A DNA stretch of 50,922 nt from a virus (lineage: Duplodnaviria; Caudoviricetes). Both the position numbers and the translations under genes were made by a program. This document shows positions 1-50,922 of this stretch, piece by piece (position 1 is the first letter of the stretch; each line of letters opens with the position of its first letter). The notes beneath the pieces are model-generated. The model saw only the letters and a program-made list of their open reading frames with translations, was not told the DNA's origin and did no database searches. The DNA lies in IMG/VR virus record IMGVR_UViG_3300032122_000001, positions 1-50,922 of that record; one strand, given 5' to 3'.

Positions 1-54
1 CCGGTGGCGTGGATGTGTCCGGGAGCCTTAAAGGCTGTGGTTGTGTGCGGGTGG

Positions 55-83
55 TTGCGGGTTTGTATGTGTGGGGGTATTGT
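55..83 (+). promoter_or_regulatory. sigma70-type promoter, probably a leaderless transcript
   Basis: TTGCGG-17 nt-TATTGT, 6 nt before the GTG at 90. Confidence 0.45.
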
Positions 84-89
84 TGATGA

Positions 90-440
90 GTGACCATCGA
101 CAGAGTTGACATGACCACTGGGGAGGCGGTGCTGCTTCTCGCTGCCAAGCAGAAGAGGTTGCGTCGTTTCGTTTACCGTTCGGGCGAAGATCACACTGAT
201 GCGGTGATCTCTGCCGGGTTTGGTGGTGGGGGTAAGGCGAATCCGAAGATGCTGGCTCATCTGGTTGAGCAGGAGTGGCTGATTGAGCCGGTGATGGTTC
301 CCGGTGAGGTGGAGGGTTGCTGGACGGTGACTGATGCGGGCTGGGGGGCTCGTGCTGCTTTTTTGGCTAATCCGAAGAGGTCTAATGCTGTCCGGTATGG
401 GCGTAGGGTTGTGAAGCCGGAGGGTAGTGATGGAGTCTGA
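90..440 (+). CDS. hypothetical protein (possible winged helix)
   Basis: 116-aa ORF, first of an overlapping gene run. Confidence 0.6.
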   Translation: MTIDRVDMTTGEAVLLLAAKQKRLRRFVYRSGEDHTDAVISAGFGGGGKANPKMLAHLVEQEWLIEPVMVPGEVEGCWTVTDAGWGARAAFLANPKRSNAVRYGRRVVKPEGSDGV

Positions 441-750
441 TCGGGAAGATCACGGCTTTGAATGTGAGTGTGCTATGCATGCCGCTTTGGCCGCTCTGAT
501 CGAGGCCACGGATGAGTTTCACGAGAGTGAGGCTGATTTGGGTCGTCAGGTGGCGAAGCTGGAACGGAAGCTGGTGGTCCAGAGGCGGGAGCTTGCTTTG
601 CGTACGGAGACGTTGCGGTCGGTGTTCGCCTGCCTCGATGTTATGGCTGTCTATTATGTCTCGTTTGATGACGTGGAGGGCCAGGTTGAGCGGAGGGCTG
701 CTGTTGAGCGTCTTACCGAGCTTCGCGCTAAGTGGGGGGAGGTGTTGTAG
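427..750 (+). CDS. hypothetical coiled-coil protein
   Basis: ORF with upstream GGAGG, overlaps both neighbours. Confidence 0.6.
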   Translation: MMESDREDHGFECECAMHAALAALIEATDEFHESEADLGRQVAKLERKLVVQRRELALRTETLRSVFACLDVMAVYYVSFDDVEGQVERRAAVERLTELRAKWGEVL

Positions 751-1208
751 TGGCTTTTCAGTGTCGCCGGTGTCCTCGGATGATCATTGCGGATGAGACT
801 GCGCATATTGTGCGTGGTGTGTTCGTTTGTGGTGATTGTTTGGGTGAGGGGGAGGTTGGGTATCGGGATGGGGTTGAGGTTTCGGAGTTGCCGGTGGCGG
901 TTCCGGGTGACGATATTCCTGTGATTACTAAGCGTGGGTTGCGGTTGCTGGATCTGGCTGATCTTGGTGATGTGACTCGGGTGAGTAATCAGGTGAGTGC
1001 GTATGACAGGTTGACGGGGTCGGCTACCAACTCGAAGGGGTTGATAGATGATCTTCGCAGGTTGAAGCTTGTCCGCTGGGAACGCAAACCACTCACCGGT
1101 TACCGTGACGACAAGAAGATGTATATTTTGCGGCTGACGCCGCTGGGTATGCGTGTGCGAGACTTCTACACTCATGCACCGACCATGTTGAAGGCGAGAC
1201 TGAACTGA
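750..1208 (+). CDS. Zn-ribbon plus winged-helix-like protein
   Basis: CxxC...CxxC at N-terminus, LRLTPLG wing-like motif; GTG start coupled to the upstream stop, with GGAGG RBS. Confidence 0.6.
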   Translation: MAFQCRRCPRMIIADETAHIVRGVFVCGDCLGEGEVGYRDGVEVSELPVAVPGDDIPVITKRGLRLLDLADLGDVTRVSNQVSAYDRLTGSATNSKGLIDDLRRLKLVRWERKPLTGYRDDKKMYILRLTPLGMRVRDFYTHAPTMLKARLN

Positions 1209-1517
1209 ATGGCCGATAAGAGCAGGGTGCCCGAGTATCAGGTCAAGCGGGTTCTCTACTACTCGCAGCCCGATAAGAGCCGGGTTGTCAGGTCCTCCAG
1301 TAGGTATTGGTTCTTGAAGCTCGGCACGGATGCCACGTTCGGTATGCGGTGTGATCGTGCTGTCCGTGAGGCTGTTGCTCGTGGGTGGTGTTACATCGAT
1401 ACCGCTACGGATTATCTGCGGCCGACTGACGTGGGTCAGAAGTTGATAGACGCCGATCAGGATATTGAAAATTCAACTGTGGTGTGGCGGAAGGTTCCGA
1501 TTCAACCGAACGGCTGA
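1209..1517 (+). CDS. hypothetical protein
   Basis: 102-aa ORF abutting the previous gene. Confidence 0.6.
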   Translation: MADKSRVPEYQVKRVLYYSQPDKSRVVRSSSRYWFLKLGTDATFGMRCDRAVREAVARGWCYIDTATDYLRPTDVGQKLIDADQDIENSTVVWRKVPIQPNG

Positions 1518-1556
1518 TTGTTGCCATGGAAATAACAGGCTAGGGTTTAGGTGTAC

Positions 1557-1621
1557 GGCAGGGCACAGCAAGGTGCGGCTAGGCAAGGCGAGGCGAGGTG
1601 CGGCACCGTACGGCACGGTTA
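1557..1621 (+). repeat. leader tract of 13 GGY-NN pentamers (putative guide RNA or autoregulatory site)
   Basis: GGCAG GGCAC AGCAA GGTGC GGCTA GGCAA GGCGA GGCGA GGTGC GGCAC CGTAC GGCAC GGTTA; candidate promoter TTGTTG-17-TAGGGT at 1518-1546. Confidence 0.85.
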
Positions 1622-1643
1622 TCGTAAAACGAAGGGGAGATAG

Positions 1644-2237
1644 ATGATTGTCAAGTTGGTTGCTAAGGGGACACGTCCGCTGCTGATGAGCAATGTTCGG
1701 ATGGCGTCTCCGATGGATCCTTACGCTAAGGAGCTTGCTCGGCTGAACAAGCAGAAGGCCAGTTCGAAGCGCACGGATGAGGATCGGCTGGAGATCGCTC
1801 GCGTTGAGTGGGAGGGTGGCCTGTACTTCGATGAGGAGTTGGGGCCCTGTGTTCCTGCTTCGTGGATTTTCAAGACTATTCTGGAGGCTGCCCGGTTGGG
1901 GCGGCGCGGCCCGAAGATCGAGAACGGTATTGCCGTTGTGGACATGATGCATCCTCTGATCTATCGCGGTCCTCGCGATTTGGAGGGTTTGTGGGGTGAT
2001 GGCGGTTCCAGTGGGCATGTCGATATCCGTAGCGTGCGTGTGAGCCAGGCGCGTGTTGATCGGTGCCGTCCTATCTTCAAGACCTGGGCTTTCGAGGCTG
2101 ATCTTCTTGTTGATCCGAACATTATTGATGTTGCGGAGTTGCGGGAGATCGCTATCCTGGCGGGTCGGTTGAAGGGGATTGGCGATTACCGTCAGCAGTT
2201 CGGGCGCTTCGAGGCCGAGATTGAGGCTTCTTCCTGA
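1644..2237 (+). CDS. solo RAMP/Cas7-like RNA-binding protein (Vipr-like effector)
   Basis: 197 aa; N-terminal beta strand plus G-x-x-PLLM, central P-x-x-W-I-x-K-x-I helix, C-terminal Gly-rich loop AG-x3-GIGDYR-x2-FGRF typical of RAMP folds; flanked by GGY-NN tracts. Confidence 0.75.
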   Translation: MIVKLVAKGTRPLLMSNVRMASPMDPYAKELARLNKQKASSKRTDEDRLEIARVEWEGGLYFDEELGPCVPASWIFKTILEAARLGRRGPKIENGIAVVDMMHPLIYRGPRDLEGLWGDGGSSGHVDIRSVRVSQARVDRCRPIFKTWAFEADLLVDPNIIDVAELREIAILAGRLKGIGDYRQQFGRFEAEIEASS

Positions 2238-2240
2238 CAT

Positions 2241-3015
2241 TGTGCGGTGCGGTTTGGTGAGGTCAGGCACGGCAAGGTCGGGCCAGGTTAGGCGTGGCTA
2301 GGTTAGGCAAGGGATGGTTGGGTGTCTGGTTGGCAGCTTGCGGGGTTCGATTCCCCGGCATCCGCTCCGGTTAGGCAGGGCAGGGCATGGCAGGGCAACG
2401 CTCGGTTTGGTGCGGTTTGGTGCGGTTGGGTGTTTGATTAGGCAGCTTGCGGGGTTCGAGTCTCCGGCATCCGCTACGGTTCGGTGGTCTCGGCACGGTT
2501 GGGTCTGGTGGGGCATGGTTAGGCGAGGTTGGGCGAGGCCAGGTGAGGTTAGGCAAGGGATGGTTGGGTGTCTGGTTGGCAGCTTGCGGAGTTCGAGTCT
2601 CCGGCACCCGCTGCGGTTAGGTGCGGCTCGGCAAGGTTTGGTGTGGTTAGGTTGGGCGAGGCCAGGTGAGGTTAGGCAAGGTTGGGTGTCTGGTTGGCAG
2701 CTTGCGGAGTTCGAGTCTCCGGCACCCGCTGCGGTACGGTGAGGCATGGCACGGTTTGGTGAGGTCAGGTTGGGCGGGGTCAGGTTTGGTGCGGTTGGGT
2801 GTCTGGTTGGCAGCTTGCGGGGTTCGATTCCCCGGCATCCGCTGTGGTTGGGTGGGGTACGGCATTGCGCGGTGAGGCGGGGCATGGTCCGGTTCGGGTT
2901 TGGTTGGGTGTCTGATTAGGCAGCTTGCGGGGTTCGATTCCCCGGCATCCGCTATGGCTGGGTACGGTACAGCATGGCGTGGCTAGGCGCGGTTAGGTAC
3001 GGTGCGGCAAGGTTC
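2241..3015 (+). ncRNA. VIPR-like guide array: seven GGY-NN tracts separated by six conserved ~51-nt tRNA-like repeats
   Basis: Near-perfect 5-nt periodicity. Repeats GGTTGGGTGTYTGRTT(A)GGCAGCTTGCGGRGTTCGAKTCYCCGGCAYCCGCT at 2316-2366, 2424-2475, 2562-2612, 2680-2730, 2793-2843 and 2902-2953. Confidence 0.9.
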
Positions 3016-3053
3016 CAGGGTTATAATGAGTTCAGTTGATGAAGGGAGGCTGG

Positions 3054-3620
3054 GTGTTCCAGTCTAAGGGTTCGGAGCCTCAGTGGAAGAGGATCTATGA
3101 TCATCTGAAGCTTCAGAGCATCGGTTACACGCTCACCCATGAGAAGCTGAAGGATCTTTCCGAAGGGGTCGCCCCCACCAGTGTTCATTCGAACCTGTAC
3201 CGGGCGATGCGGGAGCTGGAGAACGAGAACCAGCGCACGCTGATCAACGTTCGTGGTGTCGGGTACCGGATTGCTGAGCCTCGTGAGCACGAGAATCTTG
3301 CTCGCGGCAAGCACAAGGCGGCTCGGCGGCGTATCCGCGACGCGCAGCGTAAGGTCGCGTCGGCTGATCGTTCGCTGCTGACTGATGATGAGCTTCGTCG
3401 CCTCAACGCGATCGAGCATCACCTTGCCCGTCATGCTTCGATGCTGAAGCAGCTTGACGACAAGCAGCGGCGTACCGAGGAGCGGGTCGAGAGGACTGCT
3501 GAGCGTGTAGCGTACGCGGAGAAGAAGCAGCTTCAGGTTGAGGATCGGGTTGACCGCATGGAAGCGGCACTGCGCAAGCTGGGCATGTGGGATGATGACG
3601 ATTCCGGGTCTGGCCTGTAA
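3054..3620 (+). CDS. winged-helix DNA-binding protein with C-terminal coiled coil
   Basis: INVRGVGYRI resembles the OmpR/PhoB wing motif; GGGAGG RBS before GTG 3054; TATAAT at 3022-3027. Confidence 0.7.
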   Translation: MFQSKGSEPQWKRIYDHLKLQSIGYTLTHEKLKDLSEGVAPTSVHSNLYRAMRELENENQRTLINVRGVGYRIAEPREHENLARGKHKAARRRIRDAQRKVASADRSLLTDDELRRLNAIEHHLARHASMLKQLDDKQRRTEERVERTAERVAYAEKKQLQVEDRVDRMEAALRKLGMWDDDDSGSGL

Positions 3621-3640
3621 TCGTTGATGGTGAGGAGTTA

Positions 3641-3865
3641 ATGGTGGAAGCGAATTTGCCGTCAGATGTACAGAATCTGATGTTGCTTCGTGAGATGGTT
3701 CGGGAGGCCCGTGAGTCGGGGTCCTGGATTGTCGATAAGTTGCCTGAGGCTCCCATCGACGTGCCGGGTGTTGACGATAAGAACAACCGGTTTGACTGGT
3801 ATCAGGTTACTGATGCTGAGGGCCGGGTTGGTTATCTTCATGCACCTAAGGGTGTGCAGTTGTAG
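3641..3865 (+). CDS. hypothetical protein
   Basis: 74-aa ORF with GAGGAG RBS. Confidence 0.6.
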   Translation: MVEANLPSDVQNLMLLREMVREARESGSWIVDKLPEAPIDVPGVDDKNNRFDWYQVTDAEGRVGYLHAPKGVQL

Positions 3866-3880
3866 GTGTTTCAGTTAGCG

Positions 3881-3918
3881 ACAGATACCCGTTACCTGTT
3901 ATGGTGGCGGGTATCTGT
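3881..3918. terminator. inverted repeat (terminator or operator)
   Basis: ACAGATACCCG...CGGGTATCTGT. Confidence 0.5.
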
Positions 3919-3932
3919 TATTGGAGGTTGAG

Positions 3933-4163
3933 ATGTCCGAGGCTCAGGTCGGTCCGAAGTACCGGCAGATTTACCGGGATTTGAAACGTCAGATCGACGC
4001 GGGGGAGCTGGCGGTGGGCGACAAGATTCCTTCCACGGCGCAGCTGTGCTTGGCGTACGGCTGTTCGGCAACTTCGGTCAACATGGCGATCATGCTTCTT
4101 GACAGTGAGGGCTACCTGCATGGCGTACCCGGCCTTGGCAGGTTTGTGAAATCCGACGAGTAG
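3933..4163 (+). CDS. GntR-family HTH regulator (DNA-binding domain only)
   Basis: Y.QI...L...I..GEL..GDKIPS...L...YG.S..SV..A...L..EG.L...PG.G.FV. Confidence 0.9.
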   Translation: MSEAQVGPKYRQIYRDLKRQIDAGELAVGDKIPSTAQLCLAYGCSATSVNMAIMLLDSEGYLHGVPGLGRFVKSDE

Positions 4164-4214
4164 ATCACCGGCTGGCGGTGATCGGTGGTAGAGTTCCCGA
4201 CGCCGGGAAAAGTT

Positions 4215-4245
4215 GAAGGCCCGCAGCTAGTAACTACGGGCCTTC
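4215..4245 (+). terminator. stem-loop
   Basis: GAAGGCCCG...CGGGCCTTC. Confidence 0.45.
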
Positions 4246-4343
4246 GATGTTTCTACCGGCACCCTCAGCATCCTCATTCATCATCATCATCAGCAGCTGA
4301 GGTGGCCTAAAGGGAAGTTCACATTCGAGGGGAACGATAGCAG

Positions 4344-6902
4344 ATGCTGAAGCTGTTTGACGAGTCTCAGGTCCGGGCATGGATGAGCTGCCTCTATGAC
4401 GGAACGCGCGGATTCGTCAACGTTTGTTCGACAGGCAACTGGTCTGGAAAGAACTTCCGGGACATTGACCAGGCAGTTTCCTACATCAGCCTCCTCGATA
4501 AGCGTAACCCTCAGGGCATCTACGCCCGCGCCACCACGCTTCGGACTCTCCCCGCAGAAGACCGCAGGGGTGGCATAGATCACACTGGCGAGTTTCTGGG
4601 GTTCTGGGCCGATCTCGACATTGCCGGTCCCGGCCACAAGACCAAAAACATTCTCCCCGCCAGCGTAGAAGACTGCCTGGCCATCGTCGAAGCATCCGGG
4701 CTGCCTGCGCCTACCGAATGGGTCCACAGCGGCGGCGGCATGTACCCCTGGTGGCTCCTAACCGAACCGCACGTGCCGCACAGCATCCAGGAAATGGAAC
4801 GGCTGTCAGCGGACTGGCAGCGCCTCATCGGTCTCGCATCCGAGAAGCTGGGATTCAGCTACGGTGCAGGTGTCGGGGACCTAGCCCGCGTGCTACGCAT
4901 ACCCGGCACCGTCAACCGTAAGGTTGAAGATCAGCCGACGCTGTGTCAGTGGCGTACGGATCTTTCGACGTCGCAGCCGTACGACTTGGACCGGCTCACC
5001 GTCGACCTTCATGCGGGCCTGAAGCGGCTAGAGAAGCCGCCCCCCGTCATAGCACCCGGGTTCACCCCATCGGCACTCAGCGTGCCAGGGAACCGGCCCG
5101 GCGACGCCTTCAACGCGGCAACCACCTGGCCGCAGCTCCTAGAAGCTGATGGTGCCACCGTGTTCAGTAGCCGTGGCCTCGGGTACGCGGAATGGACCCG
5201 CCCCGGCAAAGACAAACGCGAGGGCTCTTCCGCCACGACCGGGCATAAGGGTAGCGACGTTTTGAAGGTGTTCACCGACTCGTGGCCGGGTTTGACGCAG
5301 GGTGAAACCTATGACCGTTTCGGCTACTATGCGGCGACCCAGCACAACGGCAACATTCGTGAGGCCACGAAGGCTTTGGCTGCCCTGGGTTACGGGGAGA
5401 AGCTGACCCAGCCGGTACCTGAATGGCGTCCCGATTTGAGTCGGCCAGCAGCGGAGACTCAGGTCGAGGTGCCGAAGGGAAAACCTACCTTCTCTTACAC
5501 CGAGTCAGGTTTGGCTGACCGGATGCAGGCACGCCACGGCGACAGGTGGCGCTTCGTCGCTACCCGGCAACGGTTCGGGTGGCTGCATTGGAACGGCCAT
5601 GTGTGGGAGGTCGACAAGCGTGGTTCCGTAACGGATCTGATTGACCGGATCGCTCAGGAGGAGTATGCGAAGGCTGCCGACTTGGAGGATGGTACGCCCG
5701 AGGGGTTGAAGGAGGCCGACAAGATGCGGTCTTCGTTGAAGGGCCTTCTGAGTAACTCTAAGCAGCTTGGTGCTACCAGTATTTTTGCCCGGCGTCCTGG
5801 CGTAGGGCTGAATCCCGAAGATCTTGACTGGCATGGTTCGAAGATCACCACCGACAACGGTGTCCTCGACCTGGACACCCTCGAATTCAGTGACTTCGAT
5901 CCGAAGCTTCTGGCCACCAAGAAACTGAACGTATCCTACAAACCAGACGAAACCGCCCCGAGGTGGCAGAAGTTCCTGGAAGAGGTCATCCCTGACCCGG
6001 CGATGCGTGACTACTTTCAGCGGGCTGTCGGCTACACGATTCTCGGCGACCCGGTACGCAAAGCGATCTTCATGCTTCACGGCCCAAGCCACACCGGCAA
6101 GTCGCAGGTCATCAACGTCCTAACCGGCATCTTCGGTGGTTTCGCTGAGAGCGCCAAGGAGCAGACGTTCCGGGTGACGGACTCAGCTAACGGTCCGACG
6201 CCGGGACTCCACAAGCTGCGCGGTGCGCGTCTGGTTACCGCGTCCGAGTCGACTGAAGGCGTACGCCTCGACGAGTCGTTGATCAAGCAGCTGACTGGCG
6301 GCGACTACATCAACTCGCGTCCCCTCTACGGTGATGAGGAGACTTGGCAGCCGAAGTTCACGATCTGGTTGGCTACGAACCATTTGCCGCAGTTCAAGTC
6401 CGATGATGGTGCTATCTGGCGGCGCGTGAAGCCTATCCACTTCGGTGTCGAATTCGGTAAAGACGGTCGCGGCGAGGTGTTCGATATCGGCCGTAAGCTG
6501 CTGGAGGAGGAAGGCCCAGGGATCTTGAACTGGATACTTCAGGGCGTCTGCAAGTACCGTGAGCATGGTCTCGATGAGCCTGAAGCGTTGACGAGCGGCG
6601 TGAAGGCGTACCGTGACGACTCCGACAATGTGGCCCGGTTCTTGAACCACGCCATGGAGGAGTCCGTGCTGGTTGAGGACGCTGATGGGGAGATCGAAGC
6701 GAACCAGCTGTACAACATGTTCACTGCCTGGTGCAACGATGAAGGGTTGCGGTTCACGATCAGCAAGAACCGGTTCGGGCGCCGGTTGACGTTCCTCGGG
6801 TACGTTCGCGGCCATGATGCGGCGAAGACTAAACGGGTTTGGCGTGGCCTGTCCGCTAGTGCTGAACGTTGGATGATCAGCGGGATGCCCTTGCGGGAGT
6901 GA
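4344..6902 (+). CDS. DNA primase-helicase (RepB/AEP-like primase plus P4/D5 SF3 helicase)
   Basis: WADLD, HSGGG, RVLRIPGTVN primase motifs; D5_N-like region; Walker A GPSHTGKS; IKQLTGGD, ATNHLP, WRR. Confidence 0.92.
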   Translation: MLKLFDESQVRAWMSCLYDGTRGFVNVCSTGNWSGKNFRDIDQAVSYISLLDKRNPQGIYARATTLRTLPAEDRRGGIDHTGEFLGFWADLDIAGPGHKTKNILPASVEDCLAIVEASGLPAPTEWVHSGGGMYPWWLLTEPHVPHSIQEMERLSADWQRLIGLASEKLGFSYGAGVGDLARVLRIPGTVNRKVEDQPTLCQWRTDLSTSQPYDLDRLTVDLHAGLKRLEKPPPVIAPGFTPSALSVPGNRPGDAFNAATTWPQLLEADGATVFSSRGLGYAEWTRPGKDKREGSSATTGHKGSDVLKVFTDSWPGLTQGETYDRFGYYAATQHNGNIREATKALAALGYGEKLTQPVPEWRPDLSRPAAETQVEVPKGKPTFSYTESGLADRMQARHGDRWRFVATRQRFGWLHWNGHVWEVDKRGSVTDLIDRIAQEEYAKAADLEDGTPEGLKEADKMRSSLKGLLSNSKQLGATSIFARRPGVGLNPEDLDWHGSKITTDNGVLDLDTLEFSDFDPKLLATKKLNVSYKPDETAPRWQKFLEEVIPDPAMRDYFQRAVGYTILGDPVRKAIFMLHGPSHTGKSQVINVLTGIFGGFAESAKEQTFRVTDSANGPTPGLHKLRGARLVTASESTEGVRLDESLIKQLTGGDYINSRPLYGDEETWQPKFTIWLATNHLPQFKSDDGAIWRRVKPIHFGVEFGKDGRGEVFDIGRKLLEEEGPGILNWILQGVCKYREHGLDEPEALTSGVKAYRDDSDNVARFLNHAMEESVLVEDADGEIEANQLYNMFTAWCNDEGLRFTISKNRFGRRLTFLGYVRGHDAAKTKRVWRGLSASAERWMISGMPLRE

Positions 6903-6976
6903 CGGCTCATGCTAGACTGGCTGTAAGCAGTTGATCCCGGAGTCCCGTACTCTTCGGTTCATCTTCTTCCCTTCAG

Positions 6977-7018
6977 GGGGAGCCCGTCTGCTGTAGAGCG
7001 GCGGGCTTTCCCGTTTTT
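6977..7018 (+). terminator. intrinsic terminator
   Basis: GC hairpin GGGAGCCCG...CGGGCTTTCCC followed by TTTTT, between convergent genes. Confidence 0.65.
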
Positions 7019-7184
7019 AGAGGACGAAGAATCTGAGCAGCCACCAGGCGACGAACATTAAGCCGGTTGTGCCCCAAATAACGGTTGTTATCTTGCTTTT
7101 CGCGTGTTCCATGGCGATACCCGAGATCATGATAGCTATCACGAGTATCGCCAGGAACATCGAGCGGTGGATGTGTTCATCCAT
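7017..7184 (-). CDS. small two-TM membrane protein (55 aa)
   Basis: MDEHIHRSMFLAILVIAIMISGIAMEHAKSKITTVIWGTTGLMFVAWWLLRFFVL; start overlaps the stop of the upstream gene. Confidence 0.55.
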   Translation of the reverse strand: MDEHIHRSMFLAILVIAIMISGIAMEHAKSKITTVIWGTTGLMFVAWWLLRFFVL

Positions 7185-7684
7185 TAAAAGGGTGCTTCTC
7201 CGCTGTCAAGCCACGGGTTGCTGTCACGCATCGAGTCCAGAGTCGTACGCTTCTGCTCATCTGGCGCATCGAACACGGGCGCCGGGTCGTTGAGGAACTC
7301 AGCCTCGTTCAGCCTCATCCATTCGGTGGCGGTGCTGACTGCCTTGGGGTTGTCGGTGAGGGTTTTGAACATGTATGGCGGCTTCTGGCCGGTCTTGCGC
7401 TGCCCGTAGTAGATGGTGCCGAGAAGGTTACGGTTCAGGCTGCCCTTGAAGGAGCCAACCAGGAATCCCTGCATGACCAGTACGCGGCGGTAGATCTTCC
7501 ACGGTTCGCCTTCTACTGGTTCCAGTAGGGCGAAGTTGGCGAAGACGGCTTCAGCACCTTCCGGCTTGTATTCGGTTTTCTGGTCGTTCTTGTATTCGAC
7601 CGGCCGGACGATGACAAGCTTGTTGAGGAAGGTTTCCATGCTGACGCGGTCGCCGAGGGGTGTTGCTACTGGTTCGTCGAACAT
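7184..7684 (-). CDS. putative ssDNA-binding protein
   Basis: OB-like beta pattern, acidic tail ending in APF, next to the exonuclease. Confidence 0.55.
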   Translation of the reverse strand: MFDEPVATPLGDRVSMETFLNKLVIVRPVEYKNDQKTEYKPEGAEAVFANFALLEPVEGEPWKIYRRVLVMQGFLVGSFKGSLNRNLLGTIYYGQRKTGQKPPYMFKTLTDNPKAVSTATEWMRLNEAEFLNDPAPVFDAPDEQKRTTLDSMRDSNPWLDSGEAPF

Positions 7685-7735
7685 GATGTTGCCTTTCGTT
7701 GATGATGACGTTGCCGCTGCTGTTGATGATGATGT

Positions 7736-8602
7736 TTATTTGCCGGGGCATCCTTTGTCGGATGCTTCTGCTAGTTCTGGTTTATGCCAGTCGCAGAACG
7801 TGCAGTCTTTTGACGGTGTTGCTGGGATCTTGTTCCAGTTGTCTGGATTTTCTGCGACTTTGTAGTAGATCACGCCTGCGGATACCTTCTGTGCCCTTTC
7901 GAGGGCTTCTTCTGCCAGTTTCCGATCGAACGGTGCTGACCAGACGTAGCTGCCGCTGAGGTGCCCGGCGCGGGGCAGGAAGATCAGTGCGACCTTGTCC
8001 ACGCGGCGTCCAGCGTTGATGTGGCCAAGGCCATAGAGCATGATCTGCTCGATGTATTGCTGGGACACGTACCCTTTGCGGATCTCTGTCATGGCCGTGG
8101 TGCCAGGGTTCTTGTAATCGATTACCGCGCACTCATAGGCGTCGTAAAGATCTGTGTGGCCCTGGACGCTGGCGGATGGGTGGACAGTGATCTCCGTATA
8201 CCATCGGTTGAACTGGTGGGTCTTCTCGTACCGTTTGACTGCGTCTTCGAGCCACGTGTGGACGGCTGTGCCGACGATGGCGGGCCACGGGTCAGACCAG
8301 TTGACTGGCGGTACCTGCGCTACGCGGTATCCGAGACGGCGCAGGCAGGTGACACCGACTTCGGATGCACCCAGCTCCACTTGCTGTGAGCGTTCCGACT
8401 GGTTGTTGGCCCACAGCACGATGTCGGTGATCTCTTCCCGTAGCTTGTTGGCGTACGGGTTGCCGTTGGTGAAGCGGGTGGCCTGGATGGCGGGGTCGGA
8501 GAAGTAGACGCTGTCGGGGGCGCAGGGGTCGTGGTACTCCTTGCCCCGTTCTGTGTAGTAGTCGTCTAGCAGGATGCCGCATTTTCGGCACAGCTTCGCC
8601 AT
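7736..8602 (-). CDS. Cas4/RecB-like PD-(D/E)xK exonuclease
   Basis: C..R, GTAVH, E...GHTD, IDYK, Q..LY and C-terminal CxxC...C cluster. Confidence 0.85.
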   Translation of the reverse strand: MAKLCRKCGILLDDYYTERGKEYHDPCAPDSVYFSDPAIQATRFTNGNPYANKLREEITDIVLWANNQSERSQQVELGASEVGVTCLRRLGYRVAQVPPVNWSDPWPAIVGTAVHTWLEDAVKRYEKTHQFNRWYTEITVHPSASVQGHTDLYDAYECAVIDYKNPGTTAMTEIRKGYVSQQYIEQIMLYGLGHINAGRRVDKVALIFLPRAGHLSGSYVWSAPFDRKLAEEALERAQKVSAGVIYYKVAENPDNWNKIPATPSKDCTFCDWHKPELAEASDKGCPGK

Positions 8603-8641
8603 GTCGGGACCTCCACCGTTCGGACTAGTCCGTTTGGTTAG

Positions 8642-8663
8642 ACCCTACATGGGGGGTCCGACA
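8642..8663 (-). promoter_or_regulatory. RecA-NDp (PafBC-type) DNA-damage promoter
   Basis: Minus strand reads TGTCGG-ACCCCCCATG-TAGGGT, an exact TGTCGG-N10-TAnnnT match, 40 nt upstream of the exonuclease start. Confidence 0.7.
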
Positions 8664-8709
8664 AAATCATTAGCAGCCCTTACTTGACGATATAGGGCAA
8701 ACGGTATGT

Positions 8710-10188
8710 ATGATCATGAACATGGCGTTGTCGCTACAGCAAGAATTCGCGATCCTTCCTGTCGAGGTCCAGGAGGAGTTCCTTGCTGCGCAGACGCTGG
8801 AGGCGTTGCAGGAGATCGTTCGCGGCGAATGGTGGTGGGTGAGCCGCCCCGAGCAGGTGCCACCGGAAACCGACTACAGCATCTTCCTGTATCTGGCTGG
8901 CCGTGGGGCCGGTAAGACCCGCTCCGGAGCCGAATGGATCACCGAACGGTGCGAGAAATATCCGCTGTCCATAGCCGGAGCCCCCACCGAACATCTCATC
9001 GTGGCCGAGTCTCTCGACGACGCCCGGAAAGTTTGCATCGAAGGCGAAGCGGGCGTACTACGCATCCTCGAACGCAAAGGCTACGAAGCGAACAAAGACT
9101 TCATCTACACCCGGTCGCCTAAACCGAAGATCGTGCTACTTGAATACGGGACGAAGATCCTTACGGCGGGAGCCGACAACGAGGACTGCGGCCGAGGCGG
9201 CAACAACACATCCATTTGGGCAGACGAGATCGTCACCTGGAAAAAACCCGAACGGACCTGGCGGGAAGGGCTGCGTCCCTCTCTTCGTGGCTCTATCGAA
9301 GGTGACCGGCCGCGTGCTTTCGTGACCACTACACCTAAGCCGATCGAGATCCTGCAAATGTGGCTCGCGAAAACGGATGGTTCCGTCGCGATCAGCCGGG
9401 GCTCCACGTTCGATAACGTGATGGGTCTTCCTGCCGACTTCCTCGAAGACATGCGCAACGAGTACGGCGATTCGGCTTTGGGTCGTCAGGAACTCTATGG
9501 CGAGATGCTGGAGAACCTTCAGGGCGCCTTGTTCGGGTACGGGGATATCAACCGTACGCGTGTCGACATTGGCCCGGAGCGGGTGTCTTTCCGTGCCATG
9601 GCTGTCGACCCGTCGCTTACCGGTGATGAAGACGGCGACGAGATGGGTGTCGTGGTCGCGGTGCGAGATGAGCGTGACCACATTTATGTTCTTGAGGATG
9701 CTTCGCAGAAACTTGTGGGCCGCGATGCGGCATTGCATTGCTGGCGTGTTTTCGAACGCTACGAATGCGACGTGTTGATCTATGAAAACAATTTGGGTCA
9801 CGCATGGTTGCATCAGGTTCTCGAAGACGCGTACCGGGAATTGCAGCGAGAGGGCTTCTTCCCGGAGCACACCAATCCGCCATTGAAACCGGTACGCAGT
9901 TTCCAGGGCAAACAGTTGCGTGCCGAACCGGTCGCCATGAGATACCAGCAGGGCCGCATTCACATGGTGGGGAGTTTCCCTATCCTGGAAAAGCAGCTTG
10001 TTTCTTGGGACCCTTTGTCGTCGCGGGAATCACCGGACCGTTTGGACGCTTTCGTTCACGTGTGCCGGTACCTGATGGATGGCGAGAAGTCGAAGGCGAT
10101 GATCTACAGCCCGGCCGGTTACCCGGTGACGGCGCTGCTGTCGCAGCCGGGGTTGCGTCGCGGCAACGCCTGGGTACGTCAGGTCTGA
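8710..10188 (+). CDS. terL: terminase large subunit
   Basis: AGRGAGKT Walker A, WADE Walker B, TTTP motif III, AVDP and SPDRLDA nuclease motifs; true start may be 8722. Confidence 0.95.
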   Translation: MIMNMALSLQQEFAILPVEVQEEFLAAQTLEALQEIVRGEWWWVSRPEQVPPETDYSIFLYLAGRGAGKTRSGAEWITERCEKYPLSIAGAPTEHLIVAESLDDARKVCIEGEAGVLRILERKGYEANKDFIYTRSPKPKIVLLEYGTKILTAGADNEDCGRGGNNTSIWADEIVTWKKPERTWREGLRPSLRGSIEGDRPRAFVTTTPKPIEILQMWLAKTDGSVAISRGSTFDNVMGLPADFLEDMRNEYGDSALGRQELYGEMLENLQGALFGYGDINRTRVDIGPERVSFRAMAVDPSLTGDEDGDEMGVVVAVRDERDHIYVLEDASQKLVGRDAALHCWRVFERYECDVLIYENNLGHAWLHQVLEDAYRELQREGFFPEHTNPPLKPVRSFQGKQLRAEPVAMRYQQGRIHMVGSFPILEKQLVSWDPLSSRESPDRLDAFVHVCRYLMDGEKSKAMIYSPAGYPVTALLSQPGLRRGNAWVRQV

Positions 10189-10235
10189 CCGTTCAGCCGA
10201 TGCCGCCCGAACGCGGCCACGTCTACGCTGTTTTT

Positions 10236-10538
10236 ATGAGCGACGACAGCGTCAGATTGTTTATCACCATGAATTCGCGACCTGACATGTCCCTGTTCGA
10301 TTGGGACCGTCAGGTGGAAGAGCTACTTGCGGCGGTCTCTGCTTTGGTTCCGCTTCGCAGCTGGTCAGGGTTGAGGGTTTACGGACCCCATAATGATCGC
10401 TTTGGTTTGCCGGGGGTGACGGTTGAGCTTGCGGCGCCGATAAGCGATTTGGAGGGTTGGATCAAGGATGTCGAGTCGCAGAAAACTTGGATTGATCTTC
10501 CCGTAAACGTGTATCTGGTCACTAAGGCGGTTCGCTAA
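10236..10538 (+). CDS. hypothetical protein
   Basis: ATG-started 100-aa part of a longer open frame. Confidence 0.45.
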   Translation: MSDDSVRLFITMNSRPDMSLFDWDRQVEELLAAVSALVPLRSWSGLRVYGPHNDRFGLPGVTVELAAPISDLEGWIKDVESQKTWIDLPVNVYLVTKAVR

Positions 10539-10651
10539 ACCAACTATCGGCGTCCCATCGGTAGCCCTATCGTCACTGTCTATTGGGCTGTGGGGACTTT
10601 CGCGTTCATCATGCTTACCTGTTTCTGTTGCTGCGGAAGTTGGAAAAGTTG

Positions 10652-10855
10652 ATGCTTAAATCTTTAGCGTTCGCCTGCCTCCTCGGAGCGATATCGCTCC
10701 TGATCTTCCATGTCGTGGTTAAAACTGCCGGTACCTCAAAGATGCCCGAAGAGGAACGAGGATACGGCTGTGCCGCCGCGATCCTCAGCTTCGGCATACG
10801 CCTGATCTTCATCATCGTGTTTATTGCGCTGATGCGAGAAGCCGACTACCTGTAA
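10652..10855 (+). CDS. small membrane protein
   Basis: two hydrophobic segments. Confidence 0.5.
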   Translation: MLKSLAFACLLGAISLLIFHVVVKTAGTSKMPEEERGYGCAAAILSFGIRLIFIIVFIALMREADYL

Positions 10856-10864
10856 ATCGTAAAC

Positions 10865-10902
10865 AAAAAGCCGCCAACCCTCAGGGGAGCTGGCGGCTTT
10901 TT
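10865..10902. terminator. bidirectional intrinsic terminator
   Basis: AAAAAGCCGCCA...TGGCGGCTTTTT. Confidence 0.8.
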
Positions 10903-10957
10903 GCGTGCATGATATCACTTCTCGCGTTAAACCCGACATATCCTGTACGCTAATCAC

Positions 10958-11317
10958 GTGATCATGCCGATGACTTTCATCATCCTCACCCTAGCCACGA
11001 TGAGGCTAACCCGCGTCATCGTCCTAGACAAGATCACGCAACCCGTACGCAAACTCGCAGTAGCCGGATTCTCCATCAAAATCCGGAAATGGCACCTATA
11101 CACGTGGCGCGGCTCCGGCATCCACGGATGGCTCTCCTACCTCATCCACTGCGTATTCTGCGCAGGCTTCTGGGCAGCCACAATAGTCATCACCAGCCAC
11201 ATACTGTGGCCCCACAACAAGTGGCTCAACGCCGCCTACCTGATCCTCGCAATAGCCGAAATAGCGCCCCGCCTACTCAACTGGGAACCACGCACCAGCA
11301 ACACCGGAGGCGAGTAA
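10958..11317 (+). CDS. DUF1360-like membrane protein
   Basis: A..RLTR....D.I..P.R and L..C..C.G.W; usual position before the portal gene. Confidence 0.75.
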   Translation: MIMPMTFIILTLATMRLTRVIVLDKITQPVRKLAVAGFSIKIRKWHLYTWRGSGIHGWLSYLIHCVFCAGFWAATIVITSHILWPHNKWLNAAYLILAIAEIAPRLLNWEPRTSNTGGE

Positions 11318-13171
11318 ATGGCACTAGGAATCCTCGCCAAGAAGAACCTGGCAGAGCTGGAAAAAAAGAACACACTGCTCGCCTCGGCAGCACGCATGCA
11401 GCTGGAGAATCCCAGCTGGAAACGTTACTCCATGTACGACGAGGCGTGGCAGCGCGACACCTGGTTCTACTACGGACTGATCGGCCCATTCAACTACGCC
11501 GCTAACTGGATCGGGAACGCGTGCAGCCGCGCCGAACTATACGTAGCCGACGTAGACGAACGCGGTGTAGTCGGCGGCCGGACCGAAGACAAAGAAGTAT
11601 CAGCCATCGCCGACACCCTGTTCGGTGGCCCCACCAGCAAGGCTGAAATCGTACGGTCCATAGCGATCAGCCTCACTGTCGCCGGGGAATGCTACGTCAT
11701 CGGACGCGGCAAAGCCGGTACCGGAAAAGACGAATGGCTAGTCGTCGCACCCTACGAAGTGCGTTCCTACAGTGGCGGTATTTGGATCGGGCAAGGGGGA
11801 TACGCTGAACGGGTACCCAACGGCAGTGCCGTAGTCTTCCGGGTATGGATGCCCAACCCCGGCTGTCCCTGGTACTCAGACTCGCCGGGCCGGGCAGCCC
11901 TGCTCACGTTGCGTGAGCTGGAACAGATCGCAAAGTTCAAAGCCGCCCAGACGGATTCCCGACTGGCGAACGCTGGCTTCTACCCGCTACCTGACGACCT
12001 TGACTTCACCTACGACGACTCGACGCCGCCCGGCGCACCGTCATTGCAGAAAGCCATCATCGACGCAGCAAACGCGAGCCTCTCCGGCAAAGGATCAGCA
12101 GCGCAGCTTTCACCGATCTTCTTCGGCGTCAAAGGCGAATACCTCCAGTACATGCTGAAGGAACCGATCAAGTTCACTTCAGTCATGAGCGACCAGGTAC
12201 GCAACCTTGAAGAGGTCGCTCTACAACAGCTATCGATCACCATGTCGCTGCCGCCGGAAATCATCCTCGGCACCGGGCAGAGTAACCAGTGGTCGGCGTG
12301 GGAAGTCGGCGAATCGGCCGTCAAATACCACATCGAACCGTTGATGAACCGGGTCATCGACGCCATCAACATCGCGTATCTACAGCCAGCGTTGAAGCTG
12401 TTGAAGAAAGACCCGGCAAGATACACGTTCCAGGTCGATACGTCGGCTTTGACGGTACGCCCGAACCGGTTCGCCGACGCACTCAACGCATACAACGCCG
12501 ACTATCCGGCCCTGTCGGCGCAGGCGCTCCGGTTCTACGGCGACTTCAAAGAAGCAGATGCCCCGACCGAGGAAGAGATCACCCACCGCCGTGTTCAGGC
12601 GATGCTGCTGCGCGACCCGCAGCTTGTCATGGACCCGGAGATCGTGAAGTCTTCTGGCCTCGACATCGAAACATCGCTGCCGGTGGATGGGGTTACGCCT
12701 CCTCCGCCGGTACCGGGCCGGGTACCGGTTGAGGGTAAACAGCCGATGCCGGAACGGCCTTCTGAGCGTCCCGCACTGGCTGCTCCTTCGATCATCGCTT
12801 CCCGGTCGATAGCCAGGGTCGGGGAGCCGACTGCTCTGCTTGCTGCCGCGTCCGCTGAGGTTCGTAGCGCTCTGCACGTGGCGGGTAAACGGATGATGAA
12901 TCCTGGCGTGCGTAAAGAGTTCGGTGACATAGAGCCCCACCTGCTGCACACGAAGCTGCGGGTTGCTGATGATGAGGCGGCGCAGCGGTTGACGGCTGGC
13001 GCTTTCGAAGGTTTGGCTGAAGCGGTGGAGGGTACGGGTGTCGATGCGGTTCAGCTCCGGGCCCTACTTGCTGCTTATACTCACAGCCTGTTGAAACGTT
13101 CAGTACCACATGACCGTAACCTGCTAGCCCACTACATGCTTGAACACGGACTCCGGCCATGGCAGAACTGA
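11318..13171 (+). CDS. portal protein
   Basis: 617 aa, downstream of terL; GE.Y, PPEI.LG...NQWSAW motifs of actinophage portals. Confidence 0.85.
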   Translation: MALGILAKKNLAELEKKNTLLASAARMQLENPSWKRYSMYDEAWQRDTWFYYGLIGPFNYAANWIGNACSRAELYVADVDERGVVGGRTEDKEVSAIADTLFGGPTSKAEIVRSIAISLTVAGECYVIGRGKAGTGKDEWLVVAPYEVRSYSGGIWIGQGGYAERVPNGSAVVFRVWMPNPGCPWYSDSPGRAALLTLRELEQIAKFKAAQTDSRLANAGFYPLPDDLDFTYDDSTPPGAPSLQKAIIDAANASLSGKGSAAQLSPIFFGVKGEYLQYMLKEPIKFTSVMSDQVRNLEEVALQQLSITMSLPPEIILGTGQSNQWSAWEVGESAVKYHIEPLMNRVIDAINIAYLQPALKLLKKDPARYTFQVDTSALTVRPNRFADALNAYNADYPALSAQALRFYGDFKEADAPTEEEITHRRVQAMLLRDPQLVMDPEIVKSSGLDIETSLPVDGVTPPPPVPGRVPVEGKQPMPERPSERPALAAPSIIASRSIARVGEPTALLAAASAEVRSALHVAGKRMMNPGVRKEFGDIEPHLLHTKLRVADDEAAQRLTAGAFEGLAEAVEGTGVDAVQLRALLAAYTHSLLKRSVPHDRNLLAHYMLEHGLRPWQN

Positions 13172-13899
13172 CACCCGCCCAGGAGGAGCAGCTAACTGCC
13201 GCCTATCAGGAAGCCTTCAATGTTTGGCTGCCGCAAGCCGAGGCAGCCGTTTTGGGCGGCTACCAAAAGTTCGGCATCTCCCCCGATCCGGCAGCGATCA
13301 ACATGACGTCGGCTGCGTGGCGTGATCAGGTTGAGCAGGTCAGCAGCAGCCAGTTGCGTCCGCTGGCAGCCGACGCGTACCAGTCAGAGTTCCCTGCTAC
13401 TGCCGCGCCTGTGGCGGCGCTGGTGGCTACGGGTCTGATCGGTGGCGCGGCCGTGGCCACGTTGGCTTTCTTGGCGGCTCAGGTCGGCGAGGTTCAGGCA
13501 ACGTTGATGAGTTTGATCAGCCGTTCCCTTAACTTGGCTGAGGCGGTGGCTGCGATCCGCCAGTTCATGGATCCGCGTAATCCGCATTGGGCCGGGAAGT
13601 CTAGGCAGTTCGCTCAGACGGAAGGCGATCGGTGGGTGCAGGCCGCGACCCTTGCTGGGGCTATGGCGGCGCAGGCTTTCGACGGCAAGGAACGGTCGAA
13701 GGTTTGGGTTTCTCGTGATGATGATGCTGTCAGGTTCGCTCATTCGGTGGCTGATGGTCAGCGTCGCCGTTTGGGGGAAACGTTTACGGTGGGCGGGTTC
13801 CCGATGATGTATCCGCTTGATCCTGCCGCTCCGCCGGATCTTGTTGTTAACTGTCGCTGCAAGATGCGCATCGACCGTCAGGGGGTGTCTCGTGGCTGA
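13159..13899 (+). CDS. MuF/SPP1 gp7-like head morphogenesis protein
   Basis: K.W....D..VR..H...DGQ...F.VGG...YP.DP...NCRC. Confidence 0.85.
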   Translation: MAELTPAQEEQLTAAYQEAFNVWLPQAEAAVLGGYQKFGISPDPAAINMTSAAWRDQVEQVSSSQLRPLAADAYQSEFPATAAPVAALVATGLIGGAAVATLAFLAAQVGEVQATLMSLISRSLNLAEAVAAIRQFMDPRNPHWAGKSRQFAQTEGDRWVQAATLAGAMAAQAFDGKERSKVWVSRDDDAVRFAHSVADGQRRRLGETFTVGGFPMMYPLDPAAPPDLVVNCRCKMRIDRQGVSRG

Positions 13900-15532
13900 C
13901 GTTACGCCAGTCGAAACGGGCAGCGATTTCACGCCAGCTGGGACCGTTCCAGTCGACTCGGATGCCGTCACTGCCGCCGCCAACGTCAACGGCTGGAAGA
14001 AGCTCCCCATCGCCGACCGGGACACCAAGTTCGCTTTCCGTGGCGCCACTGACCGTCTCGCTGCCCATGCCAGCAGCATAGAGGAATTCAGTTCCTGGTT
14101 CTTCTGGCGGGACCCGACGAAACCAGCAAACAACCGCAACAGTTACCGGCTGCCTTTCGCCGACGTCTATGACGGTGTGGTGAAGATGGTTCCGGCTGCC
14201 GTGTTCTCGGCCGCCGCGCAGCTATCCGGCGCCCACGGAGCCCTGCCGATCATCCCCGAGGCCGAAAAGAAACTGATCATGCGAACCATTGATCAGATCT
14301 ACGACCTATTCCGCAACCAGTGGGACGACCCCCGCCAAGTACCGCCATGGGAGCGCCCATCCAACAGTGCTGCCGATGAACCCGTCAAGGCGTCAGCCAA
14401 GGAGGAAGCAATGCCGATTGAACTAGTCGACGAGGAAGACGAACTGACGGCAGCCGTACGCACATCCGGTTGGTCGTCGCTGCCCACAAGCACCGGAGAA
14501 TGGGACGAAGGCGCCGCCCGTTCAGCTCTCGACTCATGGTCTGACGGCGACATGGGCAAGTATGCGAAAGGTTTCCTGTGGGTCGATTCAGAAAACCGGG
14601 AAAACAAAACCGCCTACAAGTTCCCGATCGCTAAACCAGTCAACGGGAAACTGACCATCTTCATCCGGGCCGTGAACAACGCCGACTCGCGTCTGTCTCA
14701 GGCAAACATTCCAGCCGCCGACAAAACGAAAATCCAGGGCATCCTGAACAGTATCCAGAAGCGTTACAAAGGCGACTCAGATGACTCTGACTCTGATGAG
14801 TCGATGACAGCGGCGGCACTGTTGCGGGCGCCAGCCGCCTGGTACGAGAACCCGATGCTGACCGGCCCGACGAAGATCAGGGTAACCGCAGACGGCCGCG
14901 TCTACGGACATCTAGCCCAGTGGAACACATGCCACAGGGGTGTCGGCAACAGTTGCATCATCCCGCCGCACAGCGCCGTCGACTACGCCCACTTCAAGAC
15001 CGGCAGCACCATGACCGCTGACGGTGTTTTGAGGCCGGTGGGCAACCTGACGTACGGTGCCGGACATGCAGACACCAGCCTCGGATATTTGGCTGCTGCC
15101 GCCCACTACGACAACGCGGCGACAACTGTCGCGAACGTGAATGCGGGAGAAGACGCGCACGGGATCTGGGTTGCCGGTGCCATGGCTCCGGGAACCGGGG
15201 AGTTGGAGGCGCAGCAGCTACGGGCGCACCCGCTGTCTGGTGACTGGCGGCGTACCGGCGGTAACCTGGAACTGATTGCCGCGCTTGCCGTGAACACTCC
15301 GGGCTTCCCGATCGACGAACCTCAGTACGCGATGACTGCCGCTGGCGTGCAGAACTCTCTGATCGCGGCCGGAATCGTGTTGGAGGATGCGCCAGGCGAA
15401 GTGACCGAACCGGACAAGGTTACTGTTGACCGTATCGCCAAGCTGGAAGATCAGTCTGCTCGGCTACGCGAACGTTATGATCGTTTGCGGGCGCGTAGGA
15501 TCATTGACATGAAGCTACCAGTGAGGAGCTGA
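13892..15532 (+). CDS. capsid maturation protease with duplicated N-terminal domain
   Basis: DGRVYGHLA.W.TCH, HYDN, GED..GIWVAG, LSGDWR, VN.PGFP; GTG overlaps the upstream stop region. Confidence 0.75.
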   Translation: MADVTPVETGSDFTPAGTVPVDSDAVTAAANVNGWKKLPIADRDTKFAFRGATDRLAAHASSIEEFSSWFFWRDPTKPANNRNSYRLPFADVYDGVVKMVPAAVFSAAAQLSGAHGALPIIPEAEKKLIMRTIDQIYDLFRNQWDDPRQVPPWERPSNSAADEPVKASAKEEAMPIELVDEEDELTAAVRTSGWSSLPTSTGEWDEGAARSALDSWSDGDMGKYAKGFLWVDSENRENKTAYKFPIAKPVNGKLTIFIRAVNNADSRLSQANIPAADKTKIQGILNSIQKRYKGDSDDSDSDESMTAAALLRAPAAWYENPMLTGPTKIRVTADGRVYGHLAQWNTCHRGVGNSCIIPPHSAVDYAHFKTGSTMTADGVLRPVGNLTYGAGHADTSLGYLAAAAHYDNAATTVANVNAGEDAHGIWVAGAMAPGTGELEAQQLRAHPLSGDWRRTGGNLELIAALAVNTPGFPIDEPQYAMTAAGVQNSLIAAGIVLEDAPGEVTEPDKVTVDRIAKLEDQSARLRERYDRLRARRIIDMKLPVRS

Positions 15533-15536
15533 AGTC

Positions 15537-15698
15537 ATGGCTTGCGGCAGTTGCGGCGGTGGTGCTGGTTCCCGGCCAGCCGAGACGTGGATTTATCAGG
15601 CCCCTAACGGGCAGAAGACTGAGACGGCTTCGCAGACCGAAGCCAATCAGCTGGTGACGATTAACGGCGGCGGCCAGGTTTACCGTAAGCCGCAGTAA
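15537..15698 (+). CDS. small virion-associated protein (53 aa)
   Basis: MACGSCGGG...; GAGGAG RBS; not in the ORF track because of its size. Confidence 0.65.
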   Translation: MACGSCGGGAGSRPAETWIYQAPNGQKTETASQTEANQLVTINGGGQVYRKPQ

Positions 15699-15742
15699 AA
15701 CATGGCCGCCAGCAGCCCATACGGTTGCTGGCGGCCATGTTT
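15699..15742. terminator. hairpin between convergent genes
   Basis: ACATGGCCGCCAGCA...TGCTGGCGGCCATGT. Confidence 0.75.
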
Positions 15743-16049
15743 ATTTAATTGGAGTGAGGTTTTCCCGCTCCTTCTCCTGCTTTTCCAGCTTGAACATCAG
15801 CTGAGCAATGTTGACGTACATGTTTACTTCTTCGCGATGCCAGGCGGCATCACCGGCTGCCTTGATGCGACGTGGATCTTTCTCTGCCCGACTTTGCCTA
15901 TCAAGCTGGCTCAGAGCCGTGGCGTTATTTTCCAGATAAGATTGCGTAACCGCATCGAACATTTCCTTTGCTTCGCGGTACTTCTCCTCTGCCGCGATAG
16001 CGGCTTTGGCTGCCCGTATGCCAGCATCGTGGTAATGGTCGGCCATCAT
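15741..16049 (-). CDS. hypothetical helical protein
   Basis: ATGA coupling with the upstream stop supports a start at 16049. Confidence 0.6.
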   Translation of the reverse strand: MMADHYHDAGIRAAKAAIAAEEKYREAKEMFDAVTQSYLENNATALSQLDRQSRAEKDPRRIKAAGDAAWHREEVNMYVNIAQLMFKLEKQEKERENLTPIK

Positions 16050-16273
16050 AGGATGATGCTCTTCCCGTCGAACCATTCGTATGTGATGTTCATGACGAGG
16101 GTGCTTCCTCGCCATACGCGTGCATAGATTGCCGTGTTGACGGTCAGGCCGTCAGCTACCTGACGTTGCATGATGACCGCGTCTTGGATGATCCGTTCGA
16201 CCCTCATGTGGCTACGGCCAGCCATGGCTGCCGCTAGCCGTTCTGCCCGGTCTTTGGTGTAGATGGTTACCAC
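16046..16273 (-). CDS. hypothetical protein
   Basis: 75 aa, coupled to both neighbours. Confidence 0.55.
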   Translation of the reverse strand: MVTIYTKDRAERLAAAMAGRSHMRVERIIQDAVIMQRQVADGLTVNTAIYARVWRGSTLVMNITYEWFDGKSIIL

Positions 16274-16464
16274 TTCACATCGATTCCTGCTCGCCGTAGA
16301 TCGCTGAGTGCGTTGCGGAAGCTTCGATATTCGCCTGGCGTGCAGGGGATCTGCGCCGCGTAGCTTCCGTTGGGTCGTCGGATTTTGTAGTGGCCGTTTC
16401 GGGCTCGCTCATACGTATAGCCGTTCTTCACTAGCCACTTCTTCAAGTCATTGAAATCCTTCAT
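16267..16464 (-). CDS. HicA-like mRNA interferase
   Basis: 65 aa, basic; L.K.G.....NGHYKI...G......P.TP...R...N....LRRAG. Confidence 0.7.
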   Translation of the reverse strand: MKDFNDLKKWLVKNGYTYERARNGHYKIRRPNGSYAAQIPCTPGEYRSFRNALSDLRRAGIDVKW

Positions 16465-16522
16465 GTTTAGATAATTGCATGAACCAGCATGAACCGCATC
16501 GGCCGAAAGGTCAAACCTCACG

Positions 16523-16551
16523 TTGCGGCAAAACCGGCAAACATGTATGAT
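16523..16551 (+). promoter_or_regulatory. major capsid promoter
   Basis: TTGCGG-17-TATGAT. Confidence 0.6.
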
Positions 16552-16560
16552 CACCGCGAA

Positions 16561-16613
16561 GGCGATGAGCCAAGAGCCTGCCTTCACCAAGGGCGATGAG
16601 CCGCGAGCCTGCC
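16561..16613 (+). repeat. two 22-nt direct repeats in the capsid leader
   Basis: GGCGATGAGCCAAGAGCCTGCC (16561-16582) and GGCGATGAGCCGCGAGCCTGCC (16592-16613). Confidence 0.8.
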
Positions 16614-16704
16614 CAAGCCTCACAAGCTTCCCGTGGGCCAGTGCTCGACCAACCTGTCACAGTAGCTGGTTTCACGCAACAGTAACCAGTAGACAGGATG
16701 GGCC

Positions 16705-18411
16705 ATGCCGTTCCAGATCCCCAACCACGACGACGACGCACTGAAGATCTACTCGGCAGCCGGTCTAACCGACCTGCGCCGCGTCGCAGCCGAGGAATAC
16801 AACCAGATCCACGCCACCATCACAGCAGCCAGCAACAGCGGCACCACAGCCGACACGGCAGACCTCGACCGCGCTGACGCCCTATACGCCTTCATCGCCG
16901 CAGCAGACACCGTCCTCGACGAATACGAAGCAGAAGCCCAGAAGACCGTAACCGCAGCTGGCCGCACACTCCGCGACCGCGCACCCAAGGTCATCGAAGG
17001 CGAAACCGTAGAACCAGCCGACGACAACGCGGCCACGGAACCAGCAGCGGTCACCGCAGCCACCATCACCATCAGCGAACTCGCACCCACCGTCATCGAC
17101 GTCAACACCAAGACAACCGAAGACAAATCCCTCGTCAAATACACCATCGTCGCAGCCGCAGAAACCGGCTACGCCGCAGGCGCACCATTGCCCGACTTCG
17201 CAGCCGTAACCGCCGCATTCCAGGAACGCACCCGCACCTACAACGGATCAAGCAGCGCCATGAAGCACGCTGTAGCCCAGATCCGCCGCGAATACGTACC
17301 GGAACTGAGCTACAAGCCAGGCATGCTCGAAGAGCAGATCTACGAACTCAACAGGTACGCCACCGACGAGAAGCGCCTACCAGGCGGCTCGCTCGCAGAA
17401 GCCATGGTTGCCGGTGTCGGCTGGTGTGTTCCATCAACCATCCTCCTGACCACCTGCTCACAGATCACCGCGACCGGCCTCATCCAGCTGCCCGAAATCG
17501 GTGCACCACGCGGCGGCATCCGCCACAACCAGGGCATCGACTTCTCCACCATCTTCGGTGGCGGTACCGGATTCAACATCCTCACCGAAGCTCAGGTCAT
17601 CGCCGACACAGTCAAGACCTGCGTGCAGATCCCATGCCCGTCATTCGTTGATGACCGGCTGAAGGTAGCTGCGCTCTGCCTGACCGGTGACCTGCTTCAG
17701 AATGTCGCATATCCGGAGTTTGTGCAGACCTTCATCGAAGGCGCACTAGCGGCGCAGGCACACAACGTCAACAAGGACATCATCGCCACCATCGTGGCCG
17801 GTTCCACGGCCGTGAACCTGGCTCAGGCCATCGACCCGTGGCAGGTAGACAACTCGGTTGTCTCGCAGGTTATGGCTGCGGCCGAGATGGCTGTCGTGGA
17901 CATCCGGTACCGGCTGCGTCTGGACCCGAACGCAACCATCGAAATGGTGTTCCCGTTCTGGATCAAGGCTCAGATGCGGGCTGACTGGCTGCGCCGCAAC
18001 GCGGCAATGCCAGCTGACCTGGCTGACGCGATGATTGCCCAGATGTTCGCAACTCGTGGCATTGCGCCACAGTATGTCTACGATTGGCAGGATGCGTTCT
18101 CTGGCCTGACCACAACTGGTCCTGGTGCTGCGACTCCGCTACTGGTTCTGCCTCAGTCGCCGACCGTGAACCTTCAGTTCCTGGCTTACCCTGCCGGAAC
18201 GTGGCTGCTAGCACGACAGGATGTCATCAGGCTCGACAGTGTGTATGACAGCACACTACTTGCCACTAACAAGGTGACTCAGCTGTTCGTGGAAGACGGC
18301 TACCTGCCGATGCGCATGTGCCCACTGTCACGCGTCTACACCGTGAACATCTGCCCGAACGGTTCAACAGGCGCCCAGCGTGCCGTTACCTGCACTGACG
18401 TCACTCCGTAA
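16705..18411 (+). CDS. major capsid protein with N-terminal scaffold region
   Basis: 568 aa; Ala/acidic N-terminus, then GWC.PS, LPEI...RGGI, K.C..IPCP.F, YPE, FVEDG motifs. Confidence 0.85.
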   Translation: MPFQIPNHDDDALKIYSAAGLTDLRRVAAEEYNQIHATITAASNSGTTADTADLDRADALYAFIAAADTVLDEYEAEAQKTVTAAGRTLRDRAPKVIEGETVEPADDNAATEPAAVTAATITISELAPTVIDVNTKTTEDKSLVKYTIVAAAETGYAAGAPLPDFAAVTAAFQERTRTYNGSSSAMKHAVAQIRREYVPELSYKPGMLEEQIYELNRYATDEKRLPGGSLAEAMVAGVGWCVPSTILLTTCSQITATGLIQLPEIGAPRGGIRHNQGIDFSTIFGGGTGFNILTEAQVIADTVKTCVQIPCPSFVDDRLKVAALCLTGDLLQNVAYPEFVQTFIEGALAAQAHNVNKDIIATIVAGSTAVNLAQAIDPWQVDNSVVSQVMAAAEMAVVDIRYRLRLDPNATIEMVFPFWIKAQMRADWLRRNAAMPADLADAMIAQMFATRGIAPQYVYDWQDAFSGLTTTGPGAATPLLVLPQSPTVNLQFLAYPAGTWLLARQDVIRLDSVYDSTLLATNKVTQLFVEDGYLPMRMCPLSRVYTVNICPNGSTGAQRAVTCTDVTP

Positions 18412-18420
18412 CGAAGCAGC

Positions 18421-18447
18421 AGGGGCCAGCCAGCCGGTTGGCCCCTT
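18421..18447 (+). terminator. stem-loop after the capsid gene
   Basis: AGGGGCCAGCC...GGTTGGCCCCT. Confidence 0.6.
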
Positions 18448-18474
18448 CAGCCCTAGTCGCGGAAGGAGGCGACC

Positions 18475-19338
18475 ATGGCAGTAACAACAGCACCAGTCCA
18501 GGTCACTGGTCCCCGTACGCGCGACCGTTACGGGATCTTCGCCGTAGCGGAACGCGAAGATCTGCCACGCATGGCCGGTCTCGGTGGTGTCTGGTGGCTC
18601 CAGGGAGACTGCGGCGACGCGGTTGGCTACACAGTCGACTGCGCCGCTTCCCTGGCAACGAAAACATTCGCTAACGAACCAACATTCGAAACAGCGAACC
18701 CTTTCGTTGTCTACGCGGGCAGGCTCTGCGGAACAGTCGGGCTTACACCGGCCGAGCAGCAGGAACTTGTTGTCAGCAAACTGAAAGCCAATGAGCAGCG
18801 GGTAGTTGAGCAGGCTTTCAGCGACCAGTTGAACGGCCAGTCGCCCGGCTTGGCGAACAACCCCGCTGTCGTGACCGTGGCTACAGCCGCTGGCGTCAAC
18901 TTCGTTGAATCGATCGGCCGCCTAGAAGCGGCGTTCTACAACGAATACGGGTATGCGGGAGTCATTCACATGCCTTTCCGGTCCGGTGAGCATGCCGCAT
19001 CACAACACCTGCTGTGGCCGGATTCCGAGTACCCGCTGCCGGGCAACGACAGGGTATGGAAGACGGCAGTCGGTTCCACGGTGTCGATCGGCGCCTACTC
19101 CGGTAACTCGCCAGCTGGCGCCGCACCGGTAGCCGGACACCAGTGGGTGTACATGACGCCGCCTATCAAGATCTGGTCGACGCCTGACAGCCAGCTCAAG
19201 CCGTCACCCGTCGAAGGGTCCCTGAATAGGGCCACGAACCAGGAGACATGGCTTGTGGAACGCACCTACATAGTGGGTTTCCCCTGCGACGCCGTGTTCG
19301 CCATCGACGTCACCCTACCTACCCAGACAACCACGTGA
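18475..19338 (+). CDS. minor or second capsid protein
   Basis: 287 aa, PFVVYAG..C, E...VE, VERTY; follows the major capsid gene. Confidence 0.65.
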   Translation: MAVTTAPVQVTGPRTRDRYGIFAVAEREDLPRMAGLGGVWWLQGDCGDAVGYTVDCAASLATKTFANEPTFETANPFVVYAGRLCGTVGLTPAEQQELVVSKLKANEQRVVEQAFSDQLNGQSPGLANNPAVVTVATAAGVNFVESIGRLEAAFYNEYGYAGVIHMPFRSGEHAASQHLLWPDSEYPLPGNDRVWKTAVGSTVSIGAYSGNSPAGAAPVAGHQWVYMTPPIKIWSTPDSQLKPSPVEGSLNRATNQETWLVERTYIVGFPCDAVFAIDVTLPTQTTT

Positions 19339-19348
19339 GGCTGAGCAG

Positions 19349-19633
19349 ATGACCGTAGAGATCACGCCCAGTGGCTCAGCAGCCCTCATCGCTCAGCAGC
19401 TACTCGCAGTGGCTGAAGCCGATGAACGTTTCCGTGTCGACGACGTCAAAACCACAACCTACGGGCCGATGGGTTTGGCGTTCCTCGTACCGGATGAGCT
19501 GCACGAAGCATGGGCCAAAACGTATCTTGCCGCAGACGACGAACCCGCAGACGAAGTTGAAGATTCAACCGAAGCTGATGCTGCCCCTCGCCGCCGTGGC
19601 CGCCCACGCACCACAGGCAGCGCGAAGGAGTAA
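19349..19633 (+). CDS. hypothetical virion-cluster protein
   Basis: 94 aa, RRRGRPR tail. Confidence 0.6.
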   Translation: MTVEITPSGSAALIAQQLLAVAEADERFRVDDVKTTTYGPMGLAFLVPDELHEAWAKTYLAADDEPADEVEDSTEADAAPRRRGRPRTTGSAKE

Positions 19634-19635
19634 CC

Positions 19636-20583
19636 ATGACAAGCCAGTGCCTACCGGTACTCCAGTTCGATGCTGTCCGGGTGACCCGGCTCAACAGTTG
19701 CGGCACACCGCAGGACTCGACCTGCGCATACGCTACCAGCGAAGGCATCATCACCCTGGCCATGACCAACAACAACCAGGAGCGGCAGGAATATTTGCAG
19801 CTCAACGGTCAGGGCAACATTTGCGTAGACGAGACGAAAGAAGCACAGCTGCGGTGGATCGATTTCGAGTTGACGTTCTGCAACGTCGACCCGGAACTGT
19901 TCAACATCATCACAGCTGAGCCTCTCGTCCTCAACGATGCCGCGTCGCCGGTGGCGATCGGTTTCGACAAGACGCAGGGTGCCGCACTGAACTCGTTCTT
20001 CGCTCTTGAGGCGTGGACAAACACGGGTGGCGGAAGCTGCGACGACAACCAGCCAGACTACGGCTACTTCGTGATGCCGTTCGCTGTCGGCGGCCTTGTC
20101 AGCGACATCACCCTAGAAAACGCGAACATCAACTTCACGGTCACTGGCCGTACGAAGAAGGCTTCGCTGTGGGGTACCGGCCCGTTCAACGTTCGTTTGA
20201 TTGAGTTGGCTGGCCCCGACCTAGGTGAACCGGCACCGCTGTTGACGGCGATCGGTTCCACGGTGCACCGCCGCCAGTTCTGGACAGAGCTGCCGCCACC
20301 TCCCGGTGTCTGCGGCTGCCAGGACCTGACACCGACAGTGCTGGTAGCGCCGCTGTCGGCTACGGCTGCGACCCTGCGCACGTTGACGTTCCCGCTGAAC
20401 CCGGCAACCGGTCAGCCTGCTCTTCCCGGCTACATCGACTGGGGCGACGCGACACCGACCGTGCTGGTCACTGCCGGTATCAACGCCACCCACACGTATG
20501 CGGTCGGCAGCTACACGGCCACTTATCGGACGTCATCGTTCTCGGGTCCGACATGGACTTCCGGCACGATCATCGCCACCTAA
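19636..20583 (+). CDS. major tail protein with C-terminal PKD-like domain
   Basis: RVTRL..CG, C.VDPEL, FALEAW, YGYF..P; IDWGD...HTY. Confidence 0.8.
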   Translation: MTSQCLPVLQFDAVRVTRLNSCGTPQDSTCAYATSEGIITLAMTNNNQERQEYLQLNGQGNICVDETKEAQLRWIDFELTFCNVDPELFNIITAEPLVLNDAASPVAIGFDKTQGAALNSFFALEAWTNTGGGSCDDNQPDYGYFVMPFAVGGLVSDITLENANINFTVTGRTKKASLWGTGPFNVRLIELAGPDLGEPAPLLTAIGSTVHRRQFWTELPPPPGVCGCQDLTPTVLVAPLSATAATLRTLTFPLNPATGQPALPGYIDWGDATPTVLVTAGINATHTYAVGSYTATYRTSSFSGPTWTSGTIIAT

Positions 20584-20604
20584 TAGAGAGATTGGAGTAT
20601 TGAT

Positions 20605-21156
20605 ATGGCTGGTGGGTCTCTCACCGTTACGGTGGACACTTACGCTCAGGCCCCCGCTGTAGCGCAGCGGATCCTGTGCCAGATGTCGGCCGCGAACCGT
20701 CCGTTCCTGCGTACCGACAGGGCGGCGTCCGGCAGCATCGCATTCGTTTTGCCGGAGGAACGTTTCCCAGCGAACATCCTGCTGAAGCGTGGCGGCACCG
20801 ACCTGCTTGCCGGTTACGTGGCTGGCACGAACATCAGCTTCACGATCGGCAACGGTAACGCCATCGAGCAGAACGTGAACACATGCCCAGCGTCCACGAA
20901 CCAGCCGACAACGACTGGTGCCGCGTTTTCTACGAATGTCGGCGGTAACCCGCTGGCCGTTTCGCTGATCTACGCGAACGCGGTCGGCAACGGTACCGTG
21001 AACATTTTCTGGGGCGACGGCACTTCGACACTGGGCGCGGCCGAGTCGGGCACTTCCGCACACACGTACACGATTGCTCCTGCGGTCTACCAGGTTCGGG
21101 TTGTCGATGCCACGTCTTCAACGGATGTTGCAACGATGCAGGTGCATGTTCCGTAG
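20605..21156 (+). CDS. PKD/Ig-like structural protein
   Basis: FWGDGTS...HTY...Y.V.V. Confidence 0.65.
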   Translation: MAGGSLTVTVDTYAQAPAVAQRILCQMSAANRPFLRTDRAASGSIAFVLPEERFPANILLKRGGTDLLAGYVAGTNISFTIGNGNAIEQNVNTCPASTNQPTTTGAAFSTNVGGNPLAVSLIYANAVGNGTVNIFWGDGTSTLGAAESGTSAHTYTIAPAVYQVRVVDATSSTDVATMQVHVP

Positions 21157-21166
21157 TTGAGTGAAA

Positions 21167-21198
21167 GCCCCCCGTCGTCTTGGCGGGCAGCGGGGGGC
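21167..21198 (+). terminator. stem-loop
   Basis: GCCCCCCG...CGGGGGGC. Confidence 0.5.
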
Positions 21199-21236
21199 AT
21201 TCCTTCCCATAATGTCAGTAGCAAGGAAGGTTCACA

Positions 21237-21782
21237 ATGCCCGCTATCAGCATCGTGGAACGCATTTACGCGATCCAATACACGGGGAACAATTCTGCTG
21301 AGATCGACGGCCTGATCACCGACTTCGTGATCACCAGTGAGGGTGGCGGCGTCCTCAATTTCGACAGCGGTGGTTCGTCGTATTCGCTGCCCACGAACGA
21401 TTGGATCCGGTTCGCGCAGGGCTACGTCTTGAACACGCACACCACTAGCGGCCTCAATTTTATCTTCGTCCGCAACGCCAGCTACGACGACCTGTTGACG
21501 TTCCAGGACGCTATCGACGAATCTGTGCGCGCGGTTGGTGTCGCTGAAGCGCCGACGCTGTTGGCCAGCCAAAGCACCGTGGTTTCGGTAGATATTGTTC
21601 CGGCGATGCCCGACAGTTCCTACACGCCGACAGCTCAAATGTTCGCTGCTACCGGCCTGCTGGGAAGCCTGTCGATTACCGGCACTTCCGTTGTCGACAC
21701 GAACACAGTGAACGTGACCGTCCAGAACTCCGGGCTGATCAGCATCGGCGGCGTGAAGATCCTGGTAGTGGTCAAAGACTAG
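21237..21782 (+). CDS. putative structural protein
   Basis: beta-rich 181 aa, RBS present. Confidence 0.6.
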   Translation: MPAISIVERIYAIQYTGNNSAEIDGLITDFVITSEGGGVLNFDSGGSSYSLPTNDWIRFAQGYVLNTHTTSGLNFIFVRNASYDDLLTFQDAIDESVRAVGVAEAPTLLASQSTVVSVDIVPAMPDSSYTPTAQMFAATGLLGSLSITGTSVVDTNTVNVTVQNSGLISIGGVKILVVVKD

Positions 21783-21787
21783 GGGGA

Positions 21788-22879
21788 GTGATGGTTGCCG
21801 TTGGCTACACGAGCGGAGACCCGAACAAGGTAGATATCACCGGTGACACGATGACCGGCGATCTGATCTTGTCTGGTGCGGGTACCGATTTGACGGTCGG
21901 CGGCGTCCTCACTGACGGGTTTCAGGGTGTTAGCGGTGATCTTTCGCAGCTGACATCGAGCACACTGGAAACCGGTATCACTTCGGGCGGCTTGCTGAGT
22001 ATCAATGTCAGTGGCACCACTATCGACGTTTCGGCCGCTACGGGCTGGATTCTCGACTACAACTCGCAGGGCACATATAGTGCTACGAATCCTAAACTTA
22101 CTGCTATCAATTTCCCGGGCGCCACGAACGTTGTTTTGACTGGTCCACTGACGCAGCTGACCACATACTGGTTGATCAACTCGGCTGGGACGCTCATCCA
22201 GCAGGCGGCCCGTCCGAGCCGGACACAGTACCGTACGCATCTTGTCGTCGGTGCCTCCATCCAGTTCGGTGGCACGATCTTCACGACGCAGAGCCTGGCC
22301 ATGATGCAGTCGCAGACCGGTCCCCAGCTTCTCGACTTCATGAACAGCCTCGGGCCGTTCGTTGTCGGAGCGGGTACCGGTTTCGTGACACCTAACGGCG
22401 TCAACAAGATGATCAACGTTTCTGGTGGCACCGTATTCAACCCCGAGTTCGGGCTACCCAACTACCAGGACCCGCACACCGGGACACTCGCCACCCAAAC
22501 CCCGGCCAACTTCCACTACTCGACGGCGGTAGCCGGACTAGCGCCACTCGTCAACCTCATCGACGTAGCTAACTATGATCCTGGCGGTGCTGGGGTCGTT
22601 ACACCCCTCGGCGGCGGCGTCAACACGTCATCGATCCATCGAGTATTCGGAATCAGCCAGCCGAACGTCAACGACCAAATCCTCATCCAGTACGGGCAGA
22701 CCGCATACAGCAACCTCGCCAACGCGGTCGCTGGCATCGGGGCCGGAACCTTCATCATCAACCCTAACTTCACGAACATTCCGCTGCTCGGCTGGATAGC
22801 GGCGACCCGTGTCGCCGTCAACCTTTCAGACCCGACACAGGCAACGTTTGTGCGGGCTTCCCGATTCGCATTCCCATAA
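21788..22879 (+). CDS. putative fibre/whisker protein
   Basis: V...GDTMTGDL fibre motif, Gly/Thr-rich. Confidence 0.6.
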   Translation: MMVAVGYTSGDPNKVDITGDTMTGDLILSGAGTDLTVGGVLTDGFQGVSGDLSQLTSSTLETGITSGGLLSINVSGTTIDVSAATGWILDYNSQGTYSATNPKLTAINFPGATNVVLTGPLTQLTTYWLINSAGTLIQQAARPSRTQYRTHLVVGASIQFGGTIFTTQSLAMMQSQTGPQLLDFMNSLGPFVVGAGTGFVTPNGVNKMINVSGGTVFNPEFGLPNYQDPHTGTLATQTPANFHYSTAVAGLAPLVNLIDVANYDPGGAGVVTPLGGGVNTSSIHRVFGISQPNVNDQILIQYGQTAYSNLANAVAGIGAGTFIINPNFTNIPLLGWIAATRVAVNLSDPTQATFVRASRFAFP

Positions 22880-22889
22880 GGGGGACCAG

Positions 22890-23165
22890 ATGCCCAGCAA
22901 CGAGGGACACATTCATTGGGGTGGCGCAGCCGACGAAAACGACATCCAGTATTTGGGGCAGACGCTGCAAATCATCTTCGGGCCGCTCGAAGAAATCGAC
23001 ACCTTGCAGATCCGTAAAGCCGGTTCCCAGGGATCGTTCCTGGCGCTACCGAACTCAACCGTCAGCAGCCCGACATGGGAAACGGTACCGGGCACAAGCC
23101 CCACTCTGGAAGCACGCCAAGACGGCCACTACCCTAGTGACTATATCCGCATTCGACAGGCTTAA
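22890..23165 (+). CDS. hypothetical protein
   Basis: ATG with AAGGGG RBS. Confidence 0.55.
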   Translation: MPSNEGHIHWGGAADENDIQYLGQTLQIIFGPLEEIDTLQIRKAGSQGSFLALPNSTVSSPTWETVPGTSPTLEARQDGHYPSDYIRIRQA

Positions 23166-23177
23166 ATTGAGGTAACG

Positions 23178-24257
23178 GTGGCTACATATAACCCTGGAAC
23201 CACTGCCACGCTTCTCGTGCAGTGGTATGAGTTCGCTGGCGGGCCACCGACGCCAGTGACCGCGCAGACGATCACCATCGTCCGAGTGTCCGACGCGGTG
23301 ACGGTACTAGGTCCTACCGGTGTCGGTATCACGAATCTGGCTGTAGGTCTTTACACCTTCTCGTGGCCTATTCCCGGCAACACGCAGCTCGGCGATTATG
23401 CGGTTGTTTGGAACGCCACCGATCTTCAGCTTGACGCGGTTCAAACGTCTGAGCTGATCACGGTGGGAGCCGCATCGCAGGGGCCCTGCGACTGGGATGT
23501 CACCGTCACTGAGGATTGCTGCCCTGGCTGGAATGCGCTGCCGGATGCGCAGAAAGAGCGGGCCACCCGGTTGGCGACGAAAGTGATTTGGGCGGCGACA
23601 GGCCGCCGATACGGTACCTGTGTTCAGACGATTCGGCCTTGCGGCTTGGATCGTATGTGTGGCGACTGCGGCAGCTGGTATTTCTACAACGGTACGATGC
23701 ATCCGTTTATTCTCGACGGGTTGTGGCGTAACTGTGCGTGTGGCTGCCCGTGTGATTGTCAGCCACGCTGCCAGGTGAAGCTTCCCGGGTGGGTTAACAC
23801 GGTCACTGAGGTGACTGTGGATGGTGTGATTATTGCGCCTTCTTCGTGGCGGGTGGACGATAACACTTGGCTTGTCCGTACGGATGGTAATTGCTGGCCG
23901 AATTGCCAGGATTACAATGTTGATTCGGGTGCTGGCACGTTCACGGTTACGTATAGTTCCGGTGAGCCTATTCCGGCCGATGTCCTCGATATCACGGCGA
24001 TGCTGGCTTGCGAGTTCGCGAAGTCGTGTGGCGCTCTTACGGGTGCTTGCCGGTTGCCGGGCCGGTTGCAGACGTTGAGCCGTCAGGGTGTCACTACCAC
24101 GATGGTTGATATTGATCGGATGTTGGCGATGGGGTTGACGGGTATCCCCGAAATCGACATGATCATCATGGCGGATAATCCGTACGGCCACAAACAGCGG
24201 CCATGGCTTTACAGCTACGACACCGCGCCACGCAGCCGCACAGTAACGCAGGCATGA
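23178..24257 (+). CDS. head-to-tail adaptor with N-terminal Ig-like domain
   Basis: A...IWAATGRRYG.C...RPC, LACE, CRLP, RQGV, TGIPEID. Confidence 0.8.
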   Translation: MATYNPGTTATLLVQWYEFAGGPPTPVTAQTITIVRVSDAVTVLGPTGVGITNLAVGLYTFSWPIPGNTQLGDYAVVWNATDLQLDAVQTSELITVGAASQGPCDWDVTVTEDCCPGWNALPDAQKERATRLATKVIWAATGRRYGTCVQTIRPCGLDRMCGDCGSWYFYNGTMHPFILDGLWRNCACGCPCDCQPRCQVKLPGWVNTVTEVTVDGVIIAPSSWRVDDNTWLVRTDGNCWPNCQDYNVDSGAGTFTVTYSSGEPIPADVLDITAMLACEFAKSCGALTGACRLPGRLQTLSRQGVTTTMVDIDRMLAMGLTGIPEIDMIIMADNPYGHKQRPWLYSYDTAPRSRTVTQA

Positions 24258-24258
24258 C

Positions 24259-24819
24259 ATGGCGCTGATTGAACCGACACCGTATAAGATCGCGCGCAGC
24301 CTGCTGGCATGCTTTTGCGCCGAACTTTCCGCGAATGCGAACAACGATGACACGCTCACCATGCCAGCCCGATGCTGTCTACGGGCCGGAACCGAGGTCC
24401 CGCTGGACATCGATGTTGACGGCTTCGTGGCAGTGGATCAATGCTGCCTGGGCGAAGCTTACGTCAAGGTCGGGGTGATCTACCCATCGATGGTGTTCCC
24501 CGAACCGGACGCAGGCCCACTAGCCAACGGCTGCCAGTTGCAGCGGCTTGCCGTATCGATCGAGATGGGCACGATCCGTTGCATCAACGACGACAAGGAC
24601 TGCGACGAGAACGAGCTGAAGCTCCGGTGGATGCTGGCCGACGCGGATGCCGCGTACCGGGCCGCCTGCTGCTGGGGTAAAGCCATCCAGGACCCGGCCA
24701 TCAGCGGCAGGGGCACGAAGTGGTTTGCGGGTTTGTGGGAACAGGGTGGCCCGGATGGCGACTGCTTGACCGGTAATATGCAACTGTTCGCCGGTTACGC
24801 TGGCCCAGGCTGCTGCTAG
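24259..24819 (+). CDS. tail terminator-like protein
   Basis: Cys-rich, E.G..RC, GP.G.C..G; position in the cluster. Confidence 0.6.
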   Translation: MALIEPTPYKIARSLLACFCAELSANANNDDTLTMPARCCLRAGTEVPLDIDVDGFVAVDQCCLGEAYVKVGVIYPSMVFPEPDAGPLANGCQLQRLAVSIEMGTIRCINDDKDCDENELKLRWMLADADAAYRAACCWGKAIQDPAISGRGTKWFAGLWEQGGPDGDCLTGNMQLFAGYAGPGCC

Positions 24820-24828
24820 GAGAAGAAC

Positions 24829-25077
24829 ATGGTTGAGAAAACTTACGTCGCGAACGTGTCGTTTGAGGCGATTCAGGTAGGCGACTGGCTAGTGGCTGAG
24901 GAGACACCGCGTCTTGCCGCGCTGCTCGGGGCAGGCTACATCCACGAGATGACCGGCCCGGTCTACGTCGCCGAACCGATCGAAGCAGACGTCGATGAGG
25001 ATGATGCCGCCGAACGGTTCGAAGAGATGGACGTGGTTGAGTCTCCCGCCAAGCGGGGCCGCCGCAGGAGCCAGTGA
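24829..25077 (+). CDS. hypothetical protein
   Basis: 82 aa, RBS, coupled to the next gene. Confidence 0.55.
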   Translation: MVEKTYVANVSFEAIQVGDWLVAEETPRLAALLGAGYIHEMTGPVYVAEPIEADVDEDDAAERFEEMDVVESPAKRGRRRSQ

Positions 25078-25544
25078 TGGCGAAGGTCATCCTCAACAAG
25101 CCGGAAGTCAGGAAGACAGCCACCGAGGCTATCCTGCCGTCCGTGGAAAGGACGCTTGATCAGACGTTGGCGTTGGCTAAACGGCTTGTGCCGGTACGCA
25201 AACCGAAACCGTTTGATCGGCGCCCGGCTGGCCGCTTGAAGCGTTCCCTGATCAAGCGGGGACCGAAGAAGCTGGTTAACCGGGTTGAAGGCGAAGTCGG
25301 TTCCAGGCTCGCCTACGCGGCGTCTATCCATGACGGCGCCAAACCACACCCGATCTTCGCCCGCCGCAAGAAGAACCTTGTCTTCTATTGGCAGAAAGAA
25401 GACGTCACCTTCGTCGGGAAGAAAGTGAACCACCCCGGCGTACGCAAACGTAAACGTAAACAGTTCCTGTACCTGCCGTTGCGGGTTGCCGGGCTGCGCA
25501 ACGGATTCAAGGTCCGCCGGTTGGCGCCAACCAAGACCAGGTAG
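25074..25544 (+). CDS. HK97 gp10-like neck/tail completion protein
   Basis: A..L.PV...GRL..S, YA..IHDG..PH.I, V.HPG, FL. Confidence 0.75.
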   Translation: MMAKVILNKPEVRKTATEAILPSVERTLDQTLALAKRLVPVRKPKPFDRRPAGRLKRSLIKRGPKKLVNRVEGEVGSRLAYAASIHDGAKPHPIFARRKKNLVFYWQKEDVTFVGKKVNHPGVRKRKRKQFLYLPLRVAGLRNGFKVRRLAPTKTR

Positions 25545-25570
25545 CTGTCAGCATAAGATATGATTTCGTC

Positions 25571-25936
25571 ATGGAGAATGCGACAGAGGCAACCGGGATG
25601 CCCGTTATAGAAGAAGCGGCTCCTGCTGGCCATTATTATGCGCAAATGCGCGGCAGGCGCATGCTGATCAAAAACATTAACTCTGCCCAGTCGATGGTTC
25701 TGTCAGGCTACTTCCGTAAAGCCGATGGGCCTGTAACCTGGGAAATTTTGATGGGGATCTACGCCAACGTCATGCTTCTACTCGACTCCCTGATCGTAGA
25801 CAAAGCAGACATGGCGTGGATCGAGCAGCAGATCATGTCCGGTCAGCTTGTGCTAGAGGATCTGGCTGGCGTGTTCTCCGCCCACGAGACGGTAGAAGTG
25901 AAACCAGCCCCGAAGAAGCCACACCGTGGCAAGTGA
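25571..25936 (+). CDS. tail assembly chaperone (putative)
   Basis: position before the tape measure gene. Confidence 0.55.
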   Translation: MENATEATGMPVIEEAAPAGHYYAQMRGRRMLIKNINSAQSMVLSGYFRKADGPVTWEILMGIYANVMLLLDSLIVDKADMAWIEQQIMSGQLVLEDLAGVFSAHETVEVKPAPKKPHRGK

Positions 25937-26465
25937 CCTACTGGCGAGTCTACGCATCTGGTCGATTGCGGACATCGCTATCGGCGACCAGATCTTCCGC
26001 GTCCCGGCACTGCCAGCTGTCGACTGGCTAGAAATTCTCCTGCAAGACGAGATAAGCCTATGGAGTATCGTCCCCGGCCTCCTTGAACCTGACGCGACAG
26101 AAACTTTCACCGAAGCAATTTTCAAGGGCGAAATCCCGCGCGAAGACTGGGAACAACTCGTGTGGGAGCTTGTCTCCATCGCCGCCGGTCGCCCCTGGTG
26201 GACAACCCTATATTTGATCAGCAACACTCAACATTTCAACAACATCGAATACGTTAAAGGGCAGCTGGCCCTACACGGCGTCGACGCCACAAAGATGAGC
26301 CTCTCCGCATGGCTAGACGCCGTCTACTTCATCTTCATCCAACATATGAAGCCAGAAGACAAACAAAAGTTTGACCTCCTGCTGGCGCGTCCGATACCCG
26401 GAACCAAAGTCAAAACAGACGCGAAAGCCAACCGTGCCGCTTTCGGGGCACTATTGTCTAGTTAG
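25926..26465 (+). CDS. tail assembly chaperone 2 (putative)
   Basis: position; G.L..HGVD.....L..WLD. Confidence 0.55.
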   Translation: MASDLLASLRIWSIADIAIGDQIFRVPALPAVDWLEILLQDEISLWSIVPGLLEPDATETFTEAIFKGEIPREDWEQLVWELVSIAAGRPWWTTLYLISNTQHFNNIEYVKGQLALHGVDATKMSLSAWLDAVYFIFIQHMKPEDKQKFDLLLARPIPGTKVKTDAKANRAAFGALLSS

Positions 26466-26485
26466 AGTGTCCATTTCGAGCCGCT

Positions 26486-28327
26486 TTGCCGTACGATCAT
26501 GGTGTGGCTCTAGGCGAAGCGTTCATCAAAGTACGCGCGGATTTGAAGCCCTTCAGCAAAGACCTGGAGAAGGGCCTCAAAACCATTCTTCAGGCTGCGG
26601 AAAAAAAACTGAAACTGACCCCGCAGATCGACCCAGCCTTCCACAAGACGCTAAAAGAGAACACGTCAAACGACATTGAGGAAGGCTTCGAGGAAGGCGC
26701 GAAGAAGGGCGGCCGTAAAGCCCTGACGGCTGGCCAGAAGTTCTTTGCGAGCCTTGCCGACTTCATTGACGACGGACTGTCGGCGATTCCCGCCGAAGTT
26801 AAGGCAGGAATCCTTCTCGGCGTAGCCGGTGCGATAGCCGTATTCTCGCCTCTGATTGCCGGTTCCCTAAGCGCCAGCATCACGGGCGGAATCGCTCTCG
26901 GCATCGTCACCGCAGGCGTCGCACTGGCCGCGCAACTGAAACCAGTAGAAGACCAGTTCACGGCGTTGGGTCGCAGCATCCTCGGGGACCTGCGTCAAGC
27001 CGCAACCGTATTCATTGATCCGCTGCTGGAATCAGCATTCCAGATCGACGAAACGTTCAACGACCTCCGCGACGAGATCAAAATCTTGTTTGCGGAAGCC
27101 GCCCTAGATGTCAAACCGTTGACTACGGCGTTGACCGGTTTCATTCGCAACATTCTGCCTGGCCTCGAAATCAGCCTACGGCGTGCCCGCCCCATCATCG
27201 AGGCTCTCGCTGTCGCGCTACCGAAACTCGCCACGGACCTCAGCCGGGCTCTGTTCATTATCGCTGACGGGTCACCGGCGGCGACCCAAGCCCTACGTGA
27301 CCTGCTGACTCTTATCGGCCAGCTCATCCTCAGCATCGCCTACGTCGTACGTGCCCTCACCGAAATGTGGTATTGGCTGCGGATCGTGGGCATGGCCGCG
27401 ACGCGTGACTTCGGCGGCGCCATGGCGCTCATCACTCAGCATCAGCGTGACTCTGCCCTCGCTAGCGGCGAAGTAGTCGGTGGCCTGGGTGATCTGGATG
27501 TTGCTCTCGGCAAGACGGCGGCGGAAGCTGAGGCCGCGAACAACGCGATCTCAGATTTGATCAAGACGCAGTTGACTGGCCTCGACGCCACAATCGACTA
27601 CGAGCAGGCCATCGACGACCTAGCCGACTCGATCAAACGCGGCAACAAGAACTTCGACGTCACGCAGGAGAAAGGCCGCCAAAACCTGCGGCTCGTTGAG
27701 GCTGCGATCTCTGCTGCGGCCCGTCAGCGTGACGTCGAAATCCAGCGCGCCCAGGAAACGGGCCGCAGCGTAGACGACATCAACGCCGCATATCAGCGTG
27801 AGATCGCCACCATCGAACAGGTCATCGGCAAAAACGCGGCCCAGGATAAAGGATTGAAAGATCTGTTCGCGACAGCCCATAAGGCGCCATCCGATGTGAC
27901 GTTGGAAGTGAAAACTCCCGGCCTGCAAAACGCGATCAACAACTTCAAAGAGCTCGCCTCTGCTGCCGCCAAGGCTGCCGCTGCCGCTGTCGCCGCCATC
28001 AATAGGGGCGCTGGCGCGGGGCTACAGAACGTTAAACAGTTCGCTCTCGGCGACATCGTCACACAGCCAACCATCAGCCTTGTAGGCGAGGCGGGCTATA
28101 AGGAAGCCATCATTCCTGACCCGGCCGTGATGCCGCAGCGGGCAATGGAATTGTCAAACAAGTTCGGTCTCACCGACATGATCAGCAACGCTTTGGGTGG
28201 CGGCGGCCAAACCGTCGTCAACGTATACCTAGGCACCGAAAAGCTGGCCCAGTTCGTTGACTACCGCGTCGGAGTCAACAACCAGCGGCAGGCGATGGCG
28301 CTGACCCAGGGACCACGAGGAATCTAA
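26486..28327 (+). CDS. tape measure protein
   Basis: Ala/Leu-rich helical 613 aa; GEAFI.V.AD N-terminus; FA.G.IV..PT...VGEAG..EAIIP C-terminus. Confidence 0.85.
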   Translation: MPYDHGVALGEAFIKVRADLKPFSKDLEKGLKTILQAAEKKLKLTPQIDPAFHKTLKENTSNDIEEGFEEGAKKGGRKALTAGQKFFASLADFIDDGLSAIPAEVKAGILLGVAGAIAVFSPLIAGSLSASITGGIALGIVTAGVALAAQLKPVEDQFTALGRSILGDLRQAATVFIDPLLESAFQIDETFNDLRDEIKILFAEAALDVKPLTTALTGFIRNILPGLEISLRRARPIIEALAVALPKLATDLSRALFIIADGSPAATQALRDLLTLIGQLILSIAYVVRALTEMWYWLRIVGMAATRDFGGAMALITQHQRDSALASGEVVGGLGDLDVALGKTAAEAEAANNAISDLIKTQLTGLDATIDYEQAIDDLADSIKRGNKNFDVTQEKGRQNLRLVEAAISAAARQRDVEIQRAQETGRSVDDINAAYQREIATIEQVIGKNAAQDKGLKDLFATAHKAPSDVTLEVKTPGLQNAINNFKELASAAAKAAAAAVAAINRGAGAGLQNVKQFALGDIVTQPTISLVGEAGYKEAIIPDPAVMPQRAMELSNKFGLTDMISNALGGGGQTVVNVYLGTEKLAQFVDYRVGVNNQRQAMALTQGPRGI

Positions 28328-29949
28328 TGCCATCCATAGTTGCGACACCATTCCCGACACGCGGCCAGGTCCTCGTCGAAGCCAACTTCTCTGACGTGCC
28401 CGGGGCGGCATTCATTTGCATGGAAGCAGTCACCGGGTTCGGTACCGACACGGAATTGCGGCGCCCCCTACATTCCTACGTCTCGTACGACAGCAACGGT
28501 TGTCTCGCTCTCAGCTGCGGGCAGGCCATCTTCTGGGACACCGAAATCAGCTGCAACACCCCGACACGGTACTGCGCAACAGCCAAAAACAGTAGCGGCA
28601 CCACGATCACGACAGCAGCCGCCTACCTGGCTTTCGACACATTCACGAGGACTGTTTCTCCCGGCTGGGGAATCGCAAGCAGCGGCCAGACATGGATCTC
28701 AGCTGGCGGCGCGGCAGCTGACCATTCGGTTACCGGTACCCGTGGCCAGCATGCCACTGTCACCATCGCCACCGACTACATTGACCATTTTGCTATCACC
28801 AATCCGAATGTTGAACTACGCATCGTCGGGTTCCCGGCAGCTGTAGCCCTCACGGCAGCCACCGAGATGCAGGTGTGGCTACGAAGCGACGGCACCGCCA
28901 TGAACGGGTACCGTCTACTAGCTCAGCTGGCGACAGGCGGCATAGTCAACATCTTCCTACAGCGGGTGGTAGGCGGTGTCATCACCACTCTCGCTACTAC
29001 CGCCAGCGCCCTAACCTACGTAGCGACCACACAGCTGGCGTTCAGCTTCACCACGTGGGGCAACCAGCTGACAGGCAAGATCTGGGACAACACGATGCCT
29101 GAATCCACGGCATCGATCGTTACCGCCACCGACACAACATTCACGGCAGCCGGACACCTGAACGTGATCTCCAGGCGCGGCGCCGGTAACACCAACGGCA
29201 CCATCAATTTCCAGTGGGACAACCTGACCGTCTCAGATGTCTGCGCTGACCTGCCGGAAGTCGAAGTCTGCACCGAAGCGTTCACGATCGCCTGCGACGG
29301 CTGTTTCCGGCTCGGCGATCCACTACGGCCATGCGCCGACGTCAGGATCTGCCTCTGCGCAGACGGCACCTGCGGTCAGCCAGGCGGCTTGTTCTTTGCC
29401 GGAATGTCCACCGACAGCTACGCCGATAACAGCGGCAACATGCTGCCAGTCAACGGCGTCTACCCGATCCATGTCACCCGTAACCGTAGGTCCGCCACCG
29501 GTAGCTTCACGATCGTCCCGACCACGTTCACCGACCGCGACAACCTGCTGGCGCTACTCTCAACAGGCAATATCTTGTTTTGGCGTGGTCCGGCGGAATA
29601 CGGCACCAAAGACCGCTACCTGGCTGTGGGCGAAGTCGGGGTGACGCCGCCGCTGGCCGATCTGACGATCCAGCCACGCATCATGGACCTGCCGTTCGTC
29701 GTAGCTAAAGCACCTGTCGGCCCGTCGTTTGGTGTCTGCGGTGCCCGTGTTAAGGATCTTTGCGACGTTTACCCAACCTGGGATGCCCTGATCGCTGCCG
29801 GGCTCACCTATGCGGACCTACTACGCGGCAACGCCTCCACCACGCCAGCCGGGTTGGCCACATGGGCAAGCATCAACGCAGGATTCGCCAGCTGGAATGC
29901 CCTCGCGGCCGGTGAAACCGACTGGACAGATGTTGTGGACGGTGACTGA
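28327..29949 (+). CDS. minor tail protein (distal-tail-like, with inserted beta domain)
   Basis: follows the tape measure gene; DTFTR...GWG, TW..L repeats. Confidence 0.7.
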   Translation: MPSIVATPFPTRGQVLVEANFSDVPGAAFICMEAVTGFGTDTELRRPLHSYVSYDSNGCLALSCGQAIFWDTEISCNTPTRYCATAKNSSGTTITTAAAYLAFDTFTRTVSPGWGIASSGQTWISAGGAAADHSVTGTRGQHATVTIATDYIDHFAITNPNVELRIVGFPAAVALTAATEMQVWLRSDGTAMNGYRLLAQLATGGIVNIFLQRVVGGVITTLATTASALTYVATTQLAFSFTTWGNQLTGKIWDNTMPESTASIVTATDTTFTAAGHLNVISRRGAGNTNGTINFQWDNLTVSDVCADLPEVEVCTEAFTIACDGCFRLGDPLRPCADVRICLCADGTCGQPGGLFFAGMSTDSYADNSGNMLPVNGVYPIHVTRNRRSATGSFTIVPTTFTDRDNLLALLSTGNILFWRGPAEYGTKDRYLAVGEVGVTPPLADLTIQPRIMDLPFVVAKAPVGPSFGVCGARVKDLCDVYPTWDALIAAGLTYADLLRGNASTTPAGLATWASINAGFASWNALAAGETDWTDVVDGD

Positions 29950-31079
29950 TGCTTGCTGGAGGCACTGACAACCTTTACCGGAACCTTCTCGCGGCCGGGC
30001 ATCGGCTGTATTCCAAGGTTGAAGTCCTTGACGGCGACCAGAACCTATTGACGATCCCAGACGAGTTCACGGACGAGAACGGTGGCCTGGTCTACGCGTC
30101 GGGGTATGTCAGTGCGTCCTTGAACTCTCGGGTTACCCGGAACCTGGTGTTGACGGTACCGGAAGGTGTCTACCCAGCACTAGCTACAGGGTTGCTGGCG
30201 CCGTACGGGAACCGTTTCCGGGTCACCCGTGGCATCGAAATGGGCGACGGCAACACGAAGTACTCGTGGACCGTGTTCACGGGCCGTATCGGGCTGCCGC
30301 TCCTAGCCCCGGAAGGCTTGGTTACGGTCACGGCCGCCGACCGGGCCTACGAGGTCGTTGAAGCCGGTTTCGTCGTACCCCAAAACTCGCAGGTCGGTAA
30401 CAGCGTCAACGCCGAGTTCGTGCGGCTGATCTCCGACGCCCTAGACGACGCAACATTCGGCGTGTCAGACGTGTTCGCTCAGACGGTTCCGCAGTTGACA
30501 TGGGCCTATGACAGGGCTGCCGCCTTGGATGAGATGGCCACGGCTGTTGGCGCGTTCTGGTACGCGCTAGCTGACGGCAGCTTCGTTCTGCGCCGGTATC
30601 CGTGGACTGTGGCCGCCGCACCGATCCTGACCCTCTCAGACGGCGTGGATGGCATCCTGCTGGCTTCTCCGCGCCGTGACCGCGACGACGTGTTCAACTC
30701 GATCACCGTCACCGGTGAACGCGCTGATGGAACCACGCCAGTGGTTGCTTTCGCTGAAGACAACAACCCAGACTCGCCGACCTACGTTAATGGGTTGTTT
30801 GGCCGCCGTCACCGCACTGTCCCGTTGCAGACCCCACAGACGCAGGGTTCCGCGCAGACGGCCGCTAATGCGTGGCTTCGGCGAAGCATCGCGTTGCAGG
30901 AGACATGGACGTGGACTCAACCGCCCGATGCGGCACTGGAATTGGGTGATGTTGTTTCCTTGAATGCTTATGATCGTACTGGGATAATTCAGGTGGTTTC
31001 AGGGTTTACGTTGCCTTTGGGGTTGGATGCGATGATGACGGTGCAGGCTCACGCTCAGGTAGTGGGTGCATTGGAATGA
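29949..31079 (+). CDS. minor tail/baseplate hub protein (DUF5047-like)
   Basis: LLAPYGN...V.RG, N.I.V.GE, P.DAALELGD. Confidence 0.75.
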   Translation: MLAGGTDNLYRNLLAAGHRLYSKVEVLDGDQNLLTIPDEFTDENGGLVYASGYVSASLNSRVTRNLVLTVPEGVYPALATGLLAPYGNRFRVTRGIEMGDGNTKYSWTVFTGRIGLPLLAPEGLVTVTAADRAYEVVEAGFVVPQNSQVGNSVNAEFVRLISDALDDATFGVSDVFAQTVPQLTWAYDRAAALDEMATAVGAFWYALADGSFVLRRYPWTVAAAPILTLSDGVDGILLASPRRDRDDVFNSITVTGERADGTTPVVAFAEDNNPDSPTYVNGLFGRRHRTVPLQTPQTQGSAQTAANAWLRRSIALQETWTWTQPPDAALELGDVVSLNAYDRTGIIQVVSGFTLPLGLDAMMTVQAHAQVVGALE

Positions 31080-31702
31080 CGGCGCCGCTACCGGCAGCTA
31101 TCGCCAATGTCCTTCCCAGCGATAATGAACTGGTTATGGGTACCGTCGTGTCCGGTAACCCTTTGACGGTGAATGTTCGTGGCGCGAATCAGCGGCCAGG
31201 ACGACTATCGACTACTGCGCCTTCAGTCGGGGATACGGTAGCACTTTTGCGTGAGGGTGCGACCTGGTTGACATTGGGTAAGATGATCGCGGGCACCGCG
31301 ACTGGGTTGAGTTTGAGTAGCCTGCAAATGTCGGCCTCGAACGCGAACCTTGGCCTCACAGCAGTTGAGCAGGATGTCCCCAACACGTCGCTGACGTTTA
31401 CGACAACATCTCCGAACGCGATCGTTTTCGGTTTGTGGTTCGCGGACAATCAGGCGCTGGCCGCGAATACTGCTACCGGGACCACGATGCTGCGTATTGA
31501 CGGGGTGACGTTGGCTGCCCCGGCGGCCATCTGGCGGGCTGATGTCGTGAACTATCGCGGCACTGTCGGCAACGCTGACCTGCGCACGGTGACGCCTGGT
31601 AGCCACACCGCGATTCTGCGCGCTAACCGTGCCGGTGGCGCTGACGGAACGTTGCAGCTCATTGCGCAGCACACCACCCTCATCTTGGCGGTGTTCGAAT
31701 AA
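31076..31702 (+). CDS. minor tail protein
   Basis: OB-like N-terminus (P.VGD.V.L..G..WL.LG), coupled. Confidence 0.65.
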   Translation: MTAPLPAAIANVLPSDNELVMGTVVSGNPLTVNVRGANQRPGRLSTTAPSVGDTVALLREGATWLTLGKMIAGTATGLSLSSLQMSASNANLGLTAVEQDVPNTSLTFTTTSPNAIVFGLWFADNQALAANTATGTTMLRIDGVTLAAPAAIWRADVVNYRGTVGNADLRTVTPGSHTAILRANRAGGADGTLQLIAQHTTLILAVFE

Positions 31703-32289
31703 TGCCTACTTGTACACCGATCTACGGGCTCACATATCCGATCTGTTCTGATCCGCCATGCAATGTAGGGGATACCTTCTGCGAGTTTGTTAATGGCGTC
31801 GAAGAACAGTTCGACCGGTTGGATGGGATTGTTGACCGCACTGTCGATACGGTACCGATGGCTAAGGTTCGGCTAACTACGCCTTATACTTTCGGGCCAA
31901 CGACAAGTAATTTCACCACGGCGTTGCCTTTCGATACGGTCGATGTCGACACGGCCGATCTAGTGAATTTGACCAACGACGCAACCCGGATAACGCTGCC
32001 ACGATTCGGTGTATACGGAGTCGGCTGGCAGATTGTCGTCTCTTCAGTCGCGTTGAACGACCGCGTCATCGGTACATTCCAAAACTTGCAGGACACATAC
32101 CTTAGCGATGCTGCTGCTATTCCTGTATATCTCAACGGTGCTGGAATCGTACGCTATGCATCTTCCAGTGCGGTCTCACCAACTGACACAATTACAGGAC
32201 TATTGAGCTTGCAGTTGAGTGTCCTCATCGGCACCTTCACGGTCACTGAAGCTTTCGTCAATATCTACTGGTTGAGGGACCTGCCATGA
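31702..32289 (+). CDS. minor tail protein
   Basis: TP.YGL.YP N-terminus, C1q-like C-terminus. Confidence 0.65.
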   Translation: MPTCTPIYGLTYPICSDPPCNVGDTFCEFVNGVEEQFDRLDGIVDRTVDTVPMAKVRLTTPYTFGPTTSNFTTALPFDTVDVDTADLVNLTNDATRITLPRFGVYGVGWQIVVSSVALNDRVIGTFQNLQDTYLSDAAAIPVYLNGAGIVRYASSSAVSPTDTITGLLSLQLSVLIGTFTVTEAFVNIYWLRDLP

Positions 32290-32915
32290 CGACAACTGTT
32301 GGCACTCACGGCTTGACCTGCCTAAGCGACGAAGACTACGCGGCTATAGCCCTTTACATGCAGGCCCAAAGTAACACAATCGATTCCGTGCTGGATGCCA
32401 TCTCGGATAGCTTCGACACAACAGCTTTGCGGCCAGGCTTTACTGGCGCGACAAACATTGTCAATGGACCGGTGGCCAGTGGCAGCGAAACAATCTTCGG
32501 CCTTAACGGCTGGGTATTGAGTTATTCCAATTTCACGCCTGCCCCCACTTCGACTGTCGGCTTCCAGTTCACGGTACCTAAAACCGGTTTCTATGATCAT
32601 GGCTGCTACATCAATGCCCAAGCCTCTGGTGCGGTAACAGTGAACTCTCGGCGCACTCTGTATTCGCGTGCGTTCCGGGTTACCGGAACGGGCAATGTGC
32701 TTCTGTCGCAGGCTATCTGGAGGACCGTGGATACAAACACTGGCGGAGAGTTCCTGGTGGCTTGCGGTAGCTCCTTCTACGCTACTGCCGGTACGACAAT
32801 TGTTATTCTTCCTGGCTGGTCTCATGCTAATGCTGCCAGCAACGTGCAGGTGAATGCGGGCGCGAAGATCTGGTGCTGGTTCACTGGCTCCGGTGTTGAG
32901 GTTGGGAGCGCCTAA
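32286..32915 (+). CDS. minor tail protein
   Basis: same architecture; FTVP.TG.Y. Confidence 0.65.
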   Translation: MTTTVGTHGLTCLSDEDYAAIALYMQAQSNTIDSVLDAISDSFDTTALRPGFTGATNIVNGPVASGSETIFGLNGWVLSYSNFTPAPTSTVGFQFTVPKTGFYDHGCYINAQASGAVTVNSRRTLYSRAFRVTGTGNVLLSQAIWRTVDTNTGGEFLVACGSSFYATAGTTIVILPGWSHANAASNVQVNAGAKIWCWFTGSGVEVGSA

Positions 32916-33481
32916 TGCCTGATACAGCTAACTTCGCTATTACCTATCCGTGCGAAGGCCCGGTTATCAGCTGCAATGACTTCGCCACGTTGGCGGCTGA
33001 TGTTGAAGCAGCTCTGGTGACAGTAGATGCCGAGGCGACTGTTGTTACGCATCAGCCGCAGTTGAAGATCACCGCTGACACGACGGCAGCTGTTGGCGTC
33101 GACACGATCATGACCTTTGTGACGTTTTCTGGCGCAACTAGCTACATCGTTAATGGTTTCACGGTCAACAATGCTGCTGGAACTATCACGATTATTACTC
33201 CTGGACTGTATCTAATTGGTATCCAGGTTGCGGCTAATCAGTCCACGCTGACGATGACTTCGCAGCGTATGGGTGTATATGTCAATGGTGTCCTGAACAC
33301 GGTACGTAAGTATCGCGGCAATAACCCTGCCGATGTTGGAGTGCTCAGTGGCGCAAACGATTCAGGTGTCGCATTGCTGGCGGGCGATGTAGTTACTGTC
33401 CGTTATCTGTGGACTGGTACCGGAGCGCTCAACGGCATCGCTTCTGGCGACATCCGCATGGCACTACTAAGCACACCGTAA
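32915..33481 (+). CDS. minor tail protein
   Basis: T.NFAITYP; ITI.TPGLY, L.AGD.V (C1q/BclA-like). Confidence 0.65.
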   Translation: MPDTANFAITYPCEGPVISCNDFATLAADVEAALVTVDAEATVVTHQPQLKITADTTAAVGVDTIMTFVTFSGATSYIVNGFTVNNAAGTITIITPGLYLIGIQVAANQSTLTMTSQRMGVYVNGVLNTVRKYRGNNPADVGVLSGANDSGVALLAGDVVTVRYLWTGTGALNGIASGDIRMALLSTP

Positions 33482-33490
33482 GGAGAAGCC

Positions 33491-34189
33491 ATGTCGACGC
33501 TTACCCCTAATCAGGGAATCGTTCAGCAGCAGGGAACTGACCCAGCTAACTTGCCTAATGCTCAGACGGCTTGGTTGGGTGGTGAAGAGAACCGGTTGGT
33601 GCAGCGGTACACGAATGAGGCTGACCGTACGGCCCGTAACCCGACACCGAATGAGGGTGAGCGGTCCCATTTGGCTGCTGAGGACCGCAACGAGACTTTC
33701 AACGGTTCGGCCTGGATCAGCGACCAGACCAGGAACTTGTTTCAGTATGTGCGTCGCTCAACCGATGCCGCCGCGATCAACGCAAGCACGGTTCTGGTCA
33801 ACGATGCGACGATGACGACTGTGCTGCCAGCTGTGACGGGCATTTACCGGTGGCGTGACACGATCGTTTACTCGTCGTCGCAGGCAGCGGACTACAAGGT
33901 TGCCTACACGTTCCCTGGTACTGCCTGGTGGGGCGGTATCGCTGTCGCGGTAGGCACTGCGGGTACCGCATTTGATGGGCAGTTCGCTGTGCAGACAGTT
34001 TCGGGTACTTCTACTGCTTATGGTGGCGCGGCTGTGGGTACCAGGCTGCTGCTGATAGTTGAGGGTGAAGTGTCTCTGGCTGGTGTCGGCGGCAATCTTG
34101 TGTTGCAGTATGCTCAGCAGGCATCTGACGCTACGAACACGATCCCAGCATATGCGGGTACTAATCGTCAGGTTTGGCGGACGTCGTAG
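33491..34189 (+). CDS. minor tail protein
   Basis: TP..GI, A.R.A..P.P.EG, Q(Y)AQ..S. Confidence 0.65.
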   Translation: MSTLTPNQGIVQQQGTDPANLPNAQTAWLGGEENRLVQRYTNEADRTARNPTPNEGERSHLAAEDRNETFNGSAWISDQTRNLFQYVRRSTDAAAINASTVLVNDATMTTVLPAVTGIYRWRDTIVYSSSQAADYKVAYTFPGTAWWGGIAVAVGTAGTAFDGQFAVQTVSGTSTAYGGAAVGTRLLLIVEGEVSLAGVGGNLVLQYAQQASDATNTIPAYAGTNRQVWRTS

Positions 34190-34198
34190 GGTGGTGGC

Positions 34199-34393
34199 AT
34201 GAATTGGGTTAGGGCCTCGATGTGTGAGGCGACGGGTTGTGTTGAGGTTGCCTTTAATGGCAGCGAGATCAGGGTGCGGAATTCTCATGTTCCGTTGGAG
34301 TCCGTTTGGTTCACCCATGCTGAGTGGTCAGTTTTTGTTGATGCAATCGTGCGGGGTGAATTCGCTGCGGTTGATCCGGGTGATCCGGTTTAG
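34199..34393 (+). CDS. DUF397 domain protein
   Basis: W.RAS.C....CVEVA......VRNS.......FT..EW..F. Confidence 0.85.
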   Translation: MNWVRASMCEATGCVEVAFNGSEIRVRNSHVPLESVWFTHAEWSVFVDAIVRGEFAAVDPGDPV

Positions 34394-34406
34394 TTAAGAT
34401 TGGATC

Positions 34407-34721
34407 ATGACGATGCCGCTTTCCGATCAGGAGCTTACTAGGGAACTTGCATCGCTGAAAGAAACGATGCAGGAATTCCGCAACGAGATGCGAATGTCTA
34501 TGGCTGGTGTGGTGCGCAACGATGTTTATCAGGCCCAGCAGGAGACGATGAAGGCCCAGACAGCCCAGCATCTTGAGCAGATTCGTGGTGAGTTGAATCA
34601 GTTGCGCGGCAGGATCGAATCCATGGAAACAGATAAGCGGCAGAATAAGGGCCTCATTTTCGGTGCCCTTGCTTCTGCCGCCGTATCCCTGCTGATGACT
34701 ATTCTGAGTTTCAACAAGTAA
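34407..34721 (+). CDS. coiled-coil protein with C-terminal TM (possible lysis accessory)
   Basis: heptad pattern plus hydrophobic tail. Confidence 0.6.
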   Translation: MTMPLSDQELTRELASLKETMQEFRNEMRMSMAGVVRNDVYQAQQETMKAQTAQHLEQIRGELNQLRGRIESMETDKRQNKGLIFGALASAAVSLLMTILSFNK

Positions 34722-35339
34722 CTATTTGAAGGGGCGTAGCTTCTTTCGCGTCCCTGCCCCCACAATACCGTCAACAGTTATCCCGGTACGGTGTTGGAAG
34801 TCGCGGACGGCGGCTGTGGTGTTCTTGCCATAGTCGCCGTCAACGCGTATCCCGTAGCCCCAACCGATCAGGTATGCCTGAAGTTCCCGGACAGTCTTGT
34901 CCCGCAACCCTGGCTTGAGTAGCGGCCAGCTCATGGGTTTGCTGATGAACCGGTAGACGACGATGGAGCTTTCGGCCCTGGCGTTTTGGAGGACGCTGCC
35001 ATGGATGTGTTTACCGTGGGGGTTGCTGCCGGTGTAGACGTGTGGCATGAACTGGTCGTCGGCGTCCATGATGCGCCGGTTGTGGATGACGTAGTGCGTT
35101 GACGGGTGCATGATCATCGCGGCGATGACGGTGGGGACATGGATCGGGGTGTCGCCCAGCTGCGTCGAGTCCACGTCGATCGCGTCCACGGTGTCGCGTC
35201 TGTTTGGGTTGTGGTCGCTGTTGCGGGCCTGATGTGCGGCATCGCCGATCCATCCGTCGTTGATGCGTGGACGGTGCGGCCATTTCCGGTTCAAGTTTTC
35301 ATCCCGCAGAATTTGCAGGGTTTTGGCTAGTTTAGCCAT
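34722..35339 (-). CDS. endolysin (Zn-peptidase-like domain plus PG_binding_1)
   Basis: DG.IGD..H....SDHNP...AID...PH..HIH; C-terminal VRELQ..L...DG.YG..T..AVR.FQ...DGIVG..T. Confidence 0.85.
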   Translation of the reverse strand: MAKLAKTLQILRDENLNRKWPHRPRINDGWIGDAAHQARNSDHNPNRRDTVDAIDVDSTQLGDTPIHVPTVIAAMIMHPSTHYVIHNRRIMDADDQFMPHVYTGSNPHGKHIHGSVLQNARAESSIVVYRFISKPMSWPLLKPGLRDKTVRELQAYLIGWGYGIRVDGDYGKNTTAAVRDFQHRTGITVDGIVGAGTRKKLRPFK

Positions 35340-35559
35340 GGAGGTCAGCCTCCTCGATGGCTGCGGCTTCCTCGTCCTGGTAGCCGGTTACCGCTTCGTC
35401 CCACGTCCAACCGTTGTCCCAGCCCATAACGTTGTCGAGGGGTTCACCTTTAAGCGTTTTGTGGTCTTGTTCGTCGCCACACTCGTACGCGTAAACACTG
35501 TTGAGTGAAGCGATGCCCGGTAGGGTGCCGATCGGTTCGGGTGATTGATCAGGAAGCAT
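35332..35559 (-). CDS. acidic hypothetical protein
   Basis: 75 aa, overlaps the endolysin start. Confidence 0.5.
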   Translation of the reverse strand: MLPDQSPEPIGTLPGIASLNSVYAYECGDEQDHKTLKGEPLDNVMGWDNGWTWDEAVTGYQDEEAAAIEEADLHG

Positions 35560-35977
35560 GCCTCAGCGTAACATCCCACACATGGAAGTGTATTTCACAT
35601 ACAAGGTTACTGGTCATGACAGCTGGGACCGGTTGGAGGAAGCCTGCAACCGTGCGGCCCGGTTGAACAAGAACTTCACCAACTTCGCGGTCCTGCCGCC
35701 TGGGGAAGGCGAAGATTACGGGCTGGTGCTGCTGTGTAGCGCTGGCCACGACCAGTCCGCGATCCGTCGCCGGATTATCGCCCCGATCAGGTCGATCTTC
35801 CATCGGGCCGGGATCGAAGGCGCCCGCATTTCGTTGATCGAGCAGCGGGTGGCGCCGAACGGAAGGCACCGTACCGTGGCTGAAGGCAGGGCACCGAAGG
35901 GCACGTTCATGGCGGATTCGTTGGGTGACATGCTGGCTGATGCCGCACGCGACGAAGCCGCTGTCAGCGGCGACTGA
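35558..35977 (+). CDS. hypothetical protein
   Basis: 139-aa ORF; start may be 35582. Confidence 0.55.
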   Translation: MPQRNIPHMEVYFTYKVTGHDSWDRLEEACNRAARLNKNFTNFAVLPPGEGEDYGLVLLCSAGHDQSAIRRRIIAPIRSIFHRAGIEGARISLIEQRVAPNGRHRTVAEGRAPKGTFMADSLGDMLADAARDEAAVSGD

Positions 35978-36036
35978 CAGCGGCTTCGTGTCGGTGTTAG
36001 CGGCGACTGACAGCGGCTTCGTGTCGGTGTTAGCGG
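35952..36036. repeat. 16-bp hairpin with a 33-bp tandem duplication
   Basis: ACGAAGCCGCTGTCAG/CTGACAGCGGCTTCGT; 35966-35998 is identical to 35999-36031. Confidence 0.85.
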
Positions 36037-36500
36037 AGGATTATTACGGCGGCCAGCAGCGCGGCGTAGATCAGAAGATCCCCAACGGTGGCATACTTGT
36101 GGGTACGGTTCAACTTAGACAAATCTTCTTGCAGAGAGTGAACAGCCTCCGTCAGGTATTGCAGCGTGTCGTCGAGGTCGTCCGTCTCGTCAACGGCGTC
36201 GGCGAATTCGCAGCAGCCATCACAGCCGTGTACGCCATCGCTTACTAACCCGATGATGGCGGCGAAGTCGAGACCAGCCCGGCACGGATGCCCGATACCG
36301 TGCTCACAGTGATGCTCCAGCATCTGCCGGTCTACCCGCCAGCTACGGGGACGCTTGCACAGCTCATATTCACTCGTACCGTGCAGGCAGCAAGCCCCGC
36401 TGCATTCTTCCTTGCCGTGGTGCCGTAGATGCTGTCCGGATTCCAGCAGGGACCATTCCTTTTTGCTGTCGCTGATGCCCGTACCCTGAGGTTCTGTCAT
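36030..36500 (-). CDS. Cys/His-rich protein with C-terminal TM
   Basis: E..C.HGIGHP, HGCDGCC motifs. Confidence 0.65.
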   Translation of the reverse strand: MTEPQGTGISDSKKEWSLLESGQHLRHHGKEECSGACCLHGTSEYELCKRPRSWRVDRQMLEHHCEHGIGHPCRAGLDFAAIIGLVSDGVHGCDGCCEFADAVDETDDLDDTLQYLTEAVHSLQEDLSKLNRTHKYATVGDLLIYAALLAAVIILR

Positions 36501-36502
36501 CT

Positions 36503-36739
36503 CTATCCCTTCTTGGCTCCTGCTTCGAGCAGGACCCGTTCAACTTCGTCTGCCTCGATCAGGTAACGGCCACGTGGCGTCTTGTGTGCCCGCATACCTT
36601 CGCGGCCGTTGGTGACCCGGTGAACCTCTATCCAGTTCAACACGGTCGGATAGCTGATAGGTCGCACGTAGTGTGCGTAAAGTGTCCGGACTTCTCCCGG
36701 CGTATAGACGGGACGGTCAAGCAAGAAACCTTCACTCAT
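36503..36739 (-). CDS. MerR/excisionase-like HTH protein
   Basis: YTP.EV....IS..TV..W.......A.KTP.GRY.I....V. Confidence 0.75.
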   Translation of the reverse strand: MSEGFLLDRPVYTPGEVRTLYAHYVRPISYPTVLNWIEVHRVTNGREGMRAHKTPRGRYLIEADEVERVLLEAGAKKG

Positions 36740-37355
36740 TGTGACACTCCTGAGTAATCATGGACGGTTGCTTATCCATGATCCCATACCCGCCATATCC
36801 CGCGTCAACCAGCAACTGGCATCTGGTATCCAGGCGCATCAGGTTATAGAAACCGGCCTGGGCTCCGGGAGCCATTTCGGCGGTACGCTGACGCTTCACG
36901 AAAACCTCGACCGGCGTGGTGCCGCAGTGACGTTCACGTTCGATCATTTCTTCTAGGCCCTTGCCGATGCCTACAGCGCCTAGGCTGACGCGGCGGGCCG
37001 GACGCCAGGGTGCTTTGACTGAGGCTTCTTTGCGGAGATTGTCGGCGCAGTCTCCGTCCATCACGGTCAACCACCTGTGCGCGTTCGGGACTCCGACACC
37101 AGGCGTCTTGATCACCAAGATGCCGAAGTCGGCTTTGGCGTTTACCCGTTCCACTTCGGTTTCGCGTAGCCATGCTGCGGCCTGCCAAACCTTGGCGTCT
37201 TTGACTTCCCAGGCAAGGCCAGGCGTACCGGTGATGTCGCCGAGGTCGTTGGCTCCGGAGAGTGCTCGGCGTTCCGCATAGGGGAAACCGAGCCGCCACA
37301 GTGCTGCAACTGTGGCGGACTCGGCAGCCGTGCCCTTGGCGCGGCTTCTACTCAT
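36732..37355 (-). CDS. Holliday junction resolvase (Hjc-like PD-(D/E)xK)
   Basis: S.AKGT..E, ERR..G..D.GDI, EVK, W..E...E. Confidence 0.8.
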   Translation of the reverse strand: MSRSRAKGTAAESATVAALWRLGFPYAERRALSGANDLGDITGTPGLAWEVKDAKVWQAAAWLRETEVERVNAKADFGILVIKTPGVGVPNAHRWLTVMDGDCADNLRKEASVKAPWRPARRVSLGAVGIGKGLEEMIERERHCGTTPVEVFVKRQRTAEMAPGAQAGFYNLMRLDTRCQLLVDAGYGGYGIMDKQPSMITQECHNE

Positions 37356-37869
37356 TCGGGTTCATTTCCTTACATTCGTGGTCGTTCCACCAGTTTTCGG
37401 TACCGCACTGCGGGCACGTGTGGCCGCCGGTGGCAGCAAACTTCTCAAAGATCATCATGTTGTGTGGGCCGATGATAGCCGAAACAGCAGAAGCAACCAC
37501 ATCATCACACTCATACTTCGCCACCATATGTACAGTGTTATGCAGCAGGTACGAAGTCAAAATCGAAAGATCACGGGCATCCAGCTGCTCAAGGAAGTGA
37601 CGCAGATTATTGCCAGCTACAGCGCTAGCAGACATCTGATTCCGCTCATTGCACAAGGCAACAAGCGCCGCCCACCACAAGCCCTCGTCCCGGTTCTCGA
37701 CCATCTGCGCTGCCGTCTGATCAAGATGAGCCTGAACCGCAGGCTGGGCAAACTGGTCAGCCAGATACTTATCAAGCTTCTCGTGATCGAACTCTTCCCA
37801 ACTCGTCGCTTCCTGCTCCATCAGCTTCCTTTCTTCGGCTGCACGTACTTGAAACTGTTGCCACGCCAC
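37348..37869 (-). CDS. hypothetical protein with C-terminal Zn ribbon
   Basis: CPQC...H.C. Confidence 0.55.
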   Translation of the reverse strand: MAWQQFQVRAAEERKLMEQEATSWEEFDHEKLDKYLADQFAQPAVQAHLDQTAAQMVENRDEGLWWAALVALCNERNQMSASAVAGNNLRHFLEQLDARDLSILTSYLLHNTVHMVAKYECDDVVASAVSAIIGPHNMMIFEKFAATGGHTCPQCGTENWWNDHECKEMNPNE

Positions 37870-38204
37870 ATCTGATGCTCGTCCGGCCGATCCCTTTTGA
37901 ACCGTTCAACATCAAACGCAGGTTTCATGACCGTGTACATGGCGGCCACGATCGGGTTCGCGGCAGCGTATTTCGCGGCCGGGAACGTGGCGTCGGGCCG
38001 GAAGGTGACCTTCCGTACGCCGTCGATTTTCAGGCCGGTGGCTCCGGCTTCTTTCATCTTCTGCCGGAAGAAGCCTTCGGCCCGTTCGATTGCGGCGTCG
38101 AGGCGCTGCCGTTCGGCACGCATCGCCTCCAGGTAATGCCAGCTGTGGCCGTGTTCGCGAAGCTCAACGAACCCGTCATCGTCGACTTCAAACGTGTCAC
38201 TCAT
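37821..38204 (-). CDS. hypothetical protein
   Basis: 127 aa, GGAGG RBS. Confidence 0.6.
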   Translation of the reverse strand: MSDTFEVDDDGFVELREHGHSWHYLEAMRAERQRLDAAIERAEGFFRQKMKEAGATGLKIDGVRKVTFRPDATFPAAKYAAANPIVAAMYTVMKPAFDVERFKRDRPDEHQMWRGNSFKYVQPKKGS

Positions 38205-38454
38205 CCGTACCCTCCATCTCCATCCGGGTGTTGTCTGATGCTGGCCTATGTGCCGGGATACCCGTGGCAGGGTTGTCGATGAACTTGTCGATCTCTGACG
38301 CCAACTGGACGGGCATGACGAGGACCGGGATCAGCGTGATGACGCCGTTGCTGTCGACATCGACGATATGCATTTCGTGGTCGGTGAACTTCTTCAAGCT
38401 GATGCGGCCACGGCTGTCGGCGACGACGACCCGGGATTTCTTCGGTTCGGTCAC
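38197..38454 (-). CDS. AbrB/SpoVT-like DNA-binding protein
   Basis: V..DSRGRISL......G.I.L.P. Confidence 0.6.
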   Translation of the reverse strand: MTEPKKSRVVVADSRGRISLKKFTDHEMHIVDVDSNGVITLIPVLVMPVQLASEIDKFIDNPATGIPAHRPASDNTRMEMEGTDE

Positions 38455-38633
38455 TTCTCCACCTTCATAGAGTCGGGTTCTGCGCTATGCCAGCAGGTAG
38501 GGCATACCGATACTGGCGACACGCGCCAGAGGATGAACCAGCCACTGGCGGTTGCTTCTTGCGGGGTCTGCTGGGTGCTGGTTCCGCATAGGCAGACGAT
38601 CGGGGTCTGCCTGTTGCCGTCTACCATCGGCAT
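38451..38633 (-). CDS. small Zn-finger protein
   Basis: C.C...GW...CP.C. Confidence 0.5.
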   Translation of the reverse strand: MPMVDGNRQTPIVCLCGTSTQQTPQEATASGWFILWRVSPVSVCPTCWHSAEPDSMKVEK

Positions 38634-38794
38634 ACTCCTCGCATGCGTTCTTCCCGCGCACGACGTTCGGCGTCTTCCATGCGTTCGATGCGTCTTTCGA
38701 CTGACTGTAGGCGTTCTAGCAGGCGTTCACGTTCGATCTGCATAAGTTTCAGTAGATCTTGTAGTTCTTGTAGGCTCTGGCCGATTTCCATCAT
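38621..38794 (-). CDS. small coiled-coil protein
   Basis: MMEIGQSLQELQDLLKLMQIERERLER...; ATGA-coupled to the upstream gene. Confidence 0.5.
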   Translation of the reverse strand: MMEIGQSLQELQDLLKLMQIERERLLERLQSVERRIERMEDAERRAREERMRGVCRW

Positions 38795-39000
38795 GGGGTG
38801 CCTGCCGGGAAGACTGTGCGGATGCCGTCGATGTACCTGTAGTGGGGCTGGTTCTGGTTGTAGCGGTGTCGGCCGATGATCTTTCGGCGTTTGCCGTTGT
38901 AGAGGAACCGGTAGTACAGGTAGCCGCTGATGGCGGTCAGTGCGAGGATGAGGTAGTCGATGATGGCGCTGTGGATGATGCTGATCTTCCCGGTGTCCAT
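38791..39000 (-). CDS. small membrane protein
   Basis: one TM plus basic tail, GGGAG RBS. Confidence 0.55.
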   Translation of the reverse strand: MDTGKISIIHSAIIDYLILALTAISGYLYYRFLYNGKRRKIIGRHRYNQNQPHYRYIDGIRTVFPAGTP

Positions 39001-39027
39001 GATGCTCCCTCTTTGATGGGTGTTGCC

Positions 39028-39056
39028 ACCGTAGCTCGCGGAGGGTAACGTGTCAA
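39028..39056 (-). promoter_or_regulatory. leftward sigma70 promoter
   Basis: TTGACA-17-TACGGT on the minus strand. Confidence 0.7.
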
Positions 39057-39092
39057 CAGGAAGCCGCAGGTTCCCGCAGAAACTTTAAGAGT

Positions 39093-39121
39093 TTGACAGT
39101 GCGGCGAGAACGAGCTAACGT
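39093..39121 (+). promoter_or_regulatory. rightward sigma70 promoter of the tRNA cluster
   Basis: TTGACA-17-TAACGT. Confidence 0.7.
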
Positions 39122-39195
39122 AGATTGCGTCAGGGCACGAAGCGGCAAAAACAACCAGCCCCGCTAGCCACGGAAACCGCAGAGTGCCATGACAC

Positions 39196-39268
39196 CGGAT
39201 ACAGGGCTCAAGGAGGGCCGCCTGGTTTGGGACCAGGACACTGGTAGGTTCGATTCCTACGTATCCGA
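39196..39268 (+). tRNA. tRNA-Pro(UGG)
   Basis: cloverleaf; CCTGG-TT-TGG-GA-CCAGG. Confidence 0.9.
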
Positions 39269-39337
39269 CGATGGGGTCAACTCCCGACAAACTCGGAGTT
39301 GAGACAACTGAAGGCGAGGGCCTTCTACCTGTGACAT

Positions 39338-39411
39338 AGCGGGATGGTGCAGAGGTCAGCATACCGGGCTCATAACCCGAGTGGTCGAGGGTTCGAATCC
39401 CTCTCCCGCGT
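39338..39411 (+). tRNA. tRNA-fMet(CAU)
   Basis: 1:72 mismatch and three G-C pairs in the anticodon stem (initiator features). Confidence 0.85.
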
Positions 39412-39439
39412 CGAACGGTAGCGCGCTACAATATGAACC

Positions 39440-39835
39440 ATGGGTTTAACGGGGGCAGCGAAGCGCGAATACCAGCTTCAATGGATCAAGGCGCGACGAG
39501 AAAAGTGGATAGCGGAAAATGGGCCATGCCAAAACTGTGGACACGATGAGGATCTGCAAGTAGACCACGTCATCCCACGGGCAATTGGCGGCGGCATGCG
39601 ACCAGCGCTCATATGGTCAAGATCCGCCGAGATCAGAAACGGGGAGCTGGCAAAGTGTCAGGTACTCTGCAAACATTGTCACGATGCCAAAACAAAAGCA
39701 CAGATGATCACGAAGAAACATGGATCAACCATGTATCGCAATGGCTGTAAGTGCGAAGTTTGCCGCGAATCTCAGAGACTCAAAGCAAGGCGATTGCGAG
39801 CATTGGCAAAAAAAAGAACAGGCAAGCCTCCGTAG
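39440..39835 (+). CDS. HNH endonuclease
   Basis: CxxC...L.VDH.IP...GG...CQ.LCxxCH..K; C-terminal HG..Y..GC.C..C. Confidence 0.9.
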   Translation: MGLTGAAKREYQLQWIKARREKWIAENGPCQNCGHDEDLQVDHVIPRAIGGGMRPALIWSRSAEIRNGELAKCQVLCKHCHDAKTKAQMITKKHGSTMYRNGCKCEVCRESQRLKARRLRALAKKRTGKPP

Positions 39836-39898
39836 CTCAGTGGCTAGAGCAGCTGACTCTTACTCAGCGGGTCGAAGGTTCGATTCCTTCTGGGGGTA
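39826..39898 (+). tRNA. tRNA-Lys(CUU)
   Basis: GCTGA-CT-CTT-AC-TCAGC. Confidence 0.9.
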
Positions 39899-39936
39899 CG
39901 ATGCTTCGGGCATCAGTAGTTTGAAAACTTCAACAT

Positions 39937-40008
39937 GGGGGCGTAGCTCATCGGTAGAGCGGCCGTTTTGCATGCGGCTGGTAGTGGGTTCAATTCCTAC
40001 CGTCTCCA
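39937..40008 (+). tRNA. tRNA-Ala(UGC)
   Basis: GCCGT-TT-TGC-AT-GCGGC; G3-U70. Confidence 0.9.
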
Positions 40009-40120
40009 CGACCTTGGCGATTGCGGCCAACGGTTTAGAGCGGGTTCTGGCAAGAGATGTCCATGGCGTCCACCCGCTCGGAACCGAGCGGAGACGTCCG
40101 CAAGTGATCGCCAAGGGCAT

Positions 40121-40194
40121 GCCCCCGTAGCCTAATTGGCAGCGGCGTCTGACTTAGGATCAGAAGGTTGGGAGTTCGAATCTCTCCGGGGGTA
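40121..40194 (+). tRNA. tRNA-Leu(UAG), short variable arm
   Basis: TCTGA-CT-TAG-GA-TCAGA. Confidence 0.85.
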
Positions 40195-40262
40195 CGCATC
40201 ACGTCTCTATAGCTCTTTGCTATCGACAAATATCAAAGCGTGATCCACCTTCTGTGTCCTGA

Positions 40263-40334
40263 TCCCTCATAGCTCAACGGTTAGAGCACTCCGCTGATAA
40301 CGGAGAGAGCCAAGTTCAATTCTTGGTGAGGGGA
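40263..40334 (+). tRNA. tRNA-Ile(GAU)
   Basis: CTCCG-CT-GAT-AA-CGGAG. Confidence 0.9.
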
Positions 40335-40453
40335 CGGTGTCAGGAAAGGGTGGTTCCTTTCCGGTGAAGCGGTAGGGCCGCGACAACCAATCCTAGGGCG
40401 ACTGGTGTTCAGTCAGGGACGGTACCATCCCGGCGGCCAGTCGCCCGGCGCTA

Positions 40454-40525
40454 GCCGACATAGCTCAACGGGAGAGCGGCTGTCTTACAAACAGCAGGTT
40501 CTGGGTTCGATTCCTAGTGTCGGTA
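40454..40525 (+). tRNA. tRNA-Val(UAC)
   Basis: GCTGT-CT-TAC-AA-ACAGC. Confidence 0.9.
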
Positions 40526-40614
40526 CGGGGGAGCTACGGCTGTGAGGTGCCGTAGCCAGCTTGAGAGTGATCGCCTCAAGCTGAGATCCAACCTCCTTGG
40601 ACGTCCCGCACCAA

Positions 40615-40687
40615 GCCGCTATAGCTCAATGGTGAGAGCAGCTGTCTTATCAACAGTCTAGTCCGGGTTCGAATCCTGGTGGCGGCA
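40615..40687 (+). tRNA. tRNA-Ile(UAU)
   Basis: GCTGT-CT-TAT-CA-ACAGT. Confidence 0.85.
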
Positions 40688-40700
40688 CGTGGAAGCTAAG

Positions 40701-41039
40701 ATGAATGAGAAGATGGCGTTGACGCTGGTCTTTGGGGCGGCTGACGCGGCAATCGTAATGATCAAAGAAGAGCTGATGAAGATCAGCAAGCTGGCTGAGG
40801 AGAAAAAAGCCGCAGGAGTAGAAGTCGATGACATCTTCGAAGATGCCATCGAACCAGTCGCAGAGTATCTCCAGAACTGCGGCGAAGAAATCCTCTCACT
40901 GATCACCCTGAAAACCTTCTTCGCTTTGCTGGCCGCCGAGAAGCAGGTGGCAGCCCTGCGGGAAGAAAACGAGTCTCTACGTCTGGCCGCTTCCGAGGCG
41001 GAAGTGAAAGCAGAAACGAAGACTAAGAAGACCAAGTAG
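40701..41039 (+). CDS. hypothetical coiled-coil protein
   Basis: ORF fills the space between two tRNAs. Confidence 0.6.
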   Translation: MNEKMALTLVFGAADAAIVMIKEELMKISKLAEEKKAAGVEVDDIFEDAIEPVAEYLQNCGEEILSLITLKTFFALLAAEKQVAALREENESLRLAASEAEVKAETKTKKTK

Positions 41040-41045
41040 ATGTTG

Positions 41046-41119
41046 GCCCTCATAGGCAAATCGGTAAAGCCGCCATCTTCAAAAGCTGGTGTGTGTGCGT
41101 TCGAATCGCACTGAGGGTA
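41046..41119 (+). tRNA. tRNA-Leu(CAA), short variable arm
   Basis: CCATC-TT-CAA-AA-GCTGG (one mismatch). Confidence 0.8.
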
Positions 41120-41120
41120 C

Positions 41121-41375
41121 GTGACAGAAGACGAAGACATCGCTGGTTTGACGCCAGCAGACCTTGAGCCGTTATGTGACGGTACGCTCGACAAGTGTCG
41201 ACTGCCTTCTCGCTCCCCGCAGGAGCGAGCGGAGAGCAAGCAGCGTTTCATTGAAGGTTACGGGAAGGCTTGCGAAGCGCTAGAGGCAGCCTCCAGGGAG
41301 GCTTACATCCGTAACCATGAGACCGCTTTGGCATATGTGGCGATAGCCAAAGCGTGGAACCAGATTTCGTACTAA
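41121..41375 (+). CDS. hypothetical protein
   Basis: 84-aa ORF after a tRNA. Confidence 0.5.
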   Translation: MTEDEDIAGLTPADLEPLCDGTLDKCRLPSRSPQERAESKQRFIEGYGKACEALEAASREAYIRNHETALAYVAIAKAWNQISY

Positions 41376-41423
41376 CGACTGATGCTGGTCACGCAGTCCC
41401 GGCAGTAAAGTTGACTGCGTCAG

Positions 41424-41495
41424 GGAGCGTTAGCTCAGGGGTAGAGCATCCGCCTGTCGAGCGGAAGGCCACGGGTTCGAAACCCGTACGCTTCG
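41424..41495 (+). tRNA. tRNA-Asp(GUC)
   Basis: TCCGC-CT-GTC-GA-GCGGA; G73. Confidence 0.9.
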
Positions 41496-41521
41496 CGTCA
41501 CAATTCCATGGAGGGGAAGAC

Positions 41522-41650
41522 ATGGGAACTGCGCAGGAAAAGGCTCTGGCTGACCAGCTGATCGCCGAAGCTGACCGTAAGGCACGTGAGCGTGCAGAGG
41601 CAGCAGAACTAGCTGAGCGGGTACGTAAGGCTGAGAAGGAGTGGCGGTAG
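41522..41650 (+). CDS. small charged helical protein
   Basis: MGTAQEKALADQL..., GGAGG RBS. Confidence 0.5.
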   Translation: MGTAQEKALADQLIAEADRKARERAEAAELAERVRKAEKEWR

Positions 41651-41802
41651 TGGCTGAGGTAGATCGCCAGTCTGACCTTGACCGTGTCGCCCGGGAAGAA
41701 GCAGCCGTGAAGGCTGCTGAGGAACGTAGACAGGCCGCTGAGGCGTTGAAGGCTGCACAGCAGGCACGGGCACGGAAGATCCTCACCCAGAAACGCGATT
41801 AA
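41650..41802 (+). CDS. small charged helical protein
   Basis: GTG coupled to the previous stop; GGAG RBS. Confidence 0.5.
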   Translation: MAEVDRQSDLDRVAREEAAVKAAEERRQAAEALKAAQQARARKILTQKRD

Positions 41803-41809
41803 GCGCAAC

Positions 41810-41880
41810 GCCTTGTTAGCTCAACGGTAGAGCACCTGACTTCCAATCAGGGTACGCGGGTTCGATTCCCGTACGGGGCT
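41810..41880 (+). tRNA. tRNA-Gly(UCC)
   Basis: CCTGA-CT-TCC-AA-TCAGG; U73. Confidence 0.9.
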
Positions 41881-41946
41881 CGCATGAGGGGCCGTTCGCG
41901 GCGCGCAACAGCCGCAAGGCTGTGCTGACGGCCCCACCTTTTTCTC

Positions 41947-42017
41947 GCCTTATTGGTGCAACGGTAGCACGCCACCTTGCCATGGTGGAGACGTCGGTTC
42001 GATCCCGGCATGAGGCT
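41947..42017 (+). tRNA. tRNA-Gly(GCC)
   Basis: CCACC-TT-GCC-AT-GGTGG. Confidence 0.88.
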
Positions 42018-42038
42018 CAAGCGAACAATGTTCAGCTT

Positions 42039-42111
42039 GCCGTCATAGCTCATCAGGTAGAGCAGCTGTCTTGTAAACAGCAGGTGCGGGGTTCGAGTCC
42101 TCGTGGCGGCT
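42039..42111 (+). tRNA. tRNA-Thr(UGU)
   Basis: GCTGT-CT-TGT-AA-ACAGC. Confidence 0.9.
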
Positions 42112-42112
42112 C

Positions 42113-42292
42113 ATGGAAAAAGAGAAACCGTATCCGCAATTCACTAAAGAATTGATGGAACTGTTGAACAAGCATAGCCTCGATGCGGCCACGAGTACGC
42201 CGGATTTTCTGCTGGCCGAAATGCTTGTAGCATATTTGGAGGCGTACCGTAAGTTGCGTGTGTGGCAGATAGATTGGGAAAGCAAATTTTAG
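42113..42292 (+). CDS. small phage protein (59 aa)
   Basis: LLNKHS.D..TSTPDFLLAE.L motif. Confidence 0.55.
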   Translation: MEKEKPYPQFTKELMELLNKHSLDAATSTPDFLLAEMLVAYLEAYRKLRVWQIDWESKF

Positions 42293-42295
42293 GTA

Positions 42296-42517
42296 ATGGG
42301 AGTGATGCGGCCCATGGAGTATGAATGCGGATGTAAGATTTGCGCGCATCCTTGTGGCGAGTGTGGCGAGTTGTGCACGCAGGAGCATGACTTTGATGAC
42401 AGTAATTGTTTCTTCGATGAAGAAACAGATAGCCATTATGTTCGATGCCCTAATGGACATACTGTTTGGTTTAAGTCTATAGGACGCGGGAGTGATGCGG
42501 CTGGTGCCGCAGCCTGA
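42296..42517 (+). CDS. Cys-rich hypothetical protein overlapping tRNA-Tyr
   Basis: CxxC pairs, RCPNGH. Confidence 0.45.
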   Translation: MGVMRPMEYECGCKICAHPCGECGELCTQEHDFDDSNCFFDEETDSHYVRCPNGHTVWFKSIGRGSDAAGAAA

Positions 42518-42567
42518 CTGTAAATCAGGTGCCTTTGGCATGGGTGGTTCGATCCCATCCACTCCCA
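42488..42567 (+). tRNA. tRNA-Tyr(GUA)
   Basis: CCTGA-CT-GTA-AA-TCAGG, long variable arm. Confidence 0.88.
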
Positions 42568-42569
42568 CT

Positions 42570-42643
42570 GTGGCTATAGCTCAATGGTAGAGCGGCTGAT
42601 TGTGGCTCAGCATATCCCGGGTCAGTACCGGGTAGTCACCCCA
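42570..42643 (+). tRNA. tRNA-His(GUG)
   Basis: GCTGA-TT-GTG-GC-TCAGC; C73 plus encoded CCA; atypical T-loop. Confidence 0.85.
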
Positions 42644-42656
42644 ACGAGGGAGAGTA

Positions 42657-42824
42657 ATGACTGATCCACGGATTCCGATGCCGGGTGACTGTGCCCGGTG
42701 CGGGTACCCGAAGTTCATGCACGAAGACGACGAGCCGATGTCTGGGTGCGAGTTCTTGGCACCGGATGACACGTTGCGTAAGCAGCGTCTCCTTCTTCGC
42801 CGGGCGGTACGGGATAGTAACTAG
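42657..42824 (+). CDS. small Zn-binding protein
   Basis: CxxC...H...C, GGGAG RBS. Confidence 0.5.
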   Translation: MTDPRIPMPGDCARCGYPKFMHEDDEPMSGCEFLAPDDTLRKQRLLLRRAVRDSN

Positions 42825-42830
42825 GATTTC

Positions 42831-42913
42831 GGAAGGTAGCGATCATTGGTGATCAACTGGTCTTGAAAACCAGGCCATCGGAAACGATGAGGGTTCGAAT
42901 CCTTTACCTTCCT
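42831..42913 (+). tRNA. tRNA-Ser(UGA)
   Basis: CTGGT-CT-TGA-AA-ACCAG; variable arm CATCG-GAAA-CGATG. Confidence 0.9.
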
Positions 42914-42998
42914 CAACATGTGACGTGCGCACCCCCGGTGACGGGGGAGCTTAAAAAGCCGCATCCCGTCGCGCGGCACGCACAAAGCGGCGGGACTC

Positions 42999-43086
42999 GG
43001 AAGATTGCCAGAGCGGTAATGGGTCGGCTTGCTAAGCCGTAGCTGCGGCCATAGGTCGCACCGGGGTTCGATCCCCCGATCTTCCT
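42999..43086 (+). tRNA. tRNA-Ser(GCU)
   Basis: CGGC-TT-GCT-AA-GCCG; long variable arm. Confidence 0.9.
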
Positions 43087-43207
43087 CTTCGCGATCGGCG
43101 CAAGGAAGGGAAAGAGATGACCGAAAGCGTCTCCATCGACTGGTGAAAGGGGTGATGGTGTGAGGGTTCAGGGTCATCCTCCGTAGTTGGTCTACGGAAG
43201 GATTGTG

Positions 43208-43624
43208 ATGAGTCGTACGAATAAGGATATGCCGCATTGGGTGCGGGCCGAGGTGTGGAAACCGGACCACCGTTGCAGCGAGTACGGGTACCGTAGGCTG
43301 CGTTTCTGGCCAGACGGTTTCGGCGGTGGCGGCAGCGGGTGTGATCTTCCGGATTTTGAGCGGAAGGATACACGCTGGGTTCGTCTGCCTAAGCAGTGGC
43401 GTTTGTCTTCTCACTGCACGTGGCAGCCGGTGTGGGATCGTCGTAGCCGTGTTTCGGCACCACCGAAATGGTTTGTGGATCACGTTTGGAACAATGCTGA
43501 GCGTAGGCGTGAGCGTGACAGTCTGGGGAAGATGCGCCGGGATTACAACACTAACGGCATGATTGATGATCCTGATTTCGGTTGCTGGCAGACGCGTCAT
43601 TCCGCCCGATGGATGTGGAATTAG
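43208..43624 (+). CDS. basic Trp-rich hypothetical protein
   Basis: MSRTNKD.P.WV..., AAGGA RBS. Confidence 0.6.
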   Translation: MSRTNKDMPHWVRAEVWKPDHRCSEYGYRRLRFWPDGFGGGGSGCDLPDFERKDTRWVRLPKQWRLSSHCTWQPVWDRRSRVSAPPKWFVDHVWNNAERRRERDSLGKMRRDYNTNGMIDDPDFGCWQTRHSARWMWN

Positions 43625-43822
43625 GGGTCCCAGTGAAGTGCGTTAATGGGCACGTGTGGGAAGAGTGCACGTGTGCTAAAACATCAGAATTTCGACGGTT
43701 GCAGGATTCGCATACTCTGACTGTGACGTTTCGGGCGATTATGGCGGCTCTGGCAGTGGGCCTCACCGCCTATTGCGTGTATATTTACGTTACGATGAGG
43801 TGACGTTGAAGGGGGAGAGGTA

Positions 43823-44029
43823 GTGAGTCGAGGGAGTAAGCTGCCGCGCTGGATGCGACCGAAGTGTTCCGTGTGCGGCAAGACGTGGCGGGACTGCGGG
43901 CACGCGGGGTACGAGGACATCTACAGGCACAGGCTGTGGACCTTTATTGTGGGCGGCCTCTGGTCCCTGGTTAGCCTGGTCCTGATCGGTGTCTGCGTCG
44001 TGCTGCCGCTGATCAGCCTGTTTGGATGA
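43823..44029 (+). CDS. small membrane protein
   Basis: CxxC plus TM, RBS. Confidence 0.5.
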   Translation: MSRGSKLPRWMRPKCSVCGKTWRDCGHAGYEDIYRHRLWTFIVGGLWSLVSLVLIGVCVVLPLISLFG

Positions 44030-44424
44030 TGGGGGACCGCGACATGACCAACGATCCACGAGAGTTGATGCTCGAAGCAGCCGAGCAGATCAAATCTAAC
44101 CTGGCTAAGCGGGTAGACACCTCCGCGCTGGCGCGGGAAGCGGGCTACAGCAAGTTCCACTTCATCCGCCTGTTCCACAAGCACGTGGGGTACGCTCCCG
44201 GCCATTTCCAGTCCCTGTGCCGGGATGAGTGGGCCATGTGGCTCCTTCGGGAAACTGATCTCAGCGTCATGGAGATCGTCTACACCGTGGGCTACAGCAG
44301 CACCGGCACGTTCTCCCGCAAGTTCAAGCGCCGCTACGGCATGAAGATGGCGTCGTACCGGGACATGATGCGCCACTTCGATTCCATCCGAAAGGCTGAT
44401 GCGGTCGACCCCCCAACCCCGTAA
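44026..44424 (+). CDS. AraC-family single-domain regulator (MarA/SoxS-like)
   Basis: LA..AGYS..HF.RLF....G..P...R...A..LL......V.EI...VGY.S...FSR.FK...G; start may be 44044. Confidence 0.9.
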   Translation: MMGDRDMTNDPRELMLEAAEQIKSNLAKRVDTSALAREAGYSKFHFIRLFHKHVGYAPGHFQSLCRDEWAMWLLRETDLSVMEIVYTVGYSSTGTFSRKFKRRYGMKMASYRDMMRHFDSIRKADAVDPPTP

Positions 44425-44426
44425 GC

Positions 44427-44633
44427 TTGAAGCACAGGAAGGGGGAACAGGTGGTCACGAAGTTGTGGGCCTGGCGTAACCGGAAACTTGGAACCTGCAC
44501 ACACCGGTCGCCGCTACTGAAACTGTGGTGCTGGCGACAATGGAGCTACCAGCATCAATGCTACAAACACAACCGCAGCTGCTGGTCGCCAGTAAACGAA
44601 AACCACAGCTGCTGGCCGCGAAAGAAGACGTAG
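44427..44633 (+). CDS. small Cys/His/Trp-rich protein
   Basis: short ORF, start uncertain. Confidence 0.35.
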   Translation: MKHRKGEQVVTKLWAWRNRKLGTCTHRSPLLKLWCWRQWSYQHQCYKHNRSCWSPVNENHSCWPRKKT

Positions 44634-44719
44634 AATACTTTCGGGCGGGCATCCGAAGCACGAGGCCGAGGATGCAAGTGGACACGTCACGGTCGTCGTG
44701 TGCCCGTAACGACCGACTA

Positions 44720-44793
44720 GTTGCCTTAGCTCAAGGTGGATAGAGCGGCCTCCTCCTAAGGGGCGGATCCAGGTTCGAGTCCTGGGGGCGACA
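44720..44793 (+). tRNA. tRNA-Arg(CCU)
   Basis: GCCTC-CT-CCT-AA-GGGGC; A20. Confidence 0.88.
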
Positions 44794-44797
44794 CTGT

Positions 44798-44868
44798 ATG
44801 GGTTTGATGTAATGGCAGCCTGGCCGTTTCCAAAGCGGCATGTGGGGGTTCGATTCCTCCAACCTATG
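44798..44868 (+). tRNA. tRNA-Trp(CCA)
   Basis: GCCGT-TT-CCA-AA-GCGGC; G73. Confidence 0.85.
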
Positions 44869-44872
44869 CAAG

Positions 44873-44944
44873 CTCCCCGAAGCTCAACGGATGAGCAGCG
44901 GCCTACGAAGCCGAAGGGTGCAGGTTCGAATCCTGCTGGGGAGA
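44873..44944 (+). tRNA. tRNA-Arg(ACG)
   Basis: CGGC-CT-ACG-AA-GCCG. Confidence 0.88.
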
Positions 44945-44945
44945 C

Positions 44946-45018
44946 TCTGAGGTGGTGTAACTGGTAACATTCCCGGCTCTGAACCGGGCGACTCAGGGTT
45001 CGAATCCTTGCCTCAGAG
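44946..45018 (+). tRNA. tRNA-Gln(CUG)
   Basis: CCCGG-CT-CTG-AA-CCGGG; U1-A72. Confidence 0.9.
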
Positions 45019-45113
45019 CGACGCACCACCCGGCATCTAGCTAATGCTGGGTCACGGGCTCCCCGGCCGACATCATGGTGCTGATAAGAATAGAATTCTG
45101 GGGGGTCCACCAA

Positions 45114-45203
45114 TGCCGTGTCGTTTAAATGGCAGGACGCCACTCCCTAGGTGTCACTAGCATTCAGGGCGTGGAAGTGCGGGTTCGAATCCCGTCACGG
45201 CAC
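45114..45203 (+). ncRNA. tRNA-like RNA with a 35-nt extended anticodon arm
   Basis: intact acceptor (TGCCGTG/CACGGCA), D and T arms; anticodon arm 45140-45174 is 18 nt too long. Confidence 0.75.
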
Positions 45204-45209
45204 CTTTGA

Positions 45210-45282
45210 TGGCGTGTAGCTTAATTGGTAGAGCACTGGACTGTTAATCCGGTGGATGCTGGTTCGAATCCAGCCACGTCAG
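45210..45282 (+). tRNA. tRNA-Asn(GUU)
   Basis: CTGGA-CT-GTT-AA-TCCGG; G73. Confidence 0.9.
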
Positions 45283-45311
45283 CTCGGCACAACCGATTGA
45301 AGGGATAGGTT

Positions 45312-45623
45312 ATGCCCAGCGAAGAGGAAGTTCGTCGCGCCCTGAATGAGGAGCGTATCCGTCGCGAACGCCAGCAGCGGGAGGAGATGGAGGAGCGTAA
45401 GCGTCGGGTCTGGGAGCAGACGCAGCGCAAGCTCCGCGAGCAGCAGGAAGCTCAGCGTAAGGCGGCTGAGCAGGCTGAGAAGCTTCGGAAGCAGCAGGAG
45501 CAGGCCGAGAAGCTGCTCAAGCAGCAGGAAGCTCAGCGCAAGCAGCAGGAAGCTCAGCGCAAGCAGCAGGAAGCTGACCGCAGGCGCCGCGAGGAGGAAG
45601 AGCGTCGCCGCCGTAACAAGTAG
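45312..45623 (+). CDS. highly charged single-helix/coiled-coil protein
   Basis: E/R/K/Q-rich, KQQEAQR heptad repeats. Confidence 0.65.
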   Translation: MPSEEEVRRALNEERIRRERQQREEMEERKRRVWEQTQRKLREQQEAQRKAAEQAEKLRKQQEQAEKLLKQQEAQRKQQEAQRKQQEADRRRREEEERRRRNK

Positions 45624-45638
45624 TTAAGTGAGCCCCTG

Positions 45639-45863
45639 ATGGAGATGGTTCCCTTAAAGGGGCGCCCGAAGCTGGGACAGCATGTAGCGTTGCGTCGCCG
45701 CCGTAAGCATGCCCAGCCTCCCGGCCAGGAATACTATTGGGAGACTGGGCATGTTGAGATTGTGCGTCAGGGTGAAGTGGTCTACCGCAGTTGGGCTGGG
45801 TATGAGTTGACGGTACCGTTCAGGGATCTGTTTGAAGTTCCCCGCCACTGGGGGAGACGTTAA
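45639..45863 (+). CDS. hypothetical protein (SH3-like beta pattern)
   Basis: 74-aa ORF. Confidence 0.5.
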   Translation: MEMVPLKGRPKLGQHVALRRRRKHAQPPGQEYYWETGHVEIVRQGEVVYRSWAGYELTVPFRDLFEVPRHWGRR

Positions 45864-45872
45864 GGGGGTGCC

Positions 45873-46133
45873 GTGCCGAGGAAGGCGTTGAACGAGACGC
45901 AGGCGGCCGGGTTGGCGACGCTGGTTCTGGAGCAGCAGAACATCATCGATGAGTTGCGTGCCCATAATGAGCGCCTATCGGAGCGGGCCTCACGGATGGC
46001 GTTAACGCTACTAGATTTGCAGTGGATCAACCATGACCGGGAAGATCATGTTGGTGCGGCCGTGTCGCGGTGCAAAGACGAATCCTGCCGCAGGGTTGTA
46101 GAGTTGACGCACGGTCTCAGGCTCCCGTTCTAG
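45873..46133 (+). CDS. hypothetical protein
   Basis: 86 aa, RBS. Confidence 0.55.
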   Translation: MPRKALNETQAAGLATLVLEQQNIIDELRAHNERLSERASRMALTLLDLQWINHDREDHVGAAVSRCKDESCRRVVELTHGLRLPF

Positions 46134-46873
46134 TGGCCCACAACTATGTGTCGCTGTTTTCTGGCATCGGTGGTATCGATCTTGGCTTGGATTCGGCGGG
46201 CTGGCAATGTGTCGCCCAGGTCGAGAAAGACGCCTACTGCCGTAGGGTTTTGGCTCGGCATTGGCCGGGCGTTGACCGCCACGATGATGTGCGGACGTTT
46301 CCTGCCTGGTGGGGCAAGCAGACTCGACCTGATGTTGATCTGGTGGCTGCCGGGTTCCCGTGTCAGCCTTTCAGCAAGTTCGGGCTCATGAAGGGGGTAG
46401 AGGATGAGCGCTGGGGATGGCCCTGGACCCTTGCGGCCGTACGCCACCTTCGACCCAGATACGTCCTCTTGGAGAACGTTGCCGGGCTTCTACGGGACAC
46501 CGAAGCATTCAGCACCATCCTTGCTGATCTTCACGTCGTCGGGTTCGATGCGCAGTGGTCAACTGTTTCCGCATGCTCCGTGGGTGCGCCACACGCACGG
46601 GAACGGCTGTTTGTTGTGGCCTACGCCTCGGGCGGCGATGAGCCGATGCAAATGCCGGTACCGGGAGGAGTATCGCAAGGACGCTCCGGCATTGGAGCAA
46701 CGGGTGGCGCAGATGGACCGTTTAGCGGATGGCTACCTGAACCCGAGGTGGGTAGAGTGGCTAATGGGATTCCCCGCAGGTTGGTGCGAAGACCGTTAGA
46801 GGCTTTGGGTAATGCGGTTGTTCCTCGGGTTGCCGAACTGATCGGAAGAATGATCATTGAGGGGGAGAAGTGA
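46133..46873 (+). CDS. C5 cytosine DNA methyltransferase, large (alpha) chain
   Basis: motifs I SLFSGIGG, IV GFPCQPFS, VI ENV, VIII PH.RERLF, X LGNAVVP. Confidence 0.92.
   Translation: MAHNYVSLFSGIGGIDLGLDSAGWQCVAQVEKDAYCRRVLARHWPGVDRHDDVRTFPAWWGKQTRPDVDLVAAGFPCQPFSKFGLMKGVEDERWGWPWTLAAVRHLRPRYVLLENVAGLLRDTEAFSTILADLHVVGFDAQWSTVSACSVGAPHARERLFVVAYASGGDEPMQMPVPGGVSQGRSGIGATGGADGPFSGWLPEPEVGRVANGIPRRLVRRPLEALGNAVVPRVAELIGRMIIEGEK
46404..46799 (+). CDS. nested alternative-frame methyltransferase small (beta) chain
   Basis: ATG with GAGG RBS; LWPTP.A and LNP.WVEWLMGFP.GW (TRD/motif IX-like). Confidence 0.7.
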   Translation: MSAGDGPGPLRPYATFDPDTSSWRTLPGFYGTPKHSAPSLLIFTSSGSMRSGQLFPHAPWVRHTHGNGCLLWPTPRAAMSRCKCRYREEYRKDAPALEQRVAQMDRLADGYLNPRWVEWLMGFPAGWCEDR

Positions 46874-46875
46874 AC

Positions 46876-47037
46876 ATGGTGCAGTTCTTGCAGGTTTCAG
46901 CCATGATGGCAAGCCTGTACTTGGCTGCCGCTTCCTTTCGGCAGGGTGTCTCGTTTGATGAGCGCCGGTACCTGGTCGTCGCGGCTAGTAGCTTCTACTT
47001 CGCGTCGGCAGCTTTTGCCGGGGCAGGCGTGTTCTAA
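46876..47037 (+). CDS. small two-TM protein
   Basis: hydrophobic 53 aa. Confidence 0.45.
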   Translation: MVQFLQVSAMMASLYLAAASFRQGVSFDERRYLVVAASSFYFASAAFAGAGVF

Positions 47038-47044
47038 CGTTTAA

Positions 47045-47115
47045 GCCCTCGTAGCTGAGTGGTTTAGCTCCTTCCTTTTAAGTTGGAGACGCAGGTTCGA
47101 TTCCTGCCGGGGGTA
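47045..47115 (+). tRNA. tRNA-Lys(UUU)
   Basis: CCTTC-CT-TTT-AA-GTTGG; two U-U mismatches in the anticodon stem. Confidence 0.7.
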
Positions 47116-47233
47116 CGCAGGTAGCCGTTTGCTTGGATGGTGTCCGGCTGCTGGCTACAGGTTGCCGTCCACCTGTCTGCGCAAGGGCGGCTTCAACACC
47201 AACAGTGTATGATGGTTTATGCGGTAACGTTTC

Positions 47234-47307
47234 GGGGTGTCGGAGCAGCTGGAAAGCTCACCTGACTTTCAATCAGGAGAACACGGGTTCGAGTCCCGTA
47301 CACCCTA
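47234..47307 (+). tRNA. tRNA-Glu(UUC)
   Basis: CCTGA-CT-TTC-AA-TCAGG. Confidence 0.9.
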
Positions 47308-47330
47308 CGGGAACCATGAAGGGAAAACGG

Positions 47331-47858
47331 ATGAACTGGAAATTCTGGAAATCCCCCACCACAGTAAAGATCAAGGACATCGCGGACCTCGTGGCAGAGG
47401 CACCGGCAGACCGCCCAATTTTCAGCGAGAAGCATAAGCAGCGCCTACGGCTATGGGTCGCGGAACTACGCAGCGGGAAGTACGAGCAGGGACGCGGCTA
47501 CCTTTGCACCATCAAGACGGGTGGAGACGATGCTGGCAGCGAGAAGCTTTGCTGCCTGGAAGTAGCGAACCGGGTAGCGTTCGACAACGGTATCCCCGTA
47601 CCCTCCTGCGAAGTAAATTCACTGGAAAGGGAAGGGCAGAGTACCGACCTGGGCTTCCTCATCTACAAAGTAGACAAGACCGGTTGGGGGCAGGTTGGCG
47701 GTGTCATGCTGCCCGAGGTGGCCGAATGGTACGGGTTTACCGGAGGATGTCCGCACATTTCCCCCAACATGCACGCCATAGAAGCCAACGACCATCACCA
47801 CCTCACATTCCTTGAAATCGCCGACCGCATCGAAACCTATTACGAGCTCAACAGCTAA
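47331..47858 (+). CDS. phage hypothetical protein, paralogue 1 (QG..L..CCL family)
   Basis: W...LRSG.Y.QG...L...CCL.VA...P.V.EWYG...ND....F.EIA. Confidence 0.7.
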   Translation: MNWKFWKSPTTVKIKDIADLVAEAPADRPIFSEKHKQRLRLWVAELRSGKYEQGRGYLCTIKTGGDDAGSEKLCCLEVANRVAFDNGIPVPSCEVNSLEREGQSTDLGFLIYKVDKTGWGQVGGVMLPEVAEWYGFTGGCPHISPNMHAIEANDHHHLTFLEIADRIETYYELNS

Positions 47859-47891
47859 TAGTGTTTCGGTTGTGCCTATAATTGAATAGTT

Positions 47892-47966
47892 GGCCTGTTG
47901 GAGCTGTTGGCAAAGCTCACCTCAGTCTCAATGAGGAGATCGTCGGTTCGAGCCCGACACAGGCTA
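47892..47966 (+). tRNA. tRNA-Glu(CUC)
   Basis: CCTCA-GT-CTC-AA-TGAGG. Confidence 0.88.
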
Positions 47967-47982
47967 CGGAAAGGGGAAAGAG

Positions 47983-48393
47983 ATGATCAATAAGGAGAGG
48001 GTAGCGCTACTCGTCGAAGCGCTCAGGGACGGCAGCTGGGTTCAGGGGCGCGAGAGACTCCGTAACGGAGGAGATGAATACTGCTGCCTCGGTGTTGCTT
48101 GCGAAGTAGCTATCGCCAACGGCTGCGTAGTAACGGTTGGGCAGCACGACAATGGCTTCTACGTTTATGACGGGTTCAGCGATTTCTTGCCGCCGTCAGT
48201 GAGGGAATGGTATGGGTTCGTTTCGCCCGATCCTGCCGTAGGTAGGCTAAGGCCCATTGGCCATCAACCCGAAAACAGCATACGGCTCGCAGCCACGAAG
48301 GCAAATGACCTGCTGAATAAGAGCCTGGCAGAGATCGGCGAGCTATTCGAGGCTTGCTACATCAACGAGAAACCTATCACGATAATCTATTAG
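47983..48393 (+). CDS. phage hypothetical protein, paralogue 2
   Basis: same motifs as 47331-47858. Confidence 0.7.
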   Translation: MINKERVALLVEALRDGSWVQGRERLRNGGDEYCCLGVACEVAIANGCVVTVGQHDNGFYVYDGFSDFLPPSVREWYGFVSPDPAVGRLRPIGHQPENSIRLAATKANDLLNKSLAEIGELFEACYINEKPITIIY

Positions 48394-48522
48394 GAGAAGT
48401 CGTGGGACGCGTTTACATCTTCGGCGGATTCCTGATCGTCATCGCGGGAGCCGCTACCTACTTCCTGTTCCTTGCCAAAATCGGGCAGAAGATATTCAAG
48501 CAGAAGCAACAGAAGGGAAACG

Positions 48523-49485
48523 ATGAGCAACCGTAAACGGATCACCGCCAGCGCTCTCATCCTGGCCGGGGCGGTAGCCCTGACCGGATGCAGCACGGTA
48601 AGCGACAACCCGGACGATGTCGGCCTGTACTACCTGATGGGTAGCAGCGACGGCAACAAGTTCGACAAGTGCATCGAACCCGGCACTGCTGGCGATGCCG
48701 AGTGGAACAACAAGGTTGTCTGGTTGCCGACAAACCTGCGCACCTGGAACGTGGCCCACGAGAACGGCGACACGAACCAGCCGACCATTGTGTCCACGAA
48801 GCCGGAAGCCGGTCAGCCGTCAGGGGTTCAGGTGACCGTATGGTCGACCACGAACTTCTACCTGAACACGTTCTGCGACAAGAACGGCGGCATGGTCAAG
48901 GACTTCTGGGAGAAGATCGGCCGCCGCTATAAGGCTGACACTCCTGACGGGTGGAAGGCGATGCTGAACAACATCCTGGTACCGGCCCTAAATAAGGCCA
49001 CCCAGGATGTGATCCGCTCGTACGGCAGCGATGAGTTGGTGGGCAACATCAACGGGGTTAGGGCTGAGGCTCAGCAGAAGATCTCGGCTGGTTTCGCTAC
49101 CGAGTTGAGCCGCCTGACCGGTGGGAGTTTCTTCTGCGGTCCGAAGTTCAACCGGGTGACCGGTGAATGCCCGTCCATCGAGATGATCATTGTGGATGTT
49201 GACTTCGCTGACAGTGGCATCCAGGGCGCCCGTAATGAGAAACAGCAGGCCGTTGAGCGTGCTGCCGCTCAGTTGGCGAGGGCTCAGGGTGAGGCTGCCG
49301 CGCTGCTGGCGGAGGCTAAGGGTAAGGCGGATGCGGCTAAGGAGCTGGCGAAGCTTTACGCGAACCCGGCTTGGGTACGCCTCCAGGAAACGATCATGAA
49401 GACGCAGGCGTTGATCGAGGCTTGCAAGCAGGCTAAGGAATGCAAGCTGATCGTGGGCGCTGACGGCAACCTGATCATGGGTTAG
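48523..49485 (+). CDS. SPFH/Band-7-like lipoprotein
   Basis: signal peptide with lipobox LTGC; SPFH-like core and A/E-rich coiled-coil tail (A.GEA.A...EAKG.A.A). Confidence 0.75.
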   Translation: MSNRKRITASALILAGAVALTGCSTVSDNPDDVGLYYLMGSSDGNKFDKCIEPGTAGDAEWNNKVVWLPTNLRTWNVAHENGDTNQPTIVSTKPEAGQPSGVQVTVWSTTNFYLNTFCDKNGGMVKDFWEKIGRRYKADTPDGWKAMLNNILVPALNKATQDVIRSYGSDELVGNINGVRAEAQQKISAGFATELSRLTGGSFFCGPKFNRVTGECPSIEMIIVDVDFADSGIQGARNEKQQAVERAAAQLARAQGEAAALLAEAKGKADAAKELAKLYANPAWVRLQETIMKTQALIEACKQAKECKLIVGADGNLIMG

Positions 49486-49522
49486 TGTTGGACACCGGCA
49501 GCCTCACCGGCTGCCGGTACCA

Positions 49523-49594
49523 GGTGGTATGGCCGAGTGGTTCAGGCATCAGCCTGCAAAGCTGATCACGCGGGTTCGAACCCCGCTACCGCCT
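49523..49594 (+). tRNA. tRNA-Cys(GCA)
   Basis: TCAGC-CT-GCA-AA-GCTGA; U73. Confidence 0.9.
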
Positions 49595-49622
49595 CTCAAA
49601 AACCAGCCGAAAGGAGGTAGTC

Positions 49623-49973
49623 GTGGCAGTCAAGAACGCTTTGAGCGAACAGCCGCGTGGCACATGCCCTGTATGTCGGGGAACTTTCCAGGTCACCAGA
49701 GCCGGAGTCATGCGCCATCACAACGGCGATGTTGTTGTCCGGGGCGGCTGGCGGCAGGTCTGCGAAGGCGTGGGCGTGAAGCCCGCGATGTTAGGCACAT
49801 ACCTGTCGCTCACAGCCGATACGGACCCCGACGTTGCCCGTACCGTTGAAGTTTCCGAGACGCTGATGATCGATCTTGATCCGGATGGTTACGTGCTCGG
49901 CGTCGAAAGCCTAACAGGAGCCATCGGGATACCTGAGCTGATCCGGGTTCTTCAAACGTTGCGACACATCTGA
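49623..49973 (+). CDS. Zn-ribbon plus DUF2283-like protein
   Basis: CPVC...H...C; YL.L.....VA.T.EV.....IDLD..G..LGVE. Confidence 0.6.
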   Translation: MAVKNALSEQPRGTCPVCRGTFQVTRAGVMRHHNGDVVVRGGWRQVCEGVGVKPAMLGTYLSLTADTDPDVARTVEVSETLMIDLDPDGYVLGVESLTGAIGIPELIRVLQTLRHI

Positions 49974-49987
49974 CAAGGGGGGAAGCG

Positions 49988-50404
49988 ATGGGTATCAACC
50001 GCGAAAGAGTCCAGCTCCTCGTCAACGAGCTGCTCACCACCGACAAGGAGCAGGGGCCAAGCTACCTGAACGCGAACGGCCGATACTGCTGCCTCGGTAT
50101 CGCCTGCGAAGTGGCCAAAGCCAACGGCTGTGAAGTAAGCACCGCCACCTTCACCGCAGCAACCGGTACGAACATCACCGCTTACGACGAAGCCCACGAC
50201 GTGCTGCCTCCATCAGTGATGGAATGGTACGGGTTCACCAGCAGCGATCCGGCCATCACCTACCAGAGGCCAACCGGAATCGGCCGCGCCTATGGCAGAG
50301 TCAGCGTCGTTCTCGCCACGAACGCCAACGACAAACTCTTCTGGGACTTCCGGAGAATCGGCGAAGCATTCCGCGACTACTACCTCGACAACAACGACAC
50401 GTGA
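49988..50404 (+). CDS. phage hypothetical protein, paralogue 3
   Basis: INRERV.LLV..L, YCCLG.ACEVA.ANGC, LPPSV.EWYGF.S.DPA. Confidence 0.7.
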   Translation: MGINRERVQLLVNELLTTDKEQGPSYLNANGRYCCLGIACEVAKANGCEVSTATFTAATGTNITAYDEAHDVLPPSVMEWYGFTSSDPAITYQRPTGIGRAYGRVSVVLATNANDKLFWDFRRIGEAFRDYYLDNNDT

Positions 50405-50598
50405 TGTCCACAGGAAAACTTCTCACTGCACTTGCCGTGACAGCCATCGTGATCATGGGGGTCTGCGGCATCACGATGAGCATCCGCCAATCCACAGCAT
50501 TCGTGGACGACTGCGAAGCAGCTGGCGGACATATCGTCGACACCCACATCTGCGTCAGCCCCGATGGACGCATCATCGACATCCCACTCCGGTACTAA
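50404..50598 (+). CDS. small membrane or secreted protein
   Basis: TM plus C...GG......C...DG. Confidence 0.5.
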   Translation: MSTGKLLTALAVTAIVIMGVCGITMSIRQSTAFVDDCEAAGGHIVDTHICVSPDGRIIDIPLRY

Positions 50599-50687
50599 GC
50601 CGCCCGCTCAACCCGAAGAACCGGTAACCCTGTAAGATAAAAAACGCTGGTGGTGGTCGCAGGGGTGTCGACCGCCACCAGCATCAT

Positions 50688-50759
50688 CTTCGTGTAGCTC
50701 AACGAAAGAGCATCAGCGTCCGAAGCTGAAGGCTCCGGGTTCGAATCCCGGCACGAAGA
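50688..50759 (+). tRNA. tRNA-Arg(CCG)
   Basis: TCAGC-GT-CCG-AA-GCTGA; D-loop lacks GG. Confidence 0.8.
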
Positions 50760-50922
50760 CTCACGAATCCACGTCAGGATACCCAGTCAAATGACTGACA
50801 CGGTCACCATACTGATGCTGATAATGAGAACCTAACTCCGGGTGACCGTACAGCCGCTCAACCGGCTGATCCAACAGATGGAAAACCAGCTGAGCCACCC
50901 GCTGCCCAGCCTTCAACACAAT

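Follow-up and report, generated by a model that had tools for sequence, protein, structure and literature searches.

A probable actinophage VIPR locus with predicted tRNA mimics between its guide tracts

A small RAMP gene beside a long array of GGY-NN pentamers in phage DNA raises two questions: what kind of system such a locus encodes, and how single guides would be released from an array whose tracts are separated by conserved spacers. We analyzed a stretch of 50,922 nucleotides (IMG/VR record IMGVR_UViG_3300032122_000001, positions 1 to 50,922), here called the window. An original prediction, made from the sequence alone, had described a solo Cas7-like gene followed by seven guide tracts and six CRISPR-like repeats, and had named the VIPR systems as possible kin. 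VIPR, a relative of CRISPR, was indeed described in 2026 (10.64898/2026.04.26.720920), and in the available text of the reports the system of Escherichia phage SUSP1 is said to place one Vipr protomer on each GGY-NN repeat, to pair the NN with DNA, passing over every third base of the target (a 1-nt skip), and to silence without a nuclease (10.64898/2026.04.26.720920, 10.64898/2026.04.26.720927).

The DNA of the window belongs to a tailed phage, of which it is a fragment: it has terminase, portal, and major head and tail genes (virus record and protein scan) and, between 39 and 51 kb, 28 tRNA genes (ARAGORN). Since its terminase is nearest to actinophage proteins (~35% identity), the host is probably an actinomycete. 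The locus lies on the + strand in the order guide T0, vipr, array T1-T7, vap. The predicted 197-aa open reading frame at 1644..2237 and its G-loop sequence GIGDYR..FGRF were both found as described, and its assignment as a RAMP protein was borne out by an AlphaFold model (pLDDT 93.8), whose top Foldseek matches were chains from type III (Cmr, Csm) and type VII CRISPR effector complexes; a Vipr protein is expected to be a minimal RAMP with an RRM core, thumb and G-loop. Pfam had no family for the protein. It matched the SUSP1 Vipr protein (PDB 36pp_D) with an E-value of 9.8e-23 in phmmer, and a profile of the family matched the same chain at 1.5e-36. Among 759 candidates, 233 were homologues. 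Identity to Felixounavirus Vipr proteins was about 32%. The residues that contact GGY in SUSP1 are H17, R138, D177, W178, R179 and K33, according to the available part of the structural report (10.64898/2026.04.26.720927); on alignment R138, D177, W178 and R179 correspond to R142, D181, Y182 and R183 of the window protein, K33 to Ala32 in a variable column, and H17 to Ser16.

The gene is not solo as had been predicted: a conserved partner, vap, follows the array (3054..3620; 188 aa, GTG start after a ribosome-binding site), and homologues of it were found at 36 of the 58 loci searched. Its model combines an N-terminal winged-helix-like domain with a long helix. Pfam has no family for it and Foldseek matches to winged-helix regulators were weak (E 4.6e-3 or worse). 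The neighbor of vipr in Felixounavirus bumzen is weakly similar to it (E 2.4e-4); we predict that Vap is a winged-helix protein of the DNA-binding type. Both reading frames, vipr and vap, are intact.

Runs of 10-16 GGY/NN units occur within the window only at 1557-1621 and 2246-3015, on the + strand. They are not chance repeats, since runs never exceeded 8 units, even under a laxer rule, when the window was simulated 30 times with an order-1 Markov model. The seven predicted downstream tracts are present and all seven NN strings agreed with an independent reading, but the inventory was one short: an eighth tract, T0 (1557..1621, 13 units), lies in the 5' leader of vipr, within the range covered by the prediction but undescribed by it, and has no tRNA-like element after it. 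The downstream series comprises T1 (2241..2318; 14 units and one GGG-AT unit), T2 (2367..2426), T3 (2476..2564), T4 (2613..2682), T5 (2731..2795), T6 (2844..2904; a 1-nt slip precedes the last unit) and T7 (2954..3015), the last tract of the array, again without an element after it. The register break reported for T3 is real, and shifts the tract by 4 nt near its 5' end. The GGY, by contrast, had been called constant and is only mostly so, as G1 deviates in 5 of 97 scored units; in relatives it deviates in 167 of 2387.

GGY/NN tracts adjoined vipr homologues at 14/14 loci in one set, the condition under which the original prediction had said it would fail if such tracts were lacking; in a further set four loci without tracts were among those listed, and for three of these the sequence available downstream does not exceed 36 nt. 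No cas family gene was found among the 13 + 19 window proteins scanned, which are part of its reading frames, in agreement with the absence of cas neighbors noted before. Rfam matched no CRISPR repeat in the window, tRNAs being the sole matches in that search. The array was therefore rejected as a CRISPR array, having no contiguous spacers, no Rfam CRISPR repeat and no cas genes among the proteins scanned. What the locus does have is what characterizes VIPR: a vipr and a vap gene without cas genes or a CRISPR array, tracts within the expected 9-16 YNNGG repeats beside the gene (here eight of them), and a viral location, attested by the virus record and the phage structural genes. Thus the predicted membership holds, and vipr, the eight GGY/NN tracts and vap almost certainly constitute a VIPR system.

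The discovery preprint distinguishes type II tailed (pseudoknot), staggered, hammerhead-interspersed and single-guide arrays (10.64898/2026.04.26.720920). The window resembles type II VIPR, known from SUSP1 and a Pseudomonas fulva prophage, in its homologous, phage-encoded Vipr, its tracts of 11-15 GGY/NN units, its single upstream guide, its downstream array and its DNA-binding-type vap. However, it has the order guide-vipr-array-vap where type II has guide-vipr-vap-array, and where each type II guide carries an invariant 3' pseudoknot tail of ~40 nt, the window has tRNA-like elements between the guides and nothing of the sort after T0 and T7. The tails of Felixounavirus bumzen also differ. 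With the Cas7-group RAMPs of CRISPR, such as Csm3 and Cmr4, the system shares the RAMP fold, the G-loop and the alternation of repeat and variable sequence.

What, then, are the spacers? There are six of them, conserved and 48-49 nt long rather than the ~51 nt first given: E1 (2319..2366), E2 (2427..2475), E3 (2565..2612), E4 (2683..2730), E5 (2796..2843) and E6 (2905..2953). The count of six had been right, but the CRISPR-type repeat logic ascribed to them gives way to a folded element with an acceptor stem, a short D-like arm with GG, and a T arm, and without an anticodon arm, as annotated in E1. Among the window copies the T stem shows a compensatory change, G-C to A-U in E3, with a G.U intermediate in E2; E4 is identical in sequence to E3. 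They are not true tRNA genes, a candidate rejected because neither ARAGORN nor Rfam RF00005 called a tRNA among the six and the cloverleaf's anticodon arm is missing. Nor is this a hammerhead array, as Rfam gave no hammerhead match in the elements to an E-value of 10. Their best Rfam match was the mascRNA-menRNA family (RF01684; 27 bits, E 0.014), below its gathering threshold of 42.5 bits, with scores of 16-27 bits for the four of six copies listed and 27-30 bits for the elements of two relatives.

Thermodynamics did not single out individual copies, which showed no extra stability over shuffled sequences (z -0.35 to 0.76); the minimum-energy fold contained the T arm and acceptor stem in three of the six. 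For comparison, three scans provided 53 related loci (8 + 6 + 39). Left out were a near-copy of another locus (L018, of L002), two loci with real tRNAs beside tracts (L036 and L037) and a weak match (L016). The rest yielded 73 distinct elements adjoining tracts, from 20 sources. Of these, 53 from 19 loci share one geometry, in which an acceptor strand of 6 positions and a connector of 12 nt accompany the T arm; the other 20, the window's included, have different connector lengths and stand outside this alignment. In the 53 aligned elements 93.2% of cells were paired compared to 76.3% in shuffles and 38-47% in slid controls, and 12 of 15 pairs varied on both sides. Because pairing of the T stem and acceptor had served as a selection criterion, which makes these pairing counts partly circular, we give weight to contacts that were not selected. 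Column pair 21-39, which extends the T stem, was paired in 53/53, the single D-arm pair 10-17 in 50/53, and 18-33, which links the connector to position 60, in 42/53. Furthermore, in the tRNA numbering that we mapped onto the elements, G19 stood opposite C56 in 53/53, where C56 was a selection requirement and G19 was not, and all four rows with G55 had A18 in place of G18.

Certain features depart from a tRNA. The stack of the element comprises 11 bp plus a top pair that is mostly unpaired (paired in 16/53), as against 12 bp in tRNA, and in the window copies the connector is longer and the 18-33 pair is absent. A G near the 5' end of the elements is invariant, and the 3' end reads purine-C-G in 48, 48 and 41 of 53; similarly, in the phage's own tRNA genes C74 is present in 27/27 scorable cases and G75 in 15. 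A model built from the relatives (R1) recovered five of the six window copies with E 0.025 or better, omitting at E<=0.1 only E2. Across the 178 kb searched, all its matches adjoined GGY/NN tracts, and it hit no tRNA gene of the phage's 28. LittleE also has an element according to this model (E 7e-9), as do Trine and MakoManhole with weaker matches, so that the element is present in cultured phages of M. smegmatis (LittleE) and Gordonia (Trine and MakoManhole). Since copies within one array diverge in sequence and keep the fold in most relatives, structure rather than mere homology is the favored explanation of their conservation. The element is dispensable in the clade, as close Vipr relatives (L001, L016, L019, L023 and L025) have other spacers. 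On this comparative evidence, we read the window spacers as anticodon-less tRNA mimics, not as CRISPR-type repeats.

A natural counterpart is known from vertebrate lncRNAs. In the available part of its source, mascRNA is described as excised by RNase P and RNase Z, enzymes that read the elbow formed by the D and T loops and measure from it to their cut sites, and the excision of mascRNA and menRNA sets the end of the neighboring RNA (PMC11693755). The window element is like these RNAs, so far as described there, in its reduced D arm, its GG/T-loop elbow and its stack of acceptor on T stem, and differs from them in having no equivalent at all of an anticodon stem; it is a structural analogue of mascRNA/menRNA, not a member of the family. 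The two features that matter for RNase P and RNase Z, the elbow bases and the stack, are conserved in the elements with covariation, the stack being 11 bp. The second enzyme is present in at least one actinomycete: the accessible text on Streptomyces coelicolor reports a tRNase Z in this species, where 53 out of 65 tRNA genes encode no CCA (PMC4681348).

The placement of the elements suggests how they may be used. Elements occur in 15 of the 23 arrays that are complete from vipr to vap, and in each of those 15 they lie only between tracts, so that a tract comes first and a tract comes last. In Trine, where the order is element-tract-element-tract-element, the first element closely follows the vipr stop and no tract precedes it. 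A similar leading element follows a stop codon in MakoManhole, again without an upstream tract. Because elements sit between tracts and leading elements exist, excision on both sides is preferred over a retained tail, and the placement points to cutting signals for these two enzymes rather than to 3' tails; we consider it fairly probable that host RNase P and RNase Z excise the elements on both sides. One precursor transcript would cover tracts and elements. RNase P would read the elbow and cut 5' of each element, which would give the guide upstream its 3' end. On the other side, the cut would fall behind the discriminator-like base, made by RNase Z or by an endonuclease followed by trimming, and would give the following guide its 5' end, in analogy to mascRNA excision. 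T0 and T7, which have no element downstream, would stay on the vipr and vap leaders or be trimmed from them. The released single guides would then steer Vipr filaments onto rival DNA, most likely that of competing prophages, satellites or rival VIPR loci, and silence it without cutting. In this chain as a whole, from VIPR locus through excision to filaments on rival DNA, we place moderate confidence. A promoter scan at the array found nothing, and one possible RNA run gave short pieces only.

Alternatively, each element could be retained as a 3' tail that caps its guide, with only the 3' side of the element cut, by RNase Z or trimming, to produce guide-plus-tail RNAs of ~110-135 nt. There is precedent in SUSP1, where every vrRNA is capped by a folded pseudoknot tail resolved in the ternary complex, according to the available text (10.64898/2026.04.26.720920, 10.64898/2026.04.26.720927), and an element does lie 3' of the last tract in Trine, in MakoManhole and in the upstream array of LittleE. 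Moreover, RNase P could have difficulty with a stack of 11 bp whose top pair is mismatched, and its cut site could be covered by a Vipr filament bound to the leader. However, a tail of this kind is missing from T0, from T7 and from the last tract of all 15 element-bearing arrays, the leading elements of Trine and MakoManhole have no upstream tract to cap, and a cap would not require a conserved tRNA elbow. We regard a retained tail as unlikely, though still a serious possibility.

A different doubt concerns the health of the locus rather than the maturation of its guides: Vipr may bind GGY poorly, the array may drift by duplication, and the guides may have moved off any real target. At the position of Ser16, 107 of 108 aligned proteins have His, and the equivalent SUSP1 H17 contacts G1 in the part of the structural report available (10.64898/2026.04.26.720927). 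T3 is broken in register, T3 and T4 end in the same six NN, and these tracts are flanked by the identical elements E3 and E4. Yet vipr and vap are whole, D181 and R142, whose SUSP1 equivalents are given as essential in the same available text (10.64898/2026.04.26.720927), are both kept, and the G1 deviations counted above are not commoner than in relatives.

Variation between strains also speaks against decay. In a near-identical strain (X2), seven of nine listed substitutions relative to the window fell at NN, and the others were one T/C change at Y and one in vap; none touched GG, and the covered stretches of vipr held no listed substitution. T0 was short of two whole units in this strain. 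Four bases were absent at the T3 register break, so that T3 is in register there, and past the break T3 had a T4-like start and a T3-like end. These differences, which rest on two contigs at a depth of 2.7-4.4, point to guides changing by recombination between tracts and by loss of whole units. The runs X4-X7 had no listed difference from the window. An assembly artefact is unlikely as a source of the array, because X1 contigs lie on it and show no difference, although the source sample could be X1 itself; contigs of X3 and X5 match parts of it.

Decay could also be argued from targets, as none was found for the window guides. With the 1-nt skip and a threshold of at least 80% NN match, IMG/VR was scanned with exact 8-NN cores of T1, T3, T5, T6 and T7. 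Cores were matched 7 times for T5, 11 for T1, 14 + 48 for T3, 7 for T6 and 4 for T7, and no match extended to the threshold, the best being 9/14, 10/13, 9/13, 8/11 and 10/13 NN. In genome samples, allowing up to 3 mismatches, T5 and T1 matched in 0/81 each, and T4 in 1/101 compared to two control matches. The T4 site was rejected as a target, having 9/14 NN and no match to another guide within 200 kb around it; it lies just upstream of an open reading frame resembling a phage lysin and was found in two of ten genomes of that genus. Within the window, self-targets at the 1-nt skip reached at best 6-7 of 11-14 NN, and nothing emerged when peptides decoded from the guides were compared with 250 reading frames of the window (lowest p 0.03 in 16 tests). 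With collection searches that covered T1 and T3-T7, and a host that is no more than probably an actinomycete, absent targets say little and are weak negative evidence. A weakened or decaying locus is quite improbable.

Least probable of all, to the point of being very doubtful, is that the elements serve no role in maturation and that Vipr footprinting matures the guides, as it does in staggered arrays, the elements being, for example, decoys for tRNA-attacking host defenses or tRNA-binding proteins, or recombination anchors for tract shuffling: the 28 phage tRNA genes, the identical elements flanking the recombined T3/T4 tracts and the related arrays that work without the element would fit such a role, but the restriction of R1 matches to the flanks of GGY/NN tracts, the missing anticodon arm, and the fold kept by divergent copies of one array, which favors structure over homology, do not.

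Excision by host nucleases, the reading we prefer, would set this locus beside other arrays that use structured RNA to release guides. In the available text on hammerhead-interspersed and staggered VIPR arrays a structured RNA likewise stands between guides to release them (10.64898/2026.04.26.720920), but the hammerhead is a self-cleaving ribozyme, whereas the tRNA-elbow mimic is predicted to need host nucleases. The words tRNA and RNase P have no mention in the main and supplement text of the discovery preprint (10.64898/2026.04.26.720920), whose figure images and data S1-S4 could show such spacers, nor in the text of two further reports (10.64898/2026.04.26.720927, 10.64898/2026.10.15.759431), whose supplements could show them. 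The available part of a genomic-language-model survey covering VIPR arrays makes no mention of tRNA-like spacers, and a literature search, with subscription papers mostly outside its scope, returned no further VIPR paper. VIPR itself is thus already published, while the tRNA-mimic architecture of the array appears to be new and its mechanism is proposed from sequence comparison.

If the proposal is true, the host's tRNA machinery would be a third solution to guide maturation beside pseudoknot tails and hammerheads, and, RNase P being essential, one that the host would find hard to shut down. A unit of ~48 nt would then be a natural means of multiplexing guide arrays in actinobacteria. The differences in strain X2 are a first hint of new guides arising by tract recombination. 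For the joint reading of actinophage VIPR as a natural polycistronic tRNA-guide array, with host-cut elbow mimics of 46-49 nt, that is reprogrammed without Cas1 by recombination and deletion of pentamer blocks, we see an even chance. On that reading, the mimics would fit RNase P and RNase Z in shape and be useless to the ribosome. In engineered polycistronic tRNA-gRNA arrays, tRNA units are placed between guides, which are released by host tRNA-processing enzymes. Those arrays are man-made and use whole tRNAs with guides for Cas9 or Cas13; the window array is natural, minimal and tied to VIPR.

Guides of the relatives bear on the targeting code. One guide that recurs in unrelated loci (five compared) decodes to AHExGH with the skip at the wobble base, which would correspond to the HExxH motif of IrrE/ImmA-type proteases read by 1-nt skip. 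Its 9-NN core had 11 exact matches, compared to 4-48 for the 8-NN cores of the window, where one extra dinucleotide should lower chance matches ~16-fold. Five of ten frames scanned were Peptidase_M78 (IrrE N-terminal-like) proteins, and the two best matches, both 12/14 NN and in frame, fell in HTH-Peptidase_M78 genes; this guide was picked after the motif had been recognized, and the matched taxa are not established as actinobacterial. None of 201 class genomes matched it. A guide of another relative (L004) spells the Vipr G-loop, with 9/12 NN on the vipr gene of locus L010 and 7/12 on its own. From these decodings the 1-nt-skip code appears to hold in the clade. The L004 guide resembles the vipr-targeting guides described in the available text of 10.64898/2026.10.15.759431.

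Comparison of the guide tracts, runs of GGY/NN pentamers whose dinucleotides (NN) vary, with those of related vipr loci bears on what the guides may recognise. One guide was common to five unrelated loci (at L009 1614, L023 1560, L025 3193, L026 1155 and L027 692) and, when decoded, reads as the HExxH motif found in IrrE/ImmA-type proteases, which suggests a common target in the induction switches of prophages or mobile elements. A guide at 4584-4643 of locus L004 spells the codons of the G-loop of Vipr, the RAMP protein of the system; it matched another locus's vipr at 9 of 12 NN compared to 7 of 12 on L004's own gene, and is likely an anti-VIPR guide. In the window array, TA made up 13 of 103 NN dinucleotides, in contrast to 4.3% in relatives. 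Such a share of TA is a poor fit to codon positions 1-2 of GC-rich genes; the window guides may target non-coding or AT-richer DNA.

The window Vipr itself carries Ser at residue 16 (codon 1689-1691), a position occupied by His in 107 of 108 aligned proteins; the counterpart in Vipr of Escherichia phage SUSP1 is His and binds the first G (G1). Contigs covering the Ser16 codon from three sequencing runs (X1, X2 and X10) had no difference listed there, and thus Ser16 is not a lone error.

Besides tRNA mimics, two further classes of between-tract spacer were observed in related loci. Long hairpins with internal loops and a conserved outline (L004 4930-5135, L010 4953-5515, L011 5158-5530 and L034 3133-3664) may also serve in processing, for instance as RNase III sites; the L034 spacer had no match in Rfam. 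Spacers of ~30 nt with a short motif in common (L019, L023, L025 and L026) come from loci whose Vipr proteins are nested among those of loci with tRNA mimics, and the L026 array mixes them with tRNA mimics. In a ~30%-identity clade (L006, L008, L052 and L053), a constant 10-nt motif closes the tracts, with no folded element there. Apparent full tRNA genes flank GGY/NN tracts on both sides at L036 3462-4541 and L037 3741-3884, and this interleaving is a possible origin of the mimics. The window holds a cluster of 28 tRNA genes (39196-50760); CCA was encoded in none of the 27 scorable genes and C74 was kept in all 27.

Gene 40 of Gordonia phage Trine, as annotated (L097 2591-3394), spans the guide array, and its ORF resembling the partner gene vap appears to begin near 2888; the annotated start is probably wrong. 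In the window, a perfect TATAAT hexamer (3022-3027) directly follows tract T7 and precedes the vap RBS, and vap may have a separate promoter; the hexamer was absent from the list of a promoter scan. Further downstream, two strong hairpins (3881-3918 and 4207-4253), probably terminators, lie on either side of a small GntR-family gene (3921-4163).
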